DNA of 64,000 bases, from the IMG/VR virus record IMGVR_UViG_3300029105_000372. The stretch is one strand, 5' to 3'. This document shows, piece by piece, positions 1 to 64,000 of this stretch. Made by a program: the position numbers and the translations under genes. Under the pieces are notes generated by a model. It was not told where the DNA came from. It was given only the letters and a program-made list of their open reading frames with translations, and made no database searches. The stretch comes from a virus. How positions within the stretch are numbered: the first letter of the stretch is position 1; the number at the start of each line of letters is the position of its first letter.

Positions 1-349
1 CTCTGTGAGCACCTTTCCCTTTTCTGCAAGCGTAGGAATGGTAGATGAACTGATGCTCAAATATCGGCTCTATGTAATTGACAATCATATGTTGGATAAC
101 CCTATCGTAAAATGGCAAAGCCATGATTATACGCTCTTTGGGTTCCCAAACTTTGAATACCTTGTACTTTCCAGGAGTATATGTCAAACTTTCCAATTCC
201 CGAATGGCTTTGCCGAGATATTCCTCTCTGTTTGCTTCAAACTCCAAAACCTCCGGTCTGTACCTTTTGCACCGCCTCGCTTTTTGGTATGCGTTTAATG
301 CGTTCTTCATGGTACAGATGTTTTTCATAAGACCTGTTATTCTCTTCAT
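1..349 (-). CDS. DGR reverse transcriptase, N-terminal ~116 aa (partial; continues past window start)
   Basis: Minus-strand ORF starting at ATG 349..347 and open to position 1. Translation reads MKRITGLMKNICTMKNALNAYQKARRCKRYRPEVLEFEANREEYLGKAIRELESLTYTPGKYKVFKVWEPKERIIMALPFYDRVIQHMIVNYIEPIFEHQFIYHSYACRKGKGAH, i.e. RT motifs 1-2 typical of DGR/group-II-like RTs. It lies immediately downstream of the TR. It is absent from the ORF track because the frame is open at the window edge. Confidence 0.8.
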   Translation of the reverse strand, partial: MKRITGLMKNICTMKNALNAYQKARRCKRYRPEVLEFEANREEYLGKAIRELESLTYTPGKYKVFKVWEPKERIIMALPFYDRVIQHMIVNYIEPIFEHQFIYHSYACRKGKGAHR

Positions 350-519
350 AAATAATGCTTACGCCACACTTCCTTCGCTTTCGCTACTATTTGGCTTCGC
401 TGTTTTAAGTTCGCCCGGTTTGCACGGGTCGGGATAGCCGTCTGACTATTCAATAAATGATTATCAAATAATCCTTGTTGGCAAGCCATAGCTCCACCAA
501 TCTGACAGTTTTCAAAATA

Positions 520-646
520 GTCACAGACGCACCACACGCCAATGTTCGTGTTCACGTTCCACGGATAATTGTTGCAATTCACAGTCCGCGAACCATCGTG
601 AACCCCGTTGTTCCAGTTGCCACCGCCAATGAGCGCGTGCAAGCCA
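520..646 (-). repeat. DGR template repeat (TR), 127 nt
   Basis: 127-nt near-identical copy of 1153-1279. All 11 mismatches are T on the plus strand of the TR, i.e. A on the coding minus strand. The TR translation (spurious ORF 346..642) is Asn(AAC)-rich: NWNNGVHDGSRTVNCNNYPWNVNTNIG. Confidence 0.85.
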
Positions 647-688
647 CGGAGCGACAGTGCGAATTAACAGCTACCCCAAGATAGTTGC

Positions 689-1099
689 TTATTTTGATTT
701 CTTTTCCTTTTGTGCTTTGTTTATTAACCCTCCGATATACGCACCAAGAATACCGATCTGTGTTGCACAATATTTGTATACTCTGTCGTTCATTGCAGAA
801 TATTTGAGATCATGTGCCAATCGGATTTTCCGTACCAATCTTCCTTTCAACCTGTCGGCTGTGTAAAGATGGCTGATTGTCTTTGACCTCTCGTATGCTT
901 CTATCTCATCCATGATTCCGTCTATACATTCTCGTATATCCTTTTGGAGAGTGAATTTCTCATAATGTGGCATTTCTCTCACTTTCTTGTGGAGATATAC
1001 CGATAGGTCGTAGGCCATCTGGTGTGCTTCTGTATGGATGTAGTCCATTTTCAGAGTGGAGGGATTTTCATATTTGCTTTCGTATGCCATTACACCCAA
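689..1099 (-). CDS. avd: Avd-like accessory variability determinant (136 aa, basic, helical)
   Basis: Small basic ORF positioned between the VR-bearing target gene and the TR, exactly where avd sits in BPP-1-type DGR cassettes. No specific motif was recognised beyond size, charge and position. Confidence 0.5.
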   Translation of the reverse strand: MGVMAYESKYENPSTLKMDYIHTEAHQMAYDLSVYLHKKVREMPHYEKFTLQKDIRECIDGIMDEIEAYERSKTISHLYTADRLKGRLVRKIRLAHDLKYSAMNDRVYKYCATQIGILGAYIGGLINKAQKEKKSK

Positions 1100-1119
1100 C
1101 CTTTCAACTGCAAGGGACT

Positions 1120-1131
1120 CGGCTTTCGCCG
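1120..1131 (-). promoter_or_regulatory. GNRA hairpin (CGGC-GAAA-GCCG on coding strand) immediately 3' of VR; candidate DGR homing hairpin next to IMH
   Basis: Plus strand cggctttcgccg; the reverse complement forms a 4-bp stem with a GAAA tetraloop about 20 nt past the VR end. This matches the position of the hairpin/cruciform required for homing in the Bordetella phage DGR. Confidence 0.4.
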
Positions 1132-1143
1132 GTCCCCATCAGC

Positions 1144-2247
1144 TTACAGCGAGTCACAGACGCACCACACGCCAACGTTCGCGTACACGCTCCACGGAGA
1201 AGTGTTGCAATACACAGTCCGCGAACCATCGTGAACCCCGTAGCCCCAGTTGCCACCGCCAAGGAGCGCGTGCAAGCCAGTGTTGTTGGCCATGTAAAGC
1301 TGGCCAACTTTCTGACCGCTCATAACGTCATACCAGTTCCATGCTGATCCGGTAGGGTCGTGAATGAACTCATCAAGCCACTTCCATACGTTTCCAACAA
1401 GGTCTCGAACGTTCGTTGCAGAAACTGCGTTCTTAACATTTCCGCAAGTGGTTCTTGCTGTATTGGAAGTTGCGGACCATGCGTAAGTGTTGTTGCCGTC
1501 CGCTCCCTGCGGAGATCCGTATGCGCCCTTACAGAACTCAGCGTAGGTAGGAAGTCTCTTGCCTACTCTCATAGCTCTCTCGTTGGCGATATACCAGTTT
1601 AATCCCTCTGTTCCAGTAATCGGCACAGCACCCTTTTTGCTCTGCAAACCACTGGCACCATTGTCGGATGAAAGATATATGTCTCCCCAGAACGGTCCGA
1701 TATAAACCATTCCGGTAGGATCGCAAGTAGGCCTGTGGAGAAGAGTCCATACAGAGTTAGGAACGATCCCCTCTGTTACGTTTGTTTCCCATCCACTTCC
1801 TAATGCCGCGCCTGATGCGCTGATTGGAATACCGGAACTATTTGTTTTTCTGACTACGCCGTAATGGAAACCGCCGATCTTTCTTGATGTAACTGCTGTA
1901 TAACCGTTTGGATATGTCGTATTAAGGGAAATACGATACTGTTCTGCGGCAAAGTTCGTGGCATCTCCGCCAGTAGGATCGCAGATATAAATGCAGTAAT
2001 CTTTTCCGACTTCAAATTTTGAAGCTGTTCCGTCCAAATTGCTTGCTGTGAGTGTGGTCTTTTCTGTCTTAAAAACAGAATTTCCTACTGCAATCAGAAC
2101 TCCGGCGATTACAGTAAGTGCTCCGTTCTCCATGCGGATGAATTTCTTGTCTGATGCCACCACATCAGACATGAGAGCAAGTTTTGGAGTGGTTATCTTT
2201 GCAATATCATTCTCCATTGCCTCATCATAACCGTAGAATTTACTCAT
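1144..2247 (-). CDS. DGR target protein: putative tail fibre / receptor-binding protein with C-terminal C-type-lectin (FGE-sulfatase-like) variable domain
   Basis: 367 aa. The VR occupies the last ~42 codons. GNVWKW and C-terminal WCVCD motifs are typical of CLec-fold DGR targets (Mtd-like). It is the last gene of the tail module. Confidence 0.8.
   Translation of the reverse strand: MSKFYGYDEAMENDIAKITTPKLALMSDVVASDKKFIRMENGALTVIAGVLIAVGNSVFKTEKTTLTASNLDGTASKFEVGKDYCIYICDPTGGDATNFAAEQYRISLNTTYPNGYTAVTSRKIGGFHYGVVRKTNSSGIPISASGAALGSGWETNVTEGIVPNSVWTLLHRPTCDPTGMVYIGPFWGDIYLSSDNGASGLQSKKGAVPITGTEGLNWYIANERAMRVGKRLPTYAEFCKGAYGSPQGADGNNTYAWSATSNTARTTCGNVKNAVSATNVRDLVGNVWKWLDEFIHDPTGSAWNWYDVMSGQKVGQLYMANNTGLHALLGGGNWGYGVHDGSRTVYCNTSPWSVYANVGVWCVCDSL
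1153..1279 (-). repeat. DGR variable repeat (VR) at 3' end of target gene
   Basis: Aligns to TR 520-646 with 11 substitutions, all at TR adenines on the coding strand. It encodes the C-terminal NWGYGVHDGSRTVYCNTSPWSVYANVGVWCVCDSL of ORF 1144..2247. Confidence 0.85.
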
Positions 2248-2683
2248 TAGCCAATTCCTCCTTGATCTGATTCAGTTCTTCGGCTGTCATGCCGAGACTG
2301 TCATAAATTGTGTAAGGTGCGGTAACTGCAATTTCCGTGGCTTCGGTAGAAACCATAGCGGAAGTGGAGATAATGGTTGTTTCCAACTGGGTATCTCCAG
2401 TGTGCTCATCCGGTTCTCCCTCTTCGTGGGTAACATTCGTAATATTCACAGTCTTGTTGCCAACGATTGCCTTTGTTCCGGCCTTTGCCTCTGCACAATA
2501 GTTGATAGTTACTGTTTTCTTATCCTCTCCTACCGCAAGGATAGGGCAGTGAAGATAATTCATGTTTTCAAGATCTTCGATGGCTTCCAACAGGTCTTTT
2601 GCTGCAAATGCGCCATCATCCACCAAGGATTTACAATTTCTAATGTCCTCGGCGGTTGCAAGTCTCTTAGGGAAATCTCTCAT
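2240..2683 (-). CDS. hypothetical phage tail-associated protein (147 aa)
   Basis: Intact ORF in the late operon between the tail genes and the DGR target. No motif recognised. Confidence 0.4.
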   Translation of the reverse strand: MRDFPKRLATAEDIRNCKSLVDDGAFAAKDLLEAIEDLENMNYLHCPILAVGEDKKTVTINYCAEAKAGTKAIVGNKTVNITNVTHEEGEPDEHTGDTQLETTIISTSAMVSTEATEIAVTAPYTIYDSLGMTAEELNQIKEELANE

Positions 2684-2697
2684 TTTGTCTACCTCCG

Positions 2698-3486
2698 TTA
2701 TTTATTTACATAGGCTCCTACAAAACCATCGACAAACGCCAATCCGTTGCCGTCCATGATTCTGAAAGTCTTATGTGTCATAAGATCCGCATTGCTGATA
2801 GAAAATGTTTTTGGGGCAACTATATAGTTGTCATTCGCAATGCTTATTGTGTACTCTCCTGCCTCTGTGAGATACAAAGGCTGAGTATAATCTGTAACAG
2901 TATATTTGTTACCGGATGTTACATTTTGTACAGTTATTGCAGCAGCAGTTCCAACGGTATCGTTGAAATGTATCTTCACTGCAAGGTTTCTGATGTGGGT
3001 TTCCACATCGTTGATTTCATCCTGTAATTTTCCGGCTGCATCCGCTGACAACTGATCTTTAATCATTGAAAACCATTGATTAAACAATATTTCCTGATTG
3101 TTCTCAAACGTTGTCATTTCAGATGTGTAGTCTTTCTTTAACTGCACAACATCCGCATTTGCCGTTGCCTGCAAATTGTCGAGAAAGATATTGAATGAGT
3201 CGAGATCCAGATTTGCTCTCTTGTCAAACTCAACTTTCTGGTTCTCAAAAAACTCTGTGAATACCTCATACAAATCTGTTCCGTTTTCCAATGCTGCCAT
3301 GATTGCGTTGACGGCTGTATTGATGCGGTTGGCATCATACGCACCGAAAAACGATTCGTCATACACCGTGTACTGGGTCACATCTTTTACGGAATAGCTG
3401 CCGTCCCCATTATCAATAGGTATGAACTTCCGCAGACCGGACCATACGGCATCCTTATAGTCTGTCTTTAATCGTTCCCACGCCAC
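2698..3486 (-). CDS. hypothetical phage structural protein (262 aa)
   Basis: ORF in the tail module. No motif recognised. Confidence 0.4.
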   Translation of the reverse strand: MAWERLKTDYKDAVWSGLRKFIPIDNGDGSYSVKDVTQYTVYDESFFGAYDANRINTAVNAIMAALENGTDLYEVFTEFFENQKVEFDKRANLDLDSFNIFLDNLQATANADVVQLKKDYTSEMTTFENNQEILFNQWFSMIKDQLSADAAGKLQDEINDVETHIRNLAVKIHFNDTVGTAAAITVQNVTSGNKYTVTDYTQPLYLTEAGEYTISIANDNYIVAPKTFSISNADLMTHKTFRIMDGNGLAFVDGFVGAYVNK

Positions 3487-4104
3487 TTAGAACGCCTCCC
3501 TCCTTATGCCAAAGTTAAAGGTAAGCATCTGCCGACCTCTGTATTGGTTTAATAACTGATTGAATAAATCCAAAATCAGGCTTTCAATGCGGTTGAGTTC
3601 GTTAAAATCAAAAATCTTTCCATTCGCCGTGTATAAGGGGTTCTCCCCTATGTCCGGCTTAAATGTGTTCTCAGCTATGAGCTTAATGTTTTCTTCCAAC
3701 TGATTTATCTCGTCCGCATAAAAATACTGGTCTTTGCTCCTATCGTCTCCCAGATCATTTATGGAAAACTCCTGGTACATTGCCACGGCTATCTCTCTGA
3801 GATATGCGAGGTTGTTCTTTATCCGGTTGAAATCTTCCGTATTGAACCTATCCCCGTGATAAATTCCATCATCGTCTGTGTAACCGTACCAATTTGTTTT
3901 TGGAGTGGTCCAGGAGCCGGAGATAGAAACAACCATTGTTTCCGTTGTACTATTTCCGGCGGAATCCGTTGCCGTCAATACGGCTACATGATCCTTTTCT
4001 GAACCGTCTATGCTTGCGGAGGCTTTGTATACTGTTCCGATAGAGTGCTGAAAATTCAGTTCTTTATCGTCAAGCGTTCCTGTGACATTTGCTATATCAG
4101 CCAT
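3487..4104 (-). CDS. hypothetical phage structural protein (205 aa)
   Basis: ORF abutting neighbouring genes in the tail module. Confidence 0.4.
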   Translation of the reverse strand: MADIANVTGTLDDKELNFQHSIGTVYKASASIDGSEKDHVAVLTATDSAGNSTTETMVVSISGSWTTPKTNWYGYTDDDGIYHGDRFNTEDFNRIKNNLAYLREIAVAMYQEFSINDLGDDRSKDQYFYADEINQLEENIKLIAENTFKPDIGENPLYTANGKIFDFNELNRIESLILDLFNQLLNQYRGRQMLTFNFGIRREAF

Positions 4105-4117
4105 TCTTCATCGCCTC

Positions 4118-4324
4118 CTATCCTTTGGTGTAATTGCCAACGTATGCCAGTGGCAATTTATCAGGAATTTCCTTGTCTGATATATTGACATAGGAGCCAA
4201 CATAATTGCCGACAAACGCAACGCCTTTCAGTTCCTCAATGGAAACTGAGATTGTGTATTTCCCCTTTGCCTGCACGGGGTTTGGACTTATCGTAACGTC
4301 TCTTACCAATATGTTAGCTGCCAT
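4118..4324 (-). CDS. small hypothetical protein (68 aa)
   Basis: Short ORF packed between tail genes. Confidence 0.25.
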   Translation of the reverse strand: MAANILVRDVTISPNPVQAKGKYTISVSIEELKGVAFVGNYVGSYVNISDKEIPDKLPLAYVGNYTKG

Positions 4325-4334
4325 GCCGCACCGC

Positions 4335-5222
4335 CTAATCTGTTACCGAAACAGAAATTACATAGGTTGCTCCGACATCTGCCGGGTTCGGTGCCAATGA
4401 AACATCTGAGATAACCGGTGCTTTTGTATCGAGTGTTACTGTTCTTGTGACGGTCGTGGTTCTTCCGGCTCCGTCCTTTGCTACAACGGTAATAGTGTTT
4501 GAACCATCTTTTAGGGTTATATCCTTTGAGAAAGTTCCATCGTCATATACGGTCACTGCACTGCCATTGATTGTCAGTGTAACCGGACTTGATGTTGCAT
4601 CGTTGGTAGTTCCGGCTACCGTTACTGTGGTTTTATTCGTGACGAGTTTGTTTACAGGACTTGTAACTGATAACTCAGGCGGCACGGTATCAATCTTAAA
4701 TGAAACACTCTTCTGGGTAGCTGCATTGCCGTCATAGTCGGATGCTTTTACAACAACGGTGTGTGAGCCGTCTGAAAGTGCCGTGGACGGTTTGTAACTG
4801 CATGAGTAACCGGATGTTGTCTTTGTCTTTGTGATTCCAGATATTTCAGAACCATCAATAAGCAGTTTGATTGTGTCTGGGTTGACACCGGAATCATCAT
4901 CTGTGACTGTGAATGAAATTGTCGGCTGATTGCTCGTAAGTAACTGTGATGCTGTCGGAGAAGAGATTGTGATAACCGGTGCGGTTTTCTCTTTTACCGT
5001 AAGCCTCAGCTTGCTTCCGAGTGTGGCATCCGACTGGTTTACGGTAGTCGTGTTTCCGGCCTCATCCTTGGCGATGATCTGTACTCCGTAATAATGTCCT
5101 GACTGATTGTATGAGGACTTTGCCGGAGCGGTAAGCGTAGCCTTGTAAGTCTTTGATGCGCTGTCGTATGTGAGTGTGGTAGTCACACCATTTACGATAG
5201 CCTGTACGGATTTAATAGCCAT
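4335..5222 (-). CDS. tail protein with repeated bacterial Ig-like (Big) domains
   Basis: 295 aa, Thr/Val-rich with repeated beta-strand-type segments (TVTVAGTTNDATSSPVTLTINGSAVTVYDDGTF..., DGSNTITVVAKDGAGRTTTVTRTVTLDTKAPVI). Confidence 0.5.
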   Translation of the reverse strand: MAIKSVQAIVNGVTTTLTYDSASKTYKATLTAPAKSSYNQSGHYYGVQIIAKDEAGNTTTVNQSDATLGSKLRLTVKEKTAPVITISSPTASQLLTSNQPTISFTVTDDDSGVNPDTIKLLIDGSEISGITKTKTTSGYSCSYKPSTALSDGSHTVVVKASDYDGNAATQKSVSFKIDTVPPELSVTSPVNKLVTNKTTVTVAGTTNDATSSPVTLTINGSAVTVYDDGTFSKDITLKDGSNTITVVAKDGAGRTTTVTRTVTLDTKAPVISDVSLAPNPADVGATYVISVSVTD

Positions 5223-5246
5223 TCATTTTCCTCTTCCTTTCTGTTC

Positions 5247-7472
5247 TTATTTTTCTGATACCCTACGGGCAATTACCTTTCCAGATAAACTCTGTGAAAA
5301 ATTAACAATGTGGCGATAGATATTGACCTTTAATCCAGGGCGATATGCGTTCTCCTGATAAACAATGTCGTTCGCATCAATCTCTGGATTTCCACGGGTA
5401 TTGTATTCGTACTCAATACCGGCGTTGTAATAATCCCCAAGCCAGTCTGCCAAGTGGTTTGCCGTTTCCATATCGCTTACCAGAGGATTTTTCCATGTTA
5501 TGGTCTTTCCTCTGCTATTGAGCGTTTTTACGGCATACTGCTCAACAATGTTGTATCTGTGTCCTATAATTTCAAACTGGTACTTGCCAGTAATCAGAAA
5601 CTTAACTGTCACATAATAATCTCCGCTTTCTATGATGTTGACGTTTGATGCCGAGGAATTGAACGTAGCTCTGCATCCATAAGTCGGATCTCCGAGATAA
5701 TACGTCTGAATATCTCCCTTTACTGCCTCCGTCTCTTCACTAATAAGAGTTTCTTCCGCAGTTCCTTTCTGGTAGGAATAGCATGGCACTCTGACTGCCT
5801 TGACAAGCTCCTGTTTGATTGATTTTGGAGAAGAGGTCATATCCTGCCTTTCCATTGTAAAATCCGTTATATCGCCAAATGAGAAGTAATCAACGACTAT
5901 GCGGTTGAATGGTTCTTTTGTCTTTGTGAACTCAATCTCCATCAAATCAAAATCATCAAAATCGTGCTGCACTATCAGCCTCTTTGTAATGTCCGAATTT
6001 ACCTCATACTCATCCACCTTTTTGCCATCATTGAAAGTCCTGAATATAATTTCGTCAGGCAGTGTAGAACCAAACATTAACTGCAAACCATAGTACATAC
6101 AGGCGGTTTCCTGAGTTATGTAGATAATCGGATTTTCTTCAAATAGGCAATCCTTATTGGACTGCTGTAATGAAATATATCCGGTATACTTATCTGCCTT
6201 ACTCTGATTCTCCGGGAGATAATACATTTCTGCATTTACAGTGGTGTAGTTGTGTGCAAATGAAGCGTACTCCTGTTTTGCAGTCTCGCTCTTTATATTC
6301 CGAACATGGGAATACTCTGTCTCTCCGTTGCACGTTATGTCGTACTCCGGTGCGAATGAGGATTTAATTTGTGGTCTGCCATACCGGTTCTGTGAAAGAA
6401 CACATCTGCAGGCATTAGCGATAATCTGCAAAGCCTCTTTGTGCTTAACCCTCGGTATGGGGTTTTTTGTGGTTGACTTTTTGAGGTACGGATCAATGTA
6501 GTATTCCTCAATTCCGGCATCCTGAAAGACCAATTCTGCTGCATGGTAATATGTGATTCCTGCCGGAGCATAGCAGCCTTTGTAATATTCCTCGTCCATG
6601 TTTCTGAAAAGATCCTGACACCTTATCGTTGCCGAGTAATCATCACTTTCCCATGCGCTACACTGTAGTTTTGCGCCTCTTATCCATTCGATGGTGTCTG
6701 AGTTCGGCAGTTGATAACCATACCAGACATACATCTCCTGCCCTGTCTCCAAGAAGTTGATTGCTGAGTTTGGGTTGTCTACATTGAAATACTGATCGTA
6801 ATTCTGTAACTTAACCATGAAATCTATCTGTGGAACATCCTCGCAAATTGGGGATATGTAGCTATCTAATTTAGAATCCATAATATCGTCATTGTAATAA
6901 ACAAGACCGTAGCCTAACTGAATTGAATAAATCCTCAGTCTGGAATATGGATTTTTCATCTTGTAGAAGATGAATTTTATATATGTGGTATTCTCTAACA
7001 CCTGTTCTGTACTGAACTCTGACTGATCGTTGTCAGCAATCTCTATTCTCTGTCCGCTACTCGTGAGTATGTCGAACCGGGTAGGATAAACCTCTCCAAA
7101 ATTGATAGTCAGTCCTTTAATGTCTGTTGCCACAACATTCAGTTCGATAAGTAGCTCATATCCACTTTTCGGAATCAGAGGCTTGCTTATCAAACCGGTG
7201 TCGTAGTAGTTACCGGATGTATTCTCTCTTGGAAGAAAATACATGGATCCGTCAACCTTTGTGAAATCATGTTCGAGCGTGGCATATACAGTGTCCTCTT
7301 TTCGCTGACCGAATAAGCCGGTCTGCTTCGAGTAATAGGCAAAATTATTTCCCATGACAGTTGCGTTGGCCTGTGCCTCCTGATTTACCAGACCGAATGA
7401 AATCATCATGTATGACCGCTCTCTCAGAGAGCTTTTCATGCTTGCCTTGTATTCATTTGATACTTTCTGCAT
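5247..7472 (-). CDS. phage tail protein (741 aa; minor tail / tail-tip structural protein)
   Basis: Large ORF directly downstream of the tape-measure gene, as is usual for siphovirus tail-tip proteins. No catalytic motif recognised. Confidence 0.5.
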   Translation of the reverse strand: MQKVSNEYKASMKSSLRERSYMMISFGLVNQEAQANATVMGNNFAYYSKQTGLFGQRKEDTVYATLEHDFTKVDGSMYFLPRENTSGNYYDTGLISKPLIPKSGYELLIELNVVATDIKGLTINFGEVYPTRFDILTSSGQRIEIADNDQSEFSTEQVLENTTYIKFIFYKMKNPYSRLRIYSIQLGYGLVYYNDDIMDSKLDSYISPICEDVPQIDFMVKLQNYDQYFNVDNPNSAINFLETGQEMYVWYGYQLPNSDTIEWIRGAKLQCSAWESDDYSATIRCQDLFRNMDEEYYKGCYAPAGITYYHAAELVFQDAGIEEYYIDPYLKKSTTKNPIPRVKHKEALQIIANACRCVLSQNRYGRPQIKSSFAPEYDITCNGETEYSHVRNIKSETAKQEYASFAHNYTTVNAEMYYLPENQSKADKYTGYISLQQSNKDCLFEENPIIYITQETACMYYGLQLMFGSTLPDEIIFRTFNDGKKVDEYEVNSDITKRLIVQHDFDDFDLMEIEFTKTKEPFNRIVVDYFSFGDITDFTMERQDMTSSPKSIKQELVKAVRVPCYSYQKGTAEETLISEETEAVKGDIQTYYLGDPTYGCRATFNSSASNVNIIESGDYYVTVKFLITGKYQFEIIGHRYNIVEQYAVKTLNSRGKTITWKNPLVSDMETANHLADWLGDYYNAGIEYEYNTRGNPEIDANDIVYQENAYRPGLKVNIYRHIVNFSQSLSGKVIARRVSEK

Positions 7473-7478
7473 ACACCA

Positions 7479-7850
7479 TCACTCTCCACAATCAATAAGG
7501 TTTACTTTGCAACTCTGATAGGTAATTGGATTTCCGTCTGTATCAATCCAATATGGTTCTGCCGTCCTATCTCCGGGGTACATCTTTATTGTTATTTTTT
7601 TCATAGTGACCGGATCTGGGAAAGTGACATATACGAAAAACGCACTCAGCACCGTAAGCATCCGGCTCCACTCAGCTGCCGTCAGCCACGGCCATTCCAG
7701 AGTGTCGAGTTTGTACTGATCTCGCCCAACTCTCTGTCCTACGACCGTACCGTTGGCATTTCTTCCGGCATCCACCATTGTAGATACAGTTGGCTTTGCC
7801 CCACGTTTAGGAGGGGGGAAGTCACAACCATTTACTGATATATAAGCCAT
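7479..7850 (-). CDS. hypothetical tail protein (123 aa)
   Basis: ORF between the tape-measure protein and the 741-aa tail protein. Confidence 0.35.
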   Translation of the reverse strand: MAYISVNGCDFPPPKRGAKPTVSTMVDAGRNANGTVVGQRVGRDQYKLDTLEWPWLTAAEWSRMLTVLSAFFVYVTFPDPVTMKKITIKMYPGDRTAEPYWIDTDGNPITYQSCKVNLIDCGE

Positions 7851-7864
7851 TCCATATCCCTCCT

Positions 7865-10800
7865 TTACGCTCCTTGGAAGCTGTAACCGTTGGCATTGCG
7901 CTGTGTGGTTACTGCGTCCGTAACTGTCTTTCCACCGATTTCAACAATCGTCTGTTCTTTCTTATCAGCCTGTGTCTTGGTATTCTTTGAAATCTCACTC
8001 ACAGCGGTTGTTATTCCTAGATCATCCAGAGCCTCTTTGATAGCTTCTTTCAGACCGCCGCCGGAATTAAGCGTTGCCTGCACGGTTCCGTTTGTAGATA
8101 CCTCCCTTGTCACACGCTGCACGATTGCTTCATTTGTGAAATCACTTCCATAATTGTTGCTGTATTCTTTCAATGCACTGTCATTGATTTTCAGACGTGT
8201 TCCGAGGTTCACGTCCATATCAGCGAATGAATCTACCCAGGAAGTGACAATTCCTTTTGTTTTCTCTCCCTCTTTCTCTACGCCGATGTTATATCCCTCT
8301 ACGGAATATGCACCTAATCGTTTGAATACTCTGGACGGAGAGTTAATATCCAGTTTGTCTTTGAACCATGAGATAATACTGCTGCCCCACGATTCAATGT
8401 TGTTCTTACAGGTAGAGTACAGATTTCCTATACCGTTCTTAAAACCATCTAACACATTTTTTGCAATGTCATACCACTTGTCATAAGAACAGGTATTTGT
8501 GAACCACGTTTTTACATTAGAAGCCCATGTTGTAATGTTGCTCTTACAAGTCGTATAACTGTTTCCGATTTTCGTTTTGAAGCCGGAAATAATATTCTCT
8601 GCATAGGTACTCCACTTAGAACTATTGATGCCTCCAAAACCACTATCAGAGAACCACGTTTTGAGGTTTGAAGCCCATGTTGTGATATTGCTTTTCGTAT
8701 CTGTGTACGACAGTCCTATTTTGTTCCTGAAACCAGTTATGATATTTCCTGCATAAGTGGTCCATGTGGCATTGTTGATATTTCCGAATGAAGATCCAGA
8801 AAACCAATCTTTCAGGCTATTCGCCCAAGTAGTAATGTTGTTCTTTGTGGTGGTATAGGTGCTTCCAACCTTTTCCCGGAAGCCGGAAATGATATTGTTT
8901 GCGTAGGTCTGCCAAGTATTGCTATTGATGTTTCCAAAGCCGCTGCTCGTATACCATTCCTTAACTTTGCTCGCCCAGGTTGTGATGTTATCTTTTGTGG
9001 TGGTGTATGTGTTACCCACCTTTGTTTTGAAACCAGTGATAATATCATTTGCGTAGGTGGTCCATGTACCGTTATTCACTCCGCCGAATGAAGAACTATT
9101 AAACCATTCCTTTGCCTTTGAGGCCCATGTGGTAATGTTGTCCTTGGTCTGTGTATAGGCATTTCCCACTTTTGTCTTGAAACCGGAGATAATGTCATTT
9201 GCATATCCGGTCCATGTTTCCATGTTGATCCCACCAAATGATGAATTGTTGAACCACTCTTTAGCCTTAGTAGCCCAAGTCGTGATGCTGTCTTTCGTGG
9301 TGGTATAAGCATTGCCTATCTTGTCCTTAAAGCCGGTTATGATGTTCTGACCGTGGGTTTCCCAAGTCTCTTTGCAAATCTTTCCAAAGCTCGTACCCGA
9401 GAACCAGTCATTGACCTTTCCGGCCCACTCCGTAACTTTTGCTTGGCAGTCTGAGAATTTCTTTCCGATGCCTCCATTGAAAGCAGTGACAAGATTACTT
9501 CCAAGTGTGCTGAATACGGTTGAATCGGATGAACCACCTATGCCGAATATTCCTTTGACAACATCTGTCACATTTCCGAAACAACTCAACGCTGTCTGCA
9601 ATGGTGCTGGCAAAAGGGATTTAGATATTCCACCCAGCAAGCCACTGACTATTTTCTCTCCGACAGTATTTATTTCTCCATCATCAGATCCAATTCCGAA
9701 CTTCTTTGATATTCCCTCAACAACGCTTGTTTTCAGTTCATTCCAAATGGCGGTCCATGATACCCATTTGAACAAATTCTTGAATGTCCACTTGGCTGCA
9801 AATACCTTAAAGACTGTTTTGAGGATTGTGTCCCAGTCAATCTCGGACATTGCCGTTCCTACGCCCTTTAGAAGTTCGTACCAATCTACCTCGTCTATTA
9901 AAGTGTTAATCAGTGTGCATACACCAGATATAAGGGAATTGATTGTGCCTCCGGCTTCTTTCCAGTCGATAGTCTTAACTGCCTTGTTTATCGCACTCGC
10001 AAAGTCACTTCCGATTTTCTTGAAATCTATCTTCGCAAGGAATTTTCCAAGACCGCTGAAAAGTGTCTTGATGCTGTTGCCAAGCGTTGTGCCTACAAGA
10101 TTCCAGTGGATCTCCGTAATTGCGGTATTTATATTTGTTCCAAGTCCCTCACAGAAAGTATCGAAACCATCTTTGATGGTATTCCAATCGAGTTTTTTCA
10201 GTGCTGTGTTGACACCGTTTGCAAAGTTCGTAGCAATATCTTTCCATGGGAAAGTCTTTGAGAAATTCAGTACGGCAGTAAATACACCATTTACAAAACC
10301 AGCGAATGTTTCTCCAATGCCAACATAATCAATTCCGACTATTGCATTGCCAAGCAAATTGCCGATTGCGGTTCCGAGTGAAGCCCAATCCAATCCGGTA
10401 ACGAATGTCTTTGCAAATAGAATCGCTGAGTTTATTGCATTGGAAATTGCTGTTCCAATTTTCTTCCAGAGATCTTCTGTCTGCAGGGCAGCGTTGATTG
10501 CATCTACGATACCCTGTGCAAGTCCCTTTGCGGTTTTATTTATCAGAGTCCAGTCAAGAGTATCTAATGCACCAATGATAAGATCTGCTATTGCCGTTCC
10601 GAGACTGCTCCAATGGAAGTTTTCTACAAATGAATCAACGAACTCAAATGCAGAGTTAATAGCTTGCGCTATTGTCACACCTATTGATGTGAACAATCCA
10701 GGAGTTTCAAGGAAACCATTCAGGAATGTCGCAATGCACTTCGCAATCTTTCTCAGAGATGCTTTGATGCCGTCCCACTGAATGTTATCGAGGGCTTCTT

Positions 10801-12550
10801 TCAGTTTCTCCCCGAACATTCTTCCTACATCGTAGAAATCAGCTTCATCCCAAGCATCCTTAATCATCTGTGCAAGATTTTTGTACTTATCCGCAATCTC
10901 GTCTGTTTCATAACCGCTTCCATCGGCTCCGCTGTTGCTTCCACTGCCGCTTTTATCATCACTTAGGATGTTAAGCTCATCTATGCCGGTGGTAAGGTTC
11001 TTTGCCGCCTTTGCAGCACCATTTAAGGAATCTGTATAATCTTTATTCTGTTTTATTGCCTTGGTATAGAACTTCTTACCTGTGAGTGCTGAGAAGAACT
11101 GTGCCAATGCGTTTGTTGCTGCAATGAGCTTCTGAATCAGATAATCCAGAATCGGAGTAACTACATTCAGTATTGGCTCAAATGCAGTTGTCAGTGATGC
11201 TCCAAGCTGTCGCAAATCGTTGTAGAGCAGATTTACGTTTTTGTGAAACTCTGTTCCGGCTCTTTTTGAATAAATAACAAGGTTATCGAATCCTGTTTTT
11301 ACGAGTTCAAATAGGTGTGTAAACATTGAACGTAATAACATGAACGTTCCAAGTCGGATGATTGAGTCGAGTTTCTTTGCAAATGCACCAGATTGTTTTT
11401 CTGAAAATCCAAGGCTTTCTCTCACTCTCTTTTTGAGTTCCTTGAATTTGTTTATAATTGCAGCAATCCCAGAACGGATTTTGTTCACTACCGTTTTCAC
11501 GGCAGAAATGATTTTTTGTGTCTCGTTCTTTACAGCATTTGCCACTTGCCTTACCGCATTGATGATTGCAGTAAGGATTGTCAGGATAATACCAATAATC
11601 GGTATCGCCGCCTGAACGGCTTCAAGACCTACTGCCATAGATTGGAACCCAGCGTTTGCCGCCATGCCCCCGGTTTCAATGGCCGGAAGAATTGATGCAA
11701 TTCCACTTAATATAGAAGAAAAGGTTCCAAGTCCACATTTCTGTGCTGCATCCCCTATGGACTTAATGGACTTTGCCACATCCTCCATATTCTTAGGAGA
11801 CTGTGAAACCGTTTCCTTGAACTGCTTAAACTGTTCCTGTGCCTGTCTGAGACCATTCACAGCTTCCTCATACTGACCGGTATCAAACCGTATCTTTCCA
11901 CTCTCCATACCGCTGACAGTGGCTTTGTACTTATTGATCTGGTCTATGAGTTCCTGAATACGTCTATTAGCCGGATTTGTGTTTGCCTGATTGAGACTTT
12001 CGTTTAAGTTTGTCTGTCCGGCTGCTGCACTTTGTCCGGCAGTTCCGAGGTTGCTTTCCTCTTGTGCCAACTGACTTGCCGCTGATGCGGCACCGTTCAT
12101 TGCTGCCTGTGCCTCTTCTGATGCAGTCGCAACGCTTTCTGTGGCTGCCGCTGCTTGCTGACCGTTCTCCAAAGGCTGTACACGTCTCTGTGCCCCCTCA
12201 GAATCAATTCTGATGCTGACGCGATTATTCGATCCGAGGTTTCCAAGTGCTGTGCTGACTTCCTTTACAGTAGCCGCAACCTCTTTTAATTTCGCCGTAT
12301 CAACTCCTGACAGAGACTTAATGGATGATGCAATGCTTCTCATACCACTTCCGGCATTTTTAAGATCATCTCCAACGCCGGAGAAACCACGCATTACATC
12401 AAGAATCTGTTTTAACTTTTCTGTATCTAATCCCTCAGTGATTTTCTTCATTGAGGTAAGAGCTTTTGTTACTTTATCAATACCACCGTCTGCCTTATCA
12501 GTGGTGGCTTCTATTTCCAATAAAATGCTATCTACTCTGTTATCAGGCAT
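7865..12550 (-). CDS. tail tape-measure protein (1561 aa)
   Basis: Very long ORF in the tail module. It has a coiled-coil/Ala-Gln-rich N-terminal region, hydrophobic segments and C-terminal tandem ~49-aa repeats. Confidence 0.85.
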   Translation of the reverse strand: MPDNRVDSILLEIEATTDKADGGIDKVTKALTSMKKITEGLDTEKLKQILDVMRGFSGVGDDLKNAGSGMRSIASSIKSLSGVDTAKLKEVAATVKEVSTALGNLGSNNRVSIRIDSEGAQRRVQPLENGQQAAAATESVATASEEAQAAMNGAASAASQLAQEESNLGTAGQSAAAGQTNLNESLNQANTNPANRRIQELIDQINKYKATVSGMESGKIRFDTGQYEEAVNGLRQAQEQFKQFKETVSQSPKNMEDVAKSIKSIGDAAQKCGLGTFSSILSGIASILPAIETGGMAANAGFQSMAVGLEAVQAAIPIIGIILTILTAIINAVRQVANAVKNETQKIISAVKTVVNKIRSGIAAIINKFKELKKRVRESLGFSEKQSGAFAKKLDSIIRLGTFMLLRSMFTHLFELVKTGFDNLVIYSKRAGTEFHKNVNLLYNDLRQLGASLTTAFEPILNVVTPILDYLIQKLIAATNALAQFFSALTGKKFYTKAIKQNKDYTDSLNGAAKAAKNLTTGIDELNILSDDKSGSGSNSGADGSGYETDEIADKYKNLAQMIKDAWDEADFYDVGRMFGEKLKEALDNIQWDGIKASLRKIAKCIATFLNGFLETPGLFTSIGVTIAQAINSAFEFVDSFVENFHWSSLGTAIADLIIGALDTLDWTLINKTAKGLAQGIVDAINAALQTEDLWKKIGTAISNAINSAILFAKTFVTGLDWASLGTAIGNLLGNAIVGIDYVGIGETFAGFVNGVFTAVLNFSKTFPWKDIATNFANGVNTALKKLDWNTIKDGFDTFCEGLGTNINTAITEIHWNLVGTTLGNSIKTLFSGLGKFLAKIDFKKIGSDFASAINKAVKTIDWKEAGGTINSLISGVCTLINTLIDEVDWYELLKGVGTAMSEIDWDTILKTVFKVFAAKWTFKNLFKWVSWTAIWNELKTSVVEGISKKFGIGSDDGEINTVGEKIVSGLLGGISKSLLPAPLQTALSCFGNVTDVVKGIFGIGGSSDSTVFSTLGSNLVTAFNGGIGKKFSDCQAKVTEWAGKVNDWFSGTSFGKICKETWETHGQNIITGFKDKIGNAYTTTKDSITTWATKAKEWFNNSSFGGINMETWTGYANDIISGFKTKVGNAYTQTKDNITTWASKAKEWFNSSSFGGVNNGTWTTYANDIITGFKTKVGNTYTTTKDNITTWASKVKEWYTSSGFGNINSNTWQTYANNIISGFREKVGSTYTTTKNNITTWANSLKDWFSGSSFGNINNATWTTYAGNIITGFRNKIGLSYTDTKSNITTWASNLKTWFSDSGFGGINSSKWSTYAENIISGFKTKIGNSYTTCKSNITTWASNVKTWFTNTCSYDKWYDIAKNVLDGFKNGIGNLYSTCKNNIESWGSSIISWFKDKLDINSPSRVFKRLGAYSVEGYNIGVEKEGEKTKGIVTSWVDSFADMDVNLGTRLKINDSALKEYSNNYGSDFTNEAIVQRVTREVSTNGTVQATLNSGGGLKEAIKEALDDLGITTAVSEISKNTKTQADKKEQTIVEIGGKTVTDAVTTQRNANGYSFQGA
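8350..9600 (-). repeat. about 8 tandem ~147-bp (49-aa) repeats inside the tape-measure gene
   Basis: Protein repeats of the form NITTWASKAKEWF.SSSFGG.N..TW..YANDIISGFKTKVGN.YT.TKD recur about eight times. Coordinates were estimated from residue positions. Confidence 0.55.
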
Positions 12551-12675
12551 TTTGCCACCTCACTTCGTAAAACCCTGTCCGTGGGTGGTATTGTTTGTCC
12601 GTAAAATAAGAAAACATGGGGAACTGCGCCGGACTTGCGCTGTTTCGGTTCGTCAACCTATCCCCATGTAATCAG

Positions 12676-12954
12676 CTACTTTTCTCTTCGCTGTCTCAAT
12701 CGCTTATTATGTTCTGCGGCAAAGGCAGCGAATCTGTCTGCATCCGTCATTTTTGCTCCCGGCGGTGCGTCCTCTGTGCTGTTCATGCTTCTTGGTTGGC
12801 TTGGGTATGCCGGAGCATTTCTGCCAAGGAAGATTGCCATGGCATCTACGACATACGAACCAACGGACCACGCCAACGTATCTAAGGCTGTGGCCTGTTC
12901 TTTCGCTTCCATTTCTCTCTTCTTTTGGAATGGTTCTAATTTCGTAGGGTTCAA
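12676..12954 (-). CDS. possible tail assembly chaperone, second part (92 aa)
   Basis: Small ORF between the chaperone-like ORF 13059..13412 and the tape-measure gene, the usual position of the G/GT pair. Frameshift geometry was not verified. Confidence 0.3.
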   Translation of the reverse strand: MNPTKLEPFQKKREMEAKEQATALDTLAWSVGSYVVDAMAIFLGRNAPAYPSQPRSMNSTEDAPPGAKMTDADRFAAFAAEHNKRLRQRREK

Positions 12955-13058
12955 TGTCCAAAAGGTCTCATAGGAAACTCCATAAAGGAGAGCGTTGGGA
13001 AGCCAAACTTTATTGATAATCTCTGTAAATGTTTTGTATTTACTGAGATCTATTTCCT

Positions 13059-13412
13059 CTACTCTGTTGCCGCCTTGGTTTTCTTTCCTCCGCTCTTCGG
13101 AGGTTCCTCGGCTTCCTCGCCAAAACCCGCGGTTTTCATTGCCTCCGTAAAGGCTTCCATGACTTCATCCATGGAGCCACCGTACTTCAAATGTTCGCTC
13201 AGTATCTTTCCGGCTTTTGTAAGATCCTTTGTGCCGGTAAGGACTGCGATGATCGCTCTGATTGTCTTAAAAATCTTCATGTTCTCTCTGGTATCATCAT
13301 CCAGAAGTCCCATTACATCTACATCGTGATCTTCCAGATCACACATAAGGTTTGTAAAATCGAGATCTGCTACTTTAATCTCTTTAGGTCCATTCGCTGT
13401 CTGTAAAATCAT
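13059..13412 (-). CDS. putative tail assembly chaperone (117 aa, acidic)
   Basis: Acidic small protein immediately upstream of the tape-measure region, as for the gpG family. Confidence 0.4.
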   Translation of the reverse strand: MILQTANGPKEIKVADLDFTNLMCDLEDHDVDVMGLLDDDTRENMKIFKTIRAIIAVLTGTKDLTKAGKILSEHLKYGGSMDEVMEAFTEAMKTAGFGEEAEEPPKSGGKKTKAATE

Positions 13413-13488
13413 ACTTATTAACCGTCCTTTCGTTAATCTGTCCTATTTGTACGGCAGAGGACTATTCCCCTGCCGCTGCTTCACTTTT

Positions 13489-13983
13489 TCACGCTGTTAC
13501 ATAATGAAGAGCCTCTTCGCCCTCATCAGTAATGGAGAATGACATTTCTCTCGCATTGTTGGAAGATCCGCTTGTCGGATATACTGCCATAACACCGGCC
13601 CACTCCCATTTGCCGTCAACACCCTCTTCTCCAAACCATAACTGGTATTTATCAACTTTTCCTGCTTCCTGCAGATCCAAGAGTTTCTTGTAATCAGCTT
13701 TCTCATACCATGCTTTGAAAGCAAGATCCCCTGTGTCCTCGATACCGTTAATGGTTCTTTTCTTCGTATCGGAAAGTGTTGTAACATCGAGTTTTTCCTT
13801 TTCTCCGCCGAGATCCGGGTACTCAGTAATGTCGATCAACTTCTCAAATGTTCCTGGAGCATCTGCTTTCTCGTGCATGAGATATGTCACATTTGTACAT
13901 TTTGCCATCTTCGTTCTACCTCCTTGTGTTTTCCTTTGCCTAAGAGGTAAAGCCTTGAATTTATTAAAACCACCGGCAGACAC
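13489..13983 (-). CDS. putative major tail protein (164 aa)
   Basis: Position between the head-tail joining genes and the chaperones. The size is typical of siphovirus major tail proteins. Confidence 0.45.
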   Translation of the reverse strand: MSAGGFNKFKALPLRQRKTQGGRTKMAKCTNVTYLMHEKADAPGTFEKLIDITEYPDLGGEKEKLDVTTLSDTKKRTINGIEDTGDLAFKAWYEKADYKKLLDLQEAGKVDKYQLWFGEEGVDGKWEWAGVMAVYPTSGSSNNAREMSFSITDEGEEALHYVTA

Positions 13984-14026
13984 CAGGCGAGTGCTTTTCG
14001 GGAGCGACCCTAGCCGATGGAGTTAA

Positions 14027-14395
14027 TCATGTTTCCAATTTTGAGAACCGAGTAAGGAATTGTGAAATGGAAGTATCGCTTATATTCTCCACAGGGGAGA
14101 AGTAGTCGCAATGAAATCCGATTCCTACCATGTATTCTCTTGCGGAGTTTGCAATCTTCCGCGCCTCTGAGGCGGTCTTATTGGAGTAGAATTTAATTTC
14201 TAACCCAAGATTGATGCCATCCTCAGTATTTGAAAGTGTAGGTAACGCACCGCTCCCTCCTATCTGCTTGAAATACATATAAGGGAAAGACGGCGGTGTT
14301 GCTTTGAACACCTGTCCTCCTTTCAAACCGCTATATTTGTTCTGCAAGTCTTTCAGGAGGTTGGTAAAATACAAATTCACATTGTCCTTAACCAT
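14027..14395 (-). CDS. head-tail joining / tail completion protein (122 aa)
   Basis: Position in a conserved gene order. Confidence 0.35.
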   Translation of the reverse strand: MVKDNVNLYFTNLLKDLQNKYSGLKGGQVFKATPPSFPYMYFKQIGGSGALPTLSNTEDGINLGLEIKFYSNKTASEARKIANSAREYMVGIGFHCDYFSPVENISDTSISQFLTRFSKLET

Positions 14396-14933
14396 CCTTG
14401 AATACCTCGCTTGCTATTTTGGTTGCTTCTTTTCTAAGATACTGTGCCGTCTCGTACATGAATGGTCTTGACGGCATACCCTCTGTAAAACGCCATGTTC
14501 CATCGTCAGCCGGATAATACCAGCCCTCTCTACCGTCTTTTGTGGTAAAGATTGTTGCGCCGGAATTGTACGCCCACTGCATGATTGCTTTGTACTCTTC
14601 GCTCGGATGGGAACTATCCCTACCCTTTACGCCGGTACCAAACTCAATATATTTGCAGTAGCCACCGGCACTGATGATACCAACACCCTCTGCTTCATCC
14701 AGATAGCCAATAATGGATGCTCTTGCCACTCCGGTATCTACCGGAACTAGCTCCTGTGCTTTTTCAACGCCAAGATTTGTGAGTTTTCGGATCAATGCCT
14801 CAGCACACTTGTGTATGCGCTCTTTTCGCTTTTCCAATTTCTTTATGGCTTCGTCTATGCTGTCCGGGTCAAATGGGTTTATGTGGATGGTGTCTTGCAC
14901 ATCTCCACCCCCTTTATCTTCCGTATTGCCCAT
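14388..14933 (-). CDS. head-tail joining protein (181 aa)
   Basis: Position in a conserved gene order. Confidence 0.35.
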   Translation of the reverse strand: MGNTEDKGGGDVQDTIHINPFDPDSIDEAIKKLEKRKERIHKCAEALIRKLTNLGVEKAQELVPVDTGVARASIIGYLDEAEGVGIISAGGYCKYIEFGTGVKGRDSSHPSEEYKAIMQWAYNSGATIFTTKDGREGWYYPADDGTWRFTEGMPSRPFMYETAQYLRKEATKIASEVFKDG

Positions 14934-15295
14934 AGATTCTGTTGCAAATCATGTTTAGGGCAAACACATATATAATCTGGTTCTGTGTCCGTAGAACCGT
15001 CCTCATTGAGAACGGGAACTACATCAATGAAGAGCTTCGAGTATTCATCAATAGGCAGCTTCTTGACAGTTGATATGGTCTTGTCATAGACAACATCCTT
15101 GCCAAACGGAGAGTCCTCGGCGTTGCCGGAGTTTGGGCTTACTCTCGCAAGCACACGCACCGGATTGGAATATTTCGGTACGCTTTCTCCGGTAAGGTTT
15201 CCGTCCTCATCCACTTCGTCTGCCGTCCCCTCGTAGGTCTGATAGAAGAATGGAACCTGATTTATTCTGAGGTCTCTAAGTCTCAGCATTGGCAT
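14879..15295 (-). CDS. head closure / head-tail adaptor (138 aa)
   Basis: Position in a conserved gene order. Confidence 0.35.
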   Translation of the reverse strand: MPMLRLRDLRINQVPFFYQTYEGTADEVDEDGNLTGESVPKYSNPVRVLARVSPNSGNAEDSPFGKDVVYDKTISTVKKLPIDEYSKLFIDVVPVLNEDGSTDTEPDYICVCPKHDLQQNLWAIRKIKGVEMCKTPST

Positions 15296-15635
15296 CCCTC
15301 CTTAACAAACCAACATAGGTTTTTGGCGGTATCTTTGATAAGGCAATCTCAATGTCTTTTTTTCCTGTTTGTCCCCAGTTACGGGTAACGCCCAATTCTG
15401 TATGAGACACCAAACCGCCCCTTGCATCATCGGAGTTGATTGCTTTTGCCAAATCGTAGATTTCAAACTCGTATCGTTTGTAAAATCTCTCCAATTCCTC
15501 ATCGGTAGGCTCATCATCATCCGCCCAAAAATGCTGATTTGCAGCCTGTTTCTGGGCTTTCATAAGGAGGACGGTAATCTGCTCATCAGTGAGAGTTTCA
15601 TCATCGAGGATGACTTTCAATAATTTTGCGTTCAT
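15276..15635 (-). CDS. head-tail connector protein (119 aa)
   Basis: Acidic small protein between the capsid gene and the adaptor. Confidence 0.35.
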   Translation of the reverse strand: MNAKLLKVILDDETLTDEQITVLLMKAQKQAANQHFWADDDEPTDEELERFYKRYEFEIYDLAKAINSDDARGGLVSHTELGVTRNWGQTGKKDIEIALSKIPPKTYVGLLRRDANAET

Positions 15636-15885
15636 GCTCCGTCCTCACTTTCTTATCCCTGCTGAGTTAAGAACTCTGCGATTATTTTTGCTTTCACGGT
15701 TTCTTTTGTGTCATACCCACGTTCCGCTGCGATAGCCTTAATCTGAGCCACTGTCAGAGCATTAAGTTCTTCCTCTGTATACTTCTTTGTGGCATCAGTA
15801 ACCGTCTCTTCTGTGCTCGCATCTGATGATGTGGAAACAGAAGAATCGGCTACGATACTGGAACCACCGTTAAGGGTATGACCTG

Positions 15886-16869
15886 TTATTCCCCCGATGC
15901 TTTGGTTGCTGTCAGTACGCTCGGCAGATCTGTGGAAATATTTGTGAACTTAGCACTCATCCACTCAGGCCCGTGATCCAAACCAATCTGTCCGAAGATC
16001 TGATATGTTTCTCCTGCACCAGTCTTTGCGAGCTGCTCCAGGAAGAAATTGCCCTTACCAGGAACCATCTGATGAACCGGAGCCATGATGGACGGATCGA
16101 ACAGAACAGCGGTGCCGGTAGGCATAGTATCAAACAGAGCAACTGCCACTTCTCCGAGAGGGGTAACTACCGTCTGTAATTTGATACCGTTCACTTCTCT
16201 TCCGAGGGGAACGATTGTAAGGTTGTTCTGCTGTGCATCAAGGTTGAGCTGCAACATTGTAGTTGCATCAACTCCGAGGACGATGTTATCTGTCTTTGCT
16301 CCCTGATCGTGGATAGACTTTAATCCCTCTGCTACAAGCCAGTATGTGAGAGGCTTTTTAGCAAGATCAAGTACGTTGGTTGTGATAGCTGTCAGAAGTC
16401 CTCTTGTTTTATTGGCTTCTGCATCGATAGTTGCCTTTGCGTACTTTCCGTTGATGAATGTGTACTCAATATCCTGTGCGATCTTTGCCATTCTACGAGA
16501 AACCTGAAATGCAAGCTCGTCCATAGGATTTGCCTGCTGACCGGCTACATTGATACCCTGCAGTGTACCCATGTTACTCTGCTTTCCGTAAGAAATCGCC
16601 ACGGATTTCTGGAAGATCTGAGTTACATTGGTAAGCTGGCTTCTAGTTACCATTTCCGGCTGTGGTGCAGTAAGGGATGCTGTTTCAGAAATCTCCGGCT
16701 GTTCGCCTGTTTCTGTGTTGTACTCCTGACCGCAAGTAAACTCTACATGATTGGTTACAAGAGGTCTTGCGCCAATCATCGTAGAGAACGGTGTTGCTGT
16801 CTGCCCTTTAGCGAATAACATTCCGCTAAAATTAGGAACAGCGAATGATGTTGCTGTGCCCTGTGCCAT
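15886..16869 (-). CDS. major capsid protein (327 aa)
   Basis: Follows the scaffold gene. Size and composition fit an HK97-fold major capsid protein. Confidence 0.6.
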   Translation of the reverse strand: MAQGTATSFAVPNFSGMLFAKGQTATPFSTMIGARPLVTNHVEFTCGQEYNTETGEQPEISETASLTAPQPEMVTRSQLTNVTQIFQKSVAISYGKQSNMGTLQGINVAGQQANPMDELAFQVSRRMAKIAQDIEYTFINGKYAKATIDAEANKTRGLLTAITTNVLDLAKKPLTYWLVAEGLKSIHDQGAKTDNIVLGVDATTMLQLNLDAQQNNLTIVPLGREVNGIKLQTVVTPLGEVAVALFDTMPTGTAVLFDPSIMAPVHQMVPGKGNFFLEQLAKTGAGETYQIFGQIGLDHGPEWMSAKFTNISTDLPSVLTATKASGE

Positions 16870-16890
16870 AATTCATTACCTCCTTTAGAT

Positions 16891-17637
16891 TTATGCCTGC
16901 TGATTGTTAGCGGCACTTTGATTTAATATTGCAAGAATCGCAGCCTGTGAATCGCCTGCGTCCATTGCCTGTTTAATCTGTGCTGAATAGTCAACCTGAC
17001 CTACGTTTCCAGACTGCGGTGTAGGCATCTGAGCCAAATACTGAGCGCGGATTTCCGACTCTTTCTGTTTGTCTCTTTCCGCCATAAACTTAGTGATGTT
17101 TCCGGTAACAACATCCATGCTTCCCTCATACTCTGCTGTTGCCGTAGCCTTTGCCATTTCAGCCGGCATACCCATTCCTAAGTAACGCTCCGATGATTCC
17201 GCTACCGCTTTGAATTTTTCCAGTTCCTTGACATAAGCATCTCTCTGAGCCTGCTGTTCCGCTTTTGCCTCTGCCTCCTGCTCTTCGGCTGTCTGCTTCG
17301 CTCTAAGCTGTTTGCGAAGATTTCCCTCGGATGTACAAAGTTTGTCGTTATCGGATTTCAGTTTCGCATTTGCCGCTTTCTCCTGTGCAAGCTGTGCCAT
17401 AAGGCTCTCAACGGTTACTTCTCCGCCGGAGTTGTTTTCCTCATGCTTATCTGTCTGAGGCTGCTGCTGTGTACCGGATGCCTGAGTGGGCTGATTCTGC
17501 GGTGCTGTCTGAGACTGCTGCTGTGTCTGGTTCTGAGTTGTTGTGCTGTTTACATCTGCCATAATTGACCTCCTGCGTTTGAACGGTTCTCTCCGTGTGA
17601 ATTTCTGCGTTTTTTTACTTGCGTCTCTGCAAGACAA
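16891..17637 (-). CDS. scaffolding protein (248 aa, Gln/Ala/Glu-rich coiled coil)
   Basis: Low-complexity Q-rich N-terminal region with heptad-like AEEQEAEAKAEQQAQRD segments. Located between the head-morphogenesis and capsid genes. Confidence 0.55.
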   Translation of the reverse strand: MSCRDASKKTQKFTRREPFKRRRSIMADVNSTTTQNQTQQQSQTAPQNQPTQASGTQQQPQTDKHEENNSGGEVTVESLMAQLAQEKAANAKLKSDNDKLCTSEGNLRKQLRAKQTAEEQEAEAKAEQQAQRDAYVKELEKFKAVAESSERYLGMGMPAEMAKATATAEYEGSMDVVTGNITKFMAERDKQKESEIRAQYLAQMPTPQSGNVGQVDYSAQIKQAMDAGDSQAAILAILNQSAANNQQA

Positions 17638-17767
17638 TAGTTGTATGCGTTTGATGAGGGTTTTCTCTAACCCGTTATCTGAAAGGAATTACTCCCTCTG
17701 TAACCGAAAAAATGAGCCGGACACGATTTTCCATCACATCCGGCTCATAGGCTCTAACTGTATTCAG

Positions 17768-17977
17768 TTAGTTTTTCTTTGCTGCCTTTTTGGCAGTTGT
17801 TTTCTTGGTAGCAGTTTTCTTGGTAGCAGTTTTCTTTGCTGTGGACTTCTTTGCTGCCGCTTTCTTATTGGCAGTTTTCTTGGCAGTATCTTTCTTTGAA
17901 ACGGATTTCTTTGAAGCTGCTTTCTTCTTATCGTCCATCTTTTTCTTGTCTGCTGCTGTCTTTTTTGCAGTTGCCAT
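17768..17977 (-). CDS. small Lys/Ala-rich basic protein (69 aa; histone-H1-like)
   Basis: MATAKKTAADKKKMDDKKKAASKKSVSKKDTAKKTANKKAAAKKSTAKKTATKKTATKKTTAKKAAKKN. DNA shows 9-12-nt periodic repeats. Confidence 0.45.
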   Translation of the reverse strand: MATAKKTAADKKKMDDKKKAASKKSVSKKDTAKKTANKKAAAKKSTAKKTATKKTATKKTTAKKAAKKN

Positions 17978-17996
17978 TGGTTTTCTACCTCCTGAT

Positions 17997-18659
17997 TTAT
18001 AATTCTACGCACCGGCAGTTGATGATCTCATCTATCGGTGCGCCCATACTATCATCGAGTGGGAACATCATTTTGTACCCATTGATGATAAAAGGCTCGT
18101 TAATAGGAACTGTTTGGCCGTCCGCCTCCCAGTGGCTAACCCGGACACGTTCATCCCTCATGCTTACCCATGTGTGGGTATTCTGTTTCTTATCCACGAG
18201 GTTCTGATGATTTATCCAGTTATATATCCAGTTTGTCTCATTTAGGGCAATCTCTGTAGCTCTGACATCAGAGAACATTCTTTTCACACTTTTGGGAACA
18301 TCCTCTTCATTCATCATGCCACCGGTCATACGAGATATTTTATATTTATCGTTGCCGTTGGCATTTGCAACTGCCCTCTCTGTGGCTTCCTGAATATACT
18401 TTGCAAATCTGTATGCCTTTTCCCTTACTTCTGTGTCGTACTGATATTCAGGCATCATGGCAAAATAGAGATCCATGAGTTCATTTTCATAATCAGCACT
18501 CGTCTTTTCGTAAAGGAAAATGCCGGAAATAAGATTGAGGAACTGTGCTTCAAAGAAGTCTACAAGTGCATTTATAAACTCCTTGGCGGTTTTCTTCCGG
18601 CGGAGCTTATCGTCTTTGAGAATGTTCATTTCGTCAAAGTATTCAACCGGATTATACAT
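17997..18659 (-). CDS. head morphogenesis protein (Mu-F / SPP1 gp7-like minor capsid protein)
   Basis: 220 aa immediately downstream of the portal. Contains RVSHWEADGQTVPINEPF, characteristic of the Phage_Mu_F family. Confidence 0.6.
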   Translation of the reverse strand: MYNPVEYFDEMNILKDDKLRRKKTAKEFINALVDFFEAQFLNLISGIFLYEKTSADYENELMDLYFAMMPEYQYDTEVREKAYRFAKYIQEATERAVANANGNDKYKISRMTGGMMNEEDVPKSVKRMFSDVRATEIALNETNWIYNWINHQNLVDKKQNTHTWVSMRDERVRVSHWEADGQTVPINEPFIINGYKMMFPLDDSMGAPIDEIINCRCVEL

Positions 18660-18671
18660 AGTTCACACCGC

Positions 18672-20288
18672 CTATTCTTCTACCATTGCAGTCTTACTTG
18701 GCTGCTTAGATTCCTCTGTCTTATCTTTTTCCGTGTTGTTCTCCCCACCGTTCCCCTCTTCATCCTTGTATGCGTTAGGGTTCGGTTGCTGTGTCTTTTC
18801 CTCCTTGGAGGCAAGTTTCTTCTGTATGCCATCAATAATAGGCTTACTATCAACCCATGCCTGTTGTGGATCTGTGAACAGTCCAACAGTGTTAAACGAT
18901 GTAAGACCGTCTACTCCGGCATTAAGCAATGCCACAAGGGAATTGGTCTTAGACACCAAATCATAGGTTTTTGTACGGCAGAAACGGATTTCAACATCTG
19001 CCGTCTCTATATCTTTCAGACCGTCATACGGTCTCTGATCTGTCTTAATGATTTCGATTGCCAAATCAATGAGCTGCATTTCCGGCTCAGTGAATAACTG
19101 TTCAACCGTCTTAGCGGAAATCTCCAAACACTGCCATCCATTGGATAACTGCATCGCACCGGTGGTTGAACCGCCACTTGCCTCCTGCCATGATGGTGTA
19201 GAGGTGATCTGCTCCAACTGAGAATTGAGATGATCCACAAGTTTCTGAACCTCACTCTCATTCAATGTCTGATTGAGGTAAGTGATCTTTGCTTCCTTGC
19301 CGTCCCCGGTACTCTTTGTCATAATGACTCCATCGCCGTCTACGAGGTTTTTCTTGCCCTCTTCGTTTACCTGGCAGTTGTGCATCCAGAGTAAACTCTG
19401 AACGTGTTGCAGAATATCATTGATACGGTCAGAATCCACAAGATTCATTGCATCCATCAGTGGGATAACCTTTTCAAAAATACCCATGCGGTCATTCAGA
19501 TAAAATTCAACGACCGGTATTCTTCGGAGTGGGTTTGGTGCGATATTCTCTTTCAGATGATAGTCTGTCGTGTTCAACTCATGCTCAATGGTATAGCAGA
19601 AATTCTTTGAGTATGCCGTAAGAGTAATTGTTCCATCATCATGTACGGAATAGGTGCATCCTAGCACCGGTTCTCTATATGCGTCATTTGAGTACACCAC
19701 AAAGGTTGTAAGTGGACTTGGAACCAATAGTTCAAATGGAGAATATCTGCTCTTATTTCTGTTCGGCAGCATCATCTGGTAGCCGACACCACAGATAAAT
19801 AAGTTTCTTCCAAGGGCAATATCTTTTGCCGCTTTGCTCTGCTCCTGCATCATTTTATTGAGCATGGCGATCTTCAAATCGTCAATATTCTCTCCATCGT
19901 CCTCATCCTTTTTTCTCAAAAATCCGAATAAGGCTTTCTTCTGTTTCTTTGTCGGTTCTATCTTTGCTCTCTGTACGAAAGTGATCGGGTTGGAAAAACA
20001 ATATCCCAGATGCACGTCCACAATCTTTGAAGCATTGTTTTCTACGACTGTGGCATTGAGATCCGGTCTGATTTTCTTTTCACGGTTAAGAATTGGCTGA
20101 TTGCCTTTCTCGTACTCAAAAAGAAAAACTTCCTGTGCCACATTCTCCTGGTGTTCCATAAACGCCTTAGATACAACCGATATGATATTGTCTTTCGTAA
20201 TTTTCCTCTCATCAGTCATTAACATTCGTCTACCGAGAGTTGGACGGTTGCTTGCGTACATGAAGTTTCCCCTTTCTGAATAAAACAA
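18672..20288 (-). CDS. portal protein (538 aa)
   Basis: Size, position upstream of the Mu-F-like gene, and acidic C-terminal tail. Confidence 0.7.
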   Translation of the reverse strand: MFYSERGNFMYASNRPTLGRRMLMTDERKITKDNIISVVSKAFMEHQENVAQEVFLFEYEKGNQPILNREKKIRPDLNATVVENNASKIVDVHLGYCFSNPITFVQRAKIEPTKKQKKALFGFLRKKDEDDGENIDDLKIAMLNKMMQEQSKAAKDIALGRNLFICGVGYQMMLPNRNKSRYSPFELLVPSPLTTFVVYSNDAYREPVLGCTYSVHDDGTITLTAYSKNFCYTIEHELNTTDYHLKENIAPNPLRRIPVVEFYLNDRMGIFEKVIPLMDAMNLVDSDRINDILQHVQSLLWMHNCQVNEEGKKNLVDGDGVIMTKSTGDGKEAKITYLNQTLNESEVQKLVDHLNSQLEQITSTPSWQEASGGSTTGAMQLSNGWQCLEISAKTVEQLFTEPEMQLIDLAIEIIKTDQRPYDGLKDIETADVEIRFCRTKTYDLVSKTNSLVALLNAGVDGLTSFNTVGLFTDPQQAWVDSKPIIDGIQKKLASKEEKTQQPNPNAYKDEEGNGGENNTEKDKTEESKQPSKTAMVEE

Positions 20289-20509
20289 AAGAACCGATCA
20301 AGTCTACTTATGACTTAACCGGCTCAAAGGCTCTTTGCTTAATTCTATTTTTATTACTTCCTTACATCCACGGCAGTTTATAAAAATCGTGCCGGATGCT
20401 CCGGGTGCTTTCTTGAAAAGAAGTTTTTCACGGTTTGCCCGCGCCTTACATACAGGGCAGTATACGTTTTCCGTTTCCAATATAGCTGCTCCTTTCTGTA
20501 TGTGGATAG

Positions 20510-20583
20510 TTGCGTGGATGGGATTTGAACCCACGACCGTCTGATTAAAAGTCAGATGCGCTACCGAACTGCGCCACCACACA
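20510..20583 (-). tRNA. tRNA-Lys (anticodon TTT)
   Basis: Manual fold: acceptor TGTGTGG/CCACGCA, D arm GCGC-AGTTCGGTA-GCGC, anticodon arm TCTGA-CTTTTAA-TCAGA, T arm GTGGG-TTCAAAT-CCCAT. Confidence 0.6.
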
Positions 20584-20653
20584 TTACTGGGCGGCTCGCC
20601 ACCGCCCTATCCTACAATAATGGAGGAATCCATGGCCTCTCGAAAGAGGCAAG

Positions 20654-20726
20654 AGCCAAGAGTGGGAATCGAACCCACAACCTTTTGATTACAAATCAAA
20701 TGCTCTGCCAGTTGAGCTATCCGGGC
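20654..20726 (-). tRNA. tRNA-Thr (anticodon TGT)
   Basis: Manual fold: D arm GCTC-AACTGGCA-GAGC, anticodon arm TTTGA-TTTGTAA-TCAAA, T arm GTGGG-TTCGATT-CCCAC. One C.T mismatch in the acceptor stem. Confidence 0.55.
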
Positions 20727-21061
20727 TTACCAATATGGAGTAGCGTTCACTACTCCATATCAAGAAAGGGATAATCCACCAACGTCTATACCAAGACACC
20801 ATCATTTTAACAAAAAAGGAATGATAACGCATTAAAATATCGGTGTAGCCGATATTCAACGTAGTCATTCCTTTTCAAATGATATAATTGAAAGTTAAAT
20901 GATGTAATTGAGTTCGTTATTCTCCGTGTTTTGGTTCGTAGTCTATGCAATAATCGTCCCAGGATGTAACTGCTCCGTAACAATCACTTTCCTCATTGGC
21001 GCATATCCAATCCGTTGTCCCATTGAAATTCTCATGCCATGTGCATGATCCGCAATTTTCA

Positions 21062-21421
21062 CTACATCCCATTCTGCATCTCCATCAATCTCTGTGCCTC
21101 TTCTGGGCTACATACAGTCACTCCTGTTTCTTCCTCACATTTTTTAACCATGCCAGCTCCGTCTCCGGCGTAGTCCTCCCAAATGTGCTGAGACTCCACG
21201 AATATATCATTGATACGTTTATACCCAAAACCGTATGTGCGGTGCAACGCAATGGCGATAGCCGCATATATCTGTGGAACCATCTGATCTGCTGCGGTAG
21301 CAACATTCTGTGAGCGGTTTCTTCTGGCAATTTCATTCAGAGAATTTATCAATTTATTATTCTTCCCCATTATCCATATCCTCCAAAATCTGCTCTGTAT
21401 CAAGCAGTTCTGCAATATCAT
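21062..21421 (-). CDS. hypothetical protein (119 aa)
   Basis: ORF at the edge of the accessory island. Confidence 0.3.
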   Translation of the reverse strand: MILQNCLIQSRFWRIWIMGKNNKLINSLNEIARRNRSQNVATAADQMVPQIYAAIAIALHRTYGFGYKRINDIFVESQHIWEDYAGDGAGMVKKCEEETGVTVCSPEEAQRLMEMQNGM

Positions 21422-21563
21422 AGGAGCAGCACGCAGGTTCTATTGGTTCTCCGCCGTAGCATACCATACCGTGGCTGCAATCTTCTGAAAGTGTGCAGTA
21501 ATGGCAGTAATCATCCCCATCGTGTTCGCTTATCCATTTATTGATTTTTTCCTCTTCTGTCAT
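21357..21563 (-). CDS. small Cys-rich protein (68 aa)
   Basis: CHYCTLSEDCSHGMVCYGGEPIEPACC, a possible metal-binding peptide. Confidence 0.3.
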   Translation of the reverse strand: MTEEEKINKWISEHDGDDYCHYCTLSEDCSHGMVCYGGEPIEPACCSYDIAELLDTEQILEDMDNGEE

Positions 21564-21910
21564 TTCTTTTTCATCCCTCTGATAGTATGCTTTTTACGGT
21601 TTCCTACAAATCTGCCGCCGCCCTTTTGGTTGCCATAGATAAATGCCGCCATATTCCCACCAGACAGTTTCTGCGTGACCGGTTTGAAATCTGTCTGTGT
21701 GTTTTCCTCCATAGGGCGTAATGATGGCGTTTCGGGTTTATACTGAGGTCTCCATACCATGGCAATTTTATTGTCTTTGGGATCCACAAATCCAATACCA
21801 TTTTCAAAGATAGTAAGATTAAGTCCATGCCGGATGCAGGCCTCTTCGATCTCTTTCTGTACCTCAACTGCTTTTTTCTGTGCTTCTGTCATACCATTTT
21901 CTCCTTTCAT
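21560..21910 (-). CDS. hypothetical protein with basic C-terminus (116 aa)
   Basis: ORF immediately downstream of the kinase gene. Confidence 0.3.
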   Translation of the reverse strand: MKGENGMTEAQKKAVEVQKEIEEACIRHGLNLTIFENGIGFVDPKDNKIAMVWRPQYKPETPSLRPMEENTQTDFKPVTQKLSGGNMAAFIYGNQKGGGRFVGNRKKHTIRGMKKK

Positions 21911-23637
21911 CGTACAGTTCTCCCAAGTCTATAAATATTTTCATCATTGATGATCGTAAATGCTGTGGAATCTTTGATTAAACAGCTATCTGGCGATACG
22001 GCTTCGCACTCAAAATCCTTAAATGCCTGTTTCTGGTACGAATATATTCTGATATTCCCATCAATCGGTATTGAAATATTGGAGTTATAAAAACATACAT
22101 TGCCAAGCCCACATTGATATTTAATGCGATCCTCGCTATACGCTACTCCATGTTCATTGCACACAAAGGTAAAGAACTGTCCGGCTCCGTTCTCCAACAC
22201 TATAAGCCATCCTCCGGTTATTTTATCTCTGTGTATTCCATAATTATTCACGGTATCGGTATATGGTATCTCAATATTTTTCCCATCCAGACTCACAATG
22301 AGGTTTTCTGCAAATCTACTTACAACGCACGAATGTCCCTCAGATACCGCAAAGTAACTCTCATACCCACATTTTGTAATCGTCCGTATTCCGTTGCCTG
22401 ATTTCGTGATCTGAATTGAGGTTAATGTATTGGCGGGACTTATGAAGTATACTGAATCTCCTGCTGCATAAATCGGGCTCTTGTATTTCTTATCAAACAC
22501 ATATTCTCTATCCGTGGTAAACCAGAACGCTCTATCATCCGCTTTTATTGCAATATTCTCTGTTCCAACCTCTGCAAAATGATATTTAATTCCGCTTTCG
22601 TATGCGAATTTATTCCCATTCTTAACTTCCACTACTTCTCCAGCATTATTGATATAACACTGCTCATTTAGAACAATTTTTACATCGTTTCCTTTGAGCA
22701 TCGTGATAAGTGTAAGTCCTCCTGTTACCCCTTGTGATACCGGCTTAGTAAGAACATTTGCGTTATTATCACATAGCGGACAACGAGCATATTTGCCATA
22801 ATAAAACTCCTGGTGTGCATCGCAGAATTTAAGGTGCTTTGCCATGTGTTTTAATTCATCCCCCATAGATCGGCTCTTATTCTCAAAAATCTTTTTCAGA
22901 GAATCAACCAGATAAGGAGATAAGTTTTTCCACGGTTTAATCGTTCTTGGTATTTTTACTTTTGGATTGTCTATTACGCATATTCCTCGTTTCATACGTT
23001 CTACAATATCCATATCTGGTGTCACAGTCCCGCCATGCGGATGAATCCTTGTAAGGGTTTTCCAAATCAAAATTGCCTCTGCGTATGTGTCTGTTTCCTC
23101 TGAAAAATCATTTCCTTTCATCAATGGATCTTTGAATAAGTCCATGCAAACTTCGCATTTTTCATCTTCCACGCTCCAACTATCACAATCTATAAAGTAC
23201 ACATTTCCAGTTTTGTCAAAGAGGATGTTCTGATCGTTCAGATCCCCAATATACACTCCGGCGGAATGTATATCTCTCACGGTGTCCTGTATCTTTACGA
23301 GTATTTCCAAAATATCTTTCGTGGTTATCCCATTCGCTTTCAGATATTTTTTACTTGTGAGAACTCTTACTTCCTCTCCTACGGCTTTTGGCATAATGTA
23401 ACCAATAAACTTATTGTTATTGTCATACACTGCCGTAATCGGTTTAATAGCCTCCTTTGGCAGCGGTTTGTCAATGAGCATGGCAACTTTCTTTTCCTTG
23501 GCTGCAATATCAACACAGGGTTTGTAAATTTTCAGAATATCGTTGCCAAACTCATAGATATATCCCTCGCCTCCCTCCGTTATGGGGGTAAGCTGTCTTA
23601 TCTTTTCTTTTCCTATCCTCGTTAGTGCCATTTTCAT
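21907..23637 (-). CDS. eukaryotic-like Ser/Thr protein kinase with C-terminal Zn-ribbon / beta-rich extension (576 aa)
   Basis: Gly-loop GGEGYIYEF, lysine in ILKIYKP, catalytic-loop-like IGDLNDQNILFD and DFG-like IDCDSW. C-terminal CPLC..C motifs. Confidence 0.65.
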   Translation of the reverse strand: MKMALTRIGKEKIRQLTPITEGGEGYIYEFGNDILKIYKPCVDIAAKEKKVAMLIDKPLPKEAIKPITAVYDNNNKFIGYIMPKAVGEEVRVLTSKKYLKANGITTKDILEILVKIQDTVRDIHSAGVYIGDLNDQNILFDKTGNVYFIDCDSWSVEDEKCEVCMDLFKDPLMKGNDFSEETDTYAEAILIWKTLTRIHPHGGTVTPDMDIVERMKRGICVIDNPKVKIPRTIKPWKNLSPYLVDSLKKIFENKSRSMGDELKHMAKHLKFCDAHQEFYYGKYARCPLCDNNANVLTKPVSQGVTGGLTLITMLKGNDVKIVLNEQCYINNAGEVVEVKNGNKFAYESGIKYHFAEVGTENIAIKADDRAFWFTTDREYVFDKKYKSPIYAAGDSVYFISPANTLTSIQITKSGNGIRTITKCGYESYFAVSEGHSCVVSRFAENLIVSLDGKNIEIPYTDTVNNYGIHRDKITGGWLIVLENGAGQFFTFVCNEHGVAYSEDRIKYQCGLGNVCFYNSNISIPIDGNIRIYSYQKQAFKDFECEAVSPDSCLIKDSTAFTIINDENIYRLGRTVR

Positions 23638-23646
23638 AATGCCCTC

Positions 23647-24333
23647 CTACAATACGATTGTTGTATCATCCTGGAATACTCTCTGATGTTTGTTTATAAA
23701 CCTCTTTACCCTTACTTCCTTACCGCTCTGCAGGGCTTCCGTAAATTCTTTCTTAAATTGTGCATCTTTCATGGCGAATCGTATTCCGTCAGACGCTACA
23801 CCAATATTCCTGTATTCGTCTTTTGGAAAAGCCTTTGTGGAAAAAATGACACCATCTTTGTACTGTTTGAGCATATCCTTATCCACATAATTATAGGCAA
23901 AGTATTTCGGGTATTCTCCGTCAGATAGTTCTTCAAACTCAATCGTTCCGTCCAGACGTTCTTTCACGATAAAACCATCTCCGCAGTAATCTACCATGAA
24001 ATGTGTCTCATTTTCAGTAACCATAAGGATCGTAAAACAAAGGAAATCTCTGATTGAGCCGGAAGTCTGCCCGAATAGACCAAGTATCTCTCCAAAAGCG
24101 GCTGCGGCAGTATATACACTACATTCATGTATAATTCTGCTGTCATTTTTCAAAAGATGGCAAAACGCTTTTGCTCCAACTTCCGAATGTTTCCCCTCCG
24201 AACAGCCATCGCAAACAACTTTCATCCCATCAAATTCAATTCCGTAGTCCTGGCAATTCGTACCGTAGTCGATATGTTGCTGACCGATTTTATTTATAAC
24301 CATTGTATTTCCTCCCACAAAAAAGAACGGCAA
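23647..24333 (-). CDS. PP2C-like Ser/Thr phosphatase (228 aa)
   Basis: N-terminal NCQDYGIE...VVCDGCSEGKHSEVGAKAF resembles the PP2C metal-binding motifs (xED..DGMGGH). Sits between the vWA and kinase genes. Confidence 0.5.
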   Translation of the reverse strand: MPFFFVGGNTMVINKIGQQHIDYGTNCQDYGIEFDGMKVVCDGCSEGKHSEVGAKAFCHLLKNDSRIIHECSVYTAAAAFGEILGLFGQTSGSIRDFLCFTILMVTENETHFMVDYCGDGFIVKERLDGTIEFEELSDGEYPKYFAYNYVDKDMLKQYKDGVIFSTKAFPKDEYRNIGVASDGIRFAMKDAQFKKEFTEALQSGKEVRVKRFINKHQRVFQDDTTIVL

Positions 24334-24366
24334 CCCCTTTTAGGATCGCCGTTCTACTCTCATTTT

Positions 24367-25041
24367 TTATACGTCAAAAAAATCATCCTGTTTCGATACG
24401 GCACTCTTGGAGTTTTCAATCACTGATTTTGATAAGCAGTTGAAAGCTCTTCTGAGTTCTGATGCAGAACTGCTTACATCGAGGATATTCTTGAATCCAA
24501 GGTCTTTCGCCTCCTGTGTTGCCTGTCCTCCGAAACTGATAAACGCAGTAACGATTTCTTCCACGTTCAGATACTCTACCGCTTTCTTTGCCTTTGCAAA
24601 CCCTCCCGGCTGAGAAGAGTTATCCATCCCATCTCCGAAAATTGCAAACACGGCCTTTACTCTCATTCCCTCATTTTTGAGGAAGTCTCTGTATTCTTTC
24701 AACTTCTCAGTTCCATCAATGATCGTATCGTACATAGCTGTGCATCCATCGGTGCTATACGAAGTGTCAAACTCTGTAATGCGCTTATAGCCTCCTACGG
24801 TTGCACTGTCGGAGAAGTCTGCTCTTGCAACCAGAATCTCATCACATTCCTTGGAATTGATAAGTGCATCTTTGAAATCCGAAAGAGCTTTTACCATATC
24901 TCTTTCATACATTCCCATAGAACCAGACTTGTCGATTCCGACAAAAATTAAATTGATGTTCTCACTGTCGATTTCATCAATGGAGGTATTTGCGATCTCA
25001 ACCTCATCTAATCCGTCAATTACCTGTTCTGTTTCATTCAT
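24367..25041 (-). CDS. vWA-domain protein (TerY-like; 224 aa)
   Basis: MIDAS motif IFVGIDKSGSMG with downstream Thr and Asp positions; a Rossmann-like alternating pattern. Confidence 0.7.
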   Translation of the reverse strand: MNETEQVIDGLDEVEIANTSIDEIDSENINLIFVGIDKSGSMGMYERDMVKALSDFKDALINSKECDEILVARADFSDSATVGGYKRITEFDTSYSTDGCTAMYDTIIDGTEKLKEYRDFLKNEGMRVKAVFAIFGDGMDNSSQPGGFAKAKKAVEYLNVEEIVTAFISFGGQATQEAKDLGFKNILDVSSSASELRRAFNCLSKSVIENSKSAVSKQDDFFDV

Positions 25042-25053
25042 ACCGGCTACCTC

Positions 25054-25962
25054 CTACAAAATATCATCTGTGCTTTTCACGATGTTTACATGGTACGTTT
25101 TCTTAAAATCATCAAAGGTCTGCTCAGTAACATCCTCAAACCCAGGAATGGAGGACATACAATCTTCCAGGATATAGATTTTCTGAGTGATCTCTGGGCG
25201 ATTAGCGTAATGTTCGAGAATCTGTTTAATGCTTTCCAATACGCAATGGCTCTTTGCCTCTCCTGCAATAATGATCTTGTCGTAATTTTCCAGTTTGTTC
25301 AGGAAGTCGATATTGATGTAGTTCTTTGTATCATACTCAGGTTTGATAATTCCGTACATTTCGCTGAGTGGATCCTGTCCTTTTACAAGACGCTGCGTAA
25401 CGGCTTTCTTTGCAACAGAGTGAAAATAAATCATGTTGGCAAACTGATTTTCAAATGCCGCACCAGATGTACCCTGTAAACAGTGGTAAGACCATACGCA
25501 TAAGGTTTTCTTTCCGTCTTTTTCCAGATGTTCTACATAGTCACGGCTCTGGCGAGGGTAGATAACAGCTCTGTACTTTCCAGAATCAAGGTCTGCCAGC
25601 GTAATCGGTGTGTAAGGAGCCGGATTGTTGCCATTTTCATCAATCCACCAGCACGGATGGAAAATCTGATGTGGTGTGTGGGTATCAATAGATACCGCAA
25701 TGTTTGTAATTTTATCCATATTGTTATAGATAAACTGTGTCATTCTCTCCACATCGCCGTGTGCTCCGGGAACTCCGAGTGCTCCATTATCCATGAAGTC
25801 CTGCTGCACATCAATTCCGAGAAACAATACTCTCTCTTTGTTTTGTGCTGCCGGTGTAAGCTGCTCATCGTTTGCCTTTCTCAAAATCTCATTTAGAGAA
25901 ATCGGATTTGTCTGTGAACCAATACTTGCGATGTTCACAATTTCATTGTAGGGTGTTTTCAT
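25054..25962 (-). CDS. isochorismatase-family cysteine hydrolase (nicotinamidase-like; 302 aa)
   Basis: LFLGIDVQQDF near the N-terminus and IIAGEAKSHCVLES catalytic-Cys region, both typical of the isochorismatase/PncA fold. Confidence 0.55.
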   Translation of the reverse strand: MKTPYNEIVNIASIGSQTNPISLNEILRKANDEQLTPAAQNKERVLFLGIDVQQDFMDNGALGVPGAHGDVERMTQFIYNNMDKITNIAVSIDTHTPHQIFHPCWWIDENGNNPAPYTPITLADLDSGKYRAVIYPRQSRDYVEHLEKDGKKTLCVWSYHCLQGTSGAAFENQFANMIYFHSVAKKAVTQRLVKGQDPLSEMYGIIKPEYDTKNYINIDFLNKLENYDKIIIAGEAKSHCVLESIKQILEHYANRPEITQKIYILEDCMSSIPGFEDVTEQTFDDFKKTYHVNIVKSTDDIL

Positions 25963-26024
25963 TGGTGGTTATCTCCTTTTATATTTTATTTGACCGGAGC
26001 TATTTGCCCCGGTCAGTATTTACT

Positions 26025-27476
26025 CTATTCGACTGTGATGCAATCATATCTCTCAGAATTGATTGTATTCTCCATAGCCTCAACCGGATTGTAGCCAAGG
26101 TTCTGCAGGATCTGTTTGAATACCGTCACGGACTGTCCGCTTGCAAGCTGCACACCCTTACGGTTGTGATCTGCATGGAATACATCGTGTCTGCTATTCA
26201 CATTCCAAAAGATGATGTTCGGGATTACATAACCGGCCTTGCAGAACTTATTTGCCATCTTGTCATAGAACGACCACTCACGGTTTCCGCAATAGTCAAT
26301 TTCCATATCAGAGATAACAACGATTGCTTTCGGCATTTCCTCCTGCGGAGTATTATGCTTTTTCGCAATTTCAAGAACCCTCTCAAAAGCAGCTTTAAGG
26401 TCTGTGTTGCCATCCCAATTTGCTCTGCTCACGTTGCAAATCTTCTGTTCAAGGGTTTCTCCCCTCAGAATAACCGTCTCCGGTCTGTCAGAGAACGTCA
26501 TAAACAGATTGTGGTATGCACCCACATTTCTCTCTGCAAAATAGATTGCAAGACCGATTGATGTTGCCATAGGTCTGCCTCTCATAGAACCGGACACATC
26601 CGCCATAACTAAAGCGTTTGTTCCTTTCTCCACATAATCTGGCAATGCTTTCCACTGTGCTTCGAGTACCTTACTGCTCTCTCTGCCATAAAGGATCTTC
26701 TCAACAATATCGTAAGGGAACAGTGTTGAAGCATTGATTTTTACCTCTCCCTTTTCTGCCTTGTTGATAAACTCTCCAAACCTCTCAGCATCATGTTTCA
26801 TAAATGCCTTGCGGTAAATCATCATCGCACGGCTCGGAACTTCCGGGTATTTGATTTCATCCCATCTTCCGGCTGACATAAGACTTTCAACGACACCGAT
26901 CTGTTTTCTCATGCTACGGACGATTCTCTTGAAATTGTAGACCGGATAGCCTAATTTCTGCGCCGTAAGGATTCCGAGTTTTCTTGTGGCAGAGCTGCTT
27001 GCATCTGCGGTCTTAATCCATTTTGCAAGTAAAGAAATTGCATTTCCGGCATTGAGGTTCTGTAAATCTTCCTCAAACTGTTTCTTCATTGCCGCCCACA
27101 TATCGTCCTCCAATGGAGTTCCGATAAGCTCATACAGATCATCATATCTTCCGAATACACCAACCAGATCAAGGTTTGGTCTGAGTGCTTCTGGGTGTTT
27201 CTCTGCCATATAACGAATAATGGTTCTGAAAGTCTTTCTCTCTCCAAGACCGCCACGAATGTCTCTTGCATAGAACGCAATCTTTGTAGCAAAGAGTTTA
27301 TCCTGTGCGTATGCCTCAGCAAACAGAGTGGTAATTCTGTTCTCATCAGCCTCTCTCAGCGATCCGATTGTACCAAACAGATCCAGTCGGGCATCGCCAG
27401 AGGTATTCAGTGCCACTGCACCGTTTTCAGTCCGGGTAAATCTACCCTCTTCTCTCATTGCATCTGCAAAACTCAT
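26025..27476 (-). CDS. large vWA-domain protein (483 aa; phage DUF2828-like, possibly Ro60-related vWA)
   Basis: MIDAS motif LVMADVSGSMRGRP followed by a long alpha/beta region. This architecture is common in phage genomes. Family assignment is from memory only. Confidence 0.5.
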   Translation of the reverse strand: MSFADAMREEGRFTRTENGAVALNTSGDARLDLFGTIGSLREADENRITTLFAEAYAQDKLFATKIAFYARDIRGGLGERKTFRTIIRYMAEKHPEALRPNLDLVGVFGRYDDLYELIGTPLEDDMWAAMKKQFEEDLQNLNAGNAISLLAKWIKTADASSSATRKLGILTAQKLGYPVYNFKRIVRSMRKQIGVVESLMSAGRWDEIKYPEVPSRAMMIYRKAFMKHDAERFGEFINKAEKGEVKINASTLFPYDIVEKILYGRESSKVLEAQWKALPDYVEKGTNALVMADVSGSMRGRPMATSIGLAIYFAERNVGAYHNLFMTFSDRPETVILRGETLEQKICNVSRANWDGNTDLKAAFERVLEIAKKHNTPQEEMPKAIVVISDMEIDYCGNREWSFYDKMANKFCKAGYVIPNIIFWNVNSRHDVFHADHNRKGVQLASGQSVTVFKQILQNLGYNPVEAMENTINSERYDCITVE

Positions 27477-27678
27477 GTTTTCCTACCTTTCCAGGACTCT
27501 CATTTACGGAATTGAACCGTTTCACATTGTTTTTTAGACATTTGCTTTAACCATTGTGATTGCTGTAGGAGTCCCTATAAAATTGTTTACCGTTTCATTG
27601 TCAGGACACTATTGGGGTTTATGATTAACAGTCATATCCAAAAGGGTTGCTGTAAGTGTCCCATGTAAAGTTTTATGC

Positions 27679-27969
27679 CTATCTGGCTAACTTTTTAAGT
27701 TCATACCGCCTGTTATGTATCGCTCCGACAGAACGACCAATCTTCTCAGACAGTTCAGAATCGGTAATCTCATGTTTGATTACCAGTGCATCTTCCTCCG
27801 TAGTCCACGGATGAGACGGATATAGAAATGACGTTTTGCTGTAATATCGCCTATGCTGCCTCTGACACGCTTTATGATACTTTTCCATATCCCTATAATC
27901 TTCTTTTCGGTTCATAGGCAACCTCTTTCTTTTTACATGACGCTGTTTCAAACGGGAAAATATTGTCAA
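27679..27969 (-). CDS. small basic HTH-like protein (96 aa)
   Basis: WTTEEDALV...IGRSVGAIHNRRYEL resembles a sigma-r4/Myb-like HTH. Confidence 0.3.
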   Translation of the reverse strand: MTIFSRLKQRHVKRKRLPMNRKEDYRDMEKYHKACQRQHRRYYSKTSFLYPSHPWTTEEDALVIKHEITDSELSEKIGRSVGAIHNRRYELKKLAR

Positions 27970-28012
27970 TGGAATTTTCTGTTTTGAAAGATTGCTGTAA
28001 GCGTCACTTAAT

Positions 28013-28108
28013 TGCCCCGACAGGACTTGAACCCGTATGCTCGATTGCTGTAAGGAACACTCCTGTCAACCATGTTCCATCCGGTTTACCATAACCGGCA
28101 ATCGGGGC
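28013..28108 (-). ncRNA. tRNA-like gene, atypical: canonical acceptor and T arm but 13-nt anticodon loop and 17-nt variable region
   Basis: Acceptor GCCCCGA/TCGGGGC, D arm CCGG-TTATGGTAAA-CCGG, 6-bp stem GGAACA/TGTTCC enclosing TGGTTGACAGGAG, T arm ACGGG-TTCAAGT-CCTGT. No 7-nt anticodon loop could be formed. Confidence 0.5.
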
Positions 28109-28110
28109 AG

Positions 28111-28237
28111 AGACGATGAGAGGAATCGAACCTCTATCCGCAGCTTGGGATTGTTATTGAAAGGAGTTTGCTGATTATGCCACTAACATGACATTCTTCT
28201 TAACAGAGCTGCTGTGCTCCCTTTGCACCACATCGCC
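28111..28237 (-). ncRNA. tRNA-like gene with ~56-nt insertion in the anticodon loop (127 nt)
   Basis: Acceptor GGCGATG/CATCGTC (one G.U pair), D arm GTGC-AAAGGGA-GCAC, anticodon stem GCAGC...GCTGC enclosing 63 nt, variable GGAT, T arm AGAGG-TTCGATT-CCTCT. Confidence 0.55.
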
Positions 28238-28242
28238 ATATA

Positions 28243-28360
28243 GAGTGAGGGACGGACTCGAACCGCCGACAACGTCCTTAGCATGGAATGAAAGATTGCT
28301 GTTCAGATCACAAACATGATCCATTTTTCTTTCGTGCTCTACCAACTGAGCTACCTCACT
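28243..28360 (-). ncRNA. tRNA-like gene with ~45-nt insertion between D and T arms (118 nt)
   Basis: Acceptor AGTGAGG/CCTCACT (7/7), U8-A9, D arm GCTC-AGTTGGTA-GAGC, then ~70 nt containing the stem GAAAGA/TCTTTC around a 34-nt loop, then T arm GGCGG-TTCGAGT-CCGTC. Confidence 0.55.
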
Positions 28361-28425
28361 CATGTAATTGGCGCATCTTCTTGATTTGTAAGGACATTTG
28401 CGCCATCGCCTTGATTGGAGAGGGT

Positions 28426-28532
28426 AGGATTTGAACCTACACTACATTTGCCTCTTTGGGTGTATTTGCAACATTATTAAAATGATACGTTTTCACAATA
28501 CAAATTGCGTCTGCCAGTTCCGCTACCTCTCC
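28426..28532 (-). ncRNA. tRNA-like gene (Leu-type D arm) with expanded anticodon region (107 nt)
   Basis: Acceptor GGAGAGG/CCTCTCC (7/7), D arm GCG-GAACTGGCAGA-CGC, anticodon stem ATTTG...CAAAT enclosing 32-50 nt, T arm GTAGG-TTCAAAT-CCTAC. Confidence 0.55.
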
Positions 28533-28565
28533 ATATTCAGTTTTCAATACGGAAATCCGTATGAG

Positions 28566-28684
28566 TTGCGTGGGAGGGAATCGAACCCTCATCTCTTCAT
28601 TTCCAGTGAAAAAAGAATAGTTGCTGTCCGTGCCACATGGAACATGACACCGCTTTAATGTTCTATCCATTGAACTACCACGCA
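28566..28684 (-). ncRNA. tRNA-like gene with ~43-nt insertion between D and T arms (119 nt)
   Basis: Acceptor TGCGTGG/CCACGCA (7/7), U8-A9, D arm GTTC-AATGGATA-GAAC, 65 nt with no canonical anticodon arm, T arm GAGGG-TTCGATT-CCCTC. Confidence 0.55.
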
Positions 28685-28687
28685 ATA

Positions 28688-28759
28688 TTGCGGAGATTGG
28701 ATTTGAACCAACGACCTCCGGGGCATGAACCCGGCAAGCTACCACTGCTCCACTCCGCC
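28688..28759 (-). tRNA. tRNA-Met (anticodon CAT), initiator-like 1:72 mismatch
   Basis: GGCGGAG-TG-GAGC-AGTGGTA-GCTT-G-CCGGG-TTCATGC-CCCGG-AGGTC-GTTGG-TTCAAAT-CCAAT-CTCCGCA-A. Anticodon loop has CAT at positions 34-36. G1xA72 mismatch. Confidence 0.6.
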
Positions 28760-29002
28760 ATAATGCAACCTCGCCCCTAGGTTGCTTTGTAAGTTCTGCT
28801 ATGTCGTTCCTTGCGTTCCTCACTTAACCGGTGCTAACTACGACAGTATGTGACCGGCGGACTTGATTAAACATTTCCGTACACCCGCTTAATGCCCCAC
28901 TATTGGCGGTTCTGCCGAGACCAATGGCAATGTCGATAGGAAATGTCTTTCGGGGAATCTCTCTAACCCAACTGGTTTATCGTCCGAAGTCAGGACGGCT
29001 TT

Positions 29003-29365
29003 TTATAACACTCTGGATATTGTCTTTCCAGAATTATTCAGAATGAATACCATAGTATCAGGAATACCAATGCGGCTATACACATAAGTAACTGTATCTA
29101 AAGTAACCACCGTGAGTGAAACATTCTTCTCTAATGGAGGATCGCCAAGATACCAAATAATGTTATCTCTGCACAATCCGGCAGCACCGATAAGTTCCTT
29201 TGCCTTGTTGAAATTCTTCTGTCTGATTTCCAATTCTTCATCTGAGGATTCAGCGTTGGATATTTGAAGCATATCCTTTTCGATAATAACATCGAAGCAC
29301 TGAATAACCTGGGATTCCTCAAAGGTATCATTTCTGACACCCTTTTTGATTGTTTGTAATATCAT
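29003..29365 (-). CDS. hypothetical protein (120 aa) embedded in the tRNA array
   Basis: Intact ORF with no recognised motif. Confidence 0.35.
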   Translation of the reverse strand: MILQTIKKGVRNDTFEESQVIQCFDVIIEKDMLQISNAESSDEELEIRQKNFNKAKELIGAAGLCRDNIIWYLGDPPLEKNVSLTVVTLDTVTYVYSRIGIPDTMVFILNNSGKTISRVL

Positions 29366-29682
29366 ACCTTTCTTCCTCTCTGTCTACGCCTTTCGGCTTA
29401 TTGCCCCGTTCCGGACCGGGATTGGATAGGTAAGGAATCGGACCTTACACTGGAATATTACGATAGTCGCAGATTACCTCATGTGTTTGGTGCATACGGA
29501 TTTTTGAACCTATCGTATCAAAGGTGGGTGGCTGCCATTCCTGCTTATTCCAATCACTGCACTTTGCGTTGTTGCCACACCGGGACGCACCTTTTCCTCA
29601 ACCGTACTAATATTGCAGTTACCCTTTACTGCCTACTATCCAATTCTGAAACCTCCTCCACCGGTGGAATACGGTTTCATAA

Positions 29683-29765
29683 CGGTGCATACAGGAATCG
29701 AACCTGTACTGCATTTCTGCAGGACGACTTAGCAAGACGCTCCGCTACCATTACGGCAATGCACC
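29683..29765 (-). tRNA. tRNA-Ser (anticodon GCT), type II
   Basis: Acceptor GGTGCAT/ATGCACC, 3-bp D stem, anticodon arm GCGTC-TTGCTAA-GTCGT, variable arm CTGCA-GAAA-TGCAG hairpin, T arm ACAGG-TTCGATT-CCTGT. Confidence 0.6.
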
Positions 29766-29768
29766 ATA

Positions 29769-29852
29769 CGCCGTGTTAGGGATTTGAACCCCAGAGACTT
29801 TTACATCCAGACAGTTTTCAAGACTGCACCCTCGACCAACCGGACACACGGC
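29769..29852 (-). tRNA. tRNA-Ser (anticodon TGA), type II (approximate fold)
   Basis: Acceptor GCCGTGT/ACACGGC, anticodon arm GCAGT-CTTGAAA-ACTGT, long variable arm, T arm TGGGG-TTCAAAT-CCCTA. D arm parse uncertain. Confidence 0.5.
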
Positions 29853-29967
29853 AGAGTAGTTTTCCCTTGGTAACGTACAAGTCGGAGTTCCTCTACCCGC
29901 CGGTCGTAAACGCCCTTTCGTAACCTTTTTGTGGAGTGCTTTGAAAGAGTAAGTCAAGTGTCTCCAA

Positions 29968-30039
29968 CTGGCAAGGTGGGGATCGAACCCACGACATTCT
30001 GATTAACAGTCAGACGCTCTACCACTGAGCTACAAGCCA
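29968..30039 (-). tRNA. tRNA-Asn (anticodon GTT); two U.U mismatches in the acceptor stem
   Basis: D arm GCTC-AGTGGTA-GAGC, anticodon arm TCTGA-CTGTTAA-TCAGA, T arm GTGGG-TTCGATC-CCCAC. Acceptor TGGCTTG/CTTGCCA is imperfect, so this may be a pseudogene. Confidence 0.5.
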
Positions 30040-30042
30040 TTA

Positions 30043-30117
30043 TTGGAGTAACAGGACTCGAACCTGCGCTAACCAACATCCGTAGTGTTGTGCTCTATCC
30101 ATCTGAGCTATACTCCA
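30043..30117 (-). tRNA. tRNA-Arg (anticodon ACG)
   Basis: Acceptor TGGAGTA/TACTCCA, D arm GCTC-AGATGGATA-GAGC, anticodon arm CAACA-CTACGGA-TGTTG, T arm GCAGG-TTCGAGT-CCTGT. Confidence 0.6.
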
Positions 30118-30526
30118 ATGCAGTCCGGCGGCAGCTTGGATGGTTGCCACTACCGAACCGATGCAACGTGTAAGACAGTTGCCAACAAAGGTATTTCATT
30201 TTTTAATGTGGTTCTCGGACCTTGCACCCCTCCACATGGTTCTCATAATCCACCGACTACATACTCAAAGAACCTTTGACGAGTCCAACTCTTTATCGCC
30301 TTACCTCGGATGTACGTTGTTATCGCAGTTCTCCGCCTCTACTACATTCCTCTGCGTTTTGATAGATTTTTTTGTGTAGTTACGGCTCTATCTGCCTTTC
30401 TACTCATGGTTTTCATCTTGAAAATACTCATGCCAAAAGTCACTTAGTGATCACCGGAACCTCGCCACCGCCAATTTTCTTTCCTGTTAAAGCCGGACTA
30501 AGAAAATCAGTTAAGAAATCCGCTCG

Positions 30527-30599
30527 TCCTACGGTGGGGAGTCGAACCCCACTTTCCCCGGCATGGTGTCCGTGGCATTTCCAGTTATGCTATCGTAGG
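30527..30599 (-). ncRNA. tRNA-like gene of canonical length (73 nt) with unpairable anticodon stem (pseudo-tRNA?)
   Basis: Acceptor CCTACGA/CCGTAGG, D arm GCAT-AACTGGAA-ATGC, T arm TGGGG-TTCGACT-CCCCA. The 17-nt anticodon region ACGGACACCATGCCGGG does not form a 5-bp stem. Confidence 0.4.
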
Positions 30600-30803
30600 C
30601 ATCGTTGCAACAATGGTCTTTAGCGTGACTTACGCAAGCTCTCCAAGTTTAAGTCCTGTCGGCTTTCCCGGACTACTCACATAAGCCTCTCAGTGAGCAT
30701 TGCAATCTCCCTATTTAATGATTGCTTACCACGGCTTTCGCCAATACTTTTCAGCCGGAACACTAAACCAACTATAAACAGTCAGCGTTATTCTCAGTTG
30801 AAA

Positions 30804-30875
30804 TGTTCGATGGGAGAATCGAACTCCCGTCCCCACCGTGAAAAGGTGGTATCTTGACCGCTTGACTAATCGAAC
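30804..30875 (-). tRNA. tRNA-Glu (anticodon TTC)
   Basis: Acceptor GTTCGAT/ATCGAAC, anticodon arm CCACC-TTTTCAC-GGTGG, T arm GGGAG-TTCGATT-CTCCC. Confidence 0.6.
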
Positions 30876-31013
30876 AGGTGTGGTTTTTACTTTTTGACTG
30901 GAAGCAAGGTACCCTTTAACCACAAAAAATCGTAACCAGGTTCTTGCAATTCTCCGCAGAGAAGCCGTTCGCGTCCGGTAAATTCTCTGTGAATAGGCTG
31001 CAATCTACCTAAA

Positions 31014-31103
31014 TGGGCGAAAGAGGAATTGAACCTCCAATGTTTACCACGAGGGAACGGATTTACAGTCCGCCGCAACACCACCAATCGTTGCCGTTCG
31101 CCC
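31014..31103 (-). tRNA. tRNA-Tyr (anticodon GTA), long variable arm (90 nt)
   Basis: Acceptor GGGCGAA/TTCGCCC, anticodon arm GCGGA-CTGTAAA-TCCGT, 18-nt variable arm, T arm GGAGG-TTCAATT-CCTCT. Confidence 0.55.
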
Positions 31104-31168
31104 GGAATTTTCTTTGTATCGCCAAGAACATTAGGAAAGAAGCGGTGGGAATCTTGATCGCTAGAGCT

Positions 31169-31202
31169 GCACCCACAGGTGGAATCGAACCACCACACTA
31201 CA
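31169..31202 (-). other. tRNA 3' fragment (T arm plus 3' acceptor strand only)
   Basis: GGTGG-TTCGATT-CCACC followed by TGTGGGT. No matching 5' acceptor strand or D arm lies upstream. Abuts the HU gene stop. Confidence 0.35.
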
Positions 31203-31221
31203 CCAAGTTCGCTCCGATCAT

Positions 31222-31533
31222 TTAGCGATTCACTTCATCTTTCAGTACTTTACCGGCTTTGAACTTAGGTGCTTTGCAAGCCGGAATGGAAATCTCTTTT
31301 CCGTTCTGAGGGTTCTTACCAACTCTGGCAGCACGCTCAGTCACTTCAAATGTTCCAAAACCGACCAACTGCACTTTTCCGCCTTTTCCAAGTTCTCCGC
31401 CTACAATCTCAACAAATGCGTTGAGTGCTTTTTCAGCATCACTTTTGGAAAGTCCGGCATCGTCAGCCATTGCCTGTACTAATTCAGCTTTATTCATTGC
31501 TCTGTACCTCCGTTGTTGGTGAAAGATCTCCAA
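31222..31533 (-). CDS. hup: HU-family DNA-binding protein (103 aa)
   Basis: MNKAELVQAMA...GFGTFEVTERAARVGKNPQNGKEISIPA, a near-consensus HU/IHF signature. Confidence 0.85.
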   Translation of the reverse strand: MEIFHQQRRYRAMNKAELVQAMADDAGLSKSDAEKALNAFVEIVGGELGKGGKVQLVGFGTFEVTERAARVGKNPQNGKEISIPACKAPKFKAGKVLKDEVNR

Positions 31534-32467
31534 TGTCTACGATTGTGTCTGTGCCATCAGACAGTGACACTTTCGGCAGTGCGCCGTCCCACTTCTCCAA
31601 ATACATCTGCTGCAAGATCTTATTCGTCAGTGAATCATTCAACAGTTTGTTGGCATCTGCCTCTCCCTGCGCTTTAATAACGGCAGCGTCAGCTTCGCCC
31701 TGCGCCTGAGTGGTTTTTACCTTAGCATCCGCCTCGGCAGCTTCGATCTTTTTCTGATTTTCAATCTGCTGCTGTTCATAAGCCAACTGTGCGGTCTGTT
31801 TTTCAGCGATTGCCTGATTGTAACTGTCCTCAAAATCAGTATTGGCAATTACTACCTTGTTGATGATTACTACGTCCTCTCCATATTTCTCATCGAGGGC
31901 TTTCTGAATGTTCTGCATGGAAAGAGGCTCTACAATTCCTCTGTTCGTTGCATCTGTTGAGGTCAAGGACTTACTGCTTGTCTTGATTGCGGAAGCCACA
32001 AGTGTCTGCGTTACAAGGTTTTCCTTATAGTTGCTGACGTTGGCATAAATCCATGCGGACATTTCCGGGTTGATCTGGTATGTAACTGTGATGTCATCAT
32101 AATACAGTGCTGTTCTCTCTGATGTTTCAGACCAAATCTGTCCGTCAAACACAATGTCCTGCTGCTTGTTGTTGACTTTCTCAATCTTCTGGACGAATGG
32201 GATCTTCCAATTTGCGCCGTTCTGTATTGTTGTCTCATCAATCTGTCCGAATGTGCTTTTAACTCCGGTATATCCGGTCGGTATAATCACGAGTGAATTA
32301 CCTACTCCGAATACAATCAGACCAACAAGCATCACAACAACAAAACCTTTTGGGAATTTTGCTTTCTCATTTCCCTTTTCCTCGATTTCATACTGTTTTA
32401 ACGAACATCCTGCAATGATGCCGCCGAGGAAAAGTATGATTCCGATGATCGTCAAAATGATACTCAT
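31490..32467 (-). CDS. SPFH / band-7 (stomatin-prohibitin-like) membrane protein (325 aa)
   Basis: N-terminal TM helix, then a band-7 core (IPTGYTGVKSTFGQI...NWKIPFVQKIEKVNNKQQDIVF) and a C-terminal coiled coil (AEKQTAQLAYEQQQIENQKKIEAAEADAK). Confidence 0.7.
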   Translation of the reverse strand: MSIILTIIGIILFLGGIIAGCSLKQYEIEEKGNEKAKFPKGFVVVMLVGLIVFGVGNSLVIIPTGYTGVKSTFGQIDETTIQNGANWKIPFVQKIEKVNNKQQDIVFDGQIWSETSERTALYYDDITVTYQINPEMSAWIYANVSNYKENLVTQTLVASAIKTSSKSLTSTDATNRGIVEPLSMQNIQKALDEKYGEDVVIINKVVIANTDFEDSYNQAIAEKQTAQLAYEQQQIENQKKIEAAEADAKVKTTQAQGEADAAVIKAQGEADANKLLNDSLTNKILQQMYLEKWDGALPKVSLSDGTDTIVDIGDLSPTTEVQSNE

Positions 32468-32629
32468 TCCGTTCTCCTTTTCCGTTTGTATTGCTACCTC
32501 TGGTAGCCGTCACGGTCATGCGCTGGACATTCCGTTTCTGTTCTGCATCGGCGCACTCAACCACCTTACTTCGTCTGGTCTATCTTGGTGTAGCTTCCAT
32601 TTACCCGGGAAATGCCAGATCGCCATGCG

Positions 32630-32703
32630 TGGACCATCAGGGACTTGAACCCCGGACCATCCGGTTATGAGCCGGACGCTCTAACCAACTGAGCTAATGG
32701 TCC
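32630..32703 (-). tRNA. tRNA-Met or tRNA-Ile2 (anticodon CAT)
   Basis: Acceptor GGACCAT/ATGGTCC, D arm GCTC-AGTTGGTTA-GAGC, anticodon arm TCCGG-CTCATAA-CCGGA, T arm CGGGG-TTCAAGT-CCCTG. Confidence 0.6.
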
Positions 32704-32803
32704 ATACCTCACACTTGGGGAGATTTCATGTGAGGTCTCGGAGGATCATTATAAGTGGGAACCCTCCGATGTAGGATTTCTGTCGGGGAACAGTAATCCT
32801 AAG

Positions 32804-32876
32804 TGGGAAGTGTTGGTGTCGAACCAACTCCTATGGATTTTCAGTCCATCGCTTCTACCGAGTTAGCTTACTTCCC
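32804..32876 (-). tRNA. tRNA-Phe (anticodon GAA)
   Basis: Acceptor GGGAAGT/ACTTCCC, anticodon arm ATGGA-CTGAAAA-TCCAT, T arm GTTGG-TTCGACA-CCAAC. D arm parse approximate. Confidence 0.55.
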
Positions 32877-33029
32877 ATATTACGGCACTGTTACTGTGCC
32901 GTAATGGTTAGGAGAAACTTTAATGCCAAATACCTTGTGTTCACTCCGCTTAACTTATGTCCGTGTCACTTGGTATGGTCGTAGTATAGCGCACTAAACA
33001 TTCTTTGTCAAGTGGAATAAACAATATTT

Positions 33030-33284
33030 TCAAAAAAATTTGTTTTTCTGTGTGCAGTCGGCTTTACAACCGTTTTTCTGAACATCAGAAATCAACTTGC
33101 TTACAGGGATTTTGAGAAAATTTGCTATATCGTATATCTTGTCGATTGACGGATAACTTTTGCATTGTTCCCAATCGCTCACGGTATTCTGTGCCACATG
33201 AACGCCCGTTGCAAGTTCGTGTTGTGTAATTCCCCTATTCGTTCTTTCTTTTTTCAAGTTGGTGGCGAAACTATATTGTCCCAT
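33030..33284 (-). CDS. XRE-family HTH transcriptional regulator (84 aa)
   Basis: RTNRGITQHELATGVHVAQNTVSDWEQCKSYPSIDKIYDIANFLKIPVSKL is a classic Cro/CI-type HTH. Confidence 0.6.
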   Translation of the reverse strand: MGQYSFATNLKKERTNRGITQHELATGVHVAQNTVSDWEQCKSYPSIDKIYDIANFLKIPVSKLISDVQKNGCKADCTQKNKFF

Positions 33285-33295
33285 GCTATCCCTTT

Positions 33296-34948
33296 CTATA
33301 TTCCTAAGTCACTTCTCTTTACTACCTGTCCCTCTCCTCCAAGAAGAGCATCTACAAACTGGGCGAACATTGCCAGAGTGTCCGGCGCATCATCATGTTT
33401 ATTTTTTCCGAGCTGTGTATAACTGCAAAGGAATGACATCATCACACCGTAATCACTCTTAGGCTCATATTCTGTAATATCCTTGAATATGACGTGTTCC
33501 TTAACCCATGAAGAATTGACGATGATCTTGGTCTCTTTGTTCTGAGTAGTGTATTTCTTCGTGATATGGCATCTGCCGCCTTTTGCTTTGACAAGTCTCT
33601 CAACTTCATTTGCGGTTCTGCTACCCTCTTTGTTGCTCTCGAACTGTGCCTGCTGTACATGATGCTTAACAAGCATATCTGAGTTGAGTTCGTCCAAGGT
33701 CCCAGGGTCGATGTTCTTGAATACCAGATCTTCCAGATAGTATCTGTCTCCGTACTGGTAGAAAACTCCGAGGAAGTTGTAGTCTGTACCGGTGTCCTTG
33801 GTATCGCAGATTGCCAATATAGAATCCGGTTCTCTGTCCGGCAGTCCTCCGATATATCTCTGTAATTCTGTTGGATGATACAGAATACCCTCTCTCTCAA
33901 TCGGATCGCTCTTATACAGGCAGCGATATGAAACATCATCCATCGACATTTCCATATCGTGGAAGTATTTCTCATCAAATCCAACATCGTAATCGTAATC
34001 AAAGTTGCTTTTTCCGGTCTGAGGATCAATGTCTGGAACAGCAATGAACTCTGCCCTCGGATTGCCCTCATACATTCTTTCAAGCCGGCCAATAACATCA
34101 TGCACGCTCCATCGGGTTGCAATGTGGATCTCTTTTGCTTTCTTCTTTTTACGAGATTTAAGGTCTGTGGTGTACTCTCCGTACAACTTATCCAGACGAT
34201 CAATAGACAGAGCCTCTTCGATACCGGAAACCAAATCATCCACATACAGAAATCCCTCACAACGGGTAACACCGGTAAGGGAACCTCTGATTGGTCTGCA
34301 GGTCAGTGTCTTAAACGGTTGCCATCTTCCAAGGTTTATTGTCTCTTCTTTTGCATTGTTTCCCTCAAATACAATGTCCGGGAACACATCGCTCCAACAA
34401 TATTCATTACTGGTAATTATGTTGAGAACGGCATCATAGAACATTCTCGTCATAAATCCAGAATGTGAGGACATAAGGTTTGGTGTGTTTGGGTAATGCC
34501 CCATTACAAACGATATAAAAAACTCTCCCAGTGTGGTCTTGCCGGTGCCAGGAGGCATTGATATTGATAGAATATCCAACTCATCATCAATAAGCCTCTG
34601 CATCTTCTGTACAAGCCAATAAATCTTATTTCTTCGTGGCTGATAGTATCTGTCCTCGGGATCTCTGTTCTTTTCCACATAAAGCAGATAAGAGTCAAAA
34701 TCCTTATGTTCCTGTGCCAAGAACAAAAGAGCCTTATTGTACAAATCGTAATATTTAATATCTCCTGTTGCACATAGTCTCAGTGCAAGGAATCTGACCT
34801 TATTCGCTAATTTCCGTGAAAGTTCTTTATCTTCCCGGATAACCTCATTTGCCATTCCGAGTAAGGACAGAAGATTGTCATAGTCACTCAGATCGCTTTT
34901 CAGAAGCCTTACGATAATCTCTTTATTCGATAGTTCGTGTTGAGCCAT
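33296..34948 (-). CDS. terL: terminase large subunit (550 aa)
   Basis: Walker-A-like SMPPGTGKTT, acidic catalytic segments, and the C-terminal nuclease-domain motif GKNKHDDAPDTLAMF. Confidence 0.8.
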   Translation of the reverse strand: MAQHELSNKEIIVRLLKSDLSDYDNLLSLLGMANEVIREDKELSRKLANKVRFLALRLCATGDIKYYDLYNKALLFLAQEHKDFDSYLLYVEKNRDPEDRYYQPRRNKIYWLVQKMQRLIDDELDILSISMPPGTGKTTLGEFFISFVMGHYPNTPNLMSSHSGFMTRMFYDAVLNIITSNEYCWSDVFPDIVFEGNNAKEETINLGRWQPFKTLTCRPIRGSLTGVTRCEGFLYVDDLVSGIEEALSIDRLDKLYGEYTTDLKSRKKKKAKEIHIATRWSVHDVIGRLERMYEGNPRAEFIAVPDIDPQTGKSNFDYDYDVGFDEKYFHDMEMSMDDVSYRCLYKSDPIEREGILYHPTELQRYIGGLPDREPDSILAICDTKDTGTDYNFLGVFYQYGDRYYLEDLVFKNIDPGTLDELNSDMLVKHHVQQAQFESNKEGSRTANEVERLVKAKGGRCHITKKYTTQNKETKIIVNSSWVKEHVIFKDITEYEPKSDYGVMMSFLCSYTQLGKNKHDDAPDTLAMFAQFVDALLGGEGQVVKRSDLGI

Positions 34949-34991
34949 GAAAATTCATCCTTTCTCACGGCTCTACACGGCTCTGTAATAT

Positions 34992-35330
34992 TTAAGGTTT
35001 TACCACATTTACTGACGCACGGATTATAATGCCACGGCGCGCCGGATTTTCGTTTGTTTCAAATTTGATAAAACCCTCGTCGGCAAGTTTTAACCCTATT
35101 CTGCTTGCCAATTTTCCATGAACATATTCTGTTGCACCATCACGTCCTGCATTGAATATATCCATCTCCATGCACTCGGCATATCTTTCTATCGGTCTTT
35201 CATCATACCTCACTCGAAACAGAGGTTTCTCTATCTGCGGCTGCGGTCTCATTCTCCGTTCCGGTCTCTTTCTCCAATGTGGTCTGTTTACCGCCCGTCT
35301 CTGTCTGCGCATCTTTTCCTCCCTCCGCAT
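34992..35330 (-). CDS. basic hypothetical protein immediately upstream of terL (112 aa)
   Basis: Arg-rich N-terminus. Overlaps ORF 35203..35598 in another frame, so one of the two may be spurious. Confidence 0.3.
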   Translation of the reverse strand: MRREEKMRRQRRAVNRPHWRKRPERRMRPQPQIEKPLFRVRYDERPIERYAECMEMDIFNAGRDGATEYVHGKLASRIGLKLADEGFIKFETNENPARRGIIIRASVNVVKP

Positions 35331-35598
35331 TTTTACGATCTCTCACGCTCTTACTGCAAACACTCAGAATAACCATATTGAGATGCTTATTCTGTTCTTT
35401 GAGCTGAGAGTTCTGTTCCAACAGCAGCTCATTCATCTGTGTAATTTCTTTCTTTACTTCATTGTTGGACTTTGCATCTTTCCAACCCACAACAATGTAA
35501 AGTACCAATATCGCAATCCAAATGATTGCTAAAATAACATCTACCATTCTTTTATTCCTCCGGCATATAATAAACTCCGCAGCTATACGCTGTAACAT
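35203..35598 (-). CDS. membrane-anchored coiled-coil protein (131 aa)
   Basis: TM helix VDVILAIIWIAILVLYIVVGW followed by a coiled coil. Confidence 0.3.
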   Translation of the reverse strand: MLQRIAAEFIICRRNKRMVDVILAIIWIAILVLYIVVGWKDAKSNNEVKKEITQMNELLLEQNSQLKEQNKHLNMVILSVCSKSVRDRKNAEGGKDAQTETGGKQTTLEKETGTENETAAADRETSVSSEV

Positions 35599-35887
35599 CC
35601 GCCTGTCCGTTGCCGCGAACCATAATAATGCTATGGTCCATTGCTAGGTCATTTACGGCATCCTCGGATATGTTGCAATTCTTGGCTACTATCATATCAG
35701 GAGGAAAAGCATTCCCAAGTAACTGTTCAAATACTTCTTTCCCTCTCTGTTCTGTATCGTAAGCCGCAAGTGTGTAATCATCGGCGGTAATTCTTTTTCC
35801 GCTGAGTGCAATGCTTTTAACGTTGCCGATGTTCACTACGTTGCTACGGTCCTGATCTACAATATACATCTCTAATCCTCCAACCAC
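35552..35887 (-). CDS. hypothetical protein (111 aa)
   Basis: Intact ORF. Confidence 0.3.
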   Translation of the reverse strand: MVGGLEMYIVDQDRSNVVNIGNVKSIALSGKRITADDYTLAAYDTEQRGKEVFEQLLGNAFPPDMIVAKNCNISEDAVNDLAMDHSIIMVRGNGQADVTAYSCGVYYMPEE

Positions 35888-36666
35888 TTATTATCAAAAT
35901 AGCAGAACCCGAACACGGCTGCTCCGATCAGAATTACCCATACAACCCAGAAAATTACCAGCCCGGCAGTTCCGTTTGAAACCATATAGTCCACCGCTTC
36001 ATCTATCGTATCTGCCTGAATGAACGGTGTTCCGTCCTCTATGGTATTATCTTTGAGATTGGCATAGATAACTCCGCTGTATTCCGTGTTGATAACATAG
36101 TACAAATACCTCACATGGGACGATTGCTTAATTGTGTCATACAGGTAAGACCCCGGCATCTGGATTTTTCCATACGGAAACTCCACGCCAAGGAATGACA
36201 CCGTTTGACTATGGCTTTCCCAACTATCGTAGTAATCCCACGAATAATATACCTCCGTAGTGTAATAAGTCTGCGTTTTCCCATTTACCGTCCGTGTATG
36301 TGCCACCTGTCTCGTATGTCGGTTGTAGTGTTGTTCCTCAACCTTTATGTAGGCAGCTGGTACTCCACCTATTCCCGGATCTGTAACAGGATCTACTGCC
36401 ACCAGATTTCCTTTCACAAACGCATTTCCTACATCAGTTCGCATACCGTACTGAAACAGTTCTGCATTTCCATCAATCTGCATGGCTTGATAGTATTCCT
36501 GATTCTGTTCGTCATTGTGTGAAGCTATCTTTTCACTAATGAAAAATCCACCCATAAGCATGATAAGGATAATGACGATGCTAAACATCAGTTCACGCAC
36601 CGTCATATCCCAACCGTTGCCGGAGTAGATTATCTTACTCCATTTCCTCATAGGCTTATTCTCCAA
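35872..36666 (-). CDS. membrane protein with N- and C-terminal TM helices (264 aa)
   Basis: TM segments near residues 30-50 and 235-258. The adjacent LemA gene suggests an operon. Confidence 0.4.
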   Translation of the reverse strand: MENKPMRKWSKIIYSGNGWDMTVRELMFSIVIILIMLMGGFFISEKIASHNDEQNQEYYQAMQIDGNAELFQYGMRTDVGNAFVKGNLVAVDPVTDPGIGGVPAAYIKVEEQHYNRHTRQVAHTRTVNGKTQTYYTTEVYYSWDYYDSWESHSQTVSFLGVEFPYGKIQMPGSYLYDTIKQSSHVRYLYYVINTEYSGVIYANLKDNTIEDGTPFIQADTIDEAVDYMVSNGTAGLVIFWVVWVILIGAAVFGFCYFDNKWLED

Positions 36667-37207
36667 ACAGATTGCTTACCGGCTGTCTGTCCTCTTCGCT
36701 GTATTCCAGATAGTCATAATTGATAACCTCATATCCCATAACTCCCAAGATCTGCTTATGTGGGAATTTACGCACATATTTCTTATACGCCCTTACCTCG
36801 TTATTGTAGGCAGTGCGGTACTGCAGGATCATATTCTCTGTGGTTGAAAGTTCATTCATCAGTTCCTTGTAATTCTCGTTGGATTTTAATTCCGGGTATG
36901 CTTCGGCAACCGCAGCTATGGAAGTTGTCACATTCTCAATATCTGTGGTGCTGCCATTGTTTCCTCTTGCTTCTACGACATTAAGAAGAGTCTCTGCCTC
37001 ATGCTTATCGTACTCCTTGACGCAATCTGCCAGATTGTAGATAAGATCCGTTCTGCGTTTCTCCTGTGCCTGAATATCAGAGTCAGCCGTAAAGACCTGT
37101 TCCTCCAACGAAACCGCTCTGTTGTTGGTACTTACAAAAATTCCTGCTATCAGTAATACAAATGCGGCTACAATGCCGACAATAATCCATGTTCCTTTAT
37201 TTTTCAT
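36656..37207 (-). CDS. lemA: LemA-family protein (183 aa)
   Basis: N-terminal TM helix followed by LEEQVFTADSDIQAQEKRRTDLIYNLADCVKEYDKHEAETL, typical of LemA (PF04011). Confidence 0.6.
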   Translation of the reverse strand: MKNKGTWIIVGIVAAFVLLIAGIFVSTNNRAVSLEEQVFTADSDIQAQEKRRTDLIYNLADCVKEYDKHEAETLLNVVEARGNNGSTTDIENVTTSIAAVAEAYPELKSNENYKELMNELSTTENMILQYRTAYNNEVRAYKKYVRKFPHKQILGVMGYEVINYDYLEYSEEDRQPVSNLFGE

Positions 37208-37411
37208 TGTTGTTGCCCTCCATCTTTATCATAAATTTGTTTTCTGCCAATACGATTCCTCCGGGAGTTTCCGTGAATATTGGCTCTGTTCCGTTGTAAA
37301 TCTGAAATTCCACATCATTCCGGCAGACGGCATCTCCGCCGTCCATCGGAATAGCTGCCAGAACTTCTTTTGTATCGGTCTTATAGACCACCACCGTTGT
37401 CATATTGCACC

Positions 37412-38278
37412 TCACATGAAGTAATCATAACCGACACCATATTTTGCCATGATAAGACTCTTTGCCATCTCCTCTAGCTTCTGGTGTTCGGTCGCATCCA
37501 GATACACGCCCTCATAGGTTCCACCCTGGCATCCCATCCAATCGTACTTGCAATGTAAAAGTTCATGCACAAGATCCTTTTCCATGCAGTGTTTGAACAA
37601 TGTATTGTTCTCTTTGTAAGATTCATCGCTGAGTAACTGGATGTTCGCCTGACTGGATTCAAATACGAATGTGTTATACCCGGCAGCGTCAATTACCTCT
37701 TCTCCATTAGGATTCATAATTTTATCCTCAACGTGTGCCAATATCAGCCACCCATCAAGGAATAACCTGTGCTGCCACTCTCTCAGGCACTCTTCTAACT
37801 GCTCCTGGTCTTTGAATATGTCTATCGGTTTTCGTTTCCCATCTCTCTTTTTGAGAGTTCCACAAGTATTGTTCTCAAAAGCCGCACCGTCCGCAACGGA
37901 AAAGCACCATTTATCTCCATATCTGCGGCCGCACACATAATCCCCTATCTTTACCGGTATTTCGCATCCGCACTGATTTCCTACGTTGGTAATGAGTACC
38001 AGCCCACCTTTTACGGCGTTATGGTCTATGAAAAAGTTCTCTCCACTGGCAGTCATATAATCATCAATTTTCTTACCGCAAGTAAGCAGATCGAACATTT
38101 CACGCTGATTTTCCCCAGTCCACATCATGGTTTTTACTTCATCTGGGGACTGCGGTTTCAAGTTCAAATTATCCATCATTCGCTCTCCTTTACTTTCTTG
38201 GCAGATTTTACCTTGATTTTCTTTCTGCCGAACTGTTGATATACCAGAGCAGAAGCATGAACACTGTCCGTACTGCAT
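37412..38278 (-). CDS. HExxH zinc-metallopeptidase-like protein (288 aa)
   Basis: LVHELLHCKYDW motif near the C-terminus. The true start is probably at the internal MMDNLN. Confidence 0.4.
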   Translation of the reverse strand: MQYGQCSCFCSGISTVRQKENQGKICQESKGERMMDNLNLKPQSPDEVKTMMWTGENQREMFDLLTCGKKIDDYMTASGENFFIDHNAVKGGLVLITNVGNQCGCEIPVKIGDYVCGRRYGDKWCFSVADGAAFENNTCGTLKKRDGKRKPIDIFKDQEQLEECLREWQHRLFLDGWLILAHVEDKIMNPNGEEVIDAAGYNTFVFESSQANIQLLSDESYKENNTLFKHCMEKDLVHELLHCKYDWMGCQGGTYEGVYLDATEHQKLEEMAKSLIMAKYGVGYDYFM

Positions 38279-38528
38279 ACGGTAACGGTTCTGCGGATTG
38301 GTTTTCTCTCAATGGTTTCAAACACTACTTTGTACCACCGTTGTTTCATTGGTTCTGCCCTCCTGTATTCTTCCGTATATTCTTTCGCACTTTTCGGCGT
38401 GTTCACATCTGATTGTGGTTAATACCTTTTGGGTCTGATCCGCTAATACAGTAATATCAGCCTTATCAACGTCAGCTTCAAAATCAGGGCAGAAAGCACA
38501 ATAATCTTTCACTCTGAGTTCCATTCCA

Positions 38529-39146
38529 TTATCCATGACAGCCCACCGCCTTTAACATACTGATTTTCTCTACCAGAACATCAACCGTTGCGTTGAGCTT
38601 GCTGTTCTTAATGCAAACTTCCTGATAATCCTCATATAATTTTCCACCATTCAGCATTTCAGTCTGTTCCTTGACTGTGGCATCCAGCTCTGCATTGAAA
38701 CTTTCAAGCTGTTCAATCTGTTTCCTCAGATTATCATTCTCTTTTTCTACTTTCGCATTTCTTTCTTCCAGAGATTTCTTGTTTGCTTTCAGTTTTTCAA
38801 CCTCGCTCGTAAGTTCTCCGAGTTTCTTTATCATTTCCTGCTCAGACATGGTTCCCTTTTCCTCCGTCTCTTCTACTCCGAGAAGTACCTTAATCTGTTT
38901 CTTTGAAACGTGATATGTCATTGCAAGGGCGGCTATGGATTCCCCGGAAGAATACTTTTGCTCAATCTCTGTTTTCTTCACGGAAATATCCACACCATTC
39001 GTATTGAACATACGCTTGTAACCGCCCTCTTCCAGAATTTCTACTATTGTCTGCGTGTCGCACACATTCAAGTCCGCAAGAATGGGTATCTGTCTCTTAT
39101 GGTTCTTCGCCAAGCGGTAATCCATTAAGATTTGTCCCTTATCCAT
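38529..39146 (-). CDS. HTH plus coiled-coil protein (205 aa)
   Basis: N-terminal DNA-binding-like region and a C-terminal heptad-rich segment (EKLKANKKSLEERNAKVEKENDNLRKQIEQLE). Confidence 0.35.
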   Translation of the reverse strand: MDKGQILMDYRLAKNHKRQIPILADLNVCDTQTIVEILEEGGYKRMFNTNGVDISVKKTEIEQKYSSGESIAALAMTYHVSKKQIKVLLGVEETEEKGTMSEQEMIKKLGELTSEVEKLKANKKSLEERNAKVEKENDNLRKQIEQLESFNAELDATVKEQTEMLNGGKLYEDYQEVCIKNSKLNATVDVLVEKISMLKAVGCHG

Positions 39147-39759
39147 TCTTACCTCCCTGTTTTACCCCCCCCACGGAGAAAAAGTCCTCATATATCGCTT
39201 TGATAACTTCCGCATCGTAGAGTGCATTGTGTTTTTGACCTTTCGGCAAATCAATTCCTCTGTTTGTAAGGAGCTGTTCTCTCGAAATGTCAAAAGCTGC
39301 CTTTTCTGAAATATCAAGCATCGTTGCAATGTCCTGATTGATGTCGTGACAAGCCGGTGTAATAAACTCAGGCAACTTCATAGCGTTTCCTGCCAATAAG
39401 TCAATCAGTAACACCATATCGTAATGCGAGACATCTGAAACGAATACCGCAGCATAATCACTGTCAAAATTAGCGTCCATTTCAAGCCATTCCATAAGTT
39501 CGCAACAAACATCTGCCTTACTGCCGATTACAGTCGTTGTTTTATTGTCGGCTGCCAGGCTTTCTTCTAACTCCGCATTGCCACTCAAAACCAAATGATC
39601 GAGAACATTCTTCTCAATCCATTCATCACACATACCCTCATCATAGTCCGTCAACTCTGCATAGAACCTATCTCCTGTGTCTGAGACAATTCCTATGCTG
39701 ATAAGAGTTGTGTCCTTACGCAGACCAGTAAACTCTGTGTCAAAAAAATAGGTTCTCAT
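39139..39759 (-). CDS. DEDD-family 3'-5' exonuclease (DnaQ-like; 206 aa)
   Basis: Exo I motif FFDTEFTGL and Exo III-like HNALYDAEVIKAIYEDF. A G8 tract (39175-39182) lies in its last codons. Confidence 0.6.
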   Translation of the reverse strand: MRTYFFDTEFTGLRKDTTLISIGIVSDTGDRFYAELTDYDEGMCDEWIEKNVLDHLVLSGNAELEESLAADNKTTTVIGSKADVCCELMEWLEMDANFDSDYAAVFVSDVSHYDMVLLIDLLAGNAMKLPEFITPACHDINQDIATMLDISEKAAFDISREQLLTNRGIDLPKGQKHNALYDAEVIKAIYEDFFSVGGVKQGGKNG

Positions 39760-40001
39760 GTGGTTTCCTCCGTTTCGTTTGGGATCTCCGGCACAGATTC
39801 AAAATTCACTCTCAGATACCGTTCAAACAGTGAAGTGCAAACCATTGTGTAGCTATATACTTCTTTGTCAAGAACCTCATCCTTGATAGAATCCGTAATC
39901 TGAGTCATCATAATTGCTGCCGGAGCTGTTGATTTCTCATTCTCAAATGCTTTCAGCATAATGTTTCCGTCATATCCTTTGGCAAATTCCCTCAGAGTCA
40001 T
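39756..40001 (-). CDS. hypothetical protein (81 aa)
   Basis: Intact ORF. Confidence 0.3.
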   Translation of the reverse strand: MTLREFAKGYDGNIMLKAFENEKSTAPAAIMMTQITDSIKDEVLDKEVYSYTMVCTSLFERYLRVNFESVPEIPNETEETT

Positions 40002-40004
40002 TGG

Positions 40005-40928
40005 TTATTCCTCCGATTTCTGTGCCTTTTTAGCTTTCTTGGCAGCTTTCTTTGCCTCTTTCTCAGACTGTGCCATCTCAGGAATGAACTCACGGAAAAT
40101 GTTGTTGTAATTTCCGTTGTTGCCGGCCCATTTCTTCACGATAGCCATAGCCAGACCGGCTTCCTCAGAATAGGTATCAGCCTTTTTAGGCTTACGAATG
40201 GTTACTTCCTTGCCATCAACAACCTTTTTCTTGATTTCCACATTATCCATGCAGTTTACAACCGTCTTTGTGCCGTCAGACCAAAATACGATTGTTGCCG
40301 GATTCTGGAACAGGACTTTCTCGATACCGTATGCTCCAATAGGCTTGTCCTCAACCATTGCTTCTACACACAGTTTGTCGCAACGATACGGGCTGCCGCA
40401 TACATGATTGATCTTTCCAGCGTAAGTCGTGCCGTCCTCGCACTCAATAGTTACTCTCTTAAATTTCTTGTCCGCTAAACTTCTATCCATATTGTCCTCC
40501 TTAATACCTAACTGGTTATAAATGTCTCTAAACGATGTTTCTCCCGGAATAGCGCATGACGCTATAACCTGATCTCTTAACAATCCGATTGTGGCATTTT
40601 GACATTTCTGTGAAAAATCCTCTGTGATACTCGCAACCGGTATATCATCAAAATCCGGCCATGGTTCTCCGAGACAGCGTGCTCTTTCGATGCTCACTCT
40701 CCGCCACTGTTCTGCCGATGATGTTGCCGTTACCTGTCTTGCATTTTCCCACCATCGGTTTTCGGTAAATGCCGAGTGTTGCATCACTCTGTCAAATGTT
40801 TGTAATGGTGGTATCAGCCGTTCTTTCGGTAATCCAAAGCGTTCAAAACCCTGCATGGCAAACGCTATCGGATCGGGTAAATGTGCCGCTTCTGGCGGTC
40901 TCCACGGCTTCTTTTCTTTCTCTTCCAT
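40005..40928 (-). CDS. hypothetical protein with Lys-rich C-terminus (307 aa)
   Basis: Intact ORF with a C-terminal EKEAKKAAKKAKKAQKSEE tail. Confidence 0.35.
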   Translation of the reverse strand: MEEKEKKPWRPPEAAHLPDPIAFAMQGFERFGLPKERLIPPLQTFDRVMQHSAFTENRWWENARQVTATSSAEQWRRVSIERARCLGEPWPDFDDIPVASITEDFSQKCQNATIGLLRDQVIASCAIPGETSFRDIYNQLGIKEDNMDRSLADKKFKRVTIECEDGTTYAGKINHVCGSPYRCDKLCVEAMVEDKPIGAYGIEKVLFQNPATIVFWSDGTKTVVNCMDNVEIKKKVVDGKEVTIRKPKKADTYSEEAGLAMAIVKKWAGNNGNYNNIFREFIPEMAQSEKEAKKAAKKAKKAQKSEE

Positions 40929-40952
40929 TGGTGTCCTCCTTGTGATTTATTA

Positions 40953-41279
40953 TCAAGGGTGGTATGCCCTTAATCTCATGTTGAAATTGTTCTCGATTTT
41001 CGCCACAACGCAGTCCTTTTTCAGTATGCACTTGGCACATTTTTCGAGATTCCTGTAAGGTTCTCTGCCAAAACACGGTTGAAACAGTTTGTTTATGGCA
41101 GATTTCTTCATTTTCACTTCAAAAGGTATTTCAAATCCCTCTTTCAGATGAGAAATATCCGGCATATCATACTCTTCATCCAGTGTAGGCTCGGATATTT
41201 CCTTAATTTCCGCAAGCGGTATGGGATCTCCGAGCCGTTCATCCATGATAAAGAGCTGTGGTTTGGTCTCATTTTCCAT
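40953..41279 (-). CDS. hypothetical protein (108 aa)
   Basis: Intact ORF. Confidence 0.3.
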   Translation of the reverse strand: MENETKPQLFIMDERLGDPIPLAEIKEISEPTLDEEYDMPDISHLKEGFEIPFEVKMKKSAINKLFQPCFGREPYRNLEKCAKCILKKDCVVAKIENNFNMRLRAYHP

Positions 41280-41288
41280 ACATACCCC

Positions 41289-41552
41289 CTACGCCTCTAT
41301 CAGTGTGAATACACGCCTATATACATCCTTGTCCGGCAGAAGCGACAGCCTATTCAGTGTTGTACCTCCAAGATACACGTTAAATGTGCAATCCCCTATG
41401 GTTAATGTTCCTATGCTGCCCGGATCGTTCAGATCCACTTGTACGCTATTGTGCTTGTTTAATATCGCCCGTATGGTCCTGCATACTTCCTCATTTTCTT
41501 TTTCTGATGCAAGGCAATCAAAACACGGATTTTTATTCTTTGATGATCTCAT
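41289..41552 (-). CDS. hypothetical protein (87 aa)
   Basis: Intact ORF. Confidence 0.3.
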   Translation of the reverse strand: MRSSKNKNPCFDCLASEKENEEVCRTIRAILNKHNSVQVDLNDPGSIGTLTIGDCTFNVYLGGTTLNRLSLLPDKDVYRRVFTLIEA

Positions 41553-41720
41553 AATATTCTCCCTCGCACTCTTTCGGAGCCATAGTTCCCCATCCGTCAG
41601 CCTTTCTCAGCTCATAATGGGTCCCTCTGTCGATGGCAAAAAGTTCTTCGCCCTTATCAATATTCATTTCCATATTCTTCTCGATGTCATTTACGACAAT
41701 ATTCTGTAAGAAACGTGCTA

Positions 41721-42017
41721 TCATGTCTCTTTCTCCTTTATCACTTCGGCAAACGCCGGATTCTCATGCAGCTTTTCAGTAGACCATCCCATGTGATGAT
41801 ACAGTTTTTCCATAAATTCAAGGCACTCTGCCTTATCATACGCAAGTAGGAAACACAGTAATTGTTCTCTGTTATACATCACTGACGGTCCGGCTCCCAT
41901 TTTGATGTAATCGTAATCTGGGTAACGTACCTGAAACTCATTCGGTGCTGCTGCCAGTATCTCAAATTTCACTTCTGGTCTATGCGGTTCTCTTATGCAA
42001 TGCCTGAATGGTATCAT
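41721..42017 (-). CDS. hypothetical protein (98 aa)
   Basis: Intact ORF. Confidence 0.3.
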   Translation of the reverse strand: MIPFRHCIREPHRPEVKFEILAAAPNEFQVRYPDYDYIKMGAGPSVMYNREQLLCFLLAYDKAECLEFMEKLYHHMGWSTEKLHENPAFAEVIKEKET

Positions 42018-42040
42018 GTTCTATCCCTCACTCTCTTCTC

Positions 42041-42283
42041 TCATCTCTCATGTTTTCGTGCCATTTGTTCCTCATCAACCGTAAGTGAAAGTTCTCCGGC
42101 ACACTGCACAACATCCGTGTATTCCTCCTGGATATTGTCAATGGCTTCTTTCTCAGTAACCGGTGTCGGATTCTCTTTTCGGATGATCCTTGCCATTTTG
42201 AGTGCTGCCTTTGCAAGTTCGGTACATTCCTCTGCAAGCTGTTCCAACATTGCAGCTTCGCCAATTTCTTCAATAATTTTCAT
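42041..42283 (-). CDS. MazG-like nucleotide pyrophosphohydrolase (80 aa)
   Basis: EIGEAAMLEQLAEECTELAKA ... EEYTDVV shows the EExxE/EExxD spacing of MazG-type all-alpha NTP pyrophosphatases. Confidence 0.45.
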   Translation of the reverse strand: MKIIEEIGEAAMLEQLAEECTELAKAALKMARIIRKENPTPVTEKEAIDNIQEEYTDVVQCAGELSLTVDEEQMARKHER

Positions 42284-42540
42284 TATCTCTCCCTCTTTTT
42301 GATAACTTTAAGTCTATCCAGTGGATATGTCTCCACTTTGCCATCTTCCAGAACGACAACCGCTTTTGTGCCAAGCAGGCTCGTGATTGTATCTATCCAT
42401 GTTCCTTTTCTATTCTCACAGTGAGTACAATCTGGTATCTCATTGCACATATCAGCAATATCGTTACAGAATTTGCACTCTGCATAGCTTCTTGTGATTT
42501 CTACCGGTCTATCCATTTCGCACATCCTCCGATACGTCAA
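42283..42540 (-). CDS. Cys-rich small protein (85 aa)
   Basis: CKFCN...CTHCEN Zn-ribbon-like motifs. Confidence 0.3.
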   Translation of the reverse strand: MTYRRMCEMDRPVEITRSYAECKFCNDIADMCNEIPDCTHCENRKGTWIDTITSLLGTKAVVVLEDGKVETYPLDRLKVIKKRER

Positions 42541-42546
42541 AATTCT

Positions 42547-42843
42547 CTAAATGCTCATATTCGACAGTTTCTTGTCTGATTTCAATTTGATTTTCGCTAT
42601 GCGTTTCTGTTCCCTATCCATCTTTTTGATGCACTTATCCAACTGCCTTGCGTATGGACTGCTATTCGGGTCTGAGCACTCCATGATAAAAGCCTCTCTG
42701 TGTGGAGACTGATAAGGGCTTTTGTATCTGTATTTTTCGTATTCTCTTCTCTCTGCCACTATCAGAATCACAATTTTCAATACAAACCACGCTGTATTGA
42801 GCAAAACTAACCCTACGATAACCGCAACAACCGTCTTTACCAT
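42547..42843 (-). CDS. small membrane protein (98 aa)
   Basis: N-terminal hydrophobic helix. Confidence 0.3.
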   Translation of the reverse strand: MVKTVVAVIVGLVLLNTAWFVLKIVILIVAERREYEKYRYKSPYQSPHREAFIMECSDPNSSPYARQLDKCIKKMDREQKRIAKIKLKSDKKLSNMSI

Positions 42844-43146
42844 CTCTCTTCCTCCGTCTTTTACACTAAAAATTTCTCAATTCTTATCTCTCCGCATTTC
42901 TTACACCCGCATCTGCATACATCGTACTTAAAACCGCTGTAATCATGTGCCGTCCAGAGGACTTCCAACACTTCCCACTCATGCCTGCACGAAAGAAAAC
43001 ACGATACCAAAATCTTGTCAAATAACCTTTTGTACCACGGTTCCTTGTGCCAAGACCTCTTTTTATTTTCCGGGGAATTTTTGGAATTGCTGTTTTCATT
43101 GCTCATCCGGTTTTACCTCCTATGAGGCGTAAGCCTCCGCCGATTT

Positions 43147-43449
43147 TTAATTTTTGCCTGTTATTGTTTCTACGAGCAGACGTGATGGCACCCTCGTTAT
43201 GAGGTCATTACACATTTGATTCAGACGATGGTTTTCATCCGCAAGCGTATTTACCATGAGGTACAATCCCTCTTCTCTTGTAAGTTCTCCGCGCTCTATC
43301 ATCTGCCATACTCGGAATACCGTTGCATTGTTTCTGATATGCGTTTCAGAGATCCCTACGGTGTATGCCTCTGTCATGCAGTCCGGTTGAACTTCCGCAG
43401 TGTGTCCTCTTTCCATTTGTCCCATGCGGTCTGTTTCTTCTCTCTGCAT
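43147..43449 (-). CDS. hypothetical protein (100 aa)
   Basis: Intact ORF preceding a T-rich intergenic region. Confidence 0.3.
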   Translation of the reverse strand: MQREETDRMGQMERGHTAEVQPDCMTEAYTVGISETHIRNNATVFRVWQMIERGELTREEGLYLMVNTLADENHRLNQMCNDLITRVPSRLLVETITGKN

Positions 43450-43847
43450 ACTTCCGCCTCTCTCTGCTTATTCTGTGTTGCTGTTTCTTTGTTCTGTTCC
43501 ATATTTCTCTCTTTCTATGCCGGTAGGCATCCGCCGATTTTGGATTTTGTGGTTTTGTAAAGTCCTCACTTTCCTTTTGTTATTCGGATGCCGTGTTTAT
43601 ACTTACATTGTAAATTGGGTGGTTTACGGTAATAGGGTTCTTTGCCATTTTACGATTGGGGTGGTTTTGGGCTTTTTAATTTTTCGGGAACTCAGAGGGG
43701 TGAGTTGCCCCTGATCCGCTCCGCTCTACACCCCCGCCCCAGGGTATAAGCTGCCGGACCTGTCCCCGGATCGTCACACCAGAACCGCCGGAAACGTGCC
43801 GGAGTTCGTAAAAGTAAAAGAAAACGAACCGCAAAACCGCATAAACT

Positions 43848-44486
43848 CTATATATTTATATCTCCGTCCGTGTCTGCCGGATCTTTTCCGCTCATTTCCA
43901 CCGGTAAACGCTGCGCGATCTCTGCCGCCGTTGGCAGTTCTGCCGCCTGCTTGCCTACGTTTAAATCTATCTTTTGTGCCGCCTGCGTGTAGCCGTGGTT
44001 GTTGTTCATGTCCGTAGCAAATACGATCGGCGGGATCTTGCCAGCAAAAGCGAGTTGTTTCTTAAATGCTGCAATACTGGTTTTCAGTCTTTTTATTGTG
44101 TCAGAATACGCACCAGGGCGGGCAGTTTCCCAATTATTAAGGGTTTCCCTAGAAATACCGGCAAAACTACAAAACCCCTCTACATCAGGCACCAAACGCA
44201 CACCCTCCGCCGCTCTATCCTTAATATATAAAATGTATTTTTCCGCTACCTCTGTAAATTCTTCTACAGTTTCTAACTTCCTAGGCCGTCCCCCTTTGTT
44301 CTGTACCTCTCCGCCCTCCGGCGTTTCCTCTGTCTGTAAGAATCCAGTTAAAAAGGCATCACATAAAGCCGCCGTTGTTTCTGCGTCCGTTGGTTCATAG
44401 TCGCGCCCCTCCTTAAAACGTTTATAGCTCTGCTTCCTTACTCCGTTTTCGTCTCTCTGTGCCGTTTCTTTCTTCTCTGTTGCCAT
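43848..44486 (-). CDS. terminase small subunit-like protein (212 aa)
   Basis: GGRPRK (AT-hook-like), then TVEEFTEVAEKY ... PDVEGFCSFAGISRETLNNWE. Pattern recalled from Firmicutes phage TerS proteins. Confidence 0.4.
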   Translation of the reverse strand: MATEKKETAQRDENGVRKQSYKRFKEGRDYEPTDAETTAALCDAFLTGFLQTEETPEGGEVQNKGGRPRKLETVEEFTEVAEKYILYIKDRAAEGVRLVPDVEGFCSFAGISRETLNNWETARPGAYSDTIKRLKTSIAAFKKQLAFAGKIPPIVFATDMNNNHGYTQAAQKIDLNVGKQAAELPTAAEIAQRLPVEMSGKDPADTDGDINI

Positions 44487-44622
44487 CTCTGCGCCCTCCT
44501 TTCCTCTGTGCCCTCTGTGGCGGTCTTACACTGTCACACGGGCAAAATAAAAAGGACACCGGGAAAAGCTGCTTTTTCGCTTCTCTCTGTGCCCTACGTT
44601 CTACTTTTTCGGCTATCCTTAT

Positions 44623-44988
44623 TTATTTTATATGTGGATCTGCTCCGCCCTCCGGCGGCTCTGTTATTTCTATCTCTATACCGCAACCAATGGCGGCGGC
44701 GTATTTCTCCATATCGTCAAGCGTGAACTTGTCGGCGTTTAGTCTCTGGTTTACGTTCTGCCGGGACACGCCCAGACGATCCGCCACCTCTTGCACCGAT
44801 ACCCCGCGCCGTTTCATCATAACGCGCATTTTTTCGCCAAAACTCAACCGCACCGGCTCCGCCCTCCTTTCTCTCTGTACCCCTTTAATATATAGGAATC
44901 TGCGCCGCCTGTCAAGTCTGCCGTTTACATGGTAAACACTGCGCCGGGGTTTTCTTGCACTTTGTAAAGTGTACAATTTACACAACAA
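44623..44988 (-). CDS. XRE-family HTH repressor (CI-like; 121 aa)
   Basis: RRGVSVQEVADRLGVSRQNVNQRLNADKFTLDDM HTH motif. Divergent from a strong rightward promoter. Confidence 0.65.
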   Translation of the reverse strand: MLCKLYTLQSARKPRRSVYHVNGRLDRRRRFLYIKGVQRERRAEPVRLSFGEKMRVMMKRRGVSVQEVADRLGVSRQNVNQRLNADKFTLDDMEKYAAAIGCGIEIEITEPPEGGADPHIK

Positions 44989-45055
44989 ACCGCCCTTATT
45001 TTGTTTAGTCGGCTATACATATTTCACAAACCGCAATAATTTGTAAATTTTCCGC

Positions 45056-45084
45056 TTGACTTTGTAAAGAATACGCTTTACAAT
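45056..45084 (+). promoter_or_regulatory. sigma-70-type promoter (TTGACT-17-TACAAT) with embedded TTTGTAAAG operator-like repeat
   Basis: -35 TTGACT at 45056-45061, 17-nt spacer, -10 TACAAT at 45079-45084. The motif TTTGTAAAG recurs at 44961-44969, 45061-45069 and 43554-43562. Confidence 0.45.
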
Positions 45085-45776
45085 ACAAGCATAAAGAACG
45101 AACCGCAACGGACAACAACGAACCGCCGGACGTTCAACAAAACAAACAAGCGCAGGCAAGGGCGCACGGTGTACCCCAAAAGAACAACGCACCGCAGACC
45201 GGACCAAGGGAACCAACCCGGACCAAGGCAACGGCGGCGCGGCACTTATTAAGACGAGACCGAAACACACGCCCCACCGCCTCCGGCTTGTATCTCCTGT
45301 GAGGGCTGCCCCTGTGGTAATGAGTGCATATATCAGGCAAAAGGAAAATTGTAAACCTGTGCTAGGGTGTACCAATTCACACCGCACATATAAAAAAGAT
45401 AATTAAGTTATTGGAAGTATGAAAGCACTTTGAAACTTTCAGAACCGCACGAGATCGGGAAAGCGGTATAAAACCGGCCCGGCATCGAGTGAAAGCAGTT
45501 AGCACTCTAACAATGATTAACGCCCCCGACGCTCCCAGGGGAAAGCGGGAACCGCTCCGGAACTATTGAGCCGGGGCGATGGCTGGAACGAGTTGCCTAT
45601 ATACACGCAGCATAAAAGGGAATAGGACAGGCGAACCCCTGCAAGCCGCCGTCTGCAAGTCTGACGCAAACGACTTTGAAACAAAATAAAAAAGGGCGAT
45701 CCGCTACACCTACCAAGCGACACGGACCGCCGCCACCCCTCCGGGGCTTGTCTCCTATTATAACAGGCTTTCCCGG

Positions 45777-46208
45777 ATGGAACAACAGAAAAGAGAGGGA
45801 AAGACCATGACAGCAGAAAAAATTATTGATTCTTTGAGATTCACAGCAACAGAGGCAGACGAACAAAAGGACCTTTTTACACCGTCCCACGTTCTCTATA
45901 AATGCCGCGTTATCAACCCGGCAAATAATCGCCGCTACACTTTTGATTATCAATGCAACCCAAGCGCAACGCATGAGCCAACAAAAGAAGATTGTTTATA
46001 TTGTCTCTTGTCTGATGCTTCTTGTGCTGATAGCTGCACAGATGAGGCGGACTTTTTAACAGAGTTTGGATATATTGACGGCGGAGCGGATCAGGTTCGC
46101 AAAGGCTTAAAGGCTTATAAGGCTTGCAAGCGTACCGCGGCAGCTATTGACCGTATTTTTACAGAGGACGAAAAAACCGCCCTTAATAAATATTACGAAA
46201 ATTACTAA
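45777..46208 (+). CDS. Cys-rich hypothetical protein (143 aa)
   Basis: First gene after the long leader. CxxC-type motifs (CLYCLLSDASCADSC). Confidence 0.4.
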   Translation: MEQQKREGKTMTAEKIIDSLRFTATEADEQKDLFTPSHVLYKCRVINPANNRRYTFDYQCNPSATHEPTKEDCLYCLLSDASCADSCTDEADFLTEFGYIDGGADQVRKGLKAYKACKRTAAAIDRIFTEDEKTALNKYYENY

Positions 46209-46273
46209 TTGACAGAAACGAGGCGCGCGCCCTCCGGGGCGCTCCCTCTCAAAATATAGGAGGCTTATATATT

Positions 46274-46543
46274 ATGATGACATTATCAGAGGCGAAAGCC
46301 ATTTATAAAACGGGCGGCGGTCATTTCTTCGACCGTGAAACGCTCAAATATTGGGGATCTCGTATAGAATCCGCTTTGTATAAAAACCGCTGTTTTGTTA
46401 CCAGTGAAAACAATTTTGACGGCAGCCGCAGAGCTTACACCGTGCGCCGGTTCTCTCCTGACTTTCTGCATATTGAAACCGTGGGAGAGTTTCAACAGTA
46501 CGCACTTAAAGAAACCGCCAGAGAGGCAGCAAAGGAGGCCTAA
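46274..46543 (+). CDS. hypothetical protein (89 aa)
   Basis: RBS AGGAGG upstream. Confidence 0.4.
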   Translation: MMTLSEAKAIYKTGGGHFFDRETLKYWGSRIESALYKNRCFVTSENNFDGSRRAYTVRRFSPDFLHIETVGEFQQYALKETAREAAKEA

Positions 46544-46546
46544 ACC

Positions 46547-47518
46547 ATGAACAACGCATATATTAAAAATCTTTTATCTATCAACAAAAAAGCTTTTCAG
46601 TTTTTGCATGATGTCGAGGGCTTCGACTTTGAAAATCCGTATTTTATCACACAGCAGCCCGGGAAATTTACCGCAAACACAGTTAAAAAGGCAGTAGCCG
46701 AGGCAATGAACCCGGCAGCGTGTAAAATCTCCGTTTTTATTGTTCCTACCGCTTCGCGATGTCTGCAAGATTTATATTTCGCTGTGCTTAAACTCAACAA
46801 TTTTTCAGCTTGTCGCCGTGATGGTGTTAGTTATTGGAATTATAGAGTCGCTGCCCCTGGTCTTGATATAGATTATTGTTTTAATATTAGAGACTTTGAG
46901 GAACTGCGCAAGAAACAGACTGAAAGCGTTTTTATAATCGCCCAGGATAAAAGTTATATAAAAGAACCGGAAACAAAAATATTTGATGTTTCCCGGCGGT
47001 ATGCCCTGAACGATGCCAGAAAGAGCACAGACGGACGCGGAAACAATTATATAAAATCTTTAGTATTGACCGCCACGGATGGCAGCGGCACACGTTTCAC
47101 ATATGAACCATATAACACATTTTATGGAAACGAAAAACGATCCGCGGATATTGCGGACCATATCGACAAAAGCGGCTACTTGTTACGCCCTCACCGCTTC
47201 GCATTGATGGAAAGAGCGGAAACATTGAGACGGACCAGGAAACAGGCAGAGGCAAACAACGCCGACTATACAAACGAGATAGCCGAACTGCAGAAACGCA
47301 TTGACGCAACTAGAATTTTATTATCTAACGCCGTTTTGAATTGTCAGGACGCAACCGCGGCGCGTGGCGTGTCTAACAAGATGAATTATTTTTCTTATGC
47401 TCTTTCTTACTTTGAGACATTCAAAGAAAAAATAAATAATAAGCGTTATGCAAGTATAGAGCGTATCAATTCAGATATTGAGGATATAAAAGGCAAGTTG
47501 GACCATTGTGCAGAGTAA
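46547..47518 (+). CDS. hypothetical protein (323 aa)
   Basis: Intact ORF. Confidence 0.4.
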   Translation: MNNAYIKNLLSINKKAFQFLHDVEGFDFENPYFITQQPGKFTANTVKKAVAEAMNPAACKISVFIVPTASRCLQDLYFAVLKLNNFSACRRDGVSYWNYRVAAPGLDIDYCFNIRDFEELRKKQTESVFIIAQDKSYIKEPETKIFDVSRRYALNDARKSTDGRGNNYIKSLVLTATDGSGTRFTYEPYNTFYGNEKRSADIADHIDKSGYLLRPHRFALMERAETLRRTRKQAEANNADYTNEIAELQKRIDATRILLSNAVLNCQDATAARGVSNKMNYFSYALSYFETFKEKINNKRYASIERINSDIEDIKGKLDHCAE

Positions 47519-47583
47519 GACGGGCGGCGGCGGATCATCCGCTCCGGCTCCGCTGGATATATTGAGAGATCGGAGGCTTTAGG

Positions 47584-47880
47584 ATGGCTTATAAATATTT
47601 GAACCGCTCCGCAGTATTGGAACATCTGCAAGAGAGGCAAACCGTAAATATTGATGAGTATATAGAGAAAATGCAGTTTTTCAAGAAATACGGAAACAAC
47701 CAGGGAATCTATATAACAGACAGCCGCTATATTGAGTATGCAGAAATCGGCTTGCACTATTTCAAATATGATACATTGATAAAATTCTTTGAGGATTTCA
47801 AACAGAGAAACCACACAAAACGTATATTGATAACATTCAACAAAAACCACCGCTTACAATGTGAACCGGTGCAGGATTAA
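47584..47880 (+). CDS. hypothetical protein (98 aa)
   Basis: RBS present. Confidence 0.4.
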   Translation: MAYKYLNRSAVLEHLQERQTVNIDEYIEKMQFFKKYGNNQGIYITDSRYIEYAEIGLHYFKYDTLIKFFEDFKQRNHTKRILITFNKNHRLQCEPVQD

Positions 47881-47895
47881 GGAGGCCTTTATATT

Positions 47896-48471
47896 ATGGG
47901 ATGGGATTACACACACGCTACACACTACACCAGAACCGGAGCTATTGACCGGAAAACAGAGATTGACGAGCTTTACACCTGGCAGAACGACACCAGGAAA
48001 GCCGAAGTTGTACGGTCCGCAATGGTAGGAAGTACATACTATGCAGCTATTAAAATAACAGAATTGAGTACCGGAGAGACAGAGACAGCCGCCGCCGTTG
48101 CATTGACGCACACCAACAGCCGGGATTATTTCAACTTTGGAGTTAAGACGATGGGGGAAAGCTCCGGACCATGCGAAGATCATTGCCCGGCTTCTATTCT
48201 CTCTCTTCTCTCCCCTACTGATTCAGAATATGCCAATAACTGGCGTGAGAGATGCAGAAAGAACATTGAAGCAAAGAAAGATCCGCACGCATTGAAAAAT
48301 TTACCTGTCGGCGCAGTGATCCGCTTTACTCTCCACACTGGGGAAAGTATCGAACTATTGAAACACGCCGCGGCGTATCAGTTCAAACGCCCTTTCTGGT
48401 TCTGCCAATCATCCGGCCGTTATATGCCAGCAACCAGGATCCCGGCAAATTATGAAGTAGTCACAGCATAA
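47896..48471 (+). CDS. hypothetical protein (191 aa)
   Basis: RBS AAGGAGG present. Confidence 0.4.
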   Translation: MGWDYTHATHYTRTGAIDRKTEIDELYTWQNDTRKAEVVRSAMVGSTYYAAIKITELSTGETETAAAVALTHTNSRDYFNFGVKTMGESSGPCEDHCPASILSLLSPTDSEYANNWRERCRKNIEAKKDPHALKNLPVGAVIRFTLHTGESIELLKHAAAYQFKRPFWFCQSSGRYMPATRIPANYEVVTA

Positions 48472-48499
48472 CATATTGAGTTTAGGAGGATAAGAAACC

Positions 48500-48865
48500 A
48501 TGAATAATACAGCATTGAGAATTGAGAACGGTATGAGCAGTTTTGAGTTACTGCAGGCCAAGGTGTCAAGCCTTGAAGCAACAGAAAAGCGCATGAGCAT
48601 TGAAGAGGATCGCCGCATGGCTGCCATTGATGCAATGGATCGCACCTATAACAACCCATCCACACCGCGCCGCACACGCTTTGAGCTTTCTATTGAGCTT
48701 CCTATTCAGCGTGAGGCGTTGAAAAATTACCACAATGAGCGCAGCCGGGTATCTGCCGAGCTTCGAGGATTGAGAACGGCTATTGACCTGATTCTAACCG
48801 TTTCCAACTACGGCGGAGAGGTTACACCCGGAAACCGCCGATTGATTGAGAGTATTTTAATCTAA
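48500..48865 (+). CDS. hypothetical protein (121 aa)
   Basis: RBS present. Confidence 0.4.
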   Translation: MNNTALRIENGMSSFELLQAKVSSLEATEKRMSIEEDRRMAAIDAMDRTYNNPSTPRRTRFELSIELPIQREALKNYHNERSRVSAELRGLRTAIDLILTVSNYGGEVTPGNRRLIESILI

Positions 48866-48901
48866 TCCGTTACATTGTAACGATATGTAACACGTTGTAA
48901 T

Positions 48902-49156
48902 ATGGAGGTAACACAAATGTTAGAAATGTCATTCTATAAAGGTACCTTGGACAGAGCCAAGGCAAGGGAAGTTGTTGAGGCATCCGAAAAGCCTTTGATG
49001 TTCCGATATGGCTTCGCTTTTAGGGGCGCAGAGAAAAGACCTATAACCAAAGAAAAAGCATTGAGTATTATTGATGATTCCGGCAACTATCTGGATATAA
49101 CAGAAACCGACAATGAGATCCTTTTGAATACTTTTTCAAGTAATGATATGTTGTAG
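48902..49156 (+). CDS. hypothetical protein (84 aa)
   Basis: RBS present. Confidence 0.35.
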   Translation: MEVTQMLEMSFYKGTLDRAKAREVVEASEKPLMFRYGFAFRGAEKRPITKEKALSIIDDSGNYLDITETDNEILLNTFSSNDML

Positions 49157-49290
49157 GAGGTATGAACGTGGTAGTTATTTCATTGACAGATAGAGAACGC
49201 AGGGCAGGCGCAACGCCTTGTATGTGACACTGAATCGCAGAAAGCTATTGACATACACATCAAAGAATTACAGGCATTAAACAGAAAGTT

Positions 49291-50577
49291 GTGTACTACC
49301 GGCATCCGGTAAAGAAAGGATTGAGAACCATGAGAAAGAAAAGCGTATTTATTAACTGTATGGAGGCATTGACCGCAAACAGAAAACACAGCGAGGCCCG
49401 CACACTTCTCAATGCAGGACTGAAAGAGTCCGCAGAGAGGCAGACCGCTGCCACCGCTCCGGCGTATGAACTTACAAAGCCGTATATCTTCCCTGCCGTT
49501 GATGGCAATATGACTTATCACACCTCATGGGGATCTCATGGAGTAAAGAACGAAGCCGAAACCATATTGAGTGTATTGAACTCTTTCCGCCTCCGCTCCA
49601 CCCTTGCAAAAATCAATCAAGGACCACGCCTTACACAGTATGTTATTGAACCGGCTCCCGGAACTCAGGTGCAAGCCATTTTGAGACGTGAAAAGGAATT
49701 TCAGGCAGCCTTGCACTGCAACGCCTCTTTGAGATTTGATAATGGTTATGTATATATTGAGGTTCCTACCGGTACAGAAACCGTGTTCCTGGGGGATATG
49801 CTTATTGATAATGAGTTTCAGTCCTCCGATGGGTTCACAATGGCGATCGGTATGGCGGTTGACGGTTCCAAACATTACATTGATATTGCCAAGGCTTGCC
49901 ATATCCTCATTTCTGGTATGACCGGATCTGGTAAATCAATCGTTCTGCATAACCTCATCTTGTCTCTATTGATGAAAAAGAATCCGGCACAGATGCACTT
50001 ATATATCATTGACCCAAAAGCAACAGAGTTTGAGTATTACAAGAACCTTGCAGCGTGTACGGTTGTATCTGAGGTAAATGGTGCGGTTGAACTATTGAAG
50101 AACCTTTGTATTGAGATGGATCGCCGCTACTCCATTCTTGCCTCTACCGGCTGCCGTGACATTGACAGCTACAATACAAAGTTCGCAGATGCTCCTATGA
50201 GGCGTGACATAGTTTTCATTGATGAGTTATCCGACCTTATGAGCATGGGTGGAAAATCCGTTGAGGGACATATTGTAAGAATTGCACAGAAAGCCCGTGC
50301 CTGTGGCATCCACCTTGTAATCGCTACACAGTACCCGGTTGCAAAGGTTGTTACTGGATTGATTAAGGCAAATATGCCTACAAAGATCTGTCTCCGTGTT
50401 GGTACAGTCACAAACTCTATGGTTGCATTGGATATGGCCGGCGGCGAAAAGCTCATGGGACATGGCGATATGCTCTTTCTCCCTAACGGTTCTCTTTCCC
50501 CGGTAAGGTTGCAAGGTGGGTTTGTATCTGAGACGGCAATCAACAATGTCGTTGCCGGTTTGATGAAAAATCAGTAA
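49291..50577 (+). CDS. FtsK/SpoIIIE-family DNA translocase ATPase (428 aa)
   Basis: Walker A ILISGMTGSGKS, Walker B IVFIDELSDLM, and HLVIATQYP. Confidence 0.75.
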   Translation: MYYRHPVKKGLRTMRKKSVFINCMEALTANRKHSEARTLLNAGLKESAERQTAATAPAYELTKPYIFPAVDGNMTYHTSWGSHGVKNEAETILSVLNSFRLRSTLAKINQGPRLTQYVIEPAPGTQVQAILRREKEFQAALHCNASLRFDNGYVYIEVPTGTETVFLGDMLIDNEFQSSDGFTMAIGMAVDGSKHYIDIAKACHILISGMTGSGKSIVLHNLILSLLMKKNPAQMHLYIIDPKATEFEYYKNLAACTVVSEVNGAVELLKNLCIEMDRRYSILASTGCRDIDSYNTKFADAPMRRDIVFIDELSDLMSMGGKSVEGHIVRIAQKARACGIHLVIATQYPVAKVVTGLIKANMPTKICLRVGTVTNSMVALDMAGGEKLMGHGDMLFLPNGSLSPVRLQGGFVSETAINNVVAGLMKNQ

Positions 50578-50585
50578 GTAGGAGG

Positions 50586-51182
50586 ATGGTTAGAATGGCA
50601 GGAAAGACAACAACAGCTTGTACGCATGAACAGTACGAGACTATCATAAAAACTTTATATGAGGGCATTGGAGACTGCATACAGCCTAATCCCAGGATTG
50701 CTACGATCCTCGTTATTGAGGCGAATGTAGGATTGCGTATTGGAGATACACTCTCCCTCCGGCGTTCCTCTTTTATCAAGACGCCATCCGGTCACGCTTT
50801 CAATATTGTTGAGCATAAGACCGGAAAGGTTCGCCGTTTCAAGGTCCAGGAACAGGTCTACAACTTCCTCCTTGAATATGCGGACTCTGAGGGCATTGAG
50901 GGCGATGATCTGATATTCCCTATCGGTGTCCGGGCAGTGCAAAAGCATCTGAAAAAGGTTTGCGACTGGCTCGGTCCTGAATATGAGGATATATCCACCC
51001 ATTCGTTCCGTAAATACTTCGGAACAGAGATTTACTACAAGAATGGAAAGGACATTGAACTGGTCCGCCGCCTGTATCAGCACAGTTCCGCCGCCGTTAC
51101 GGCTCGTTACTTGGGTGTTACGGACGAAAAGATTGAACAGGCATTAGATTCCCACGTTGATATTATTTACCGCCCCAAATGA
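50586..51182 (+). CDS. small tyrosine recombinase, catalytic domain only (FimB/FimE/RecV-like invertase; 198 aa)
   Basis: Catalytic R (GLRIGD), K (HKTGK), HxxR (HSFRKY), H (YQHSS) and Y (TARYL). No N-terminal core-binding domain. Confidence 0.7.
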   Translation: MVRMAGKTTTACTHEQYETIIKTLYEGIGDCIQPNPRIATILVIEANVGLRIGDTLSLRRSSFIKTPSGHAFNIVEHKTGKVRRFKVQEQVYNFLLEYADSEGIEGDDLIFPIGVRAVQKHLKKVCDWLGPEYEDISTHSFRKYFGTEIYYKNGKDIELVRRLYQHSSAAVTARYLGVTDEKIEQALDSHVDIIYRPK

Positions 51183-51195
51183 GGCGCATATATAG

Positions 51196-51225
51196 TAATG
51201 GTTCCTTATAAGATTTGTCTATTTG
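51196..51225. repeat. left 30-bp inverted repeat of putative invertible element
   Basis: TAATGGTTCCTTATAAGATTTGTCTATTTG. Its reverse complement matches 51423-51452 at 27 of 30 positions. Confidence 0.7.
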
Positions 51226-51422
51226 AGTGTCGTGTAACAGGTTTCTGGCAGTTTTTAATGTGAAAACTGCTGCCGGTATGAGGGTTGATAACGGCATACA
51301 CCATCCCTTTGTTGGTTGACAGGTTTTCCGGCTTTAATGCGAAACCGGATAAGGATAGTGGGATCTCCTGACATTCGCGTATCTCCGGCGGAGCGCACGA
51401 TGCCGCTTGATAAGAACGTGTC
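51226..51422. promoter_or_regulatory. putative invertible DNA segment (~197 bp) with internal hairpin repeats and TTGACA -35-like element
   Basis: Flanked by the 30-bp inverted repeats. Contains two related hairpins (GGCAGTTTTTAATGTGAAAACTGCC and CCGGCTTTAATGCGAAACCGG) and TTGACA at about 51316. Confidence 0.55.
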
Positions 51423-51452
51423 CAAATAGACAAATGCTATAAGGAACCATTG
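51423..51452. repeat. right 30-bp inverted repeat of putative invertible element
   Basis: CAAATAGACAAATGCTATAAGGAACCATTG. Confidence 0.7.
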
Positions 51453-51457
51453 AAGAA

Positions 51458-52147
51458 ATGGAGGTCTTAGGCATGATTGATATTACAAACTGCAATAAAA
51501 TCATAGTCGATACCATTGGGAAAACAGAGAAGATCATTGAATGGTATCAGCAAAATAAAGATTGGTTGGATGCCGAAGAGTTCCGCATCCCCATCCCCTC
51601 CGCATTGGTTGAGCTGCCGGAAGAAGATATTAAATTCTATTATGAGCAGGAGGGTGTATTCGTCAGGCTGCATCTGTATATGGGTGGCGTGTATGTCTGC
51701 AATTATCGGTATGATCCGAAAACTCAGGAAATCGAAAACATTGTCTTTCCTGCCGGATTAAGCAAAGAGAAACGAAAGGTTGCCCGGATGGTTCTTGCCG
51801 CTGACAGAACGCCATACAAGGAGGCATTGAAGTTCCATTCTCTCATGTGTTTTGCAACTCATTACCGCAACTGCATTGAGACTACGGAGCAGAAAGAGAA
51901 ACGCATTTCTCATAAGCATCGAAAAATCCTGCGCCGTTCCGGCGGTGCTACACCACTGATAACCACATACCGCATTGATAGCAGACCTGTTCCTGCAGAC
52001 GGTACAAAAAGGCACTACACAAAGCCTACCGAACAGGTAAGTGTGAGGGGATTTTACCGAACTACCAAAACCGGTAAACGTGTATGGGTTCGCCCTTTCA
52101 CAAAATACAATGGAAATTCTGGAAATAACAAAACATACAAAGTATAG
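51458..52147 (+). CDS. hypothetical protein with basic C-terminal region (229 aa)
   Basis: RBS GGAGGT upstream. First gene downstream of the invertible segment. Confidence 0.4.
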   Translation: MEVLGMIDITNCNKIIVDTIGKTEKIIEWYQQNKDWLDAEEFRIPIPSALVELPEEDIKFYYEQEGVFVRLHLYMGGVYVCNYRYDPKTQEIENIVFPAGLSKEKRKVARMVLAADRTPYKEALKFHSLMCFATHYRNCIETTEQKEKRISHKHRKILRRSGGATPLITTYRIDSRPVPADGTKRHYTKPTEQVSVRGFYRTTKTGKRVWVRPFTKYNGNSGNNKTYKV

Positions 52148-52157
52148 GAGGATCACT

Positions 52158-53363
52158 ATGAGTAATTTGAAAGTTTATGCAAAAACCATCGAAGATGAGG
52201 CTTTGGAACAGATTAACACTCTTCTGTCTCAGGATGCCTTTAAGGACTGTAAGGTTCGTATCATGCCGGATGTTCACGCCGGAAAGGGATGTGTCATTGG
52301 CTTTACTGCGGATCTCGGAAACAAAGTAATTCCGAACATCGTTGGCGTGGATATTGGATGCGGTATGCTCTGCGTAAGCATCGGACACGGAGAAATCGAC
52401 TTTGATAGATTGGATAAAGTCATTCGCACTTATGTTCCAAGCGGAAGAAATGTGCATGACGGCCGGCAGATCCGTTTTGATGAATTGCAGGATCTTTACT
52501 GCTACCGAGAATTGCGAGATACCAAACGCATTGAGCGTTCTATCGGCACTCTCGGCGGTGGCAATCATTTCATTGAGGTTGATGTTGCGGAGGACGGTTA
52601 TAAGTATCTGGTTATTCATACTGGCAGCCGCAATCTTGGAAAACAGGTGGCGGACTACTATCAGAACCTTGCCTATGAATTGATGTGTGGCAAGGACGAT
52701 TTGTACGAGCGTCAGAATAAGCTCATTGAGGAATACAAGGCTGCCGGAAGGAAATCCGAGATTGAGGGTGCAATAAAAGAACTGCACAAAAACTTCCGTG
52801 CCACTACTCCGAAGTTACCAAAGGATCTGTGCTACTTAGAGGGAAAGTATCGTGAACAGTATTTACATGATATGCGTATCTGCCAGAAGTTTGCATATTT
52901 CAACCGTGTGATGATCGCACAGATTATATGCAATCATATGGGATGGGGAGTCGGTGCGGAAATACCGGATTATTTTGAGTGCATCCACAATTATATCGAC
53001 CACGACTCCAACATCGTCCGTAAAGGTGCTATCTCTGCCAAGTACGGAGAAAAGGTTCTTATCCCTATCAATATGCGTGATGGGTGTATTCTCGGAACTG
53101 GCAAGGGAAATGAGGATTGGAACTGTTCTGCGCCGCATGGAGCTGGACGGCTTATGTCACGGATGAAAGCAAAGGAAACTCTAAACATGAGTGATTATTC
53201 AAACTCTATGGATGGCATCTACACTACTTCCGTATCAGAGGAAACCATAGATGAGGCACCGATGGCATACAAGCCTATTGATGAGATTGTGGAATGTATT
53301 GGAGAAACCGTTGATATTCTTGCCATTCTGAAACCTATATATAATTTCAAGGCAAGCGAATAA
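52158..53363 (+). CDS. rtcB: RtcB-family RNA 3'-phosphate/5'-OH ligase
   Basis: MPDVHAGKG, GVDIGCGM, GGGNHFIEV and CSAPHGAGR motifs. The track ORF starts at 52080, but the likely start is ATG 52158 after the RBS TAGGAGGA. Confidence 0.8.
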   Translation: MSNLKVYAKTIEDEALEQINTLLSQDAFKDCKVRIMPDVHAGKGCVIGFTADLGNKVIPNIVGVDIGCGMLCVSIGHGEIDFDRLDKVIRTYVPSGRNVHDGRQIRFDELQDLYCYRELRDTKRIERSIGTLGGGNHFIEVDVAEDGYKYLVIHTGSRNLGKQVADYYQNLAYELMCGKDDLYERQNKLIEEYKAAGRKSEIEGAIKELHKNFRATTPKLPKDLCYLEGKYREQYLHDMRICQKFAYFNRVMIAQIICNHMGWGVGAEIPDYFECIHNYIDHDSNIVRKGAISAKYGEKVLIPINMRDGCILGTGKGNEDWNCSAPHGAGRLMSRMKAKETLNMSDYSNSMDGIYTTSVSEETIDEAPMAYKPIDEIVECIGETVDILAILKPIYNFKASE

Positions 53364-53420
53364 TGTGGCATTGATAGACACATTGATGTATAATGAACTA
53401 AACATTTATATAGGGAGGAT

Positions 53421-54101
53421 ATGTCTATGAAGATGAGATATTTTGCCATACTGTTACTGTCGGCCGTTCTTTTGACTGGTTGTGGCGGCGGTACATCTAC
53501 CAAAAATGGCACTACTGCGGTCACGACTACGTCAGAAAGTAAAGACAAAACAGACCTTGCAGATTTGATGAGTACGCAGGATTATTCCTGCACTGTGGAT
53601 GATTCTTTTATGTATTACGTTATGTATGTAACAAACAATTCAGATAAGGTTGTGAGTATTGATCTGAATGTGACCGCATTGGATTCTTCCGGCAGTATGG
53701 TTGGTTCTTCCAGCGATGGAACAAAAGCGGTTGCTCCAGGGCAAACAGCCGGTATATGGACCACATTTGATGAATGGGATAAGATTGATAGTTTCGATTA
53801 CACACTGTCGGTATCAGAGGAAAAGGAATACTCTCCTGTCTATTCTGACTTATCCGTTGACTACAATACTACCGACAGCGGCATTGTTGCATCCGTGACA
53901 AACAACGGAACTTCCGCCGCAGATTATGTATGTATGGATGTGGTGTACCTTAAAGATGGGAAGATGGTTAATTTTAGCGAATTATCTTTTATGGATGATA
54001 ACCAGGAATTGCAGCCCGGTACAACTCTTTCTCAGGAGGGCACTTGCTACTCTGATTCCGGTTTTGATGATGTAGTGATTGCCATAAATGGCAGGAAATG
54101 A
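53421..54101 (+). CDS. lipoprotein (226 aa)
   Basis: Signal peptide with lipobox MKMRYFAILLLSAVLLTGC. Thr/Ser-rich beta domain. Confidence 0.55.
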   Translation: MSMKMRYFAILLLSAVLLTGCGGGTSTKNGTTAVTTTSESKDKTDLADLMSTQDYSCTVDDSFMYYVMYVTNNSDKVVSIDLNVTALDSSGSMVGSSSDGTKAVAPGQTAGIWTTFDEWDKIDSFDYTLSVSEEKEYSPVYSDLSVDYNTTDSGIVASVTNNGTSAADYVCMDVVYLKDGKMVNFSELSFMDDNQELQPGTTLSQEGTCYSDSGFDDVVIAINGRK

Positions 54102-54116
54102 TTTAAGGCAGAGGTT

Positions 54117-54740
54117 TTATTCCTCTGCCTTTTCTATGAGTTCCCATGCCTTTTCATCGCCAAATTCTTTCCTTACGGCTTTCCACAATCTGAGGTACTT
54201 CTTGGATTCTCTGTCCCTTTCAGTCCTTGCCTTATCAATCTGACTTCTGATACGGCTTATATACTGCTCATCCTCCGTCTGTATCAGCTTATCAGAATCC
54301 CGATACAACGAACGGATCATACTCTCTTTGAGCATATCTACCCACGGAGTAGATACCTCTGTACTGCGTCCATTGACTGAACGGCGCATTTTATACTCTC
54401 TGCCGGATAAATCCTGTTTCTTTGCTTTCTTAGCGCAGTAATCTCCGATATAGACACCAATCCAGTCCGGTATCTCTTCCTTGACCTGATTGTATAATTC
54501 CCTTGTGAGAACATAATAGTTGTAATGGCCTACAAAGGATTTTGCAGCAGCACTATGGAAGTCCGCTTTCGACACCTTAATTTCATAGCACCGGAAAATG
54601 CCCTTTGTGTCATAGGTCATGTAATCAACTCTTTCTCTTCCGCAAAATCCGATTGTTACCTCATAGCAGCCAAATACACCTGTCTTTCTTGTGGCCTGTC
54701 TGATTGCTTTTTCCAGTGCTACGGTTTCCGCTGTTTTCAT
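54117..54740 (-). CDS. PD-(D/E)xK-like nuclease-fold protein (207 aa)
   Basis: RVDYMTYD ... RCYEIKVSKAD (D...ExK spacing). Confidence 0.35.
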   Translation of the reverse strand: MKTAETVALEKAIRQATRKTGVFGCYEVTIGFCGRERVDYMTYDTKGIFRCYEIKVSKADFHSAAAKSFVGHYNYYVLTRELYNQVKEEIPDWIGVYIGDYCAKKAKKQDLSGREYKMRRSVNGRSTEVSTPWVDMLKESMIRSLYRDSDKLIQTEDEQYISRIRSQIDKARTERDRESKKYLRLWKAVRKEFGDEKAWELIEKAEE

Positions 54741-55126
54741 TTCAGATCCTCGATTGAGAATACAAGACCTACACAGTAAATCTCTCCATCTTCCCAGATG
54801 TCAAATTGTTCGCAAGGAATGTCTGTTTTGTAAGTCCATGTTGCCGGAAGTCCGTCCCTGTTCATGCCATCACACCAGACAGCATCTATCCAGTTTGCAC
54901 GTTCTTCTCCCTCCTGATCCACACCGTTTCTGTCAAAGTATACTCTTCCTCCATCAAAGCAACCGCCCTCATCATAGATTGCCCCATCAAACTCCATGAG
55001 ATCATCAGATGCACCGTAAACAATAACCAGACCGCTTTCCTTTGCTTCCTGCTTCACATCGTCAAAACTATCTCCGTATGCTCTTCCATTGAGCTTGTCT
55101 GCTAATTCTTTTGCTGTAATCATCAC
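54737..55126 (-). CDS. hypothetical protein (129 aa)
   Basis: Intact ORF. Confidence 0.3.
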   Translation of the reverse strand: MMITAKELADKLNGRAYGDSFDDVKQEAKESGLVIVYGASDDLMEFDGAIYDEGGCFDGGRVYFDRNGVDQEGEERANWIDAVWCDGMNRDGLPATWTYKTDIPCEQFDIWEDGEIYCVGLVFSIEDLK

Positions 55127-55135
55127 ATATCCTCC

Positions 55136-55498
55136 TTAATCCGTGTATACCACTATTTTCTGCCCCTCCATTCTGTAACCAAAACAGAGGTTTCCGCCGT
55201 CTGCTATGATCGCACAGTCATGGTTGGACAGATTATTTACGTTTCCGATAATCTCATAATATTTACAGGCATATCCGCTTTCTCCACTCATAATAACGGT
55301 TTTCTTGGAAAGAATCTTATTCCGCTGTTTCTCTGACATATAATCCCACTCATGCGGATATACCACAACTGCCTTGTCCTTGATCTTTTCATACTCCTTG
55401 AACCATGTTTTTATCATTGTCCGACTCCTTTCTTGCATATTTGCATCCTGAGAAGTTTGTTCCGGTATCAAGAAACATATCCAGAATGATTTTCTCAC
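55136..55498 (-). CDS. hypothetical protein (120 aa)
   Basis: Intact ORF. Confidence 0.3.
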   Translation of the reverse strand: MRKSFWICFLIPEQTSQDANMQERSRTMIKTWFKEYEKIKDKAVVVYPHEWDYMSEKQRNKILSKKTVIMSGESGYACKYYEIIGNVNNLSNHDCAIIADGGNLCFGYRMEGQKIVVYTD

Positions 55499-55608
55499 TC
55501 TCTCCGCAGAAATTTATGTGTCCTGTCTTTGTGTGCTTGACTATCAGTTTTTCACAGTTGAGGCAGCACGCCTTTTCGTTCCGTTCCTCAAACATCTGTA
55601 AAGCCGTC

Positions 55609-55887
55609 TTATTCATTCTTGTTTCCTGCCCTTTTGAAATGATCCGCAATTTTGCAGATTGTAACGTCTCCAATTCCTTTGATTGATGAAATCTCTTTGA
55701 GAAACTTGTTAATATCCGCTCCGTCGGAGGATTTTTTACCTTGATTAAACCCCTCACTTCTGGCTTTCTCCACTCTGTTCTCAACATAATGTACCAACTG
55801 CTCATCTGTCATTTTGCGGATTTTAACCGCTTTTTCATGTACCTTATCTTCATTTACTGTTCTGCGGCAGCTTCTCTTCTTTGCCAT
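55609..55887 (-). CDS. hypothetical basic protein (92 aa)
   Basis: Intact ORF. Confidence 0.3.
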   Translation of the reverse strand: MAKKRSCRRTVNEDKVHEKAVKIRKMTDEQLVHYVENRVEKARSEGFNQGKKSSDGADINKFLKEISSIKGIGDVTICKIADHFKRAGNKNE

Positions 55888-55897
55888 TGCAATCCTC

Positions 55898-56209
55898 CTA
55901 TCTCATGTATGTTTCAACAATGCACGCATCGTCCTCCGGTGTCCTCGGGAACTTAAAAATAAATCCGGCTGACATTACATCATCTTCGCATCTTTTAAGG
56001 TTTTCATATTCGCAGTAAACATTCGTTGGCCGATTCTTCTCTCCGTCCCATACTCTTGCCACCACTTTTCCCGGAAAGTCTTTCGGGCTGTCATATATCA
56101 CTACTAGCGGCACTTTTATATCTGAATAGTCCACCAGATTAAGTGTCGGTACTCTCTTATACAACGGCGTGTTCTGCTTTACTAATTTCTTCTGTTTGTT
56201 CACTCCCAT
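55898..56209 (-). CDS. hypothetical protein (103 aa)
   Basis: Intact ORF. Confidence 0.3.
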   Translation of the reverse strand: MGVNKQKKLVKQNTPLYKRVPTLNLVDYSDIKVPLVVIYDSPKDFPGKVVARVWDGEKNRPTNVYCEYENLKRCEDDVMSAGFIFKFPRTPEDDACIVETYMR

Positions 56210-56811
56210 ACCTCCTGTAATTCCACATGGAATGATTTCAATAGTTCATCGTCCATATTTGACATAAATGTTCTGTACGATATGTCTGGCTTATTTTCCA
56301 TAAACCACTCTACCGCCTTTTGATTTCTGGCTGTTCTGGTAGATAGATTTCTCCAATTATCCTGATACCGAACCCGTTTCAATTCTCCGTACCATACAAG
56401 AAATCGTTCTCTCGTGCCATTCCTATCAATTCTCATAGGCACATACGGATCAACAATCTCGTAATCTATCCGCCGGACTGCTGCCGGAACTGCCATAACC
56501 CACATTTCTCCTGTGGCAACGGCATCCGGCACTTTATCCGCTATCTGCTCCGGCATGAGGATAGCATCACTCTCTATGTAATACGCATGGATAACAACCG
56601 GCACACCGATTCTTGCCATGTTGTACGCCACTGTTCCGCCTTGCGGCATCGCCTGGATTGCACTCAATATGTTAGGTGCTACGCATATCCTCGGAGTGGT
56701 GTTATCCTCATCCGGGCAAATCTGTTTCGGAACTCTCGGAACAAATCTCTCTACTTCATCAAATGAAACGTGAACCAATTTACTGTTGCTTCTTTTTCCT
56801 CTTTGCTTCAT
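56200..56811 (-). CDS. hypothetical protein (203 aa)
   Basis: Intact ORF. Confidence 0.3.
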   Translation of the reverse strand: MKQRGKRSNSKLVHVSFDEVERFVPRVPKQICPDEDNTTPRICVAPNILSAIQAMPQGGTVAYNMARIGVPVVIHAYYIESDAILMPEQIADKVPDAVATGEMWVMAVPAAVRRIDYEIVDPYVPMRIDRNGTRERFLVWYGELKRVRYQDNWRNLSTRTARNQKAVEWFMENKPDISYRTFMSNMDDELLKSFHVELQEVWE

Positions 56812-56984
56812 CCTTTTTCCGTTGGCGTTCCTCCCAGTAGGGATGTTCCAACCTTTCCAGTCCAGTGCATCCTATCTGCAGGCACTTATGGACTTTCATT
56901 TGCTTCGTTGATAGATACCCTTTATGTGTTTTGCAGTACGCTACCGGCGATTTAAGCATATTCTTATCAATGCTCTGGAATAAA

Positions 56985-57797
56985 TCAGGCATGAATAAGA
57001 GCTTTCGGAAACTCTTGAATGAGTTCTTCGCCCCAAATGTCCGTGAGGCTCGGTTTCATAAATACCGGTATGTTGTACTTTCTGCACTGCTCCACAATAT
57101 TTTCAATCCATTCTCGTCTTGGTATGACTTTATCTTTTCTGCTGCCAGTCTCCGCTCCTACGATGATCCACTCCGGGATGTATGATTTCTCACTCAGTTC
57201 TCCGAAGTCTGCCAGTATAGGCTCTACTGACAAAAACGTATGGAACTCATAGTGTCCGTCCTGCCCCATATACTCTGTATCTGGATCTGTGACTGTCGTT
57301 CCGTACCACATATTATCTCTGAGTGGTAATTCTCCGTAATGATGCAGCTCCATATATCTTCCAGGATTCTTCGTTAGGAAGAGGTAATTATGCTGCGGAG
57401 CTTTCTCACAAGCATTAAACACTTCCCTGATCCATCTATCAGGAACCCACTCTCCAAACACATCCGACATTGATCCGACAAAGATATTTCTCTGCCTCTT
57501 TTTGTCTCTGTATTCTCCCATGCGGTATCTGTGGATTGTCGGCGCAAATCCATGCGGATAGGCGCATCTGAATTGTTTTCCGGTCTCATCATCAACATAA
57601 TACGGTTGCTCATTTATCTCATAAGTTTCAGAACCATCGTCTCCGAGTTTGTACGTCTCCGGTTCTACCAGATGGCATCCTTTCCGTGATACAAAACGGT
57701 TTGCAATGCCTCTGGCATAACAATAAGGGCATTTATGACGGCAGCCGGTAATCGGATTCCATGTGCTGTCAGCCCACTCTATTTTCGTTTTATCCAA
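56985..57797 (-). CDS. phage Gp37/Gp68-family protein (DUF5131; 270 aa)
   Basis: N-terminal KIEWADSTWNPITGCRHKCPYCYARG, the signature of PF07505. Confidence 0.6.
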   Translation of the reverse strand: MDKTKIEWADSTWNPITGCRHKCPYCYARGIANRFVSRKGCHLVEPETYKLGDDGSETYEINEQPYYVDDETGKQFRCAYPHGFAPTIHRYRMGEYRDKKRQRNIFVGSMSDVFGEWVPDRWIREVFNACEKAPQHNYLFLTKNPGRYMELHHYGELPLRDNMWYGTTVTDPDTEYMGQDGHYEFHTFLSVEPILADFGELSEKSYIPEWIIVGAETGSRKDKVIPRREWIENIVEQCRKYNIPVFMKPSLTDIWGEELIQEFPKALIHA

Positions 57798-57996
57798 GTC
57801 TCTTCCTCCTACCTGTGTATTTCCCTACATGGTTGATATAACCGCAATAACAGCATTTTACCTCGTCTCTAAGGCGGCTCTTATAAATCTGATTTCCACA
57901 ACATCCGCAGTCAAATTCCTGTGGATTGATTTTCTTTTTCTTCATAAACGCATCACTCCTTTGGAAATAATTTGTCATAAAACCATTCAATATCAC
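57790..57996 (-). CDS. Zn-ribbon small protein (68 aa)
   Basis: CGCCGNQIY...CCYCGYINH. Confidence 0.35.
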   Translation of the reverse strand: MILNGFMTNYFQRSDAFMKKKKINPQEFDCGCCGNQIYKSRLRDEVKCCYCGYINHVGKYTGRRKRLG

Positions 57997-58516
57997 GGCG
58001 AACCTTAAAATATCTAAATTTATCCTCTTCGCTCGTGCTTCTTACACTGATATACCCGTGAAAAGCATTTACCTCTTCTACTACCACCGGAAGCTCTGCA
58101 TATTCCGTCTTTAACATCCACTCACTTCCGAGAGGGTATTTATCGAATTTTGAATAGTCGATCTTTTCGTCCACATGAAACGGAAGATCGTATTTTCTTT
58201 TATCCACAGCCAAATCGTCAATATAGCAAGTGGCATACACTTTTCTTGGATTGTTACCATATTTTTCAACGTTTTCCGGCAGATTATCATTGACCGCATC
58301 GAACTCTAATCCGAATTTACTGCACCAGTCCACCGCTTCTTTCAGATGTTCTTCCACTCTGCAAGTCCAAAGGATCACTTTTGCTCCCTCTGTTCTGCGT
58401 TGAATAAGATGCTGTATCAGTTTTTTGTTCGGCGCGCCAATTCCGGGCCACTTACTTTCGCAGAGTGTTCCGTCAAAATCAACCGCATAAATCGGTACAA
58501 AACTACTCATCTCCAT
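57953..58516 (-). CDS. HAD-superfamily phosphatase (187 aa)
   Basis: DxDGT motif AVDFDGTL, plus ILWTCR and DD motifs. Confidence 0.5.
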   Translation of the reverse strand: MEMSSFVPIYAVDFDGTLCESKWPGIGAPNKKLIQHLIQRRTEGAKVILWTCRVEEHLKEAVDWCSKFGLEFDAVNDNLPENVEKYGNNPRKVYATCYIDDLAVDKRKYDLPFHVDEKIDYSKFDKYPLGSEWMLKTEYAELPVVVEEVNAFHGYISVRSTSEEDKFRYFKVRRDIEWFYDKLFPKE

Positions 58517-59204
58517 TCCTTTCCATCCCTAAATCGAATAGGGATAATTGTGCTTTTTCTCTTTCCAGTCTCGCATTTGAAACCTCGTACATCTCGGTGT
58601 CTATCTCAAACCCTACAAACCTCACGCCGTTTCTGTGATATGCAATGAGGCTTGACGCAGATCCTACATGGGTGTCAAGTACCACCCCCCCCGATAGCTT
58701 AAAAGCACCTACTAGATATTCGTACAATGCTATCGGTTTCTGGGTTGGATGGATGCGCTTCTCTGAATTTGTTCCGCCAGTGTTTGAGTATCTGAACAGT
58801 TTTGCCGGGAGATTGTAAGAAGTCCACGCAATCTCCGCTTGCGAAAAGGCATCCCACGGCTGCACCTTATCCCATACAACAAAGCACTTTGTTGGTGGCA
58901 GATTGAAATAATTTCCGCCCCATATAATCTGATTTTTCGATACGCGAAACAATTCTTTGAAGTATTCCTCCGTTGGCGGTTTGCTATCCCATTCCTTTAC
59001 CTGTCCACTCCGTTTCAATCTGCTTGCGGTGCTTTCGGCTGGATAACCGTTCTTCGTCCGGCTCTTATTGGTTCCCATCGCCATGTTCGGCGCATTGATT
59101 CCGTATGGTGGGTCTACGATTGCCACATCAAAGTATTTATCAGGGAAAAGTTTCATGCCGGCCATACAGTCCATGTTGTAGTAACCAAAATCTAATTTAT
59201 CCAC
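58503..59204 (-). CDS. DNA N6-adenine/N4-cytosine methyltransferase (DPPY; 233 aa); contains in-frame G8 tract
   Basis: Motif IV AIVDPPYG and C-terminal motif I HVGSASS. The G8 tract at 58685-58692 encodes S-G-G-V about 62 codons from the stop. Confidence 0.7.
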   Translation of the reverse strand: MDKLDFGYYNMDCMAGMKLFPDKYFDVAIVDPPYGINAPNMAMGTNKSRTKNGYPAESTASRLKRSGQVKEWDSKPPTEEYFKELFRVSKNQIIWGGNYFNLPPTKCFVVWDKVQPWDAFSQAEIAWTSYNLPAKLFRYSNTGGTNSEKRIHPTQKPIALYEYLVGAFKLSGGVVLDTHVGSASSLIAYHRNGVRFVGFEIDTEMYEVSNARLEREKAQLSLFDLGMERNGDE

Positions 59205-59861
59205 TTAATAATGCTCACTCCCTTATAACCTTTTTGAAACTCATACCACGCATACGCAACTGCACTTCCGCCTCCGGCTTTCATTTCCTCAAACATTCCA
59301 TTTTTGGCGCACAGAATACGGCTGCGTGACACATATACATATCTCGGAGGGTATTTCTTAAACAGCTCGCCTCTTGCCTTTCCCTCCAAGAACTGTAATT
59401 TAAGGAACATGAACACCTTTCTCCCGTCCGGTATGATCGTCATTGCGTGTTCAATGAACTCTTTTGCGTACTTGTACGGAGGATTGGTAAGAATATCGCC
59501 ATCCCACATTTCTGTTGTCTGCAAGAAGTCTATTCCGCCCTCTCCATACCCTCTGTCGATAAGGTCCGTACTGCGTACCTCGTACCCAAGTTCTATGAGA
59601 CGTTCTGATAAGTGTCCTTGTCCTGCAGAGCACTCCCAAATCTTATGATTCAGCTCTGCCCCCCCCCTGTAACAATGCGTCTACTGCGATAGGGTCTGTC
59701 GCATAGTAGTCGTTAATCTCTCTTTCTTTCTCTGTGTGGTTGGATGCACCAAGAGTTGTAAAAATGCTCTTGCCATTTCCGGTCCAATCTTTTCCCATTT
59801 CTGATCTCCTTATAAATATCCAAATCTGTAACCATATATGGATTCTAGTTCTCCGCGGCAT
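59192..59861 (-). pseudogene. Dam-family (PF05869-like) N6-adenine MTase split by a G9 homopolymer frameshift (apparently phase-OFF)
   Basis: The upstream frame (59643..59861) encodes ...YYATDPIAVDALLQGGG then stops. The frame one G shorter is open from the tract through IWECSAGQGHLSERL...DGDILTNPPY (ORF 59192..59524). G8 would restore a ~220-aa MTase. Confidence 0.65.
59659..59667 (-). repeat. G9 homopolymer (C9 on plus strand) in MTase gene
   Basis: Plus strand gcc ccccccc tgt. Coding-strand context is TACAGGGGGGGGGCAG. Confidence 0.9.
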
Positions 59862-60382
59862 ACCTTACCGACCGAGTTCGGCGGTAGATTGTACAGTCGT
59901 TCCGCCTCACGACATGAGAAAAAGATTTCTTCCTCATCGCCTATGCAGATAACCATGCGATGTTTCCCCGGCTTGTCCCTGCGGTTTCCGCACTGTACTC
60001 TTTTATCAGCCCATCTCAGGTTGTATATGCTGTTGTCGAACCTCTCTCTGTTGTTTATATGGTCTACTGTGTCATACCGCCGTCTGTTACCCATGTAGAA
60101 CGTCTGCATAACTATCTGGTGTCTCTTAAATCGCACTTGGTTTCCGTCTGTATCTGTGAACATACTGGAAATATCGTATTTATCTCCGTATGCCATATTG
60201 CATAGGATCCCATTCCGTATGAGTCTGCCAAATGATGATATGTAGCACTCCATGTTGAAGTCATGTACACTCTTTACTTCCAAATTCTCATCAAACTTAA
60301 CAAGCCGTGTGACTTTTCTCCATGTTTCTTCCTTGTCCGGGTACTTCCGGCGGATATACTCAAAAGTTTCTGTTTCTCTCAT
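59810..60382 (-). CDS. HNH endonuclease (190 aa)
   Basis: HNH motif DTVDHINNRERFDNSIYNLRW. Confidence 0.6.
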   Translation of the reverse strand: MRETETFEYIRRKYPDKEETWRKVTRLVKFDENLEVKSVHDFNMECYISSFGRLIRNGILCNMAYGDKYDISSMFTDTDGNQVRFKRHQIVMQTFYMGNRRRYDTVDHINNRERFDNSIYNLRWADKRVQCGNRRDKPGKHRMVICIGDEEEIFFSCREAERLYNLPPNSVGKVCRGELESIYGYRFGYL

Positions 60383-60648
60383 ACTCTCTCAAATGTGTAG
60401 ATTGAATTTCTGGTTGTTACCTCAATGTATTTTCCTCTATCCTCGGTCTTGAATCCGATAACTGTACTCGTAACAATCATGCCGACATACGGTGTTCCAT
60501 CCGGCTGAGCCAACCATTCAATCATCATGGCATCTCCGTTTCTTGGAGTGGGTTTCTTGCACATTCTCCCTACTCTGAGAGGGTATCTGCCCTCAATTCT
60601 CGGATTGCCTTTTCTGTCTGTAATTGATGCAACTCTATAAGTTTCCAT
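60379..60648 (-). CDS. hypothetical protein (89 aa)
   Basis: Intact ORF. Confidence 0.3.
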   Translation of the reverse strand: METYRVASITDRKGNPRIEGRYPLRVGRMCKKPTPRNGDAMMIEWLAQPDGTPYVGMIVTSTVIGFKTEDRGKYIEVTTRNSIYTFERV

Positions 60649-60658
60649 GGCAACCTCC

Positions 60659-61189
60659 TTAATAAAGATTCCACAAAAACAGTTCTTCGTTTTCTGCCGG
60701 ATCGCACTTTTCTTTCCATTCCAGTTTTCTCACTACATCCCATGTTTTCATGCAGATATTAGATAAGTCGTACCTGTCGTACACCCTCTTGTCGATAAAC
60801 AGGCGCATATCCAAGTCCTCATCGTAGAGATTGGAACTCATGTATTTCAGATTACGAATATCCTCATCTGTGGCTTCTGCATGGACTGTTACTGTGATAC
60901 CATCCAAGTGTTTTAAAATTACCGGATGATCGTCCATTGTCAGACAAGCCGTATAAAGATAGATTTTCTGTCTCTTATTCTGCTTTCTGAGCATTTTAAT
61001 GACTGTGTAGAGTTGTGCCGAATTTATCATAGGCTCTCCGCCGGTAATCACAACTTCCTCATAGTCCTTTAATGCCGTGATACCGCCAATCACTTTCGCC
61101 AATGATGTGTAGTCCAATTTGCTGTTGCAGCACCCCGGGCACTTCCGGTCGCACTTTGATGTGATAATTACTCTCGCTGTCTTTTTCAT
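60659..61189 (-). CDS. small radical-SAM activase (NrdG/QueE-like; 176 aa)
   Basis: CDRKCPGCCN (Cx3Cx2C) plus ITGGEP. Confidence 0.5.
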   Translation of the reverse strand: MKKTARVIITSKCDRKCPGCCNSKLDYTSLAKVIGGITALKDYEEVVITGGEPMINSAQLYTVIKMLRKQNKRQKIYLYTACLTMDDHPVILKHLDGITVTVHAEATDEDIRNLKYMSSNLYDEDLDMRLFIDKRVYDRYDLSNICMKTWDVVRKLEWKEKCDPAENEELFLWNLY

Positions 61190-61198
61190 CTTTCCTCC

Positions 61199-61924
61199 TT
61201 AATCCATGCCGTCATAAAGGCTTTCAGATAATTCAACCTGTTCGTCTGTCAAATCCCTAAGTGCATTGATTATCTTCATCTTTGTTTCTTTGCATGGGAA
61301 ATATCCGTACTTTGCATATCTCAGCATCCGTTCAAAAGTGCTCATTGGAAATGGAATATCTTTATCAATTACAATCCGTTTAAGATGTAGATGTTCAAAA
61401 AACGCATCATCCATCAGGATTTTGTACTCAATGTGTGTTTCCGGTATTCCAATTTCCTCTAAGAAATGCTCATCTTCCAGAGTTTCAAACGGAAGTTCTT
61501 GTCTTTTCGCTACCGCACCAGTTTCATCCTCTACTTCCTCTTTGTAATATGCGAACTTCGTGATTGTGAAATCGAACTTATTCAGAATTTCTTCCGGTTT
61601 TCCAAATATTTTGCAACAAAGTTCAATCACAACACCTGTTTCAATGTGTTTGTATGCCTTTACATTGTCGTTTTCGTAGTGGAAATGATATTTCTCATCT
61701 CTTACATCGTCTCCGTCATATCCTGGTGTCTGACTGTCAAAATACTGTACCGCATCATCAAAATCGCTTTCATTCTCAAAGAAAATATCAAGGTCCTTTA
61801 CCTTTTCTTTATTGAATATGTTTTTGAAACATCCTCCACATATAAATCCTTTGTGACCGGTCATGTATTCATCAAGCCAATTTAACATCCAGAAGTTTTC
61901 TCTATCTCTCTTTATTAGAGCCAT
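61199..61924 (-). CDS. Pol-beta-superfamily nucleotidyltransferase (CCA-adding-enzyme-like head motif; 241 aa)
   Basis: GFICGGCFKNIFNKEKVKDLDIFFE matches the GG..x(9-13)..D.D NTase signature of class-II tRNA nucleotidyltransferases and poly(A) polymerases. Confidence 0.4.
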   Translation of the reverse strand: MALIKRDRENFWMLNWLDEYMTGHKGFICGGCFKNIFNKEKVKDLDIFFENESDFDDAVQYFDSQTPGYDGDDVRDEKYHFHYENDNVKAYKHIETGVVIELCCKIFGKPEEILNKFDFTITKFAYYKEEVEDETGAVAKRQELPFETLEDEHFLEEIGIPETHIEYKILMDDAFFEHLHLKRIVIDKDIPFPMSTFERMLRYAKYGYFPCKETKMKIINALRDLTDEQVELSESLYDGMD

Positions 61925-61932
61925 GCTTCCTC

Positions 61933-62469
61933 CTATCTCCGTGTCATTGCATCCTCGTATAACCGCTTATACACGTCCCTCTCAGCAGTTATCTTTGCAA
62001 TTTCCAACTGTGTCTCAATGTCCGGCATCTCCACCTTTTCTGCGATAGGTTCGGGTTCTTTCTCGTCTGGCTTCACTGCTTCATTTGCAGCTTCCGCCCA
62101 CTTCTTTACCAGATCATTCGATTTGATGTTAATTCCAATGCCGATACTTACTGCCAACGCTGCATCAATCTTTTTCATTTCCGCCATAGAACACTGCCCT
62201 ATGTAATCTCCAACCTTATCCTTGTTTACCGTATCAATCTGCTCACAAAGCACGGTGGACGGATATTTTGAACTGTTGATTTTAACGTGTGTCGGCAACG
62301 GTTTCTTTTCCTGGGTGGTAAGGTAAACCACTTCCAATATGGGAGCCGCATTGTTTCCAATGTCATTGCTTATAATTACCGCCGGTCTACCCCCCCCCTG
62401 TACATTTCCGCTATATTCGCTCTCATTGCGGATATAGAAGATTTCCCCTCTATAAAATTCTTTGTTCAT
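61933..62469 (-). CDS. PemK/MazF-like endoribonuclease-fold protein with C-terminal extension (178 aa); contains in-frame G9 tract
   Basis: N-terminal GEIFYIRNE...GGGRPAVIISND is the PemK/MazF/CcdB fold signature. The G9 tract at 62390-62398 encodes Q-G-G-G. Confidence 0.45.
   Translation of the reverse strand: MNKEFYRGEIFYIRNESEYSGNVQGGGRPAVIISNDIGNNAAPILEVVYLTTQEKKPLPTHVKINSSKYPSTVLCEQIDTVNKDKVGDYIGQCSMAEMKKIDAALAVSIGIGINIKSNDLVKKWAEAANEAVKPDEKEPEPIAEKVEMPDIETQLEIAKITAERDVYKRLYEDAMTRR
62390..62398 (-). repeat. G9 homopolymer in MazF-like gene
   Basis: Plus strand ctacccccccccctgt. Coding-strand context is TACAGGGGGGGGGTAG, the same TACAG9 context as 59659-59667. Confidence 0.9.
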
Positions 62470-62478
62470 AGTGTCCTC

Positions 62479-63480
62479 CTATCCCATTCGTGGATCGTAG
62501 TCCTCGAACCGTTTTATGGTTTTGAAAATTTTTCTGTTATTCACATACCTTTGAAGCAATCTCACGGTGTCTCCGCCCTTTGTGTGTTGTTTGTCGTACA
62601 CCATTACATACGGGTCGTAATCCATATCTCTTAGGGTATATATCCGTTCCAAATCCTGCTCGATTGTTGTGTCGAAATTCGTCAGAACGAACACGCTTGT
62701 TTTTCTGGCTTTCCATCCAGTTATGTCCTTGAACATTTTGAACTTTGGTACAATAAGTTCTTTATCTTCGTACCGATCCCATGCAAAATGAACACTGTCA
62801 ACTCTTAACTGTCTTATCATTTCCGCTTTTTCATCTGTCATAATGCGAATGTCTATTCCCTGGTTGATGTTTACCTTTGCTTTGCTATCAATGAGCTGAT
62901 GCAATAAATCTTTCCAGTCCTTGCAAGCTATGAGGTTCGGATCGCACAGCACTATATTTTTCTGTCCTCTCCAAAATTCCGACAAATCTGCAACTTTGCG
63001 GGAACATCTTCCCTCTTTTGCTTCAACATGACAGAAATTACAGCCTCTTGGACAACCTCTTGTAAGAAATCCGTATGCCGTATCTTTGCATAATTCAGGG
63101 TAAAGATCGTAGTCTGGGTAAATGTGTTCCACCTCTTCCGGTAGTGTATGGTCTCTTTCTTTGTGGTAAATCTCTCTCCCATCTACTGTTTCTATGCAAT
63201 ACCCAGAACCGCCGCGTATAACCTCATCTGCATCTACAAAATGTTCGTAATCCGGTGTGAAACTGAATACCTTTGACATATACACACGATCCATGTGTCC
63301 CGAAAATAATGGGCTGTACCACTCAACGGAATCGCCTATGCTTTTATGCCATGCCGATAGTTTCATAAGAGGTATGTTTGGAAAATTGTGTCCGTCTACG
63401 TCAATCAGTCCTATCCTCATAGACCTCATCCTCCTGCGGCATCTCGAACACTCCAAGCGGTTGATCTGCCACATATTCAC
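62479..63480 (-). CDS. B12-binding-domain radical SAM protein (333 aa)
   Basis: N-terminal Rossmann-like region, then the radical SAM core GCPRGCNFC (Cx3Cx2C). Confidence 0.6.
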   Translation of the reverse strand: MNMWQINRLECSRCRRRMRSMRIGLIDVDGHNFPNIPLMKLSAWHKSIGDSVEWYSPLFSGHMDRVYMSKVFSFTPDYEHFVDADEVIRGGSGYCIETVDGREIYHKERDHTLPEEVEHIYPDYDLYPELCKDTAYGFLTRGCPRGCNFCHVEAKEGRCSRKVADLSEFWRGQKNIVLCDPNLIACKDWKDLLHQLIDSKAKVNINQGIDIRIMTDEKAEMIRQLRVDSVHFAWDRYEDKELIVPKFKMFKDITGWKARKTSVFVLTNFDTTIEQDLERIYTLRDMDYDPYVMVYDKQHTKGGDTVRLLQRYVNNRKIFKTIKRFEDYDPRMG

Positions 63481-63713
63481 ATACTAAGTCTCTGGGGTTT
63501 TCATCCTGTCCTCTTTCAAACAGCAAATTCATGGTGTAGCAGTCCATAAGCATTGAAATCGCCATTCTGCATTTTTCTTTCGTAGAGTATCTGCCAATCA
63601 CTACTCTATTTTCTCCTACGAGGGCAGCAACCTTGTACCGCCCATCATATTTGCTGTCCGTGCTGTATTCTGTTACCTTGTCGTTGTTCAGAACTACCGC
63701 TCCATCCTGAGAC

Positions 63714-63986
63714 TTAACAAACATCACGTTTTGCCTCTCTTTCCTTAATTCGACCCATCTGGCGGTCGATCTTGAAATCAATACGCTCATTGACCTCTTC
63801 CACGCAGTTGAAAATAATTCCAAGCTGTGTGAGCATGATCTGTACGTCTGCGATTTCATCAATAACCGCGTCTCTCAAATCGGAATCCTTTGCGTTGCTC
63901 CGGCGGAATTTCAGAATGGCTTTGATGAGTTCCGAACACTCTTCGATTGCCATATCTTCCTGTTTATCCGAACCGTAGGTTTCCAC
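63714..63986 (-). CDS. MazG-like nucleotide pyrophosphohydrolase (90 aa)
   Basis: EECSELIKA ... IDEIADVQIML EExxE/D motifs. Overlaps ORF 63401..63862, whose real start is probably internal. Confidence 0.4.
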   Translation of the reverse strand: METYGSDKQEDMAIEECSELIKAILKFRRSNAKDSDLRDAVIDEIADVQIMLTQLGIIFNCVEEVNERIDFKIDRQMGRIKEREAKRDVC

Positions 63987-64000
63987 GATTGTATTGAGGT

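Follow-up and report, generated by a model that had tools for sequence, protein, structure and literature searches.

The first 2,247 nucleotides of the window, by which I mean the whole 64,000-nucleotide stretch of DNA that was analysed, are taken up on the minus strand by the parts of a diversity-generating retroelement (DGR). Read in the coding direction, there is a target gene that ends in a variable repeat (VR), then the accessory gene avd, then a template repeat (TR), and at the edge of the window the gene of a reverse transcriptase (RT). Open reading frames and profile matches agree on this order, which the initial annotation had recognized from the letters and likened to that of BPP-1. 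The annotation was also right that the RT gene is cut by the window edge. Its description of the DGR as complete can stand for the element in its genome and not for the window, which holds the first third of the RT (codons 1-109) and none of the catalytic motifs. Table 1 collects the features and their positions.

Table 1. Genes, repeats and RNA or DNA structures of the DGR region, in window coordinates
Feature	Position	Strand	Description
DGR RT gene, 5' third	1..328	-	codons 1-109 of 335, cut at window edge
TR-RT spacer	329..518	-	190 nt, non-coding 3' part of the DGR RNA
Short stem-loop and A-rich tract	400..428	-	CCCG(U)-GCAA-(AC)CGGG
TR-bracketing duplex, 3' strand	430..440	-	CGGCUAUCCCG; predicted to pair with 668-678
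AGUCAGA motif	441..447	-	AGUCA predicted to pair with UGACU at the TR 3' end (519-523)
Stem-loop just 3' of TR	478..500	-	9 bp, one flipped-out G, UAUG tetraloop
TR (template repeat)	519..646	-	128 nt, 27 adenines, all at codon positions 1-2
TR-bracketing duplex, 5' strand	668..678	-	UGGGGUAGCUG; predicted to pair with 430-440
avd	689..1090	-	133 aa, ATG at 1090; between target and TR
GC-rich hairpin/cruciform	1114..1136	-	15 nt downstream of VR; GGGACCGGC-GAAA-GCCG(A)GTCCC
DGR target gene	1144..2247	-	367 aa; Mtd-like tail protein, putatively receptor-binding, VR at C-terminus
VR (variable repeat)	1152..1279	-	128 nt; codes for target residues about 324-366

In both its sequence and its predicted structure, the target is a full-length homologue of BPP-1 Mtd. 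It matches the Pfam family mtd_2nd at 1e-28 (above the family's cut-off), FGE-sulfatase at 2.7e-7 over residues 215-363, and PHROG 11262, 'tail protein', at 4e-67, and phmmer aligns its residues 34-367 with residues 65-378 of BPP-1 Mtd (1yu3; 1e-18). The top Foldseek matches to its AlphaFold model (pLDDT 84) are five Mtd structures (TM 0.67-0.70, E 1e-20 to 1e-22), and the fold of the model also matches FGE, TaqVP and TvpA. The protein includes both the Mtd-specific second domain and a C-terminal C-type-lectin (CLec)/FGE-like domain, the latter as had been suggested at the outset along with the motifs VGNVWKW and WCVCD, both of which are found in the translated ORF. The gene is the last of the tail module, at the distal end of a run of tape measure, Dit-like and tail-associated genes, in keeping with the claim that it is the terminal tail gene. 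From the position of its gene, the protein may lie at the tip of the tail fibre, and its homology to the BPP-1 protein suggests a role in receptor binding. An exact-protein look-up of the target gave no match, as is to be expected of a hypervariable protein. A neighbouring gene, at 4335-5222, carries Ig-like domains.

A repeat search and a direct comparison within the window place TR and VR 633 nt apart with 91% identity. Each is one base longer than the 127 nt first assigned to it, while the original count of 11 mismatches was correct. All 11 fall on adenines of TR, as read on the coding strand, and with 27 adenines in 128 nt the probability of this is 5.4e-9 (hypergeometric), which bears out the original claim of adenine specificity. 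TR encodes GLHALIGGGNWNNGVHDGSRTVNCNNYPWNVNTNIGVWCVCD and VR encodes ...LLGGGNWGYGVHDGSRTVYCNTSPWSVYANVGVWCVCD; these peptides, too, had been quoted correctly. There are nine AAY codons in TR, and 0 of its 27 adenines are at codon position 3. Because all of them lie at positions 1 or 2, substitutions at these adenines give no stop codon. When N is put in place of each adenine, the TR pattern occurs just twice in the 64-kb window (as TR and as VR, with none expected by chance), and the search found no second VR or remote target there; the DGR has therefore a single target. A 98-aa ORF at 346-642 on the minus strand, which reads through the TR-RT spacer, was rejected as a gene, since it arises solely from TR copying the reading frame of the target's C-terminus.

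The last 24 nt of the two repeats are identical, A-poor and not GC-only, and beyond these homology stops completely. An IMH/IMH* pair like that of BPP-1 (a 14-mer made up of G and C only, together with 21 bp that contain mismatches) is absent at the 3' ends of VR and TR. The pair is a feature specific to BPP-1, not universal among DGRs, and the directionality of homing may in the present case come from the flank found only at VR and from the hairpin within it. Folded as DNA, this hairpin has a 9-bp stem and a GAAA loop (z = -2.0 for the hairpin alone). The conserved DGR element described by Guo et al. 2011 has a GC-rich stem of 7-10 bp and a GRNA loop and lies 4-34 bp from VR (PMC3240598), and the hairpin at hand agrees with it in all these respects. 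Two relatives, L054 and L055, keep the GAAA-loop hairpin with stems of different sequence. It is not an obvious terminator, as a T-run is missing after it, and promoter and terminator scans produced nothing exceeding shuffled expectation.

The accessory protein is recognized by Pfam bAvd (2.8e-9), NCBIfam DivGenRetAVD (5.9e-11) and the PHROG 'Avd protein of DGR' (3.9e-11), with scores under the curated cut-offs of the first two (37.9 versus 40 bits and 42.6 versus 80). A profile made from eight Avd homologues and run against the PDB finds BPP-1 Avd only (4dwl, 2.4e-4; 8ub7_B, 1.6e-3). The exact protein is present in 4,317 blocks of public assemblies. A version that begins at a TTG codon has no match in the same kind of look-up, and as the ATG form is the one on record, the ATG is taken as the true start.

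The RT starts with the ATG at 328 (there is an alternative ATG at 310). Its fragment in the window matches the NCBIfam N-terminal domain of group II RTs at 6.7e-10 and includes K21, F58, R66 and I68, equivalent to K29, F66, R74 and I76 of bRT, the RT of BPP-1. The rest of the protein, whose recovery had been suggested as a check, is found in the same prophage elsewhere. Each of ten contigs with the identical Avd (10/10) has an intact RT of 335 aa, and the 327 nt of RT in the window, together with the spacer, are identical to theirs. In L001, a contig identical to the window where the two overlap, the 335-aa protein carries YMDD and VGNLTSQ; it hits Pfam RVT_1 (3.6e-21) and BPP-1 bRT (8ub7_A, 1.4e-49). 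Since the catalytic two-thirds of the gene lie beyond the window, it is by these identical copies that the RT of this genome is judged probably intact.

Ten loci were retrieved through the exact Avd protein, that is, independently of VR, and were analysed together with the window, making 11 copies. The TR of the ten is identical, bar a single change in one. Over the 11 copies, 135 of the 138 differences between TR and VR fall on TR adenines (hypergeometric P about 1e-99), 45% of adenine cells being changed versus 0.27% of the others; VR in other copies thus behaves as the initial annotation had anticipated. The ten Avd-anchored loci are the source of the unbiased rate, for the collection-wide DNA scans demanded an exact match at non-A positions. 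The wider set of 51 loci gives 44 VR copies from related contigs, 43 of them unique, and 48 TR copies from other contigs, 45 of them identical. The VR of the window is itself unique among the 43 variants. Nearly every TR adenine (26/27) varies among these 43 VRs, and the sole one that does not, at 521, sits 3' of the predicted start of the cDNA. Relatives whose RT is 58-95% identical have the same cassette and differ between TR and VR at adenines only (8/8, 15/15, 20/20 and so on). The clusters to which the target belongs at 90% identity hold 3,535 and 9,648 distinct sequences; Avd, by contrast, is exactly conserved. Such diversity of VR between samples suggests that the DGR is active. A few contigs contain VR/TR chimeras, of which recombination is a possible source. 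Two contigs, L012 and L042, carry A-mutated copies at the position of TR; these may be artefacts of assembly, and occasional homing into TR itself is an unlikely reading of them.

The spacer between TR and the RT gene contains blocks that are conserved across RT lineages of 58-100% identity. The DGR RNA folded as a whole is no more stable than its shuffles (z = -0.73), and claims are therefore restricted to local elements with comparative support. An Rfam scan of positions 1-2500 gave no match at E <= 1. One such element is the duplex that brackets TR. In 18 relatives it comprises 11 pairs, with an inner helix that is 97% paired and three pairs that show compensatory changes, and 89% of its cells are paired versus 26-47% in slid controls. 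L055 is one base out of register here in the MAFFT alignment, and a 13th pair (columns 69/366) was dropped, 16 of its 18 cells being unpaired. A duplex of this kind is known from work on DGR RNAs as 'cPRT Stop' (10.1101/2023.10.23.563531), and the one found here agrees with it.

The stem-loop that follows TR is present in 18/18 relatives, with a stem of 7-9 bp and a 4-nt loop (UACG, UAUG or UCCG) and with stem sequences that differ. It is consistent with a description in the same work (10.1101/2023.10.23.563531) and is a candidate for the stem-loop bound by Avd. The short stem-loop at 400..428 has in most relatives a GNRA-type loop (GUAA, GUGA, GCAA) on a short covarying stem, followed by an A-rich tract. 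It resembles, less securely than the other elements, the stem-loop and adenosines described next to the duplex (10.1101/2023.10.23.563531). For both stem-loops column-wise covariation is unreliable, and per-sequence folds were used because bulges shift the register between lineages. The AGUCAGA motif is unchanged in 18/18 relatives, an invariance that yields no covariation evidence. Its pairing with the 3' end of TR would make the adenosine at 443 the priming nucleotide and the G at 524 of TR the first base templated. The counterpart in BPP-1 is C55-A56-G57 of the spacer (Sp) with G117-U118-G119 of TR (PMC6182149), and the local sequence logic is the same.

The carrier of the DGR is a large temperate siphovirus, a very common prophage of human-gut Lachnospiraceae. 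Thousands of assemblies contain the same phage, inserted in at least seven distinct chromosomal contexts; in these Avd and TR are exactly conserved and the putative receptor-binding tip differs in almost every copy. Mu-like transposition was considered as the cause of the many contexts; the scan of ORFs turned up no transposase, and a loose motif is common to the junctions. Diplocloster hominis CSJ-3 is a candidate for a cultured lysogen. When the deposited phages were searched at the DNA level, nothing related to the cassette came up; the matches were a 91-nt TR-like sequence in a Vibrio phage and a 3.8-kb fragment elsewhere in the window. One might suppose that the prophage owes its exceptional spread to the DGR, an idea that is on balance doubtful.

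I propose that the region is the 5' two-thirds of an active DGR of the BPP-1 type, which diversifies an Mtd-like tail protein in a temperate siphovirus of gut Lachnospiraceae. In view of the anatomy, the homologies, the adenine-specific diversity in the population, and the conservation and covariation of the cis elements, this is very probably correct. An RNA that extends from the 3' end of avd through TR and the 190-nt spacer would be bound by a complex of RT and Avd. The spacer would fold back so that its invariant GUCA*G pairs with the 3' end of TR, and the RT would prime cDNA in cis from adenosine 443, starting at G 524. Copying of TR would be faithful save opposite adenines, where any base may be inserted. 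The mutagenized cDNA would then take the place of VR in the 3' end of the target gene. Two features would direct it there, namely the homologous 3' end of VR, which is free of A, and, 15 nt further downstream, the GAAA-loop hairpin. As the 27 adenines (nine AAY codons) occupy codon positions 1-2, the number of protein variants that could be made without stop codons reaches about 1e16. The changes would be confined to the ligand-binding face of the C-type-lectin domain and, it is proposed, would thereby alter the receptor specificity of the phage.

Two near-identical 128-nt copies 633 nt apart could also be viewed as an ordinary partial duplication of a gene, in which reverse transcription played no part and the copies came to differ through point mutation, recombination and diversifying selection, and the chimeras in a few contigs could reflect recombination of this sort. 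It is too much to expect of such processes that 135 of 138 differences should fall on adenines (P about 1e-99), that TR should be invariant and VR hypervariable, that a DGR-type RT and Avd should adjoin the repeats, and that a conserved homing hairpin and RNA elements should exist as well. The duplication is effectively refuted. A different doubt concerns this genome in particular. The window stops at RT codon 109, and the RT might be disrupted past that point or homing might have ended, leaving a dead relic whose VR preserves past mutagenesis. L091 is a decayed relative that has lost the 5' half of TR and the upstream strand of the duplex, and L053 has an Mtd-like gene without avd, TR or RT. 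However, this element has an intact TR, an intact hairpin and an intact priming motif. The RT is intact in 10/10 contigs with the identical Avd, and these contigs agree with the window at every position of the spacer and of the 327 nt of RT. The VR, moreover, is unlike any other of the 43 variants, which speaks for recent turnover in the lineage. A relic is very improbable.

It may be asked instead what a working DGR is for. The target might bind mucus or glycans, some other surface, or the envelope of a second host, so that adhesion and not tropism switching is what is diversified. The targets of DGRs in gut phages do include head-decoration proteins and Ig-like adhesion proteins (10.64898/2026.01.26.701711; PMC11792537), and Ig-like domains are found in the neighbouring gene at 4335-5222. 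Yet the target is homologous over its full length, the Mtd-specific second domain included, to the receptor-binding protein of BPP-1, its gene is at the distal end of the module of tape measure, Dit-like and tail-associated genes, and its PHROG family is annotated as tail protein. A role in adhesion is accordingly unlikely, and tropism switching by an active DGR is the reading I prefer.

Among the nearest known systems is the DGR of BPP-1 (mtd-avd-TR-brt), the prototype, whose gene order is the same. The TR of BPP-1 is 134 nt in length, similar to the 128 nt found here. The target is homologous to Mtd along its whole length and has VR at the same C-terminal CLec position, Avd is homologous, and the RT (1.4e-49 to bRT) conserves K29, F66, R74, I76, IGxxxSQ and YMDD. 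The likeness extends to the GC-rich GAAA-loop hairpin downstream of VR (PMC3240598), the priming logic of GUGAC in TR and GUCAG in the spacer (PMC6182149), and the tetraloop stem-loop after TR together with the TR-bracketing duplex (10.1101/2023.10.23.563531). On the other hand, target identity is about 26-28% and the similarity of Avd is detectable by profiles only. The (GC)14 and 21-bp IMH/IMH* pair is not recognizable here, where TR/VR homology ends after an A-free stretch of 21 nt. The spacer measures 190 nt and has its predicted priming A at position 76, as compared with 140 nt and A56 in BPP-1, and the hairpin, at a distance of 15 nt from VR, has a bulge in its stem. Here, too, the phage is a large temperate siphovirus and its host a Gram-positive anaerobe of the gut, in which both differ from the prototype.

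Prophages of Faecalibacterium, such as Lagaffe (PMC11792537), are likewise temperate phages of gut Bacillota with a DGR RT, 38% identical to this one. Targets of DGRs of that type are reported to be Mtd-like, and A-specific differences between cognate genomes were taken as a sign that these DGRs are active (PMC11792537). They differ in host family, in the distance of the RT, and in having two VRs or targets versus the single VR in 64 kb here. By description the prophage is also like the 'GuFi' prophage families, highly prevalent in gut Firmicutes, whose DGRs often target tail-fibre genes, introduce nonsynonymous changes into the final ~100 bp, and have links to more than one host (10.64898/2026.01.26.701711). 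In the phage collection the best tblastn match to the RT is that of Bacillus phage BalMu-1 (43.8% identity over 96% of the RT). Its DGR is near the right end of the genome, as here, but BalMu-1, compared by RT and DGR position, is Mu-like and infects an alkaliphilic Bacillus.

That DGRs diversify Mtd-like tail proteins has been known since BPP-1. They are also common and active in prophages of gut Firmicutes (10.64898/2026.01.26.701711; PMC11792537). The element is a textbook, canonical DGR and brings nothing to the biology that is new in kind. What recommends it is that it is clean, highly prevalent and evidently active, has a single VR with thousands of natural variants, and keeps its TR and Avd exactly conserved. 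All the cis elements of the BPP-1 mechanism are recognizable save the IMH/IMH* pair, and the RNA duplex that brackets TR has the support of covariation. It thereby offers a convenient Gram-positive setting in which to test DGR-driven tropism switching and the generality of the cis-priming RNP architecture. Were the DGR in fact the driver of its prophage's spread, the prophage would be a natural Gram-positive model for DGR-mediated expansion of host range, and phages of Pseudomonadota and Bacillota would share the RNA elements of BPP-1 in full, down to the cis-priming motif GUCA*G.

All genes across positions 1-12,500 of the window lie on the minus strand. The sole long repeat within the first 6 kb is a direct repeat of 128 nt (519-646 and 1152-1279, spacing 633 nt), whose copies differ on the coding strand at 11 positions, every one of them A in the 519-646 copy. 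With 27 A per 128 nt, the chance of such an outcome is 5.4e-9. The 1152-1279 copy is identified as the variable repeat (VR) because it lies at the 3' end of a 367-aa ORF, and the other as the template repeat (TR) because it is non-coding in its context. All 27 TR adenines fall at codon positions 1 or 2 and nine codons are AAY, so mutagenesis can yield about 1e16 protein variants with zero stop codons. A search of the 64-kb window allowing N at each TR adenine returned only these two copies, hence one target. The peptides and motifs quoted in the initial annotation are correct in the translations of ORF and repeat. A 98-aa ORF (346-642, minus strand) spans TR and spacer, and one public contig has it annotated as a gene (L003, 10449-10745). 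The frame is open because TR is a copy of in-frame target sequence; most likely this is no real gene.

Features of the retroelement, in window positions
Feature	Position	Strand	Remarks
DGR target, 367 aa	1144-2247	minus	VR at 3' end
VR hairpin	1114-1136	minus	GGGACCGGC-GAAA-GCCG(A)GTCCC; 15 nt after VR
avd	689-1090	minus	Pfam bAvd 2.8e-9 and NCBIfam DivGenRetAVD 5.9e-11 (both under curated cut-offs); PHROG 'Avd protein of DGR' 3.9e-11
11-bp duplex bracketing TR	668-678 and 430-440	minus	UGGGGUAGCUG (upstream of TR) with CGGCUAUCCCG (spacer); alignment of 18
Tetraloop stem-loop	478-500	minus	9 bp, one flipped-out G in window
Short GNRA-capped stem, then A-rich run	400-428	minus	adjoins TR-bracketing duplex

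The target is an Mtd-like tail protein. It matches the Pfam 'Mtd second domain' (1e-28) and FGE-sulfatase (2.7e-7) and PHROG 11262 'tail protein' (4e-67), and its residues 34-367 align to residues 65-378 of the major tropism determinant (Mtd) of Bordetella phage BPP-1 (E 1e-18), VR coinciding in the alignment with Mtd's variable C-terminus. An AlphaFold model built with 30 homologues (pLDDT 84, pTM 0.85) has Mtd variants as its top five PDB matches (TM 0.67-0.70, E 1e-20 to 1e-22), with formylglycine-generating enzymes and two DGR variable proteins, TaqVP and TvpA, ranking next.

ORF 689-1090 encodes the accessory protein, Avd. A profile of eight Avd homologues found BPP-1 Avd as its only match in the PDB. 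The ORF of the reverse transcriptase (RT) begins at 328, 190 nt downstream of TR, and is cut by the window edge after 109 codons; this part matches group II/DGR RTs at their N-terminus. Public assemblies contain the exact 133-aa Avd in 4,317 listed blocks, and ten long contigs were fetched through it. Over the part of the RT inside the window, the spacer, TR and avd, these contigs have the same sequence as the window. All ten carry tape measure, tail genes, the target (367 aa), avd, TR and the RT (335 aa) in that order; four small ORFs and an endolysin follow, and past these lie unrelated host genes. The full-length RT contains YMDD and VGNLTSQ, matches RVT_1 (3.6e-21) and the BPP-1 enzyme bRT (8ub7, 1.4e-49), and keeps the equivalents of bRT K29, F66, R74 and I76, the IGxxxSQ motif and the catalytic aspartates. 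The word 'complete', used in the initial annotation, therefore fits the element and not the window.

The case for activity comes from comparing copies. In the ten contigs TR is identical to that of the window, one having a single change, and VR is different in every one. Over these 11 copies, 135 of 138 TR/VR differences fall on TR adenines (changed cells: 45% of A, 0.27% of non-A), and the earlier claim, staked on the absence of non-adenine differences in other copies, thus survived. A further 41 loci came from pattern scans of genome, viral and metagenome collections; since these required exact matches at non-A positions, an unbiased comparison of A with non-A can be had from the Avd-anchored set alone. 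Overall, VR is unique in 43 of 44 cases and TR identical in 45 of 48. The VRs vary at 26 of the 27 TR adenines, most commonly to G, and the one invariant adenine (521) sits 3' of the predicted cDNA start.

Some contigs depart from this pattern. Two have adenine-site substitutions in the copy at the TR position, 9 in L012 (947-1074, a contig shared with L056) and 12 in L042 (minus strand, 1843-1970). These copies have TR flanks on both sides, and their substitutions differ from those in the same contig's VR. The most likely cause is that the assembler took a wrong path through the repeat in a mixture of population variants; otherwise, homing into TR could explain them. In L014 (1312-1439) and L024 (minus strand, 26-153), the VR upstream flank is joined straight to an unmutated TR and its downstream flank, with the VR 3' flank and avd deleted. 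Protein P0025 is called as a 519-aa fusion of Mtd and RT. These cases arose either when the repeat was collapsed during assembly or through a real deletion by VR/TR recombination.

DGR RNAs are reported to carry an Avd-binding stem-loop and a 'cPRT Stop' of duplex, stem-loop and adenosines (10.1101/2023.10.23.563531), which the three RNA elements in the table match. They were examined in an alignment of the TR regions of 18 elements with RTs 58-100% identical. The bracketing duplex shows compensatory changes at three pairs (C-G/U-A/A-U, G-C/A-U, C-G/U-A), and 89% of its cells are paired, against 26-47% with the partner slid. All 18 have a stem of 7-9 bp with a UAUG, UACG or UCCG tetraloop about 17 nt after TR, and none of them departs from the motif AGUCAGA in the spacer (441-447) or from GUGACU at the TR end. 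These two sequences mirror the way TR G117-U118-G119 is arranged with spacer C55-A56-G57 in BPP-1; by analogy, priming would occur from the A at 443, the first templated base being the TR G at 524. Taken as a whole, the RNA does not fold with unusual stability, Rfam gave zero matches in window 1-2500, and a promoter/terminator scan gave nothing significant.

A hairpin with a GC-rich stem of 7-10 bp and a GRNA loop, 4-34 bp from VR, is conserved in phage DGRs and was shown to be necessary for BPP-1 homing (PMC3240598). The hairpin after VR fits this element, and relatives with targets 50-60% identical keep the GAAA loop on GC-rich stems that differ. TR/VR homology stops abruptly, and comparison of the repeats found no pair like the BPP-1 IMH/IMH* at their 3' ends. 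The hairpin, the RNA elements around TR and the priming motif are cis elements that the initial annotation had not noted.

Two relatives lack parts of the cassette. L053 has an Mtd-like tail gene (4001-5113) 58% identical to the target (its protein, P0055, is recorded in 102 blocks), with no avd, TR or RT downstream and a degenerate GAAA-loop hairpin past the stop codon; its lineage looks to have lost, or never had, the DGR. In L091 (RT 84% identical), unrelated sequence upstream of the RT start at 2501 replaces the 5' half of TR and the upstream duplex strand, leaving about 72 nt of TR/VR homology, possibly a decaying element.

Public data hold more than 1,100 target homologues, the same cassette occurring in tail modules of both siphovirus and myovirus type, and the target's 90%-identity clusters hold 3,535 and 9,648 distinct sequences. 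The target's 5' two-thirds and the preceding gene (window ~1,300-2,600) fall, outside VR, into two alleles with about 10% divergence among prophages otherwise nearly identical (L002, L003, L008-L010, positions 8,500-10,000), which suggests that the tail tip undergoes recombination (mosaicism) on top of DGR mutagenesis. Two tail-module ORFs whose products have similar ...VGxYVN C-termini share a 49-nt direct repeat, 71% identical, at their 3' ends (2,700-2,748 and 4,180-4,228); it may be a C-terminal motif common to neighbouring tail proteins.

The sole species-representative genome with the element is Diplocloster hominis CSJ-3 (Lachnospiraceae), and the metagenomic contigs come from human gut samples. 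No deposited phage is close, the top RT match being 44% identical (Bacillus phage BalMu-1). The prophage ends about 120 nt past the endolysin gene (~14,530-14,550 in L001, an Avd-anchored contig), roughly 3.4 kb outside the window's left edge, at a loosely conserved junction (/), ...CTACTGCTATG / nnnGCTCAGGG. Host DNA beyond it differs between contigs, the ten loci showing seven or more chromosomal contexts; hence the phage integrates at many different sites or uses many hosts. The packaging module (18,672-34,948, minus strand) is laid out unusually: some 13 kb separate the large terminase (33,296-34,948) from the SPP1-like portal (18,672-20,288), with kinase-like (21,907-23,637), DUF2828/VWA (26,025-27,476) and SPFH/Band_7 (31,490-32,467) genes among those between.

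Save for the word 'complete', the DGR interpretation is supported: the element is a real, naturally active, canonical DGR. The kind of system is already well known. Mtd-like DGR targets have been described in Faecalibacterium phages (PMC11792537), and in the gut Firmicutes prophage families of highest prevalence, DGRs with tail-fibre targets are reported to be enriched and active (10.64898/2026.01.26.701711).

What the first reader, a model, noticed from the sequence alone, without database searches (positions are those of the whole stretch)
21907..27476. vWA / PP2C phosphatase / Ser-Thr kinase triad (TerY-P-like) plus a second large vWA protein and an isochorismatase-family hydrolase, inserted between portal and terminase
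Gene order on the minus strand is: large vWA (26025-27476, MADVSGSM), isochorismatase-like hydrolase (25054-25962), TerY-like vWA (24367-25041, DKSGSM), PP2C-like phosphatase (23647-24333), then an eukaryotic-like kinase with a Zn-ribbon C-terminal domain (21907-23637). The vWA-PP2C-kinase triad matches the computationally predicted 'TerY-P' phospho-signalling modules, whose function is not established experimentally to my knowledge. Its presence in a phage accessory island suggests host takeover, superinfection exclusion or anti-defence signalling. The isochorismatase or nicotinamidase-like enzyme could touch NAD or nicotinamide metabolism, which is relevant to NAD-depleting defences.
Basis: partly seen in the sequence, partly recalled or inferred. 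Interest (0 to 1): 0.7.

Follow-up and report, generated by a model that had tools for sequence, protein, structure and literature searches.

The report
Phage nicotinamidase with kinase–phosphatase–vWA switch
A prophage of a human-gut Lachnospiraceae bacterium carries a four-gene cassette, a nicotinamide-deamidating enzyme followed by a vWA / phosphatase / kinase signalling trio, and because its hosts keep the same cassette under their NAD regulator, the phage probably uses it to keep NAD up during infection.

Summary
All five ORFs exist as described. They are two separate things.

**The cassette (25962→21907, minus strand).** Four genes form one conserved mobile cassette:
- a long-form nicotinamidase with its catalytic Asp/Lys/Cys and metal ligands invariant
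- a small vWA protein with a complete MIDAS motif
- a PP2C phosphatase
- a Hanks-type Ser/Thr kinase followed by a Zn knuckle and a 270-aa all-β domain

**Distribution.** The same gene order occurs in about 35 species-level Lachnospiraceae genomes and in several distinct phage lineages.

**Chromosomal copies** sit behind 21-bp palindromic operators. The same operators precede the neighbouring NAD-salvage operon that encodes NrtR. In five genomes nrtR lies directly next to the cassette.

**Phage copies** lack the operator. They are interleaved with or adjacent to NadE and PncB, Gad2, a Tad2-like gene and RNA-repair genes.

**The fifth gene** (DUF2828 + vWA, 26025-27476) is a very common gut-phage gene. 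It goes with the tRNA/RNA-repair part of the island, not with the cassette.

**Best reading (about 0.5):** a nicotinamide-salvage module gated by a TerY-P-like phospho-switch, borrowed by phages to sustain or rebuild NAD+.

**Main rival:** a TerY-P-type defence system. No PADLOC model matches, and the kinase lacks the OB fold of the validated TerY-P version.

I found no paper describing this linkage. It is a new variant of known kinds.

The parts
25054..25962 (-). Gene 1 of the cassette: long-form nicotinamidase (PncA-like, isochorismatase superfamily), 302 aa. It has a ~45-aa N-terminal extension and a ~50-aa insert.
   Evidence: ORF. The profile hits only nicotinamidases in the PDB. D51, K194 and C240 plus D93, H95 and H160 are invariant down to 45% identity. 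It is the most conserved cassette protein, 78.6% mean identity to chromosomal copies.
24367..25041 (-). Gene 2: stand-alone cytoplasmic vWA protein, 224 aa. It has an acidic N-terminal tail, a complete MIDAS motif and a Ser-rich C-terminal helix ending in FF.
   Evidence: MIDAS residues D37, S39, S41, T101 and D137 are invariant. The family has 446 cluster representatives. 57 of 109 hit PF00092. The profile hits vWA/I-domains in the PDB.
24324..24355 (-). Terminator-like or attenuator-like hairpin (14 bp, then TTTTTG) between the vWA and PP2C genes.
   Evidence: Not seen at this position in chromosomal copies, where the two genes abut or overlap.
23647..24303 (-). Gene 3: PP2C-type Ser/Thr phosphatase.
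   Evidence: PP2C_2 2.5e-10, above cut-off. D29, D42-G43, D119-G120, D182-G183 and D222-D223 are invariant in 35 sequences. Homologue N-termini.
22843..23637 (-). Gene 4, residues 1-265: Hanks-type (eukaryote-like) Ser/Thr protein kinase domain.
22738..22842 (-). Gene 4, residues 266-300: Zn-knuckle/Zn-ribbon-like linker, C272-x2-[D 84% / H 14% / C 2%]275 ... C286-P-x-C289.
   Evidence: Column counts in 50 homologues. Two β-hairpins in the model. No Pfam TerY-C hit.
21910..22719 (-). Gene 4, residues 307-576: all-β C-terminal domain of 28 strands. A 7 x 4 arrangement, i.e. a β-propeller, is inferred. It is the most variable part of the cassette and the presumed sensor or docking domain.
   Evidence: Secondary structure and pLDDT above 90. 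45% mean identity against 60% for the kinase domain. One full-length remote phage homologue in BFVD.
26025..27476 (-). DUF2828 + DUF7788/vWA protein, 483 aa. It is a neighbour, not part of the cassette, and belongs with the tRNA/RNA-repair part of the island.
   Evidence: Pfam. PHROG 850 'RNA-binding protein' 2.9e-134. At least 7979 homologues. Present without the cassette in L096-L101.
28111..28684 (-). Four tRNA-like genes, each with a 50-62 nt insert in the anticodon arm, upstream of DUF2828. They are context for DUF2828, not part of the cassette.
   Evidence: Rfam tRNA 42-47 bits. One such element lies upstream of DUF2828 in L096, L099 and L054. Shared insert motif.
33296..34948 (-). Large terminase: upstream boundary of the 13-kb accessory island.
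   Evidence: tblastn to annotated terminases, 46-47% identity. Weak Pfam Terminase-T7 RNaseH-like hit.
18672..20288 (-). Portal protein: downstream boundary of the island.
   Evidence: SPP1_portal 8.4e-53. PHROG 64.

Best explanation
Genes 25962→21907 are a phage-borne copy of a four-gene Lachnospiraceae cassette: nicotinamidase, vWA, PP2C, Ser/Thr kinase.

**Shown**
- The gene order is fixed across about 35 bacterial species and several phage lineages.
- The enzyme has every catalytic and metal-binding residue of nicotinamidases.
- The vWA, PP2C and kinase have intact active or binding sites.
- Chromosomal copies carry paired 21-bp palindromic operators that also precede the adjacent NAD-salvage operon encoding NrtR.
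- nrtR lies directly next to the cassette in five genomes.
- Phage copies have lost the operators and sit among NAD-synthesis, anti-defence and RNA-repair genes.

**Inferred for the host**
- NAD cleavage releases ADP-ribose, the known anti-repressor of NrtR.
- ADP-ribose de-represses the cassette.
- The enzyme converts nicotinamide to nicotinic acid, feeding PncB, NadD and NadE (the Preiss-Handler route) and removing nicotinamide.
- The kinase, sensing through its variable β-domain, and the PP2C set a phosphorylation state. The MIDAS of the vWA protein reads that state, switching or scaffolding the enzyme or a partner.

**Inferred for the phage**
- The cassette is expressed free of NrtR control.
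- It keeps NAD+ available during infection, including against NAD+-depleting defences.
- The rest of the pathway comes from the host, because the window has no PncB or NadE.
For: **Cassette conservation**
- tblastn maps show iso302, vWA, PP2C and kinase in that order in 34 bacterial or metagenomic loci, in 28 of 30 diverse viral loci checked (the other two are cut short at a contig end), and in this phage's own lineage (49 viral contigs).
- No viral iso302 homologue with enough flank lacks the triad.

**Enzyme**
- Invariant residues. Only nicotinamidases are hit in the PDB.
- Stand-alone relatives sit near pncB.

**NAD regulon**
- The NAD operon (PncA, PRTase, NAMPT/NAPRTase, NadE, NrtR) lies 1.5 kb from the cassette.
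- An NrtR homologue is directly adjacent in L073, L076, L077, L082 and L084. It matches the NrtR/AraR structures 3gz5 and 5bs6.
- The palindrome TTATTATC-N5-GATAATAA occurs 27 times against 2.45 in shuffles. 16 sites lie 37-82 nt upstream of iso302 in 14 loci, 8 lie before the NAD operon, and none is in a phage copy.
- The same double operator lies upstream of nrtR in L077.
- NrtR sites are 21-bp palindromes, ADP-ribose releases NrtR, and clostridial NrtR controls pncA-pncB (PMC2330246).

**Phage contexts**
- NadE and PncB lie inside the cassette in L049. NadE-like genes are nearby in L164 and L169.
- Gad2 lies between PP2C and the kinase in L184. A Tad2-like gene is in the same accessory region as DUF2828, in a phage that lacks the cassette (L097).
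- RNA ligase, Thg1 and DUF2828 are adjacent in L181 and L182.
Against: - No activity was measured.
- Curated Pfam and NCBIfam cut-offs for isochorismatase/PncA are not reached.
- The enzyme has extra segments that could change its substrate.
- L050-type hosts already have a canonical 171-aa PncA in the same locus, so simple redundancy is odd.
- The window has no PncB, NadD or NadE, so the phage alone cannot rebuild NAD.
- The operator was assigned to NrtR by association only, and its core is AT-N7-AT rather than the GT-N7-AC reported for most NrtR groups.
- Many operator-bearing loci are orthologous, so they are not independent.
- The role of the triad is pure inference. The canonical αC Glu position is only 62% Glu.
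- No phage-encoded nicotinamidase route is among the described NARP1-3 pathways.
Confidence: 0.5

Rival explanations
1. The cassette is a TerY-P-type anti-phage defence or superinfection-exclusion system carried by a temperate phage. The kinase β-domain senses an incoming phage. Phosphorylation through the vWA/PP2C switch triggers an effector response. The nicotinamidase is the effector or an amplifier, for example by removing nicotinamide and so pulling NAD-consuming reactions forward or blocking nicotinamide salvage.
For: - TerY-P-like triads protect against phage (Gao 2020, as cited in PMC7699616 and PMC11090510).
- The gradient from a conserved enzyme to a fast-evolving kinase, with the most variable part being the C-terminal domain, looks like an effector/sensor pair.
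- The window is about 96% identical to a prophage in a 355-kb Diplocloster hominis contig, and prophages often carry defence genes.
- The kinase gives weak hits to defence kinases mad6, MkoA, PD-T4-6 and Stk2.
Against: - No PADLOC model matches the vWA or the PP2C, including 109 vWA relatives.
- The TerY-P kinase model STK_OB is hit only at 0.007-0.05 and only by relatives.
- The C-terminus is not an OB fold.
- Chromosomal copies are in stable housekeeping NAD loci with NAD-regulon operators, not defence islands.
- In phages the neighbours are anti-defence genes (Gad2, Tad2-like) and NAD-synthesis genes.
Confidence: 0.2
2. The enzyme does not serve bulk NAD salvage. It acts on another pyridine-amide substrate (NMN, nicotinamide riboside, NAD itself or a signalling nucleotide), or its purpose is to lower free nicotinamide. 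Nicotinamide is a product inhibitor of sirtuins and ADP-ribosyltransferases. The cassette would then tune protein deacylation or ADP-ribosylation, with the triad as its regulator.
For: - The N-terminal extension and the 50-aa insert are conserved throughout the family, including stand-alone members.
- It coexists with a canonical short PncA in the same locus.
- Curated nicotinamidase cut-offs are not reached.
- The enzyme is extremely conserved, 78-100% across more than 120 clusters, which suggests a constrained, specialised role.
Against: - All nicotinamidase catalytic and metal residues are invariant.
- The only PDB relatives are bona fide nicotinamidases.
- The recurring neighbours pncB, nadE and nrtR are the downstream salvage steps.
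Confidence: 0.15
3. The triad is a general host-takeover phospho-signalling device, like other phage kinases that phosphorylate host proteins. The nicotinamidase is an unrelated auxiliary metabolic gene that travels with it because of an ancestral operon.
For: - Phage-encoded Ser/Thr kinases exist (PHROG 2361 hit; BFVD kinases).
- No residue-level evidence links the enzyme to the triad. There are no fusions and no Ser/Thr specific to the triad-linked enzymes.
Against: - The four genes stay together and in order in every phage and chromosomal copy examined, even when other genes are inserted between them.
- The triad is under the same NAD operator in the host.
Confidence: 0.1

Closest known systems
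TerY-P triad (TerY-like vWA + PP2C + Ser/Thr kinase with C-terminal Zn ribbon; Anantharaman, Iyer & Aravind 2012, as summarised in PMC11090510)
   Same: Three adjacent genes with the same domain set. The MIDAS is intact, the PP2C and kinase sites are intact, and a Cys-rich metal knuckle lies directly after the kinase domain.
   Different: - No ter (tellurite-resistance), CoCoNuT or DNA-processing neighbours were seen in any locus.
- A nicotinamidase is an obligatory fourth gene.
- The kinase carries a further 270-aa all-β domain.
- There is no Pfam TerY-C hit.
- The host copies are regulated as part of an NAD regulon.
TerY-P anti-phage defence system (STK fused to an OB fold; Gao et al. 2020; PADLOC)
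   Same: vWA / PP2C / kinase gene trio on mobile DNA.
   Different: - No PADLOC model matches the vWA or the PP2C.
- STK_OB is only a marginal hit for relatives.
- The C-terminal domain is not an OB fold.
- The genomic company in phages is anti-defence and NAD synthesis rather than defence.
PncA nicotinamidase and the NrtR regulon of NAD salvage (Rodionov et al. 2008, PMC2330246)
   Same: - Catalytic Asp-Lys-Cys triad and metal site.
- Linkage to pncB, nadE and nrtR.
- 21-bp palindromic operators.
- In Clostridia, NrtR controls pncA-pncB.
   Different: - The protein is 302 aa rather than about 180-215 aa, with extra conserved segments.
- It falls below curated HMM cut-offs.
- It is co-transcribed with a kinase/phosphatase/vWA trio, which is not a described regulon member.
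- The operator core is AT-N7-AT.
Phage NAD+ reconstitution pathways: NARP1 (Adps+Namat), NARP2 (Nampt+Nmnat), NARP3 (PnuC+NadR-like) (bioRxiv 10.1101/2024.02.11.579819; PMC13464706)
   Same: Phage-carried NAD-salvage genes in accessory islands, which make sense as a counter to NAD-depleting immunity.
   Different: - The entry point differs: nicotinamide to nicotinate (Preiss-Handler).
- The pathway is incomplete in this phage, although L049 adds PncB and NadE.
- It is coupled to a signalling triad.
- It is untested.
Ro60 (TROVE + vWA) with tRNA-like Y RNAs (PMC4201824). This applies to the DUF2828 neighbour only.
   Same: A helical N-terminal domain plus a MIDAS vWA, a conserved adjacent tRNA-like non-coding RNA, and RtcB / RNA-ligase / Band_7 neighbours in relatives.
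   Different: - No TROVE Pfam hit, and the profile finds no Ro60 in the PDB.
- The YrlA model scores only 22 bits against a cut-off of 69.
- The RNA topology differs: the insert is in the anticodon arm of an otherwise complete tRNA.

Membership tests
TerY-P triad (architecture, Anantharaman 2012) | Stand-alone vWA protein with an intact MIDAS motif (DxSxS...T...D) | tested here: met
   D37, S39, S41, T101 and D137 are invariant. Relatives hit PF00092. The profile hits vWA domains in the PDB. The protein itself hits no Pfam VWA model.
TerY-P triad (architecture, Anantharaman 2012) | PP2C phosphatase with metal-binding aspartates | tested here: met
   PP2C_2 40.7 bits against a cut-off of 24. 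D29, D42, D119, D182 and D222/D223 are invariant.
TerY-P triad (architecture, Anantharaman 2012) | Ser/Thr kinase with catalytic Lys and Asp | tested here: met
   K36, D132, N137 and D150/D152 are invariant in 50 sequences. The fold matches PknB and BRAF. Pfam Pkinase is 1.4 bits below its cut-off.
TerY-P triad (architecture, Anantharaman 2012) | Zn ribbon fused C-terminally to the kinase | tested here: inconclusive
   C272, C286 and C289 are invariant. The fourth ligand position is Asp 84%, His 14%, Cys 2%. There is no Pfam TerY-C hit, and a large extra domain follows.
TerY-P triad (architecture, Anantharaman 2012) | The three genes are adjacent in one operon | tested here: met
   Same order in all loci.
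TerY-P defence system (Gao 2020 / PADLOC) | Proteins match the system's HMMs | tested here: not met
   No PADLOC hit for the vWA, the PP2C or 109 vWA relatives. STK_OB is hit only at 0.007-0.05, and only by two kinase relatives.
TerY-P defence system (Gao 2020 / PADLOC) | Kinase fused to a C-terminal OB fold | tested here: not met
   The C-terminus is a 270-aa domain of 28 β-strands.
TerY-P defence system (Gao 2020 / PADLOC) | Protects cells against phage | not testable with these tools
   Needs plaque assays.
Nicotinamidase (PncA, isochorismatase superfamily) | Catalytic Asp-Lys-Cys triad | tested here: met
   D51, K194 and C240 are invariant down to 45% identity. They align to the nicotinamidase motifs.
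Nicotinamidase (PncA, isochorismatase superfamily) | Metal-binding Asp/His cluster (DxH ... H) | tested here: met
   D93, H95, H102 and H160 are invariant. 'W-x-x-HC-x-x-GT-x-GA' aligns to the nicotinamidase signature.
Nicotinamidase (PncA, isochorismatase superfamily) | Score above curated family cut-offs | tested here: not met
   Pfam 17.1 against 27. NCBIfam 34.7 against 174. However, all 5 PDB hits of the family profile are nicotinamidases.
Nicotinamidase (PncA, isochorismatase superfamily) | Deamidates nicotinamide | not testable with these tools
   Needs an enzyme assay.
NrtR regulon (chromosomal copies of the cassette) | 21-bp palindromic operator in the promoter, shared with NAD genes, and nrtR nearby | tested here: met
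   Absent from the window and from all phage copies. Binding by NrtR was not tested.
NARP1/NARP2/NARP3 phage NAD+ reconstitution | Presence of the defining enzyme pairs (PRPS-like Adps + Nampt-like Namat; Nampt + Nmnat; PnuC + NadR-like) | tested here: not met
   tblastn of the window with host PRTase, NAMPT/NAPRTase, NadE and PncB queries found nothing. Nmnat, PnuC and NadR were not searched for directly.
Ro60/TROVE (DUF2828 neighbour) | TROVE domain | tested here: not met
   Pfam gives DUF2828 and DUF7788 only. The profile finds no Ro60 in the PDB.

The most novel reading that the evidence does not exclude
A fourth, regulated kind of phage NAD+ countermeasure. Phages of gut Lachnospiraceae would hijack a host NrtR-regulon cassette in which a nicotinamidase is gated by a eukaryote-like kinase / PP2C / vWA switch. 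They would use it to convert defence-released nicotinamide into nicotinate for Preiss-Handler resynthesis of NAD+. This would also give TerY-P-like triads, whose mechanism is unknown, a first concrete metabolic partner.
Probability: 0.3. Interest if true: 0.8.

Novelty: new variant of a known kind. Interest (0 to 1): 0.66.

Why it matters
NAD+ depletion is a common outcome of bacterial immunity, for example in Thoeris, DSR and Sir2-HerA. Three phage NAD+ rebuilding routes have been described, and none starts with nicotinamidase.

This cassette is abundant in the human-gut virome: thousands of member sequences in the clusters, and dozens of viral contigs. It moves between Lachnospiraceae chromosomes and their phages.

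It also links two fields:
- The TerY-P-type vWA/PP2C/kinase trio is widespread and protective in one form, but mechanistically opaque.
- The NrtR/ADP-ribose-controlled NAD regulon is well understood.

If the link is functional, it offers a tractable system with an assayable enzyme for asking what such trios sense and switch. It could also explain how gut phages cope with NAD-targeting defences.

Tried and rejected
1. AF2 of the nicotinamidase with a shallow 12-sequence alignment gave pLDDT 58. I did not use it for fold search, and it cost one structure job.
2. The small vWA protein gave nothing against Pfam, PADLOC, NCBIfam or the PDB, either alone or with a narrow 14-sequence profile. Only the wide 109-sequence profile and a Pfam scan of relatives established the vWA fold.
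4. I looked for Rosetta-stone fusions of the vWA protein with the enzyme. The two long relatives (P0245, P0253) carry unrelated N-termini.
5. I looked for Ser/Thr residues conserved only in triad-linked enzymes as candidate phospho-sites. There are none.
6. A DUF2828 profile against the PDB did not find Ro60, and the YrlA covariance model scored only 22 bits.
7. The terminase could not be confirmed against PDB sequences. It was confirmed by tblastn to annotated phages.
8. Cluster names of remote vWA relatives gave only 'VWA domain-containing protein', never TerY.
9. My first operator regex was too strict, so I replaced it with a mismatch scan.
10. I did not fetch a reference TerY for hhalign. 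A vWA-to-vWA match would not separate TerY membership from general vWA membership.

Full report
**1. Observation**

Domain scans support most of the calls.
- 26025-27476 is DUF2828 + DUF7788 with a vWA core. It matches PHROG 850, annotated 'RNA-binding protein', at 2.9e-134.
- 23647-24333 is PP2C_2, above the Pfam cut-off.
- 21907-23637 scores 30.3 bits on Pkinase, 1.4 bits under the cut-off.
- 25054-25962 gives only sub-threshold isochorismatase/nicotinamidase hits.
- 24367-25041 gives nothing at all on its own.

The island lies between the large terminase (33296-34948) and the SPP1-type portal (18672-20288). It sits in a 13-kb accessory stretch that also holds 10 canonical tRNA genes (7 more tRNA or tRNA-like genes lie just outside or are listed in sections 6 and 11), an HU protein and a Band_7 protein. 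The window is about 96% identical to a prophage region on a 355-kb contig of Diplocloster hominis CSJ-3. It is therefore a temperate phage of a gut Lachnospiraceae.

**2. The four proteins one by one**

*Enzyme.*
- An alignment reaching down to 45% identity keeps D51, K194 and C240 invariant. These are the nicotinamidase catalytic triad.
- D93, H95, H102 and H160 (the metal site) are also invariant.
- A profile of that alignment hits five PDB sequences, all of them nicotinamidases (2.4e-8 to 9e-4), and no other isochorismatase-fold enzyme.
- The protein is about 100 residues longer than PncA. The N-terminal extension and the insert are conserved.

*vWA.*
- The MIDAS residues D37, S39, S41, T101 and D137 are invariant.
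- An exhaustive search found 446 cluster representatives.
- 57 of 109 relatives hit PF00092.
- The wide profile hits integrin I-domains and ITIH vWA domains.

*PP2C.*
- All metal-binding aspartates are invariant in 35 sequences.
- The real start is probably the ATG at 24303. The annotated TTG lies inside a 14-bp hairpin followed by a T-run, and homologues begin at the equivalent Met.

*Kinase.*
- The AF2 model built on 50 homologues has pLDDT 90.
- The G-loop, K36, D132, N137, D150/D152 and D183 are invariant.
- A metal knuckle follows: C272-x2-[D/H/C]...C286-P-x-C289.
- Residues 307-576 form 28 β-strands. I read this as a seven-bladed propeller, but I could not confirm it.

**3. What the unit is**

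Mapping the window proteins onto loci fetched with the kinase and with the enzyme shows a fixed order: enzyme, vWA, PP2C, kinase.
- The order holds in this phage lineage and in 26 chromosomal loci with all four genes, from about as many Lachnospiraceae species-level genomes, that have no phage genes nearby.
- It holds in at least five further phage lineages, with enzyme identity 60-88% and kinase identity 34-61%.
- No viral homologue of the enzyme with enough flank lacks the trio.
- Conservation falls steadily along the operon. Against chromosomal copies the enzyme is 78.6% identical, the vWA 67.1%, the PP2C 51.8% and the kinase 46.7%.
- Within the kinase, the C-terminal domain is the most variable part.

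DUF2828 behaves differently.
- It has at least 7979 homologues, mostly in gut phages.
- It occurs without the cassette in L096-L101.
- It is absent from every chromosomal cassette.

The correct unit is therefore four genes. It includes the hydrolase and excludes DUF2828.

**4. The link to NAD**

Four independent lines of evidence point the same way.

*(a) Neighbouring NAD-salvage operon.* In one genus-level group (L050, L059, L062, L069, L080) the cassette lies 1.5 kb from an operon encoding PncA, a PRTase, a NAMPT/NAPRTase-family enzyme, NadE and NrtR.

*(b) nrtR adjacency.* In five other genomes an NrtR homologue is the immediate neighbour on the same strand, either just after the kinase or just before the enzyme. 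It matches the NrtR and AraR crystal structures.

*(c) Shared operators.*
- The chromosomal cassettes are preceded by a σ70-like promoter flanked by two copies of a 21-bp palindrome, TTATTATC-N5-GATAATAA.
- With up to 2 mismatches the palindrome occurs 27 times in 568 kb of loci, against 2.45 in shuffles.
- 16 sites lie 37-82 nt upstream of the enzyme start in 14 loci. 8 sites precede the NAD operon. None is in the window or in any phage copy.
- Where nrtR is the first gene (L077), the double operator precedes nrtR.
- According to Rodionov et al., NrtR sites are typically 21-bp palindromes, ADP-ribose releases NrtR from DNA, and in Clostridia NrtR controls pncA-pncB (PMC2330246).

*(d) NAD genes in phages.*
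- In the 167-kb viral contig L049 the cassette is interleaved with NAD synthase and nicotinate phosphoribosyltransferase.
- Two other phage lineages have a NadE-like gene within 4-8 kb.
- More distant stand-alone homologues of the enzyme have no trio. In L086 and L087 they sit near pncB.

**5. Company in phages**

Besides NadE and PncB, the cassette's phage neighbours are as follows.
- Gad2 (anti-Gabija) is inserted between the PP2C and the kinase in L184, and a faint Apyc1-like metallo-β-lactamase lies nearby.
- DUF2828, RNA ligase and Thg1 lie directly upstream in L181 and L182.

In phages that carry DUF2828 but lack the cassette, the same accessory region also holds a Tad2-like (anti-Thoeris) gene in L097 and RtcB and Band_7 genes.

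This is the company of counter-defence genes, not of defence islands.

**6. Mechanism**

*Shown:* the conserved four-gene cassette, intact catalytic and binding sites, operators shared with the NAD operon, nrtR adjacency, loss of the operator in phages, and NAD-synthesis and anti-defence neighbours in phages.

*Inferred for the host:*
- ADP-ribose from NAD cleavage de-represses the cassette.
- The enzyme turns nicotinamide into nicotinate for PncB, NadD and NadE.
- The kinase (input through the variable β-domain) and the PP2C set a phosphorylation state that the vWA MIDAS reads.
- This gates or scaffolds the enzyme or a partner.

Candidate acceptor sites are the invariant T19 in the acidic N-tail of the vWA protein and the Ser-rich C-terminal helix. 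S204, S206 and S211 in that helix are at least 90% conserved over 109 relatives.

*Inferred for the phage:*
- Unregulated expression keeps NAD+ available, including against NAD-depleting immunity.
- The remaining salvage steps must come from the host, because the window has none of them.

I give this reading about 0.5.

**7. Rivals**

*A TerY-P-type defence or exclusion system (0.2).*
- For: one TerY-P form is a validated defence, the cassette shows a sensor-like gradient, and it sits in a prophage.
- Against: no PADLOC model matches, the kinase has no OB fold, the host copies are under metabolic regulation, and the phage neighbours are anti-defence genes.

*A different substrate, or a nicotinamide-lowering regulatory role (0.15).*
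- For: the conserved extra segments, and a canonical PncA in the same locus.

*An unrelated host-takeover kinase trio travelling with a metabolic gene (0.1).*
- Against: the linkage is strict even when foreign genes are inserted between the four genes.

**8. Comparison with what is known**

In architecture the trio is a TerY-P triad: vWA, PP2C and a Ser/Thr kinase followed by a metal knuckle. By HMM and by its C-terminal fold it is not a member of the validated TerY-P (STK-OB) defence family.

By residues, the enzyme is a nicotinamidase that falls below curated thresholds.

The described phage NAD+ pathways are:
- NARP1: Adps + Namat
- NARP2: Nampt + Nmnat
- NARP3: PnuC + NadR-like

None of them uses a nicotinamidase. 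In the library searched, no paper combines nicotinamidase with PP2C, vWA and kinase. GenBank phages contain only one fragment of this phage and three remote hits in huge phages.

**9. Verdict**

The finding is a new variant of known kinds: a nicotinamidase-coupled, NrtR-regulated TerY-P-like cassette shared between gut Lachnospiraceae and their phages.

**10. Caveats**
- Nothing here is experimental.
- Many operator-bearing loci are orthologues, so they are not independent.
- The shuffles used as a control preserve only mononucleotide composition.
- The transcription factor was assigned by association.
- The propeller and every role proposed for the triad are inferences.

**11. Side observation**

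Upstream of DUF2828 the window has four tRNA-like genes with 50-62-nt inserts in the anticodon arm. One such element precedes DUF2828 in phages that lack the cassette. The inserts share a hairpin and an ACAGCAA motif. Together with the RtcB, RNA-ligase, Thg1 and Band_7 neighbours, this suggests either a Ro60/Y-RNA-like particle or a tRNA splicing/repair system. Sequence searches did not link DUF2828 to Ro60.

Noticed in passing
window 28111-28237, 28243-28360, 28416-28532, 28566-28684 (minus); L096 7640-7757; L099 7635-7752; L054 5398-5517: tRNA-like genes of ~118-127 nt with a 50-62 nt insert in the anticodon arm (Rfam tRNA 42-54 bits; not called by ARAGORN). At least one always lies a few hundred nt upstream of a DUF2828 gene, including in phages that lack the cassette. 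The inserts share a hairpin (GTCATGTTTGTGAC) followed by ACAGCAA. They are too short for group I introns. They could be Y-RNA-like partners of DUF2828, or spliced tRNAs that need the RtcB/RNA ligase found in relatives.
   Followed up: partly
window 27490-28090 (minus): The motif (C)TTACAGCAA recurs at least five times in the spacer between the tRNA-like genes, orf96 and DUF2828. Some copies lie next to isolated T-arm-like sequences (GGTTCAAGTCC, GGTTCAATTCC). It could be a processing signal or remnants of further tRNA-like units.
   Followed up: no
window 26025-27476; L181 2964-6687; L182 3823-7675; L096 12572-13774: DUF2828 (PHROG 850, 'RNA-binding protein') is one of the commonest gut-phage accessory genes, with at least 7979 homologues. 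In relatives it is followed by an RNA ligase and a Thg1-like enzyme, or accompanied by RtcB and Band_7. That is an RNA-repair neighbourhood. No sequence link to Ro60 was found.
   Followed up: partly
L184 13307-14011 and 18185-18925; L097 5819-6313: Known anti-defence families appear inside or beside the cassette or its accessory region in other phages: Gad2 between the PP2C and the kinase, an Apyc1-like metallo-β-lactamase (faint), and a Tad2-like protein. The PP2C-kinase junction seems to be an insertion hot spot. It holds a 120-aa ORF in L054, a 202-aa ORF in L049 and a ~1-kb insert in the L150 group.
   Followed up: partly
L050 13868-16203 (and L059, L062, L069, L080): The host NAD operon next to the cassette contains a PRTase-like gene followed by a NAMPT_N/NAPRTase-family gene. 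This pair resembles the prs-nadV pairs of NrtR regulons and the Adps+Namat pair of phage NARP1. It might be a host counterpart of that pathway.
   Followed up: no
window 30526-30599 (minus): ARAGORN calls a tRNA with a four-base anticodon (acca) and undetermined identity inside the tRNA array. It could be a frameshift-suppressor-type tRNA or a miscall. Rfam did not list it at gathering threshold.
   Followed up: no
window 13953-14020 (minus): Rfam int-alpA sRNA match above the gathering score (43.8 bits against 35.8), in the region between the head and tail genes.
   Followed up: no
window 17768-17977 (minus): A 69-aa ORF that is almost entirely Lys/Ala/Thr (MATAKKTAADKKK...), histone-H1-like, between the Mu-F-like head protein and the scaffold-like gene. 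An HU gene (31222-31533) and a Band_7 gene (31490-32467) also sit in the tRNA island.
   Followed up: no
window 24324-24355 (minus): A strong hairpin plus T-run between the vWA and PP2C genes. It could lower expression of the phosphatase and kinase relative to the enzyme and the vWA protein. It overlaps the TTG start previously assumed for the PP2C.
   Followed up: partly

Follow-up and report, generated by a model that had tools for sequence, protein, structure and literature searches.

The downstream end of a phage tRNA array encodes eight non-decoding RNAs with one common module, and a gene for a Ro60-fold protein follows directly. The array is part of a 64,000-nucleotide stretch of viral DNA (the window; IMG/VR record IMGVR_UViG_3300029105_000372), in which the eight RNAs (A–H) occupy ~1.2 kb of the minus strand (27493-28684). 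RNAs A–E are tRNA-shaped, with a hairpin and then ACAGCAA standing where the anticodon arm would be, and RNAs F–H are closed by a stem between their 5′ and 3′ ends (P1) that bears the same ACAGCAA module. We consider it likely that the locus specifies a phage particle of the Ro60/Y-RNA type with tRNA-mimic RNAs, probably serving tRNA repair or decoying. Of the RNA-handling components encoded here, the Ro60-fold protein with its cognate tRNA-mimic RNAs has the strongest support.

A preliminary description of this DNA had proposed a large tRNA array without encoded CCA. Both ARAGORN and Rfam detect the array. ARAGORN finds 12 tRNAs in the 64-kb window, every one on the minus strand, a count that includes one aberrant tRNA-like gene. 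All isotypes previously named by eye are correct, and direct reading places no CCA 3′ of the discriminator base in any tRNA. The two further tRNAs expected near 20510-20726, outside the main array, are tRNA-Lys(UUU) (20509-20583) and tRNA-Thr(UGU) (20653-20726). The main array contains tRNA-Met(CAU) (28687-28760), tRNA-Ser(GCU) (29682-29766), tRNA-Ser(UGA) (29768-29853), tRNA-Asn(GUU) (29968-30039), tRNA-Arg(ACG) (30042-30118), tRNA-Glu(UUC) (30803-30876), tRNA-Tyr(GUA) (31014-31103), a second tRNA-Met(CAU) (32629-32703) and tRNA-Phe(GAA) (32803-32876). Each of these 11 genes is called by both programs. The first tRNA-Met is initiator-like, as it combines a 1-72 mismatch with three G-C pairs at the base of the anticodon stem. 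The aberrant gene (30526-30599) has an 8-nt anticodon loop and scores 22.5 bits with our model R1; Rfam makes no call there at any reported threshold. The whole region reads as a polycistronic, minus-strand RNA array, with some 11 ordinary decoder tRNAs, none of them encoding CCA, in its upstream part. The earlier estimate of at least 16 genes in 27990-32880 was close, as 15 tRNA or tRNA-like genes are found, plus two T-arm relics (31181-31191 and 29434-29444). A T-loop pattern occurs 22 times versus 7.7 expected. Two minus-strand genes interrupt the array, encoding an HU-like DNA-binding protein (31222-31533; Pfam, 1.2e-32) and an SPFH/Band-7 protein (31490-32467; Pfam, 2e-15). The SPFH gene is variable, being found in some close relatives only; a band-7 gene also adjoins the Ro-like gene of mycobacteriophage DirkDirk.

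The preliminary description overlooked the missing anticodon loop of five long tRNA-like genes, their conserved module and the Ro60-fold gene directly downstream. Four of these genes (A–D), 117-127 nt long with inserts of 50-62 nt in the anticodon arm, score above the Rfam gathering score for tRNA. RNA A (28566-28684, minus strand, as are all eight; Rfam tRNA, 46.6 bits; R1, 90.5 bits) carries the module as GUGUCA..UGGCAC, then GG-ACAGCAAC. RNA B (28416-28532; Rfam tRNA, 43.7 bits) scores 53.5 bits with R1, from whose training set it was absent; its module is degenerate in this genome and intact in a relative (L044). In RNA C (28243-28360; Rfam tRNA, 41.8 bits; R1, 107.6 bits) the module reads GAUCA-UGUUUG-UGAUC, then UGA-ACAGCAAUC. 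RNA D (28111-28237; Rfam tRNA, 45.7 bits; R1, 79.2 bits) has the variant UCAGCAA within a 62-nt insert, as delimited by the Rfam tRNA model, and retains a CUGUUAA stretch after an anticodon-like stem. The compact RNA E (28013-28109; R1, 22.7 bits) consists of acceptor, D and T arms, with the hairpin GGAACA..UGUUCC and UU-ACAGCAAUC at the anticodon-arm position.

The remaining three RNAs are stem-closed. RNA F (27937-28007) is closed by GUGACGCU/AGCGUCAU, then U-ACAGCAAUC. RNA G (27602-27663) is closed by UGGGACACU/AGUGUCCUG, then U-ACAGCAACC, and contains an inner hairpin, AUGA-CUGUUAA-UCAU, which copies 11 nt (GACUGUUAAUC) of the anticodon stem-loop of the phage tRNA-Asn. Between F and G lies a small minus-strand ORF (27679-27915, 78 aa), possibly HTH/Myb-like, with a weak HTH_24 match (E = 0.19); it occurs in 84 of the fetched loci. 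In RNA H (27493-27575) the closing stem GGGACUC/GAGUCCU, then CU-ACAGCAAUC, encloses a T-arm-like hairpin, and the stems compensate in its homologs from relatives. As the 3′ strand of H ends 17 nt before the start codon of the Ro-like gene, this RNA is part of the 5′ UTR, where it could serve autoregulation.

The common module consists of a 6-9 bp helix (P1), a linker of 1-3 nt and a single-stranded ACAGCAA(Y), with an A-rich stretch before the P1 partner strand. ACAGCAAYC occurs seven times in the window (1.19 expected), clustered at 27558-28302. Seven copies of the module in the window have adjoining helices; the helix and ACAGCAA element is absent from the remainder of the array (28760-32880). 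Across 53 diverse loci, ACAGCAA is 20-fold enriched upstream of DUF2828, the Pfam family of the Ro-like protein, with 2.19 copies per kb in the 800 nt 5′ of the gene, on the gene strand, versus 0.108 elsewhere. A helix adjoins 88% of the sites in this upstream zone, compared to 22% of those elsewhere. Covariation was assessed in alignments that were fitted to the model or chosen for pairing. For the tRNA-scaffold class (80 homologs from 94 loci), 97.7% of cells pair, versus about 40% in slid controls, and 19 of the 23 pairs show compensatory changes (17 of 23 by RNAalifold). For the stem-closed class (alignment A4), P1 is 93.8% paired with compensation in 6 of 8 pairs, and the anticodon-like hairpin is 96.7% paired with compensation in 4 of 5. 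For the tRNA-scaffold class, a second helix surrounding the module was also proposed but gained no support. No Rfam 15 family matches the RNAs; the YrlA model reaches 22-31 bits in the window, below its threshold of 69.

The gene directly downstream of the eight-RNA stretch (26025-27476, minus strand) encodes a 483-residue protein of the Ro60/TROVE fold, assigned by Pfam to DUF2828 and DUF7788/vWA. This ring protein consists of helical repeats and a vWA domain with an intact MIDAS motif (D293, S295, S297, T358 and D390). Sequence comparison links it neither to Pfam TROVE nor to any PDB chain of Ro60.

The association of module and gene recurs in other phages. Most loci were fetched via the protein, a bias that is offset for one lineage by a reciprocal motif search of IMG/VR, in which, for 95 of 98 motif sites, a DUF2828 gene follows downstream on the same strand at a distance of 154-992 nt. 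Eight lineages of cultured phages were sampled, and seven have the motif next to the gene, represented by E. coli typing phage 1 (Felix O1-like), Listeria P100, mycobacteriophage DirkDirk, Bacillus Nate, Campylobacter F372, Staphylococcus S-CoN_Ph10 and Enterococcus PEF1; the eighth is weak. In the Felix O1-like phages, P100 and others, the copies mostly lack a tRNA scaffold.

A scattered tRNA-repair toolkit had also been proposed for this genome. Its tRNA array and intact RtcB stand, whereas the roles assigned to a HAD phosphatase and a nucleotidyltransferase (NTase) are not established. RtcB (52080-53363, plus strand; PF01139, 1.7e-62; phrog_1075, 9e-134) has intact catalytic motifs, as mpDvHaG, diGCG, GNHF, HtGSR and pHGAGR all align to P. 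horikoshii RtcB (4dwr). In this phage it is encoded 25 kb from the Ro-like gene on the opposite strand. However, an RNA-repair theme is plausible because RtcB adjoins the DUF2828 gene in 11 diverse loci of distant relatives and lies 1.3 kb downstream of it in P100. The phosphatase (57953-58516, minus strand) is a HAD protein of the BT0820 family (PDB 2obb, 2.8e-15; NF046079, 3.7e-25); its likeness to a polynucleotide-kinase PHROG is weak (5e-5), and end-healing of RNA is a putative role. A homolog adjoins the Ro-like gene in two loci (L081 and L113). Searches of Pfam and of PDB sequences give no significant match for the 241-residue Pol-beta-type NTase-like protein (61199-61924, minus strand), and its AlphaFold model is poor (pLDDT 55). 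The best structural hits, all weak (E ≥ 8.8e-3), comprise poly(A) polymerase, TUTases and CCA-adding enzymes. Neither CD-NTases nor antibiotic NTases are among the top 50, which leaves the suggested CCA-enzyme identity unrefuted but also not established. A MazF/PemK-like endoribonuclease gene adjoins the NTase gene (61933-62469, minus strand), and the two are fused into one protein in some database homologs.

The long tRNA-like genes could be intron-containing tRNAs, cut by an endonuclease and sealed by RtcB, within an ordinary translation and repair kit. RtcB acts as a tRNA-splicing ligase in archaea and animals and is intact here, ARAGORN with its intron option calls the long genes tRNAs, and Rfam places the insert of A–D in the anticodon arm. 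However, the ARAGORN "introns" fall at inconsistent positions (32, 34, 37 and 38) and yield unrelated anticodons (Gly, Cys, Stop and Asp). Alignments of 20 and 80 homologs contain no conserved anticodon stem-loop, only the A-rich linker, the hairpin and ACAGCAA. The module also occurs in RNAs without a tRNA scaffold (F, G, H and most Felix O1-like and P100 copies), and no splicing endonuclease was identified. We regard this reading as highly improbable.

It is also unlikely, though less so, that the helix and ACAGCAA are a processing or regulatory signal (an RNase site, attenuator or phage promoter) that accompanies tRNA arrays, rather than a protein-binding site. Such a signal presupposes that tRNA arrays often neighbor DUF2828 genes. 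Several phages do have copies between their tRNA genes, a nuclease could act at the conserved, single-stranded 7-mer, and copy H is in the 5′ UTR of the Ro-like gene. Yet the element tracks the DUF2828 gene and not tRNAs generally: it is present without nearby tRNAs (L087, L089 and DirkDirk), is missing from most of the present array, and led back to the gene in the reciprocal search. A stable structured RNA accounts better than a DNA promoter for the compensatory changes in P1 and for its placement in conserved tRNA scaffolds. The degenerate module of RNA B, the aberrant tRNA and T-arm relics, and the leader position of RNA H might instead suggest decayed, functionless tRNA pseudogenes or purely cis-acting leaders. 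We give this very little credence, given that module and scaffold are maintained with compensatory substitutions both in relatives at 36-87% protein identity and across phages of Proteobacteria, Firmicutes and Actinobacteria, and that genomes carry multiple copies, some downstream of the Ro-like gene.

For the favored Ro60/Y-RNA-type particle, co-location suggests that the Ro-like protein binds the P1 and ACAGCAA module. Counting against such a particle are the absence of a sequence match to Ro60, a conserved RNA element unlike that of canonical Y RNAs, YrlA scores below threshold and the distance of RtcB in this phage. Outside the module RNAs A–E are normal tRNA scaffolds, and could therefore be excised like tRNAs by RNase P and RNase Z. 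RNAs F–H have P1 between their two termini, in the manner of Y RNAs; it encloses in G a copy of the tRNA-Asn anticodon stem-loop and in H the T-arm-like hairpin. The tRNA-like parts may be adaptors or decoys that bring broken tRNAs or tRNA-handling enzymes to the ring, the candidates being RtcB and the host RNase P, CCA-adding enzyme and PNPase; alternatively, they may act as a sponge for host anticodon nucleases. Through RNA H, the protein may repress its own translation.

The RNAs resemble intron-containing tRNA genes in having a tRNA scaffold with a 50-62 nt anticodon-arm insertion, but the anticodon loop cannot be restored and the insert, a conserved module, is not confined to tRNA scaffolds. 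A close parallel is Ro60 (Rsr/TROVE) with YrlA Y RNAs, as in Salmonella rsr-yrlBA-rtcBA and phiRo60-Yrl1/2 of Thermus phage phiLo (PMC4201824, PMC7790460, PMC12135203, PMC7824862). In bacteria and phages, Ro60 binds Y RNAs that are encoded next to it and contain tRNA-like domains, and it can recruit PNPase (PMC4201824, PMC12135203); damaged tRNAs trigger a response of the rsr-yrlA-rtcBA operon (PMC7790460). Shared features are a ring-shaped helical-repeat and vWA/MIDAS protein, small RNAs encoded beside its gene, linkage of that gene to RtcB, and stem-closed RNAs with a tRNA-like domain, including permuted T-arm, closed-acceptor and D-arm domains in L083, L081, L365 and L367. In contrast, the protein belongs to DUF2828 and not TROVE, and the conserved element is helix and ACAGCAA instead of the CGAA/bulged-helix site of canonical Y RNAs. 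The DirkDirk RNA scores 39.8 bits with Rfam YrlA (threshold 69), a match limited to the tRNA-like part. A further difference from YrlA is that many of these RNAs keep the normal tRNA topology, unpermuted and with free acceptor ends, and hold the module at the anticodon position; others display only an anticodon stem-loop mimic. The locus also recalls phage tRNA arrays with repair enzymes, such as T4 Pnkp/Rnl1 acting against PrrC and jumbo-phage tRNAs with RtcB/Rnl, in combining clustered tRNAs with an RNA ligase in a lytic-type genome, for which counter-defence is a plausible rationale (PMC7824862). Neither Pnkp nor Rnl is present in this phage, whose ligase, RtcB, works without end-healing; the theme of repair is centred here on a Ro-like particle and dedicated non-coding RNAs.

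The minus-strand ORF at 26025–27476 encodes a protein of 483 residues that matches Pfam DUF2828, DUF7788 and vWA, as well as PHROG 850 (“RNA-binding protein”). These are its only Pfam matches, TROVE (PF05731) not being among them, and searches of the PDB with phmmer and with a 41-sequence profile returned no Ro60 chain, only a vWA protein. The AlphaFold model computed on 41 diverse homologs (pLDDT 92, pTM 0.91) has the Ro60/TROVE architecture, a ring of α-helical (HEAT-like) repeats followed by a vWA domain, and in a Foldseek search of the PDB its top 11 matches are without exception Ro60/TROVE structures, namely Xenopus Ro60, D. radiodurans Rsr and the Ro60 of Thermus phage phiLo. The MIDAS motif (DxSxS...T...D) is present, with Asp293, Ser295, Ser297, Thr358 and Asp390 invariant in the 41 homologs. 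The relationship between DUF2828 and Ro60 is a structural one only, as seen in the model, and on this basis the predicted Ro60 fold is almost certainly correct. The Ro-likeness of the protein is in itself not new, since homologs are already annotated as “Ro-like RNA binding protein” in mycobacteriophages and as “RNA-binding protein” in several other cultured phages. DUF2828 is a large family, with 6584 cluster representatives at 50% identity and 709 cultured-phage records.

Downstream of the Ro-like vWA gene, the minus-strand region 21907–25962 contains two ORFs of unknown type, a PP2C phosphatase (23647–24333) and a Ser/Thr-kinase-like protein (21907–23637, weak TCAD9 match). Among the loci retrieved, this trio of kinase, PP2C and vWA genes occurs only in closer relatives of this phage; combinations of this kind recur across conflict systems (PMC7159879).

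The window, which belongs to a phage abundant in the human gut, shares 96% identity with the faecal contig MT837596, and related contigs are 75–85 kb long; close relatives are binned with Bacteroidales or Prevotella, and more distant ones with Lachnospiraceae. ARAGORN identifies 12 tRNA genes in the window, all on the minus strand: Lys-UUU and Thr-UGU at 20509–20726, and ten at 28687–32876 (Met-CAU twice, Ser-GCU, Ser-UGA, Asn-GUU, Arg-ACG, Glu-UUC, Tyr-GUA, Phe-GAA and one aberrant gene). A tRNA was regarded as canonical if it formed an RF00005 cloverleaf above the Rfam gathering score or was called by ARAGORN with a 7-nt anticodon loop. Nine of the 12 exceed the gathering score, at 53–72 bits, while Ser-UGA and Tyr-GUA are ARAGORN calls only, whose best Rfam match is a sub-threshold tRNA-Sec. 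The 7-nt loop is found in 11 of the 12, which are therefore real, canonical tRNAs. The aberrant gene (30526–30599, minus strand; ARAGORN “acca”, Gly/Trp?) has an 8-nt anticodon loop and no Rfam match, and is not canonical; a degenerate tRNA and a suppressor of the frameshift type are both conceivable. Every isotype read by eye in the preliminary description agrees with ARAGORN, and inspection of the 3′ flanks likewise bears out that no tRNA has an encoded CCA. Its figure of at least 16 such genes, tRNA-like ones included, is also essentially right, because the ARAGORN tRNAs are accompanied by four long Rfam matches and a compact gene at 28013–28109.

The tRNA-Met(CAU) at 28687–28760 (minus strand) has initiator features, namely a 1–72 mismatch and an anticodon stem whose base consists of three G-C pairs; the other Met(CAU) gene (32629–32703) could encode an elongator Met or tRNA-Ile2. 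The array also includes about 1.9 kb of non-coding minus-strand spacers (28761–29002, 29366–29681, 30119–30525, 30600–30802, 30877–31013, 31104–31221, 32468–32628 and 32704–32802), within which T-arm relics are visible at 31181–31191 and 29434–29444. These spacers may hold further non-coding RNAs, and are kept in close relatives that are too similar to be informative. A 120-residue ORF (29003–29365) and an SPFH gene (31490–32467), both on the minus strand, are present in only 14–19 of about 50 close relatives, and the array seems to be a site of frequent gene insertion. An SPFH/Band-7 gene also adjoins the Ro-like gene in mycobacteriophage DirkDirk, and many close relatives of the window lack one.

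The four long Rfam tRNA matches (28111–28237, 28243–28360, 28416–28532 and 28566–28684, minus strand; 42–47 bits) measure 117–127 nt because 50–62 nt are inserted in the anticodon arm. Together with the compact fifth gene (28013–28109, minus strand), they constitute the tRNA-shaped RNAs A–E. The acceptor, D and T arms of these RNAs are conserved and covary, and in place of the anticodon arm there is an A-rich linker, a hairpin (P1) and the heptamer ACAGCAA. In the long genes this shared module reads as an A-rich stretch, the hairpin nnnUCAUG-loop-UGUGAnnn, two or three nucleotides, and ACAGCAA(Y). The sequence ACAGCAAYC occurs seven times in the window against 1.19 expected, and five of the seven copies lie within about 0.75 kb (27558–28302).

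Such genes could be taken for intron-containing tRNAs. The intron mode of ARAGORN does propose an “intron” in them, placed at position 32, 34, 37 or 38 and with unrelated anticodons; the alignments contain no anticodon loop, and no anticodon stem with a 7-nt loop presenting an anticodon, so that RNAs A–E are not canonical tRNAs. Two further pairings around the module were considered and rejected. A second helix in the tRNA-scaffold class, between the A-rich segment and a U-rich one, would have enclosed the module and made it a “bulged helix” like the Ro60 site; the number of contiguous pairs (2.18) hardly differs from that of permuted controls (2.15). For a pseudoknot joining ACAGCAA to the hairpin loop or to an anticodon-like loop, the pairing judged by eye was inconsistent, and these loops vary while ACAGCAA does not.

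The module is found three more times at 27493–28007 (minus strand), in RNAs F, G and H, where distant 5′ and 3′ strands form a helix that closes the whole RNA; this closing stem covaries across the three RNAs and their homologs. The hairpin within RNA G, AUGA-CUGUUAA-UCAU, reproduces 11 nt from the anticodon stem-loop of the phage’s own tRNA-Asn. RNA H has a T-arm-like hairpin inside it, and 17 nt separate its end from the start codon of the following gene, that of the DUF2828 protein. The RNAs are spaced 1–5 nt apart behind the initiator-like tRNA-Met, a packing that suggests a single precursor processed like a tRNA array.

Related loci, some of them retrieved with a 12-sequence alignment of the protein, tie the module to the DUF2828 gene. 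In close relatives (protein 85–100% identical) it occurs 3–10 times within 1.6 kb upstream of the gene, with compensating changes in the helices. In distant viral contigs (36–42% identical) copies such as AAGGCGC-UC-ACAGCAAAA...GCGCCUU are found either interspersed with tRNAs on the upstream side of the gene or immediately downstream. Across 53 diverse loci, taken from viral contigs as well as from bacterial assemblies, ACAGCAA reaches 2.19 per kb on the gene strand in the 800 nt upstream, compared to 0.108 per kb elsewhere, and an adjoining helix is present at 88% of the upstream sites against 22% elsewhere. A covariance model of the tRNA-scaffold class recovered 80 members in 94 diverse loci, every one on the gene strand; 97.7% of the cells in their alignment pair, with double changes at 19 of 23 pairs, compared to about 40% for shifted controls, and RNAalifold found 17 of 23 pairs to be compensatory among 20 hand-picked members. 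In the stem-closed class with an anticodon-loop mimic, both P1 and the mimic hairpin covary, more weakly as evidence because this set was selected for pairing. Searching IMG/VR in reverse, by the RNA pattern alone, led back to the same gene: 95 of the 98 sites with enough downstream sequence have a DUF2828 gene 154–992 nt downstream on the same strand, and the three exceptions are still tRNA-scaffold RNAs. We are therefore highly confident that these elements are a conserved, structured RNA family tied to the DUF2828 gene.

The association extends to cultured phages: of eight lineages sampled, seven carry the module next to the gene. A Felix O1-like coliphage has four copies between tRNAs, one with a permuted tRNA-like domain; the others are Listeria phage P100, mycobacteriophage DirkDirk, Bacillus phage Nate, Campylobacter phage F372, Enterococcus phage PEF1 and Staphylococcus phage S-CoN_Ph10, whose copies lie under tiny “hypothetical” CDSs. 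The eighth lineage, Vibrio phage nt-1, has only a weak candidate. In the S-CoN_Ph10 locus (L371, 4513–4766), just downstream of the Ro-like gene, two such CDSs overlap three helix-plus-ACAGCAA RNAs and are probably misannotated non-coding RNAs. Other RNAs were seen near these genes: a ROOL match (86 bits, E 2.7e-16; gathering score 99.1) lies among tRNAs about 1 kb upstream of the DUF2828 gene of P100 (L366, 1459–2010, upstream of gp165), and a drum RNA (RF02958, 83.3 bits) about 1 kb upstream of that of a Clostridia MAG contig (L157, 1896–2005). The window itself has an int-alpA RNA (RF02996) at 13953–14020 (minus strand), scoring 43.8 bits against a gathering score of 35.8.

The preliminary description had combined the tRNA array with RtcB, a nucleotidyltransferase (NTase) and a HAD phosphatase into a counter-defence package against tRNA-targeting immunity, an interpretation that our results support in part. 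RtcB (52080–53363, plus strand) is genuine: it matches PF01139 at 212.5 bits (cutoff 27), and its metal-binding Asp/Cys/His motifs and the HGAGR motif of the His nucleophile align to P. horikoshii RtcB (4dwr), contrary to what would be seen in a degenerate paralog. It lies in a plus-strand gene block (about 46000–54100) of reversed GC skew, with an FtsK/SpoIIIE-like ATPase and an integrase-family protein, and may have come in with an inserted module. The linkage of RtcB to DUF2828 is recurrent, the two genes being directly adjacent in 11 diverse loci and RtcB lying 1.3 kb downstream in P100, and resembles that of the rsr-yrlA-rtcBA operon of bacteria (PMC7790460).

The HAD protein has a DFDGT motif, its best matches are to the BT0820 family (3.7e-25) and 2obb (2.8e-15), with the PNK PHROG at only 5e-5, and it has no kinase domain; a homolog adjoins the DUF2828 gene in two loci. 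The T4 Pnkp-type 3′-phosphatase is a DxDxT HAD domain that is usually fused to or paired with a kinase. By sequence, the HAD protein is a phosphatase of the BT0820 family for which likeness to Pnkp cannot be demonstrated.

Class II CCA-adding enzymes comprise a PolyA_pol head followed by neck, body and tail, in about 350–450 residues. The NTase-like protein has 241 residues and no significant match in Pfam (including PF01743), NCBIfam or PDB sequences, its sole Pfam match being NTP_transf_5 at a non-significant E of 0.096. Its AF2 model (pLDDT 55) is too poor for a firm fold assignment, and weak fold matches (E ≥ 8.8e-3, about 100–140 residues) mix PAP I, TUTases and CCA enzymes. Directly upstream of it is a MazF/PemK-like endoribonuclease gene (PF02452, 4.4e-23; pair at 61199–62469, minus strand), and some database homologs (P0271, P0274) have the two fused into a single protein. 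The pair may be a toxin and its partner rather than a tRNA-maturation enzyme.

Taken alone, the tRNA array, RtcB and the idea of counter-defence are ordinary. Ro60/Y-RNA particles occur in animals, bacteria and a few phages; what they do in the latter two is still poorly understood. The present results add a much larger phage protein family, DUF2828, with the Ro60 fold according to its model and with its own conserved RNA partners that no Rfam model detects. In phage annotations they also account for some “tRNAs with introns”, unusual intergenic gaps and very small “hypothetical” ORFs. Given their co-location, the DUF2828 protein probably binds the helix-plus-ACAGCAA module directly. The RNAs would be released by tRNA-processing enzymes, their tRNA-like parts could then recruit or decoy tRNA-handling factors, and RNA H might mediate autoregulation. 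As the RNAs are built from recognizable tRNA parts, tRNA metabolism (repair, quality control or the decoying of anticodon nucleases) is pointed to as the target. The particle may have its function in the repair of tRNAs, in their quality control or in counter-defence; that it serves counter-defence or repair is a tentative proposal, to which we give somewhat less than even weight. More speculatively, DUF2828 and the ACAGCAA RNAs might constitute a second, very widespread and phage-specific Ro/Y-RNA branch, in which the docking module would be joined to an entire tRNA body, to a permuted one or to no more than an anticodon stem-loop, and these modular RNAs would serve with RtcB as tRNA decoys or repair platforms against anticodon nucleases and other RNA-damaging defences; as a whole we consider this rather doubtful. 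The function is directly testable, since the system is present in Felix O1-like phages, P100 and phages of Staphylococcus, Enterococcus and mycobacteria.

Searches of the literature library used here found no prior description of such a second branch: those for “DUF2828” returned unrelated papers only, and those for phage Ro-like proteins with RNAs only TROVE-family work and genome announcements. No family in Rfam 15 fits the module, and cmscan at E ≤ 1 (27500–33500 and loci L083 and L365–L367) returned only tRNAs, sub-threshold YrlA and chance matches. The YrlA model (RF02553, threshold 69) scores 22.1 and 31.1 bits over tRNA parts in the window, has no match in L083, and reaches 39.8 bits in the DirkDirk RNA, aligning only the T-arm, the closed acceptor and the D-arm, not the GCAGCAA stem.

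What the locus contains is best read as a widespread Ro/Y-RNA-type system whose RNA partner is of a new kind. Like the bacterial and phage Y RNAs (PMC4201824, PMC12135203), which combine a protein-docking stem with a tRNA mimic and are encoded beside a Ro60-type gene, the DUF2828-linked RNAs have a probable docking stem and a tRNA mimic beside such a gene; a 5′/3′ stem and a tRNA-like domain complete the Y RNA/YrlA layout, and permuted tRNA-like domains are found in four loci (L083, L081, L365 and L367). However, the DUF2828 protein belongs to a different family from Ro60 at the sequence level, and the conserved RNA element is ACAGCAA, instead of the CGAA/bulged helix of Y RNAs. The module is also used here in a circularly permuted manner, whereby many of these RNAs keep the normal tRNA topology with free acceptor ends, and one class, unlike Y RNAs, displays only an anticodon stem-loop mimic.
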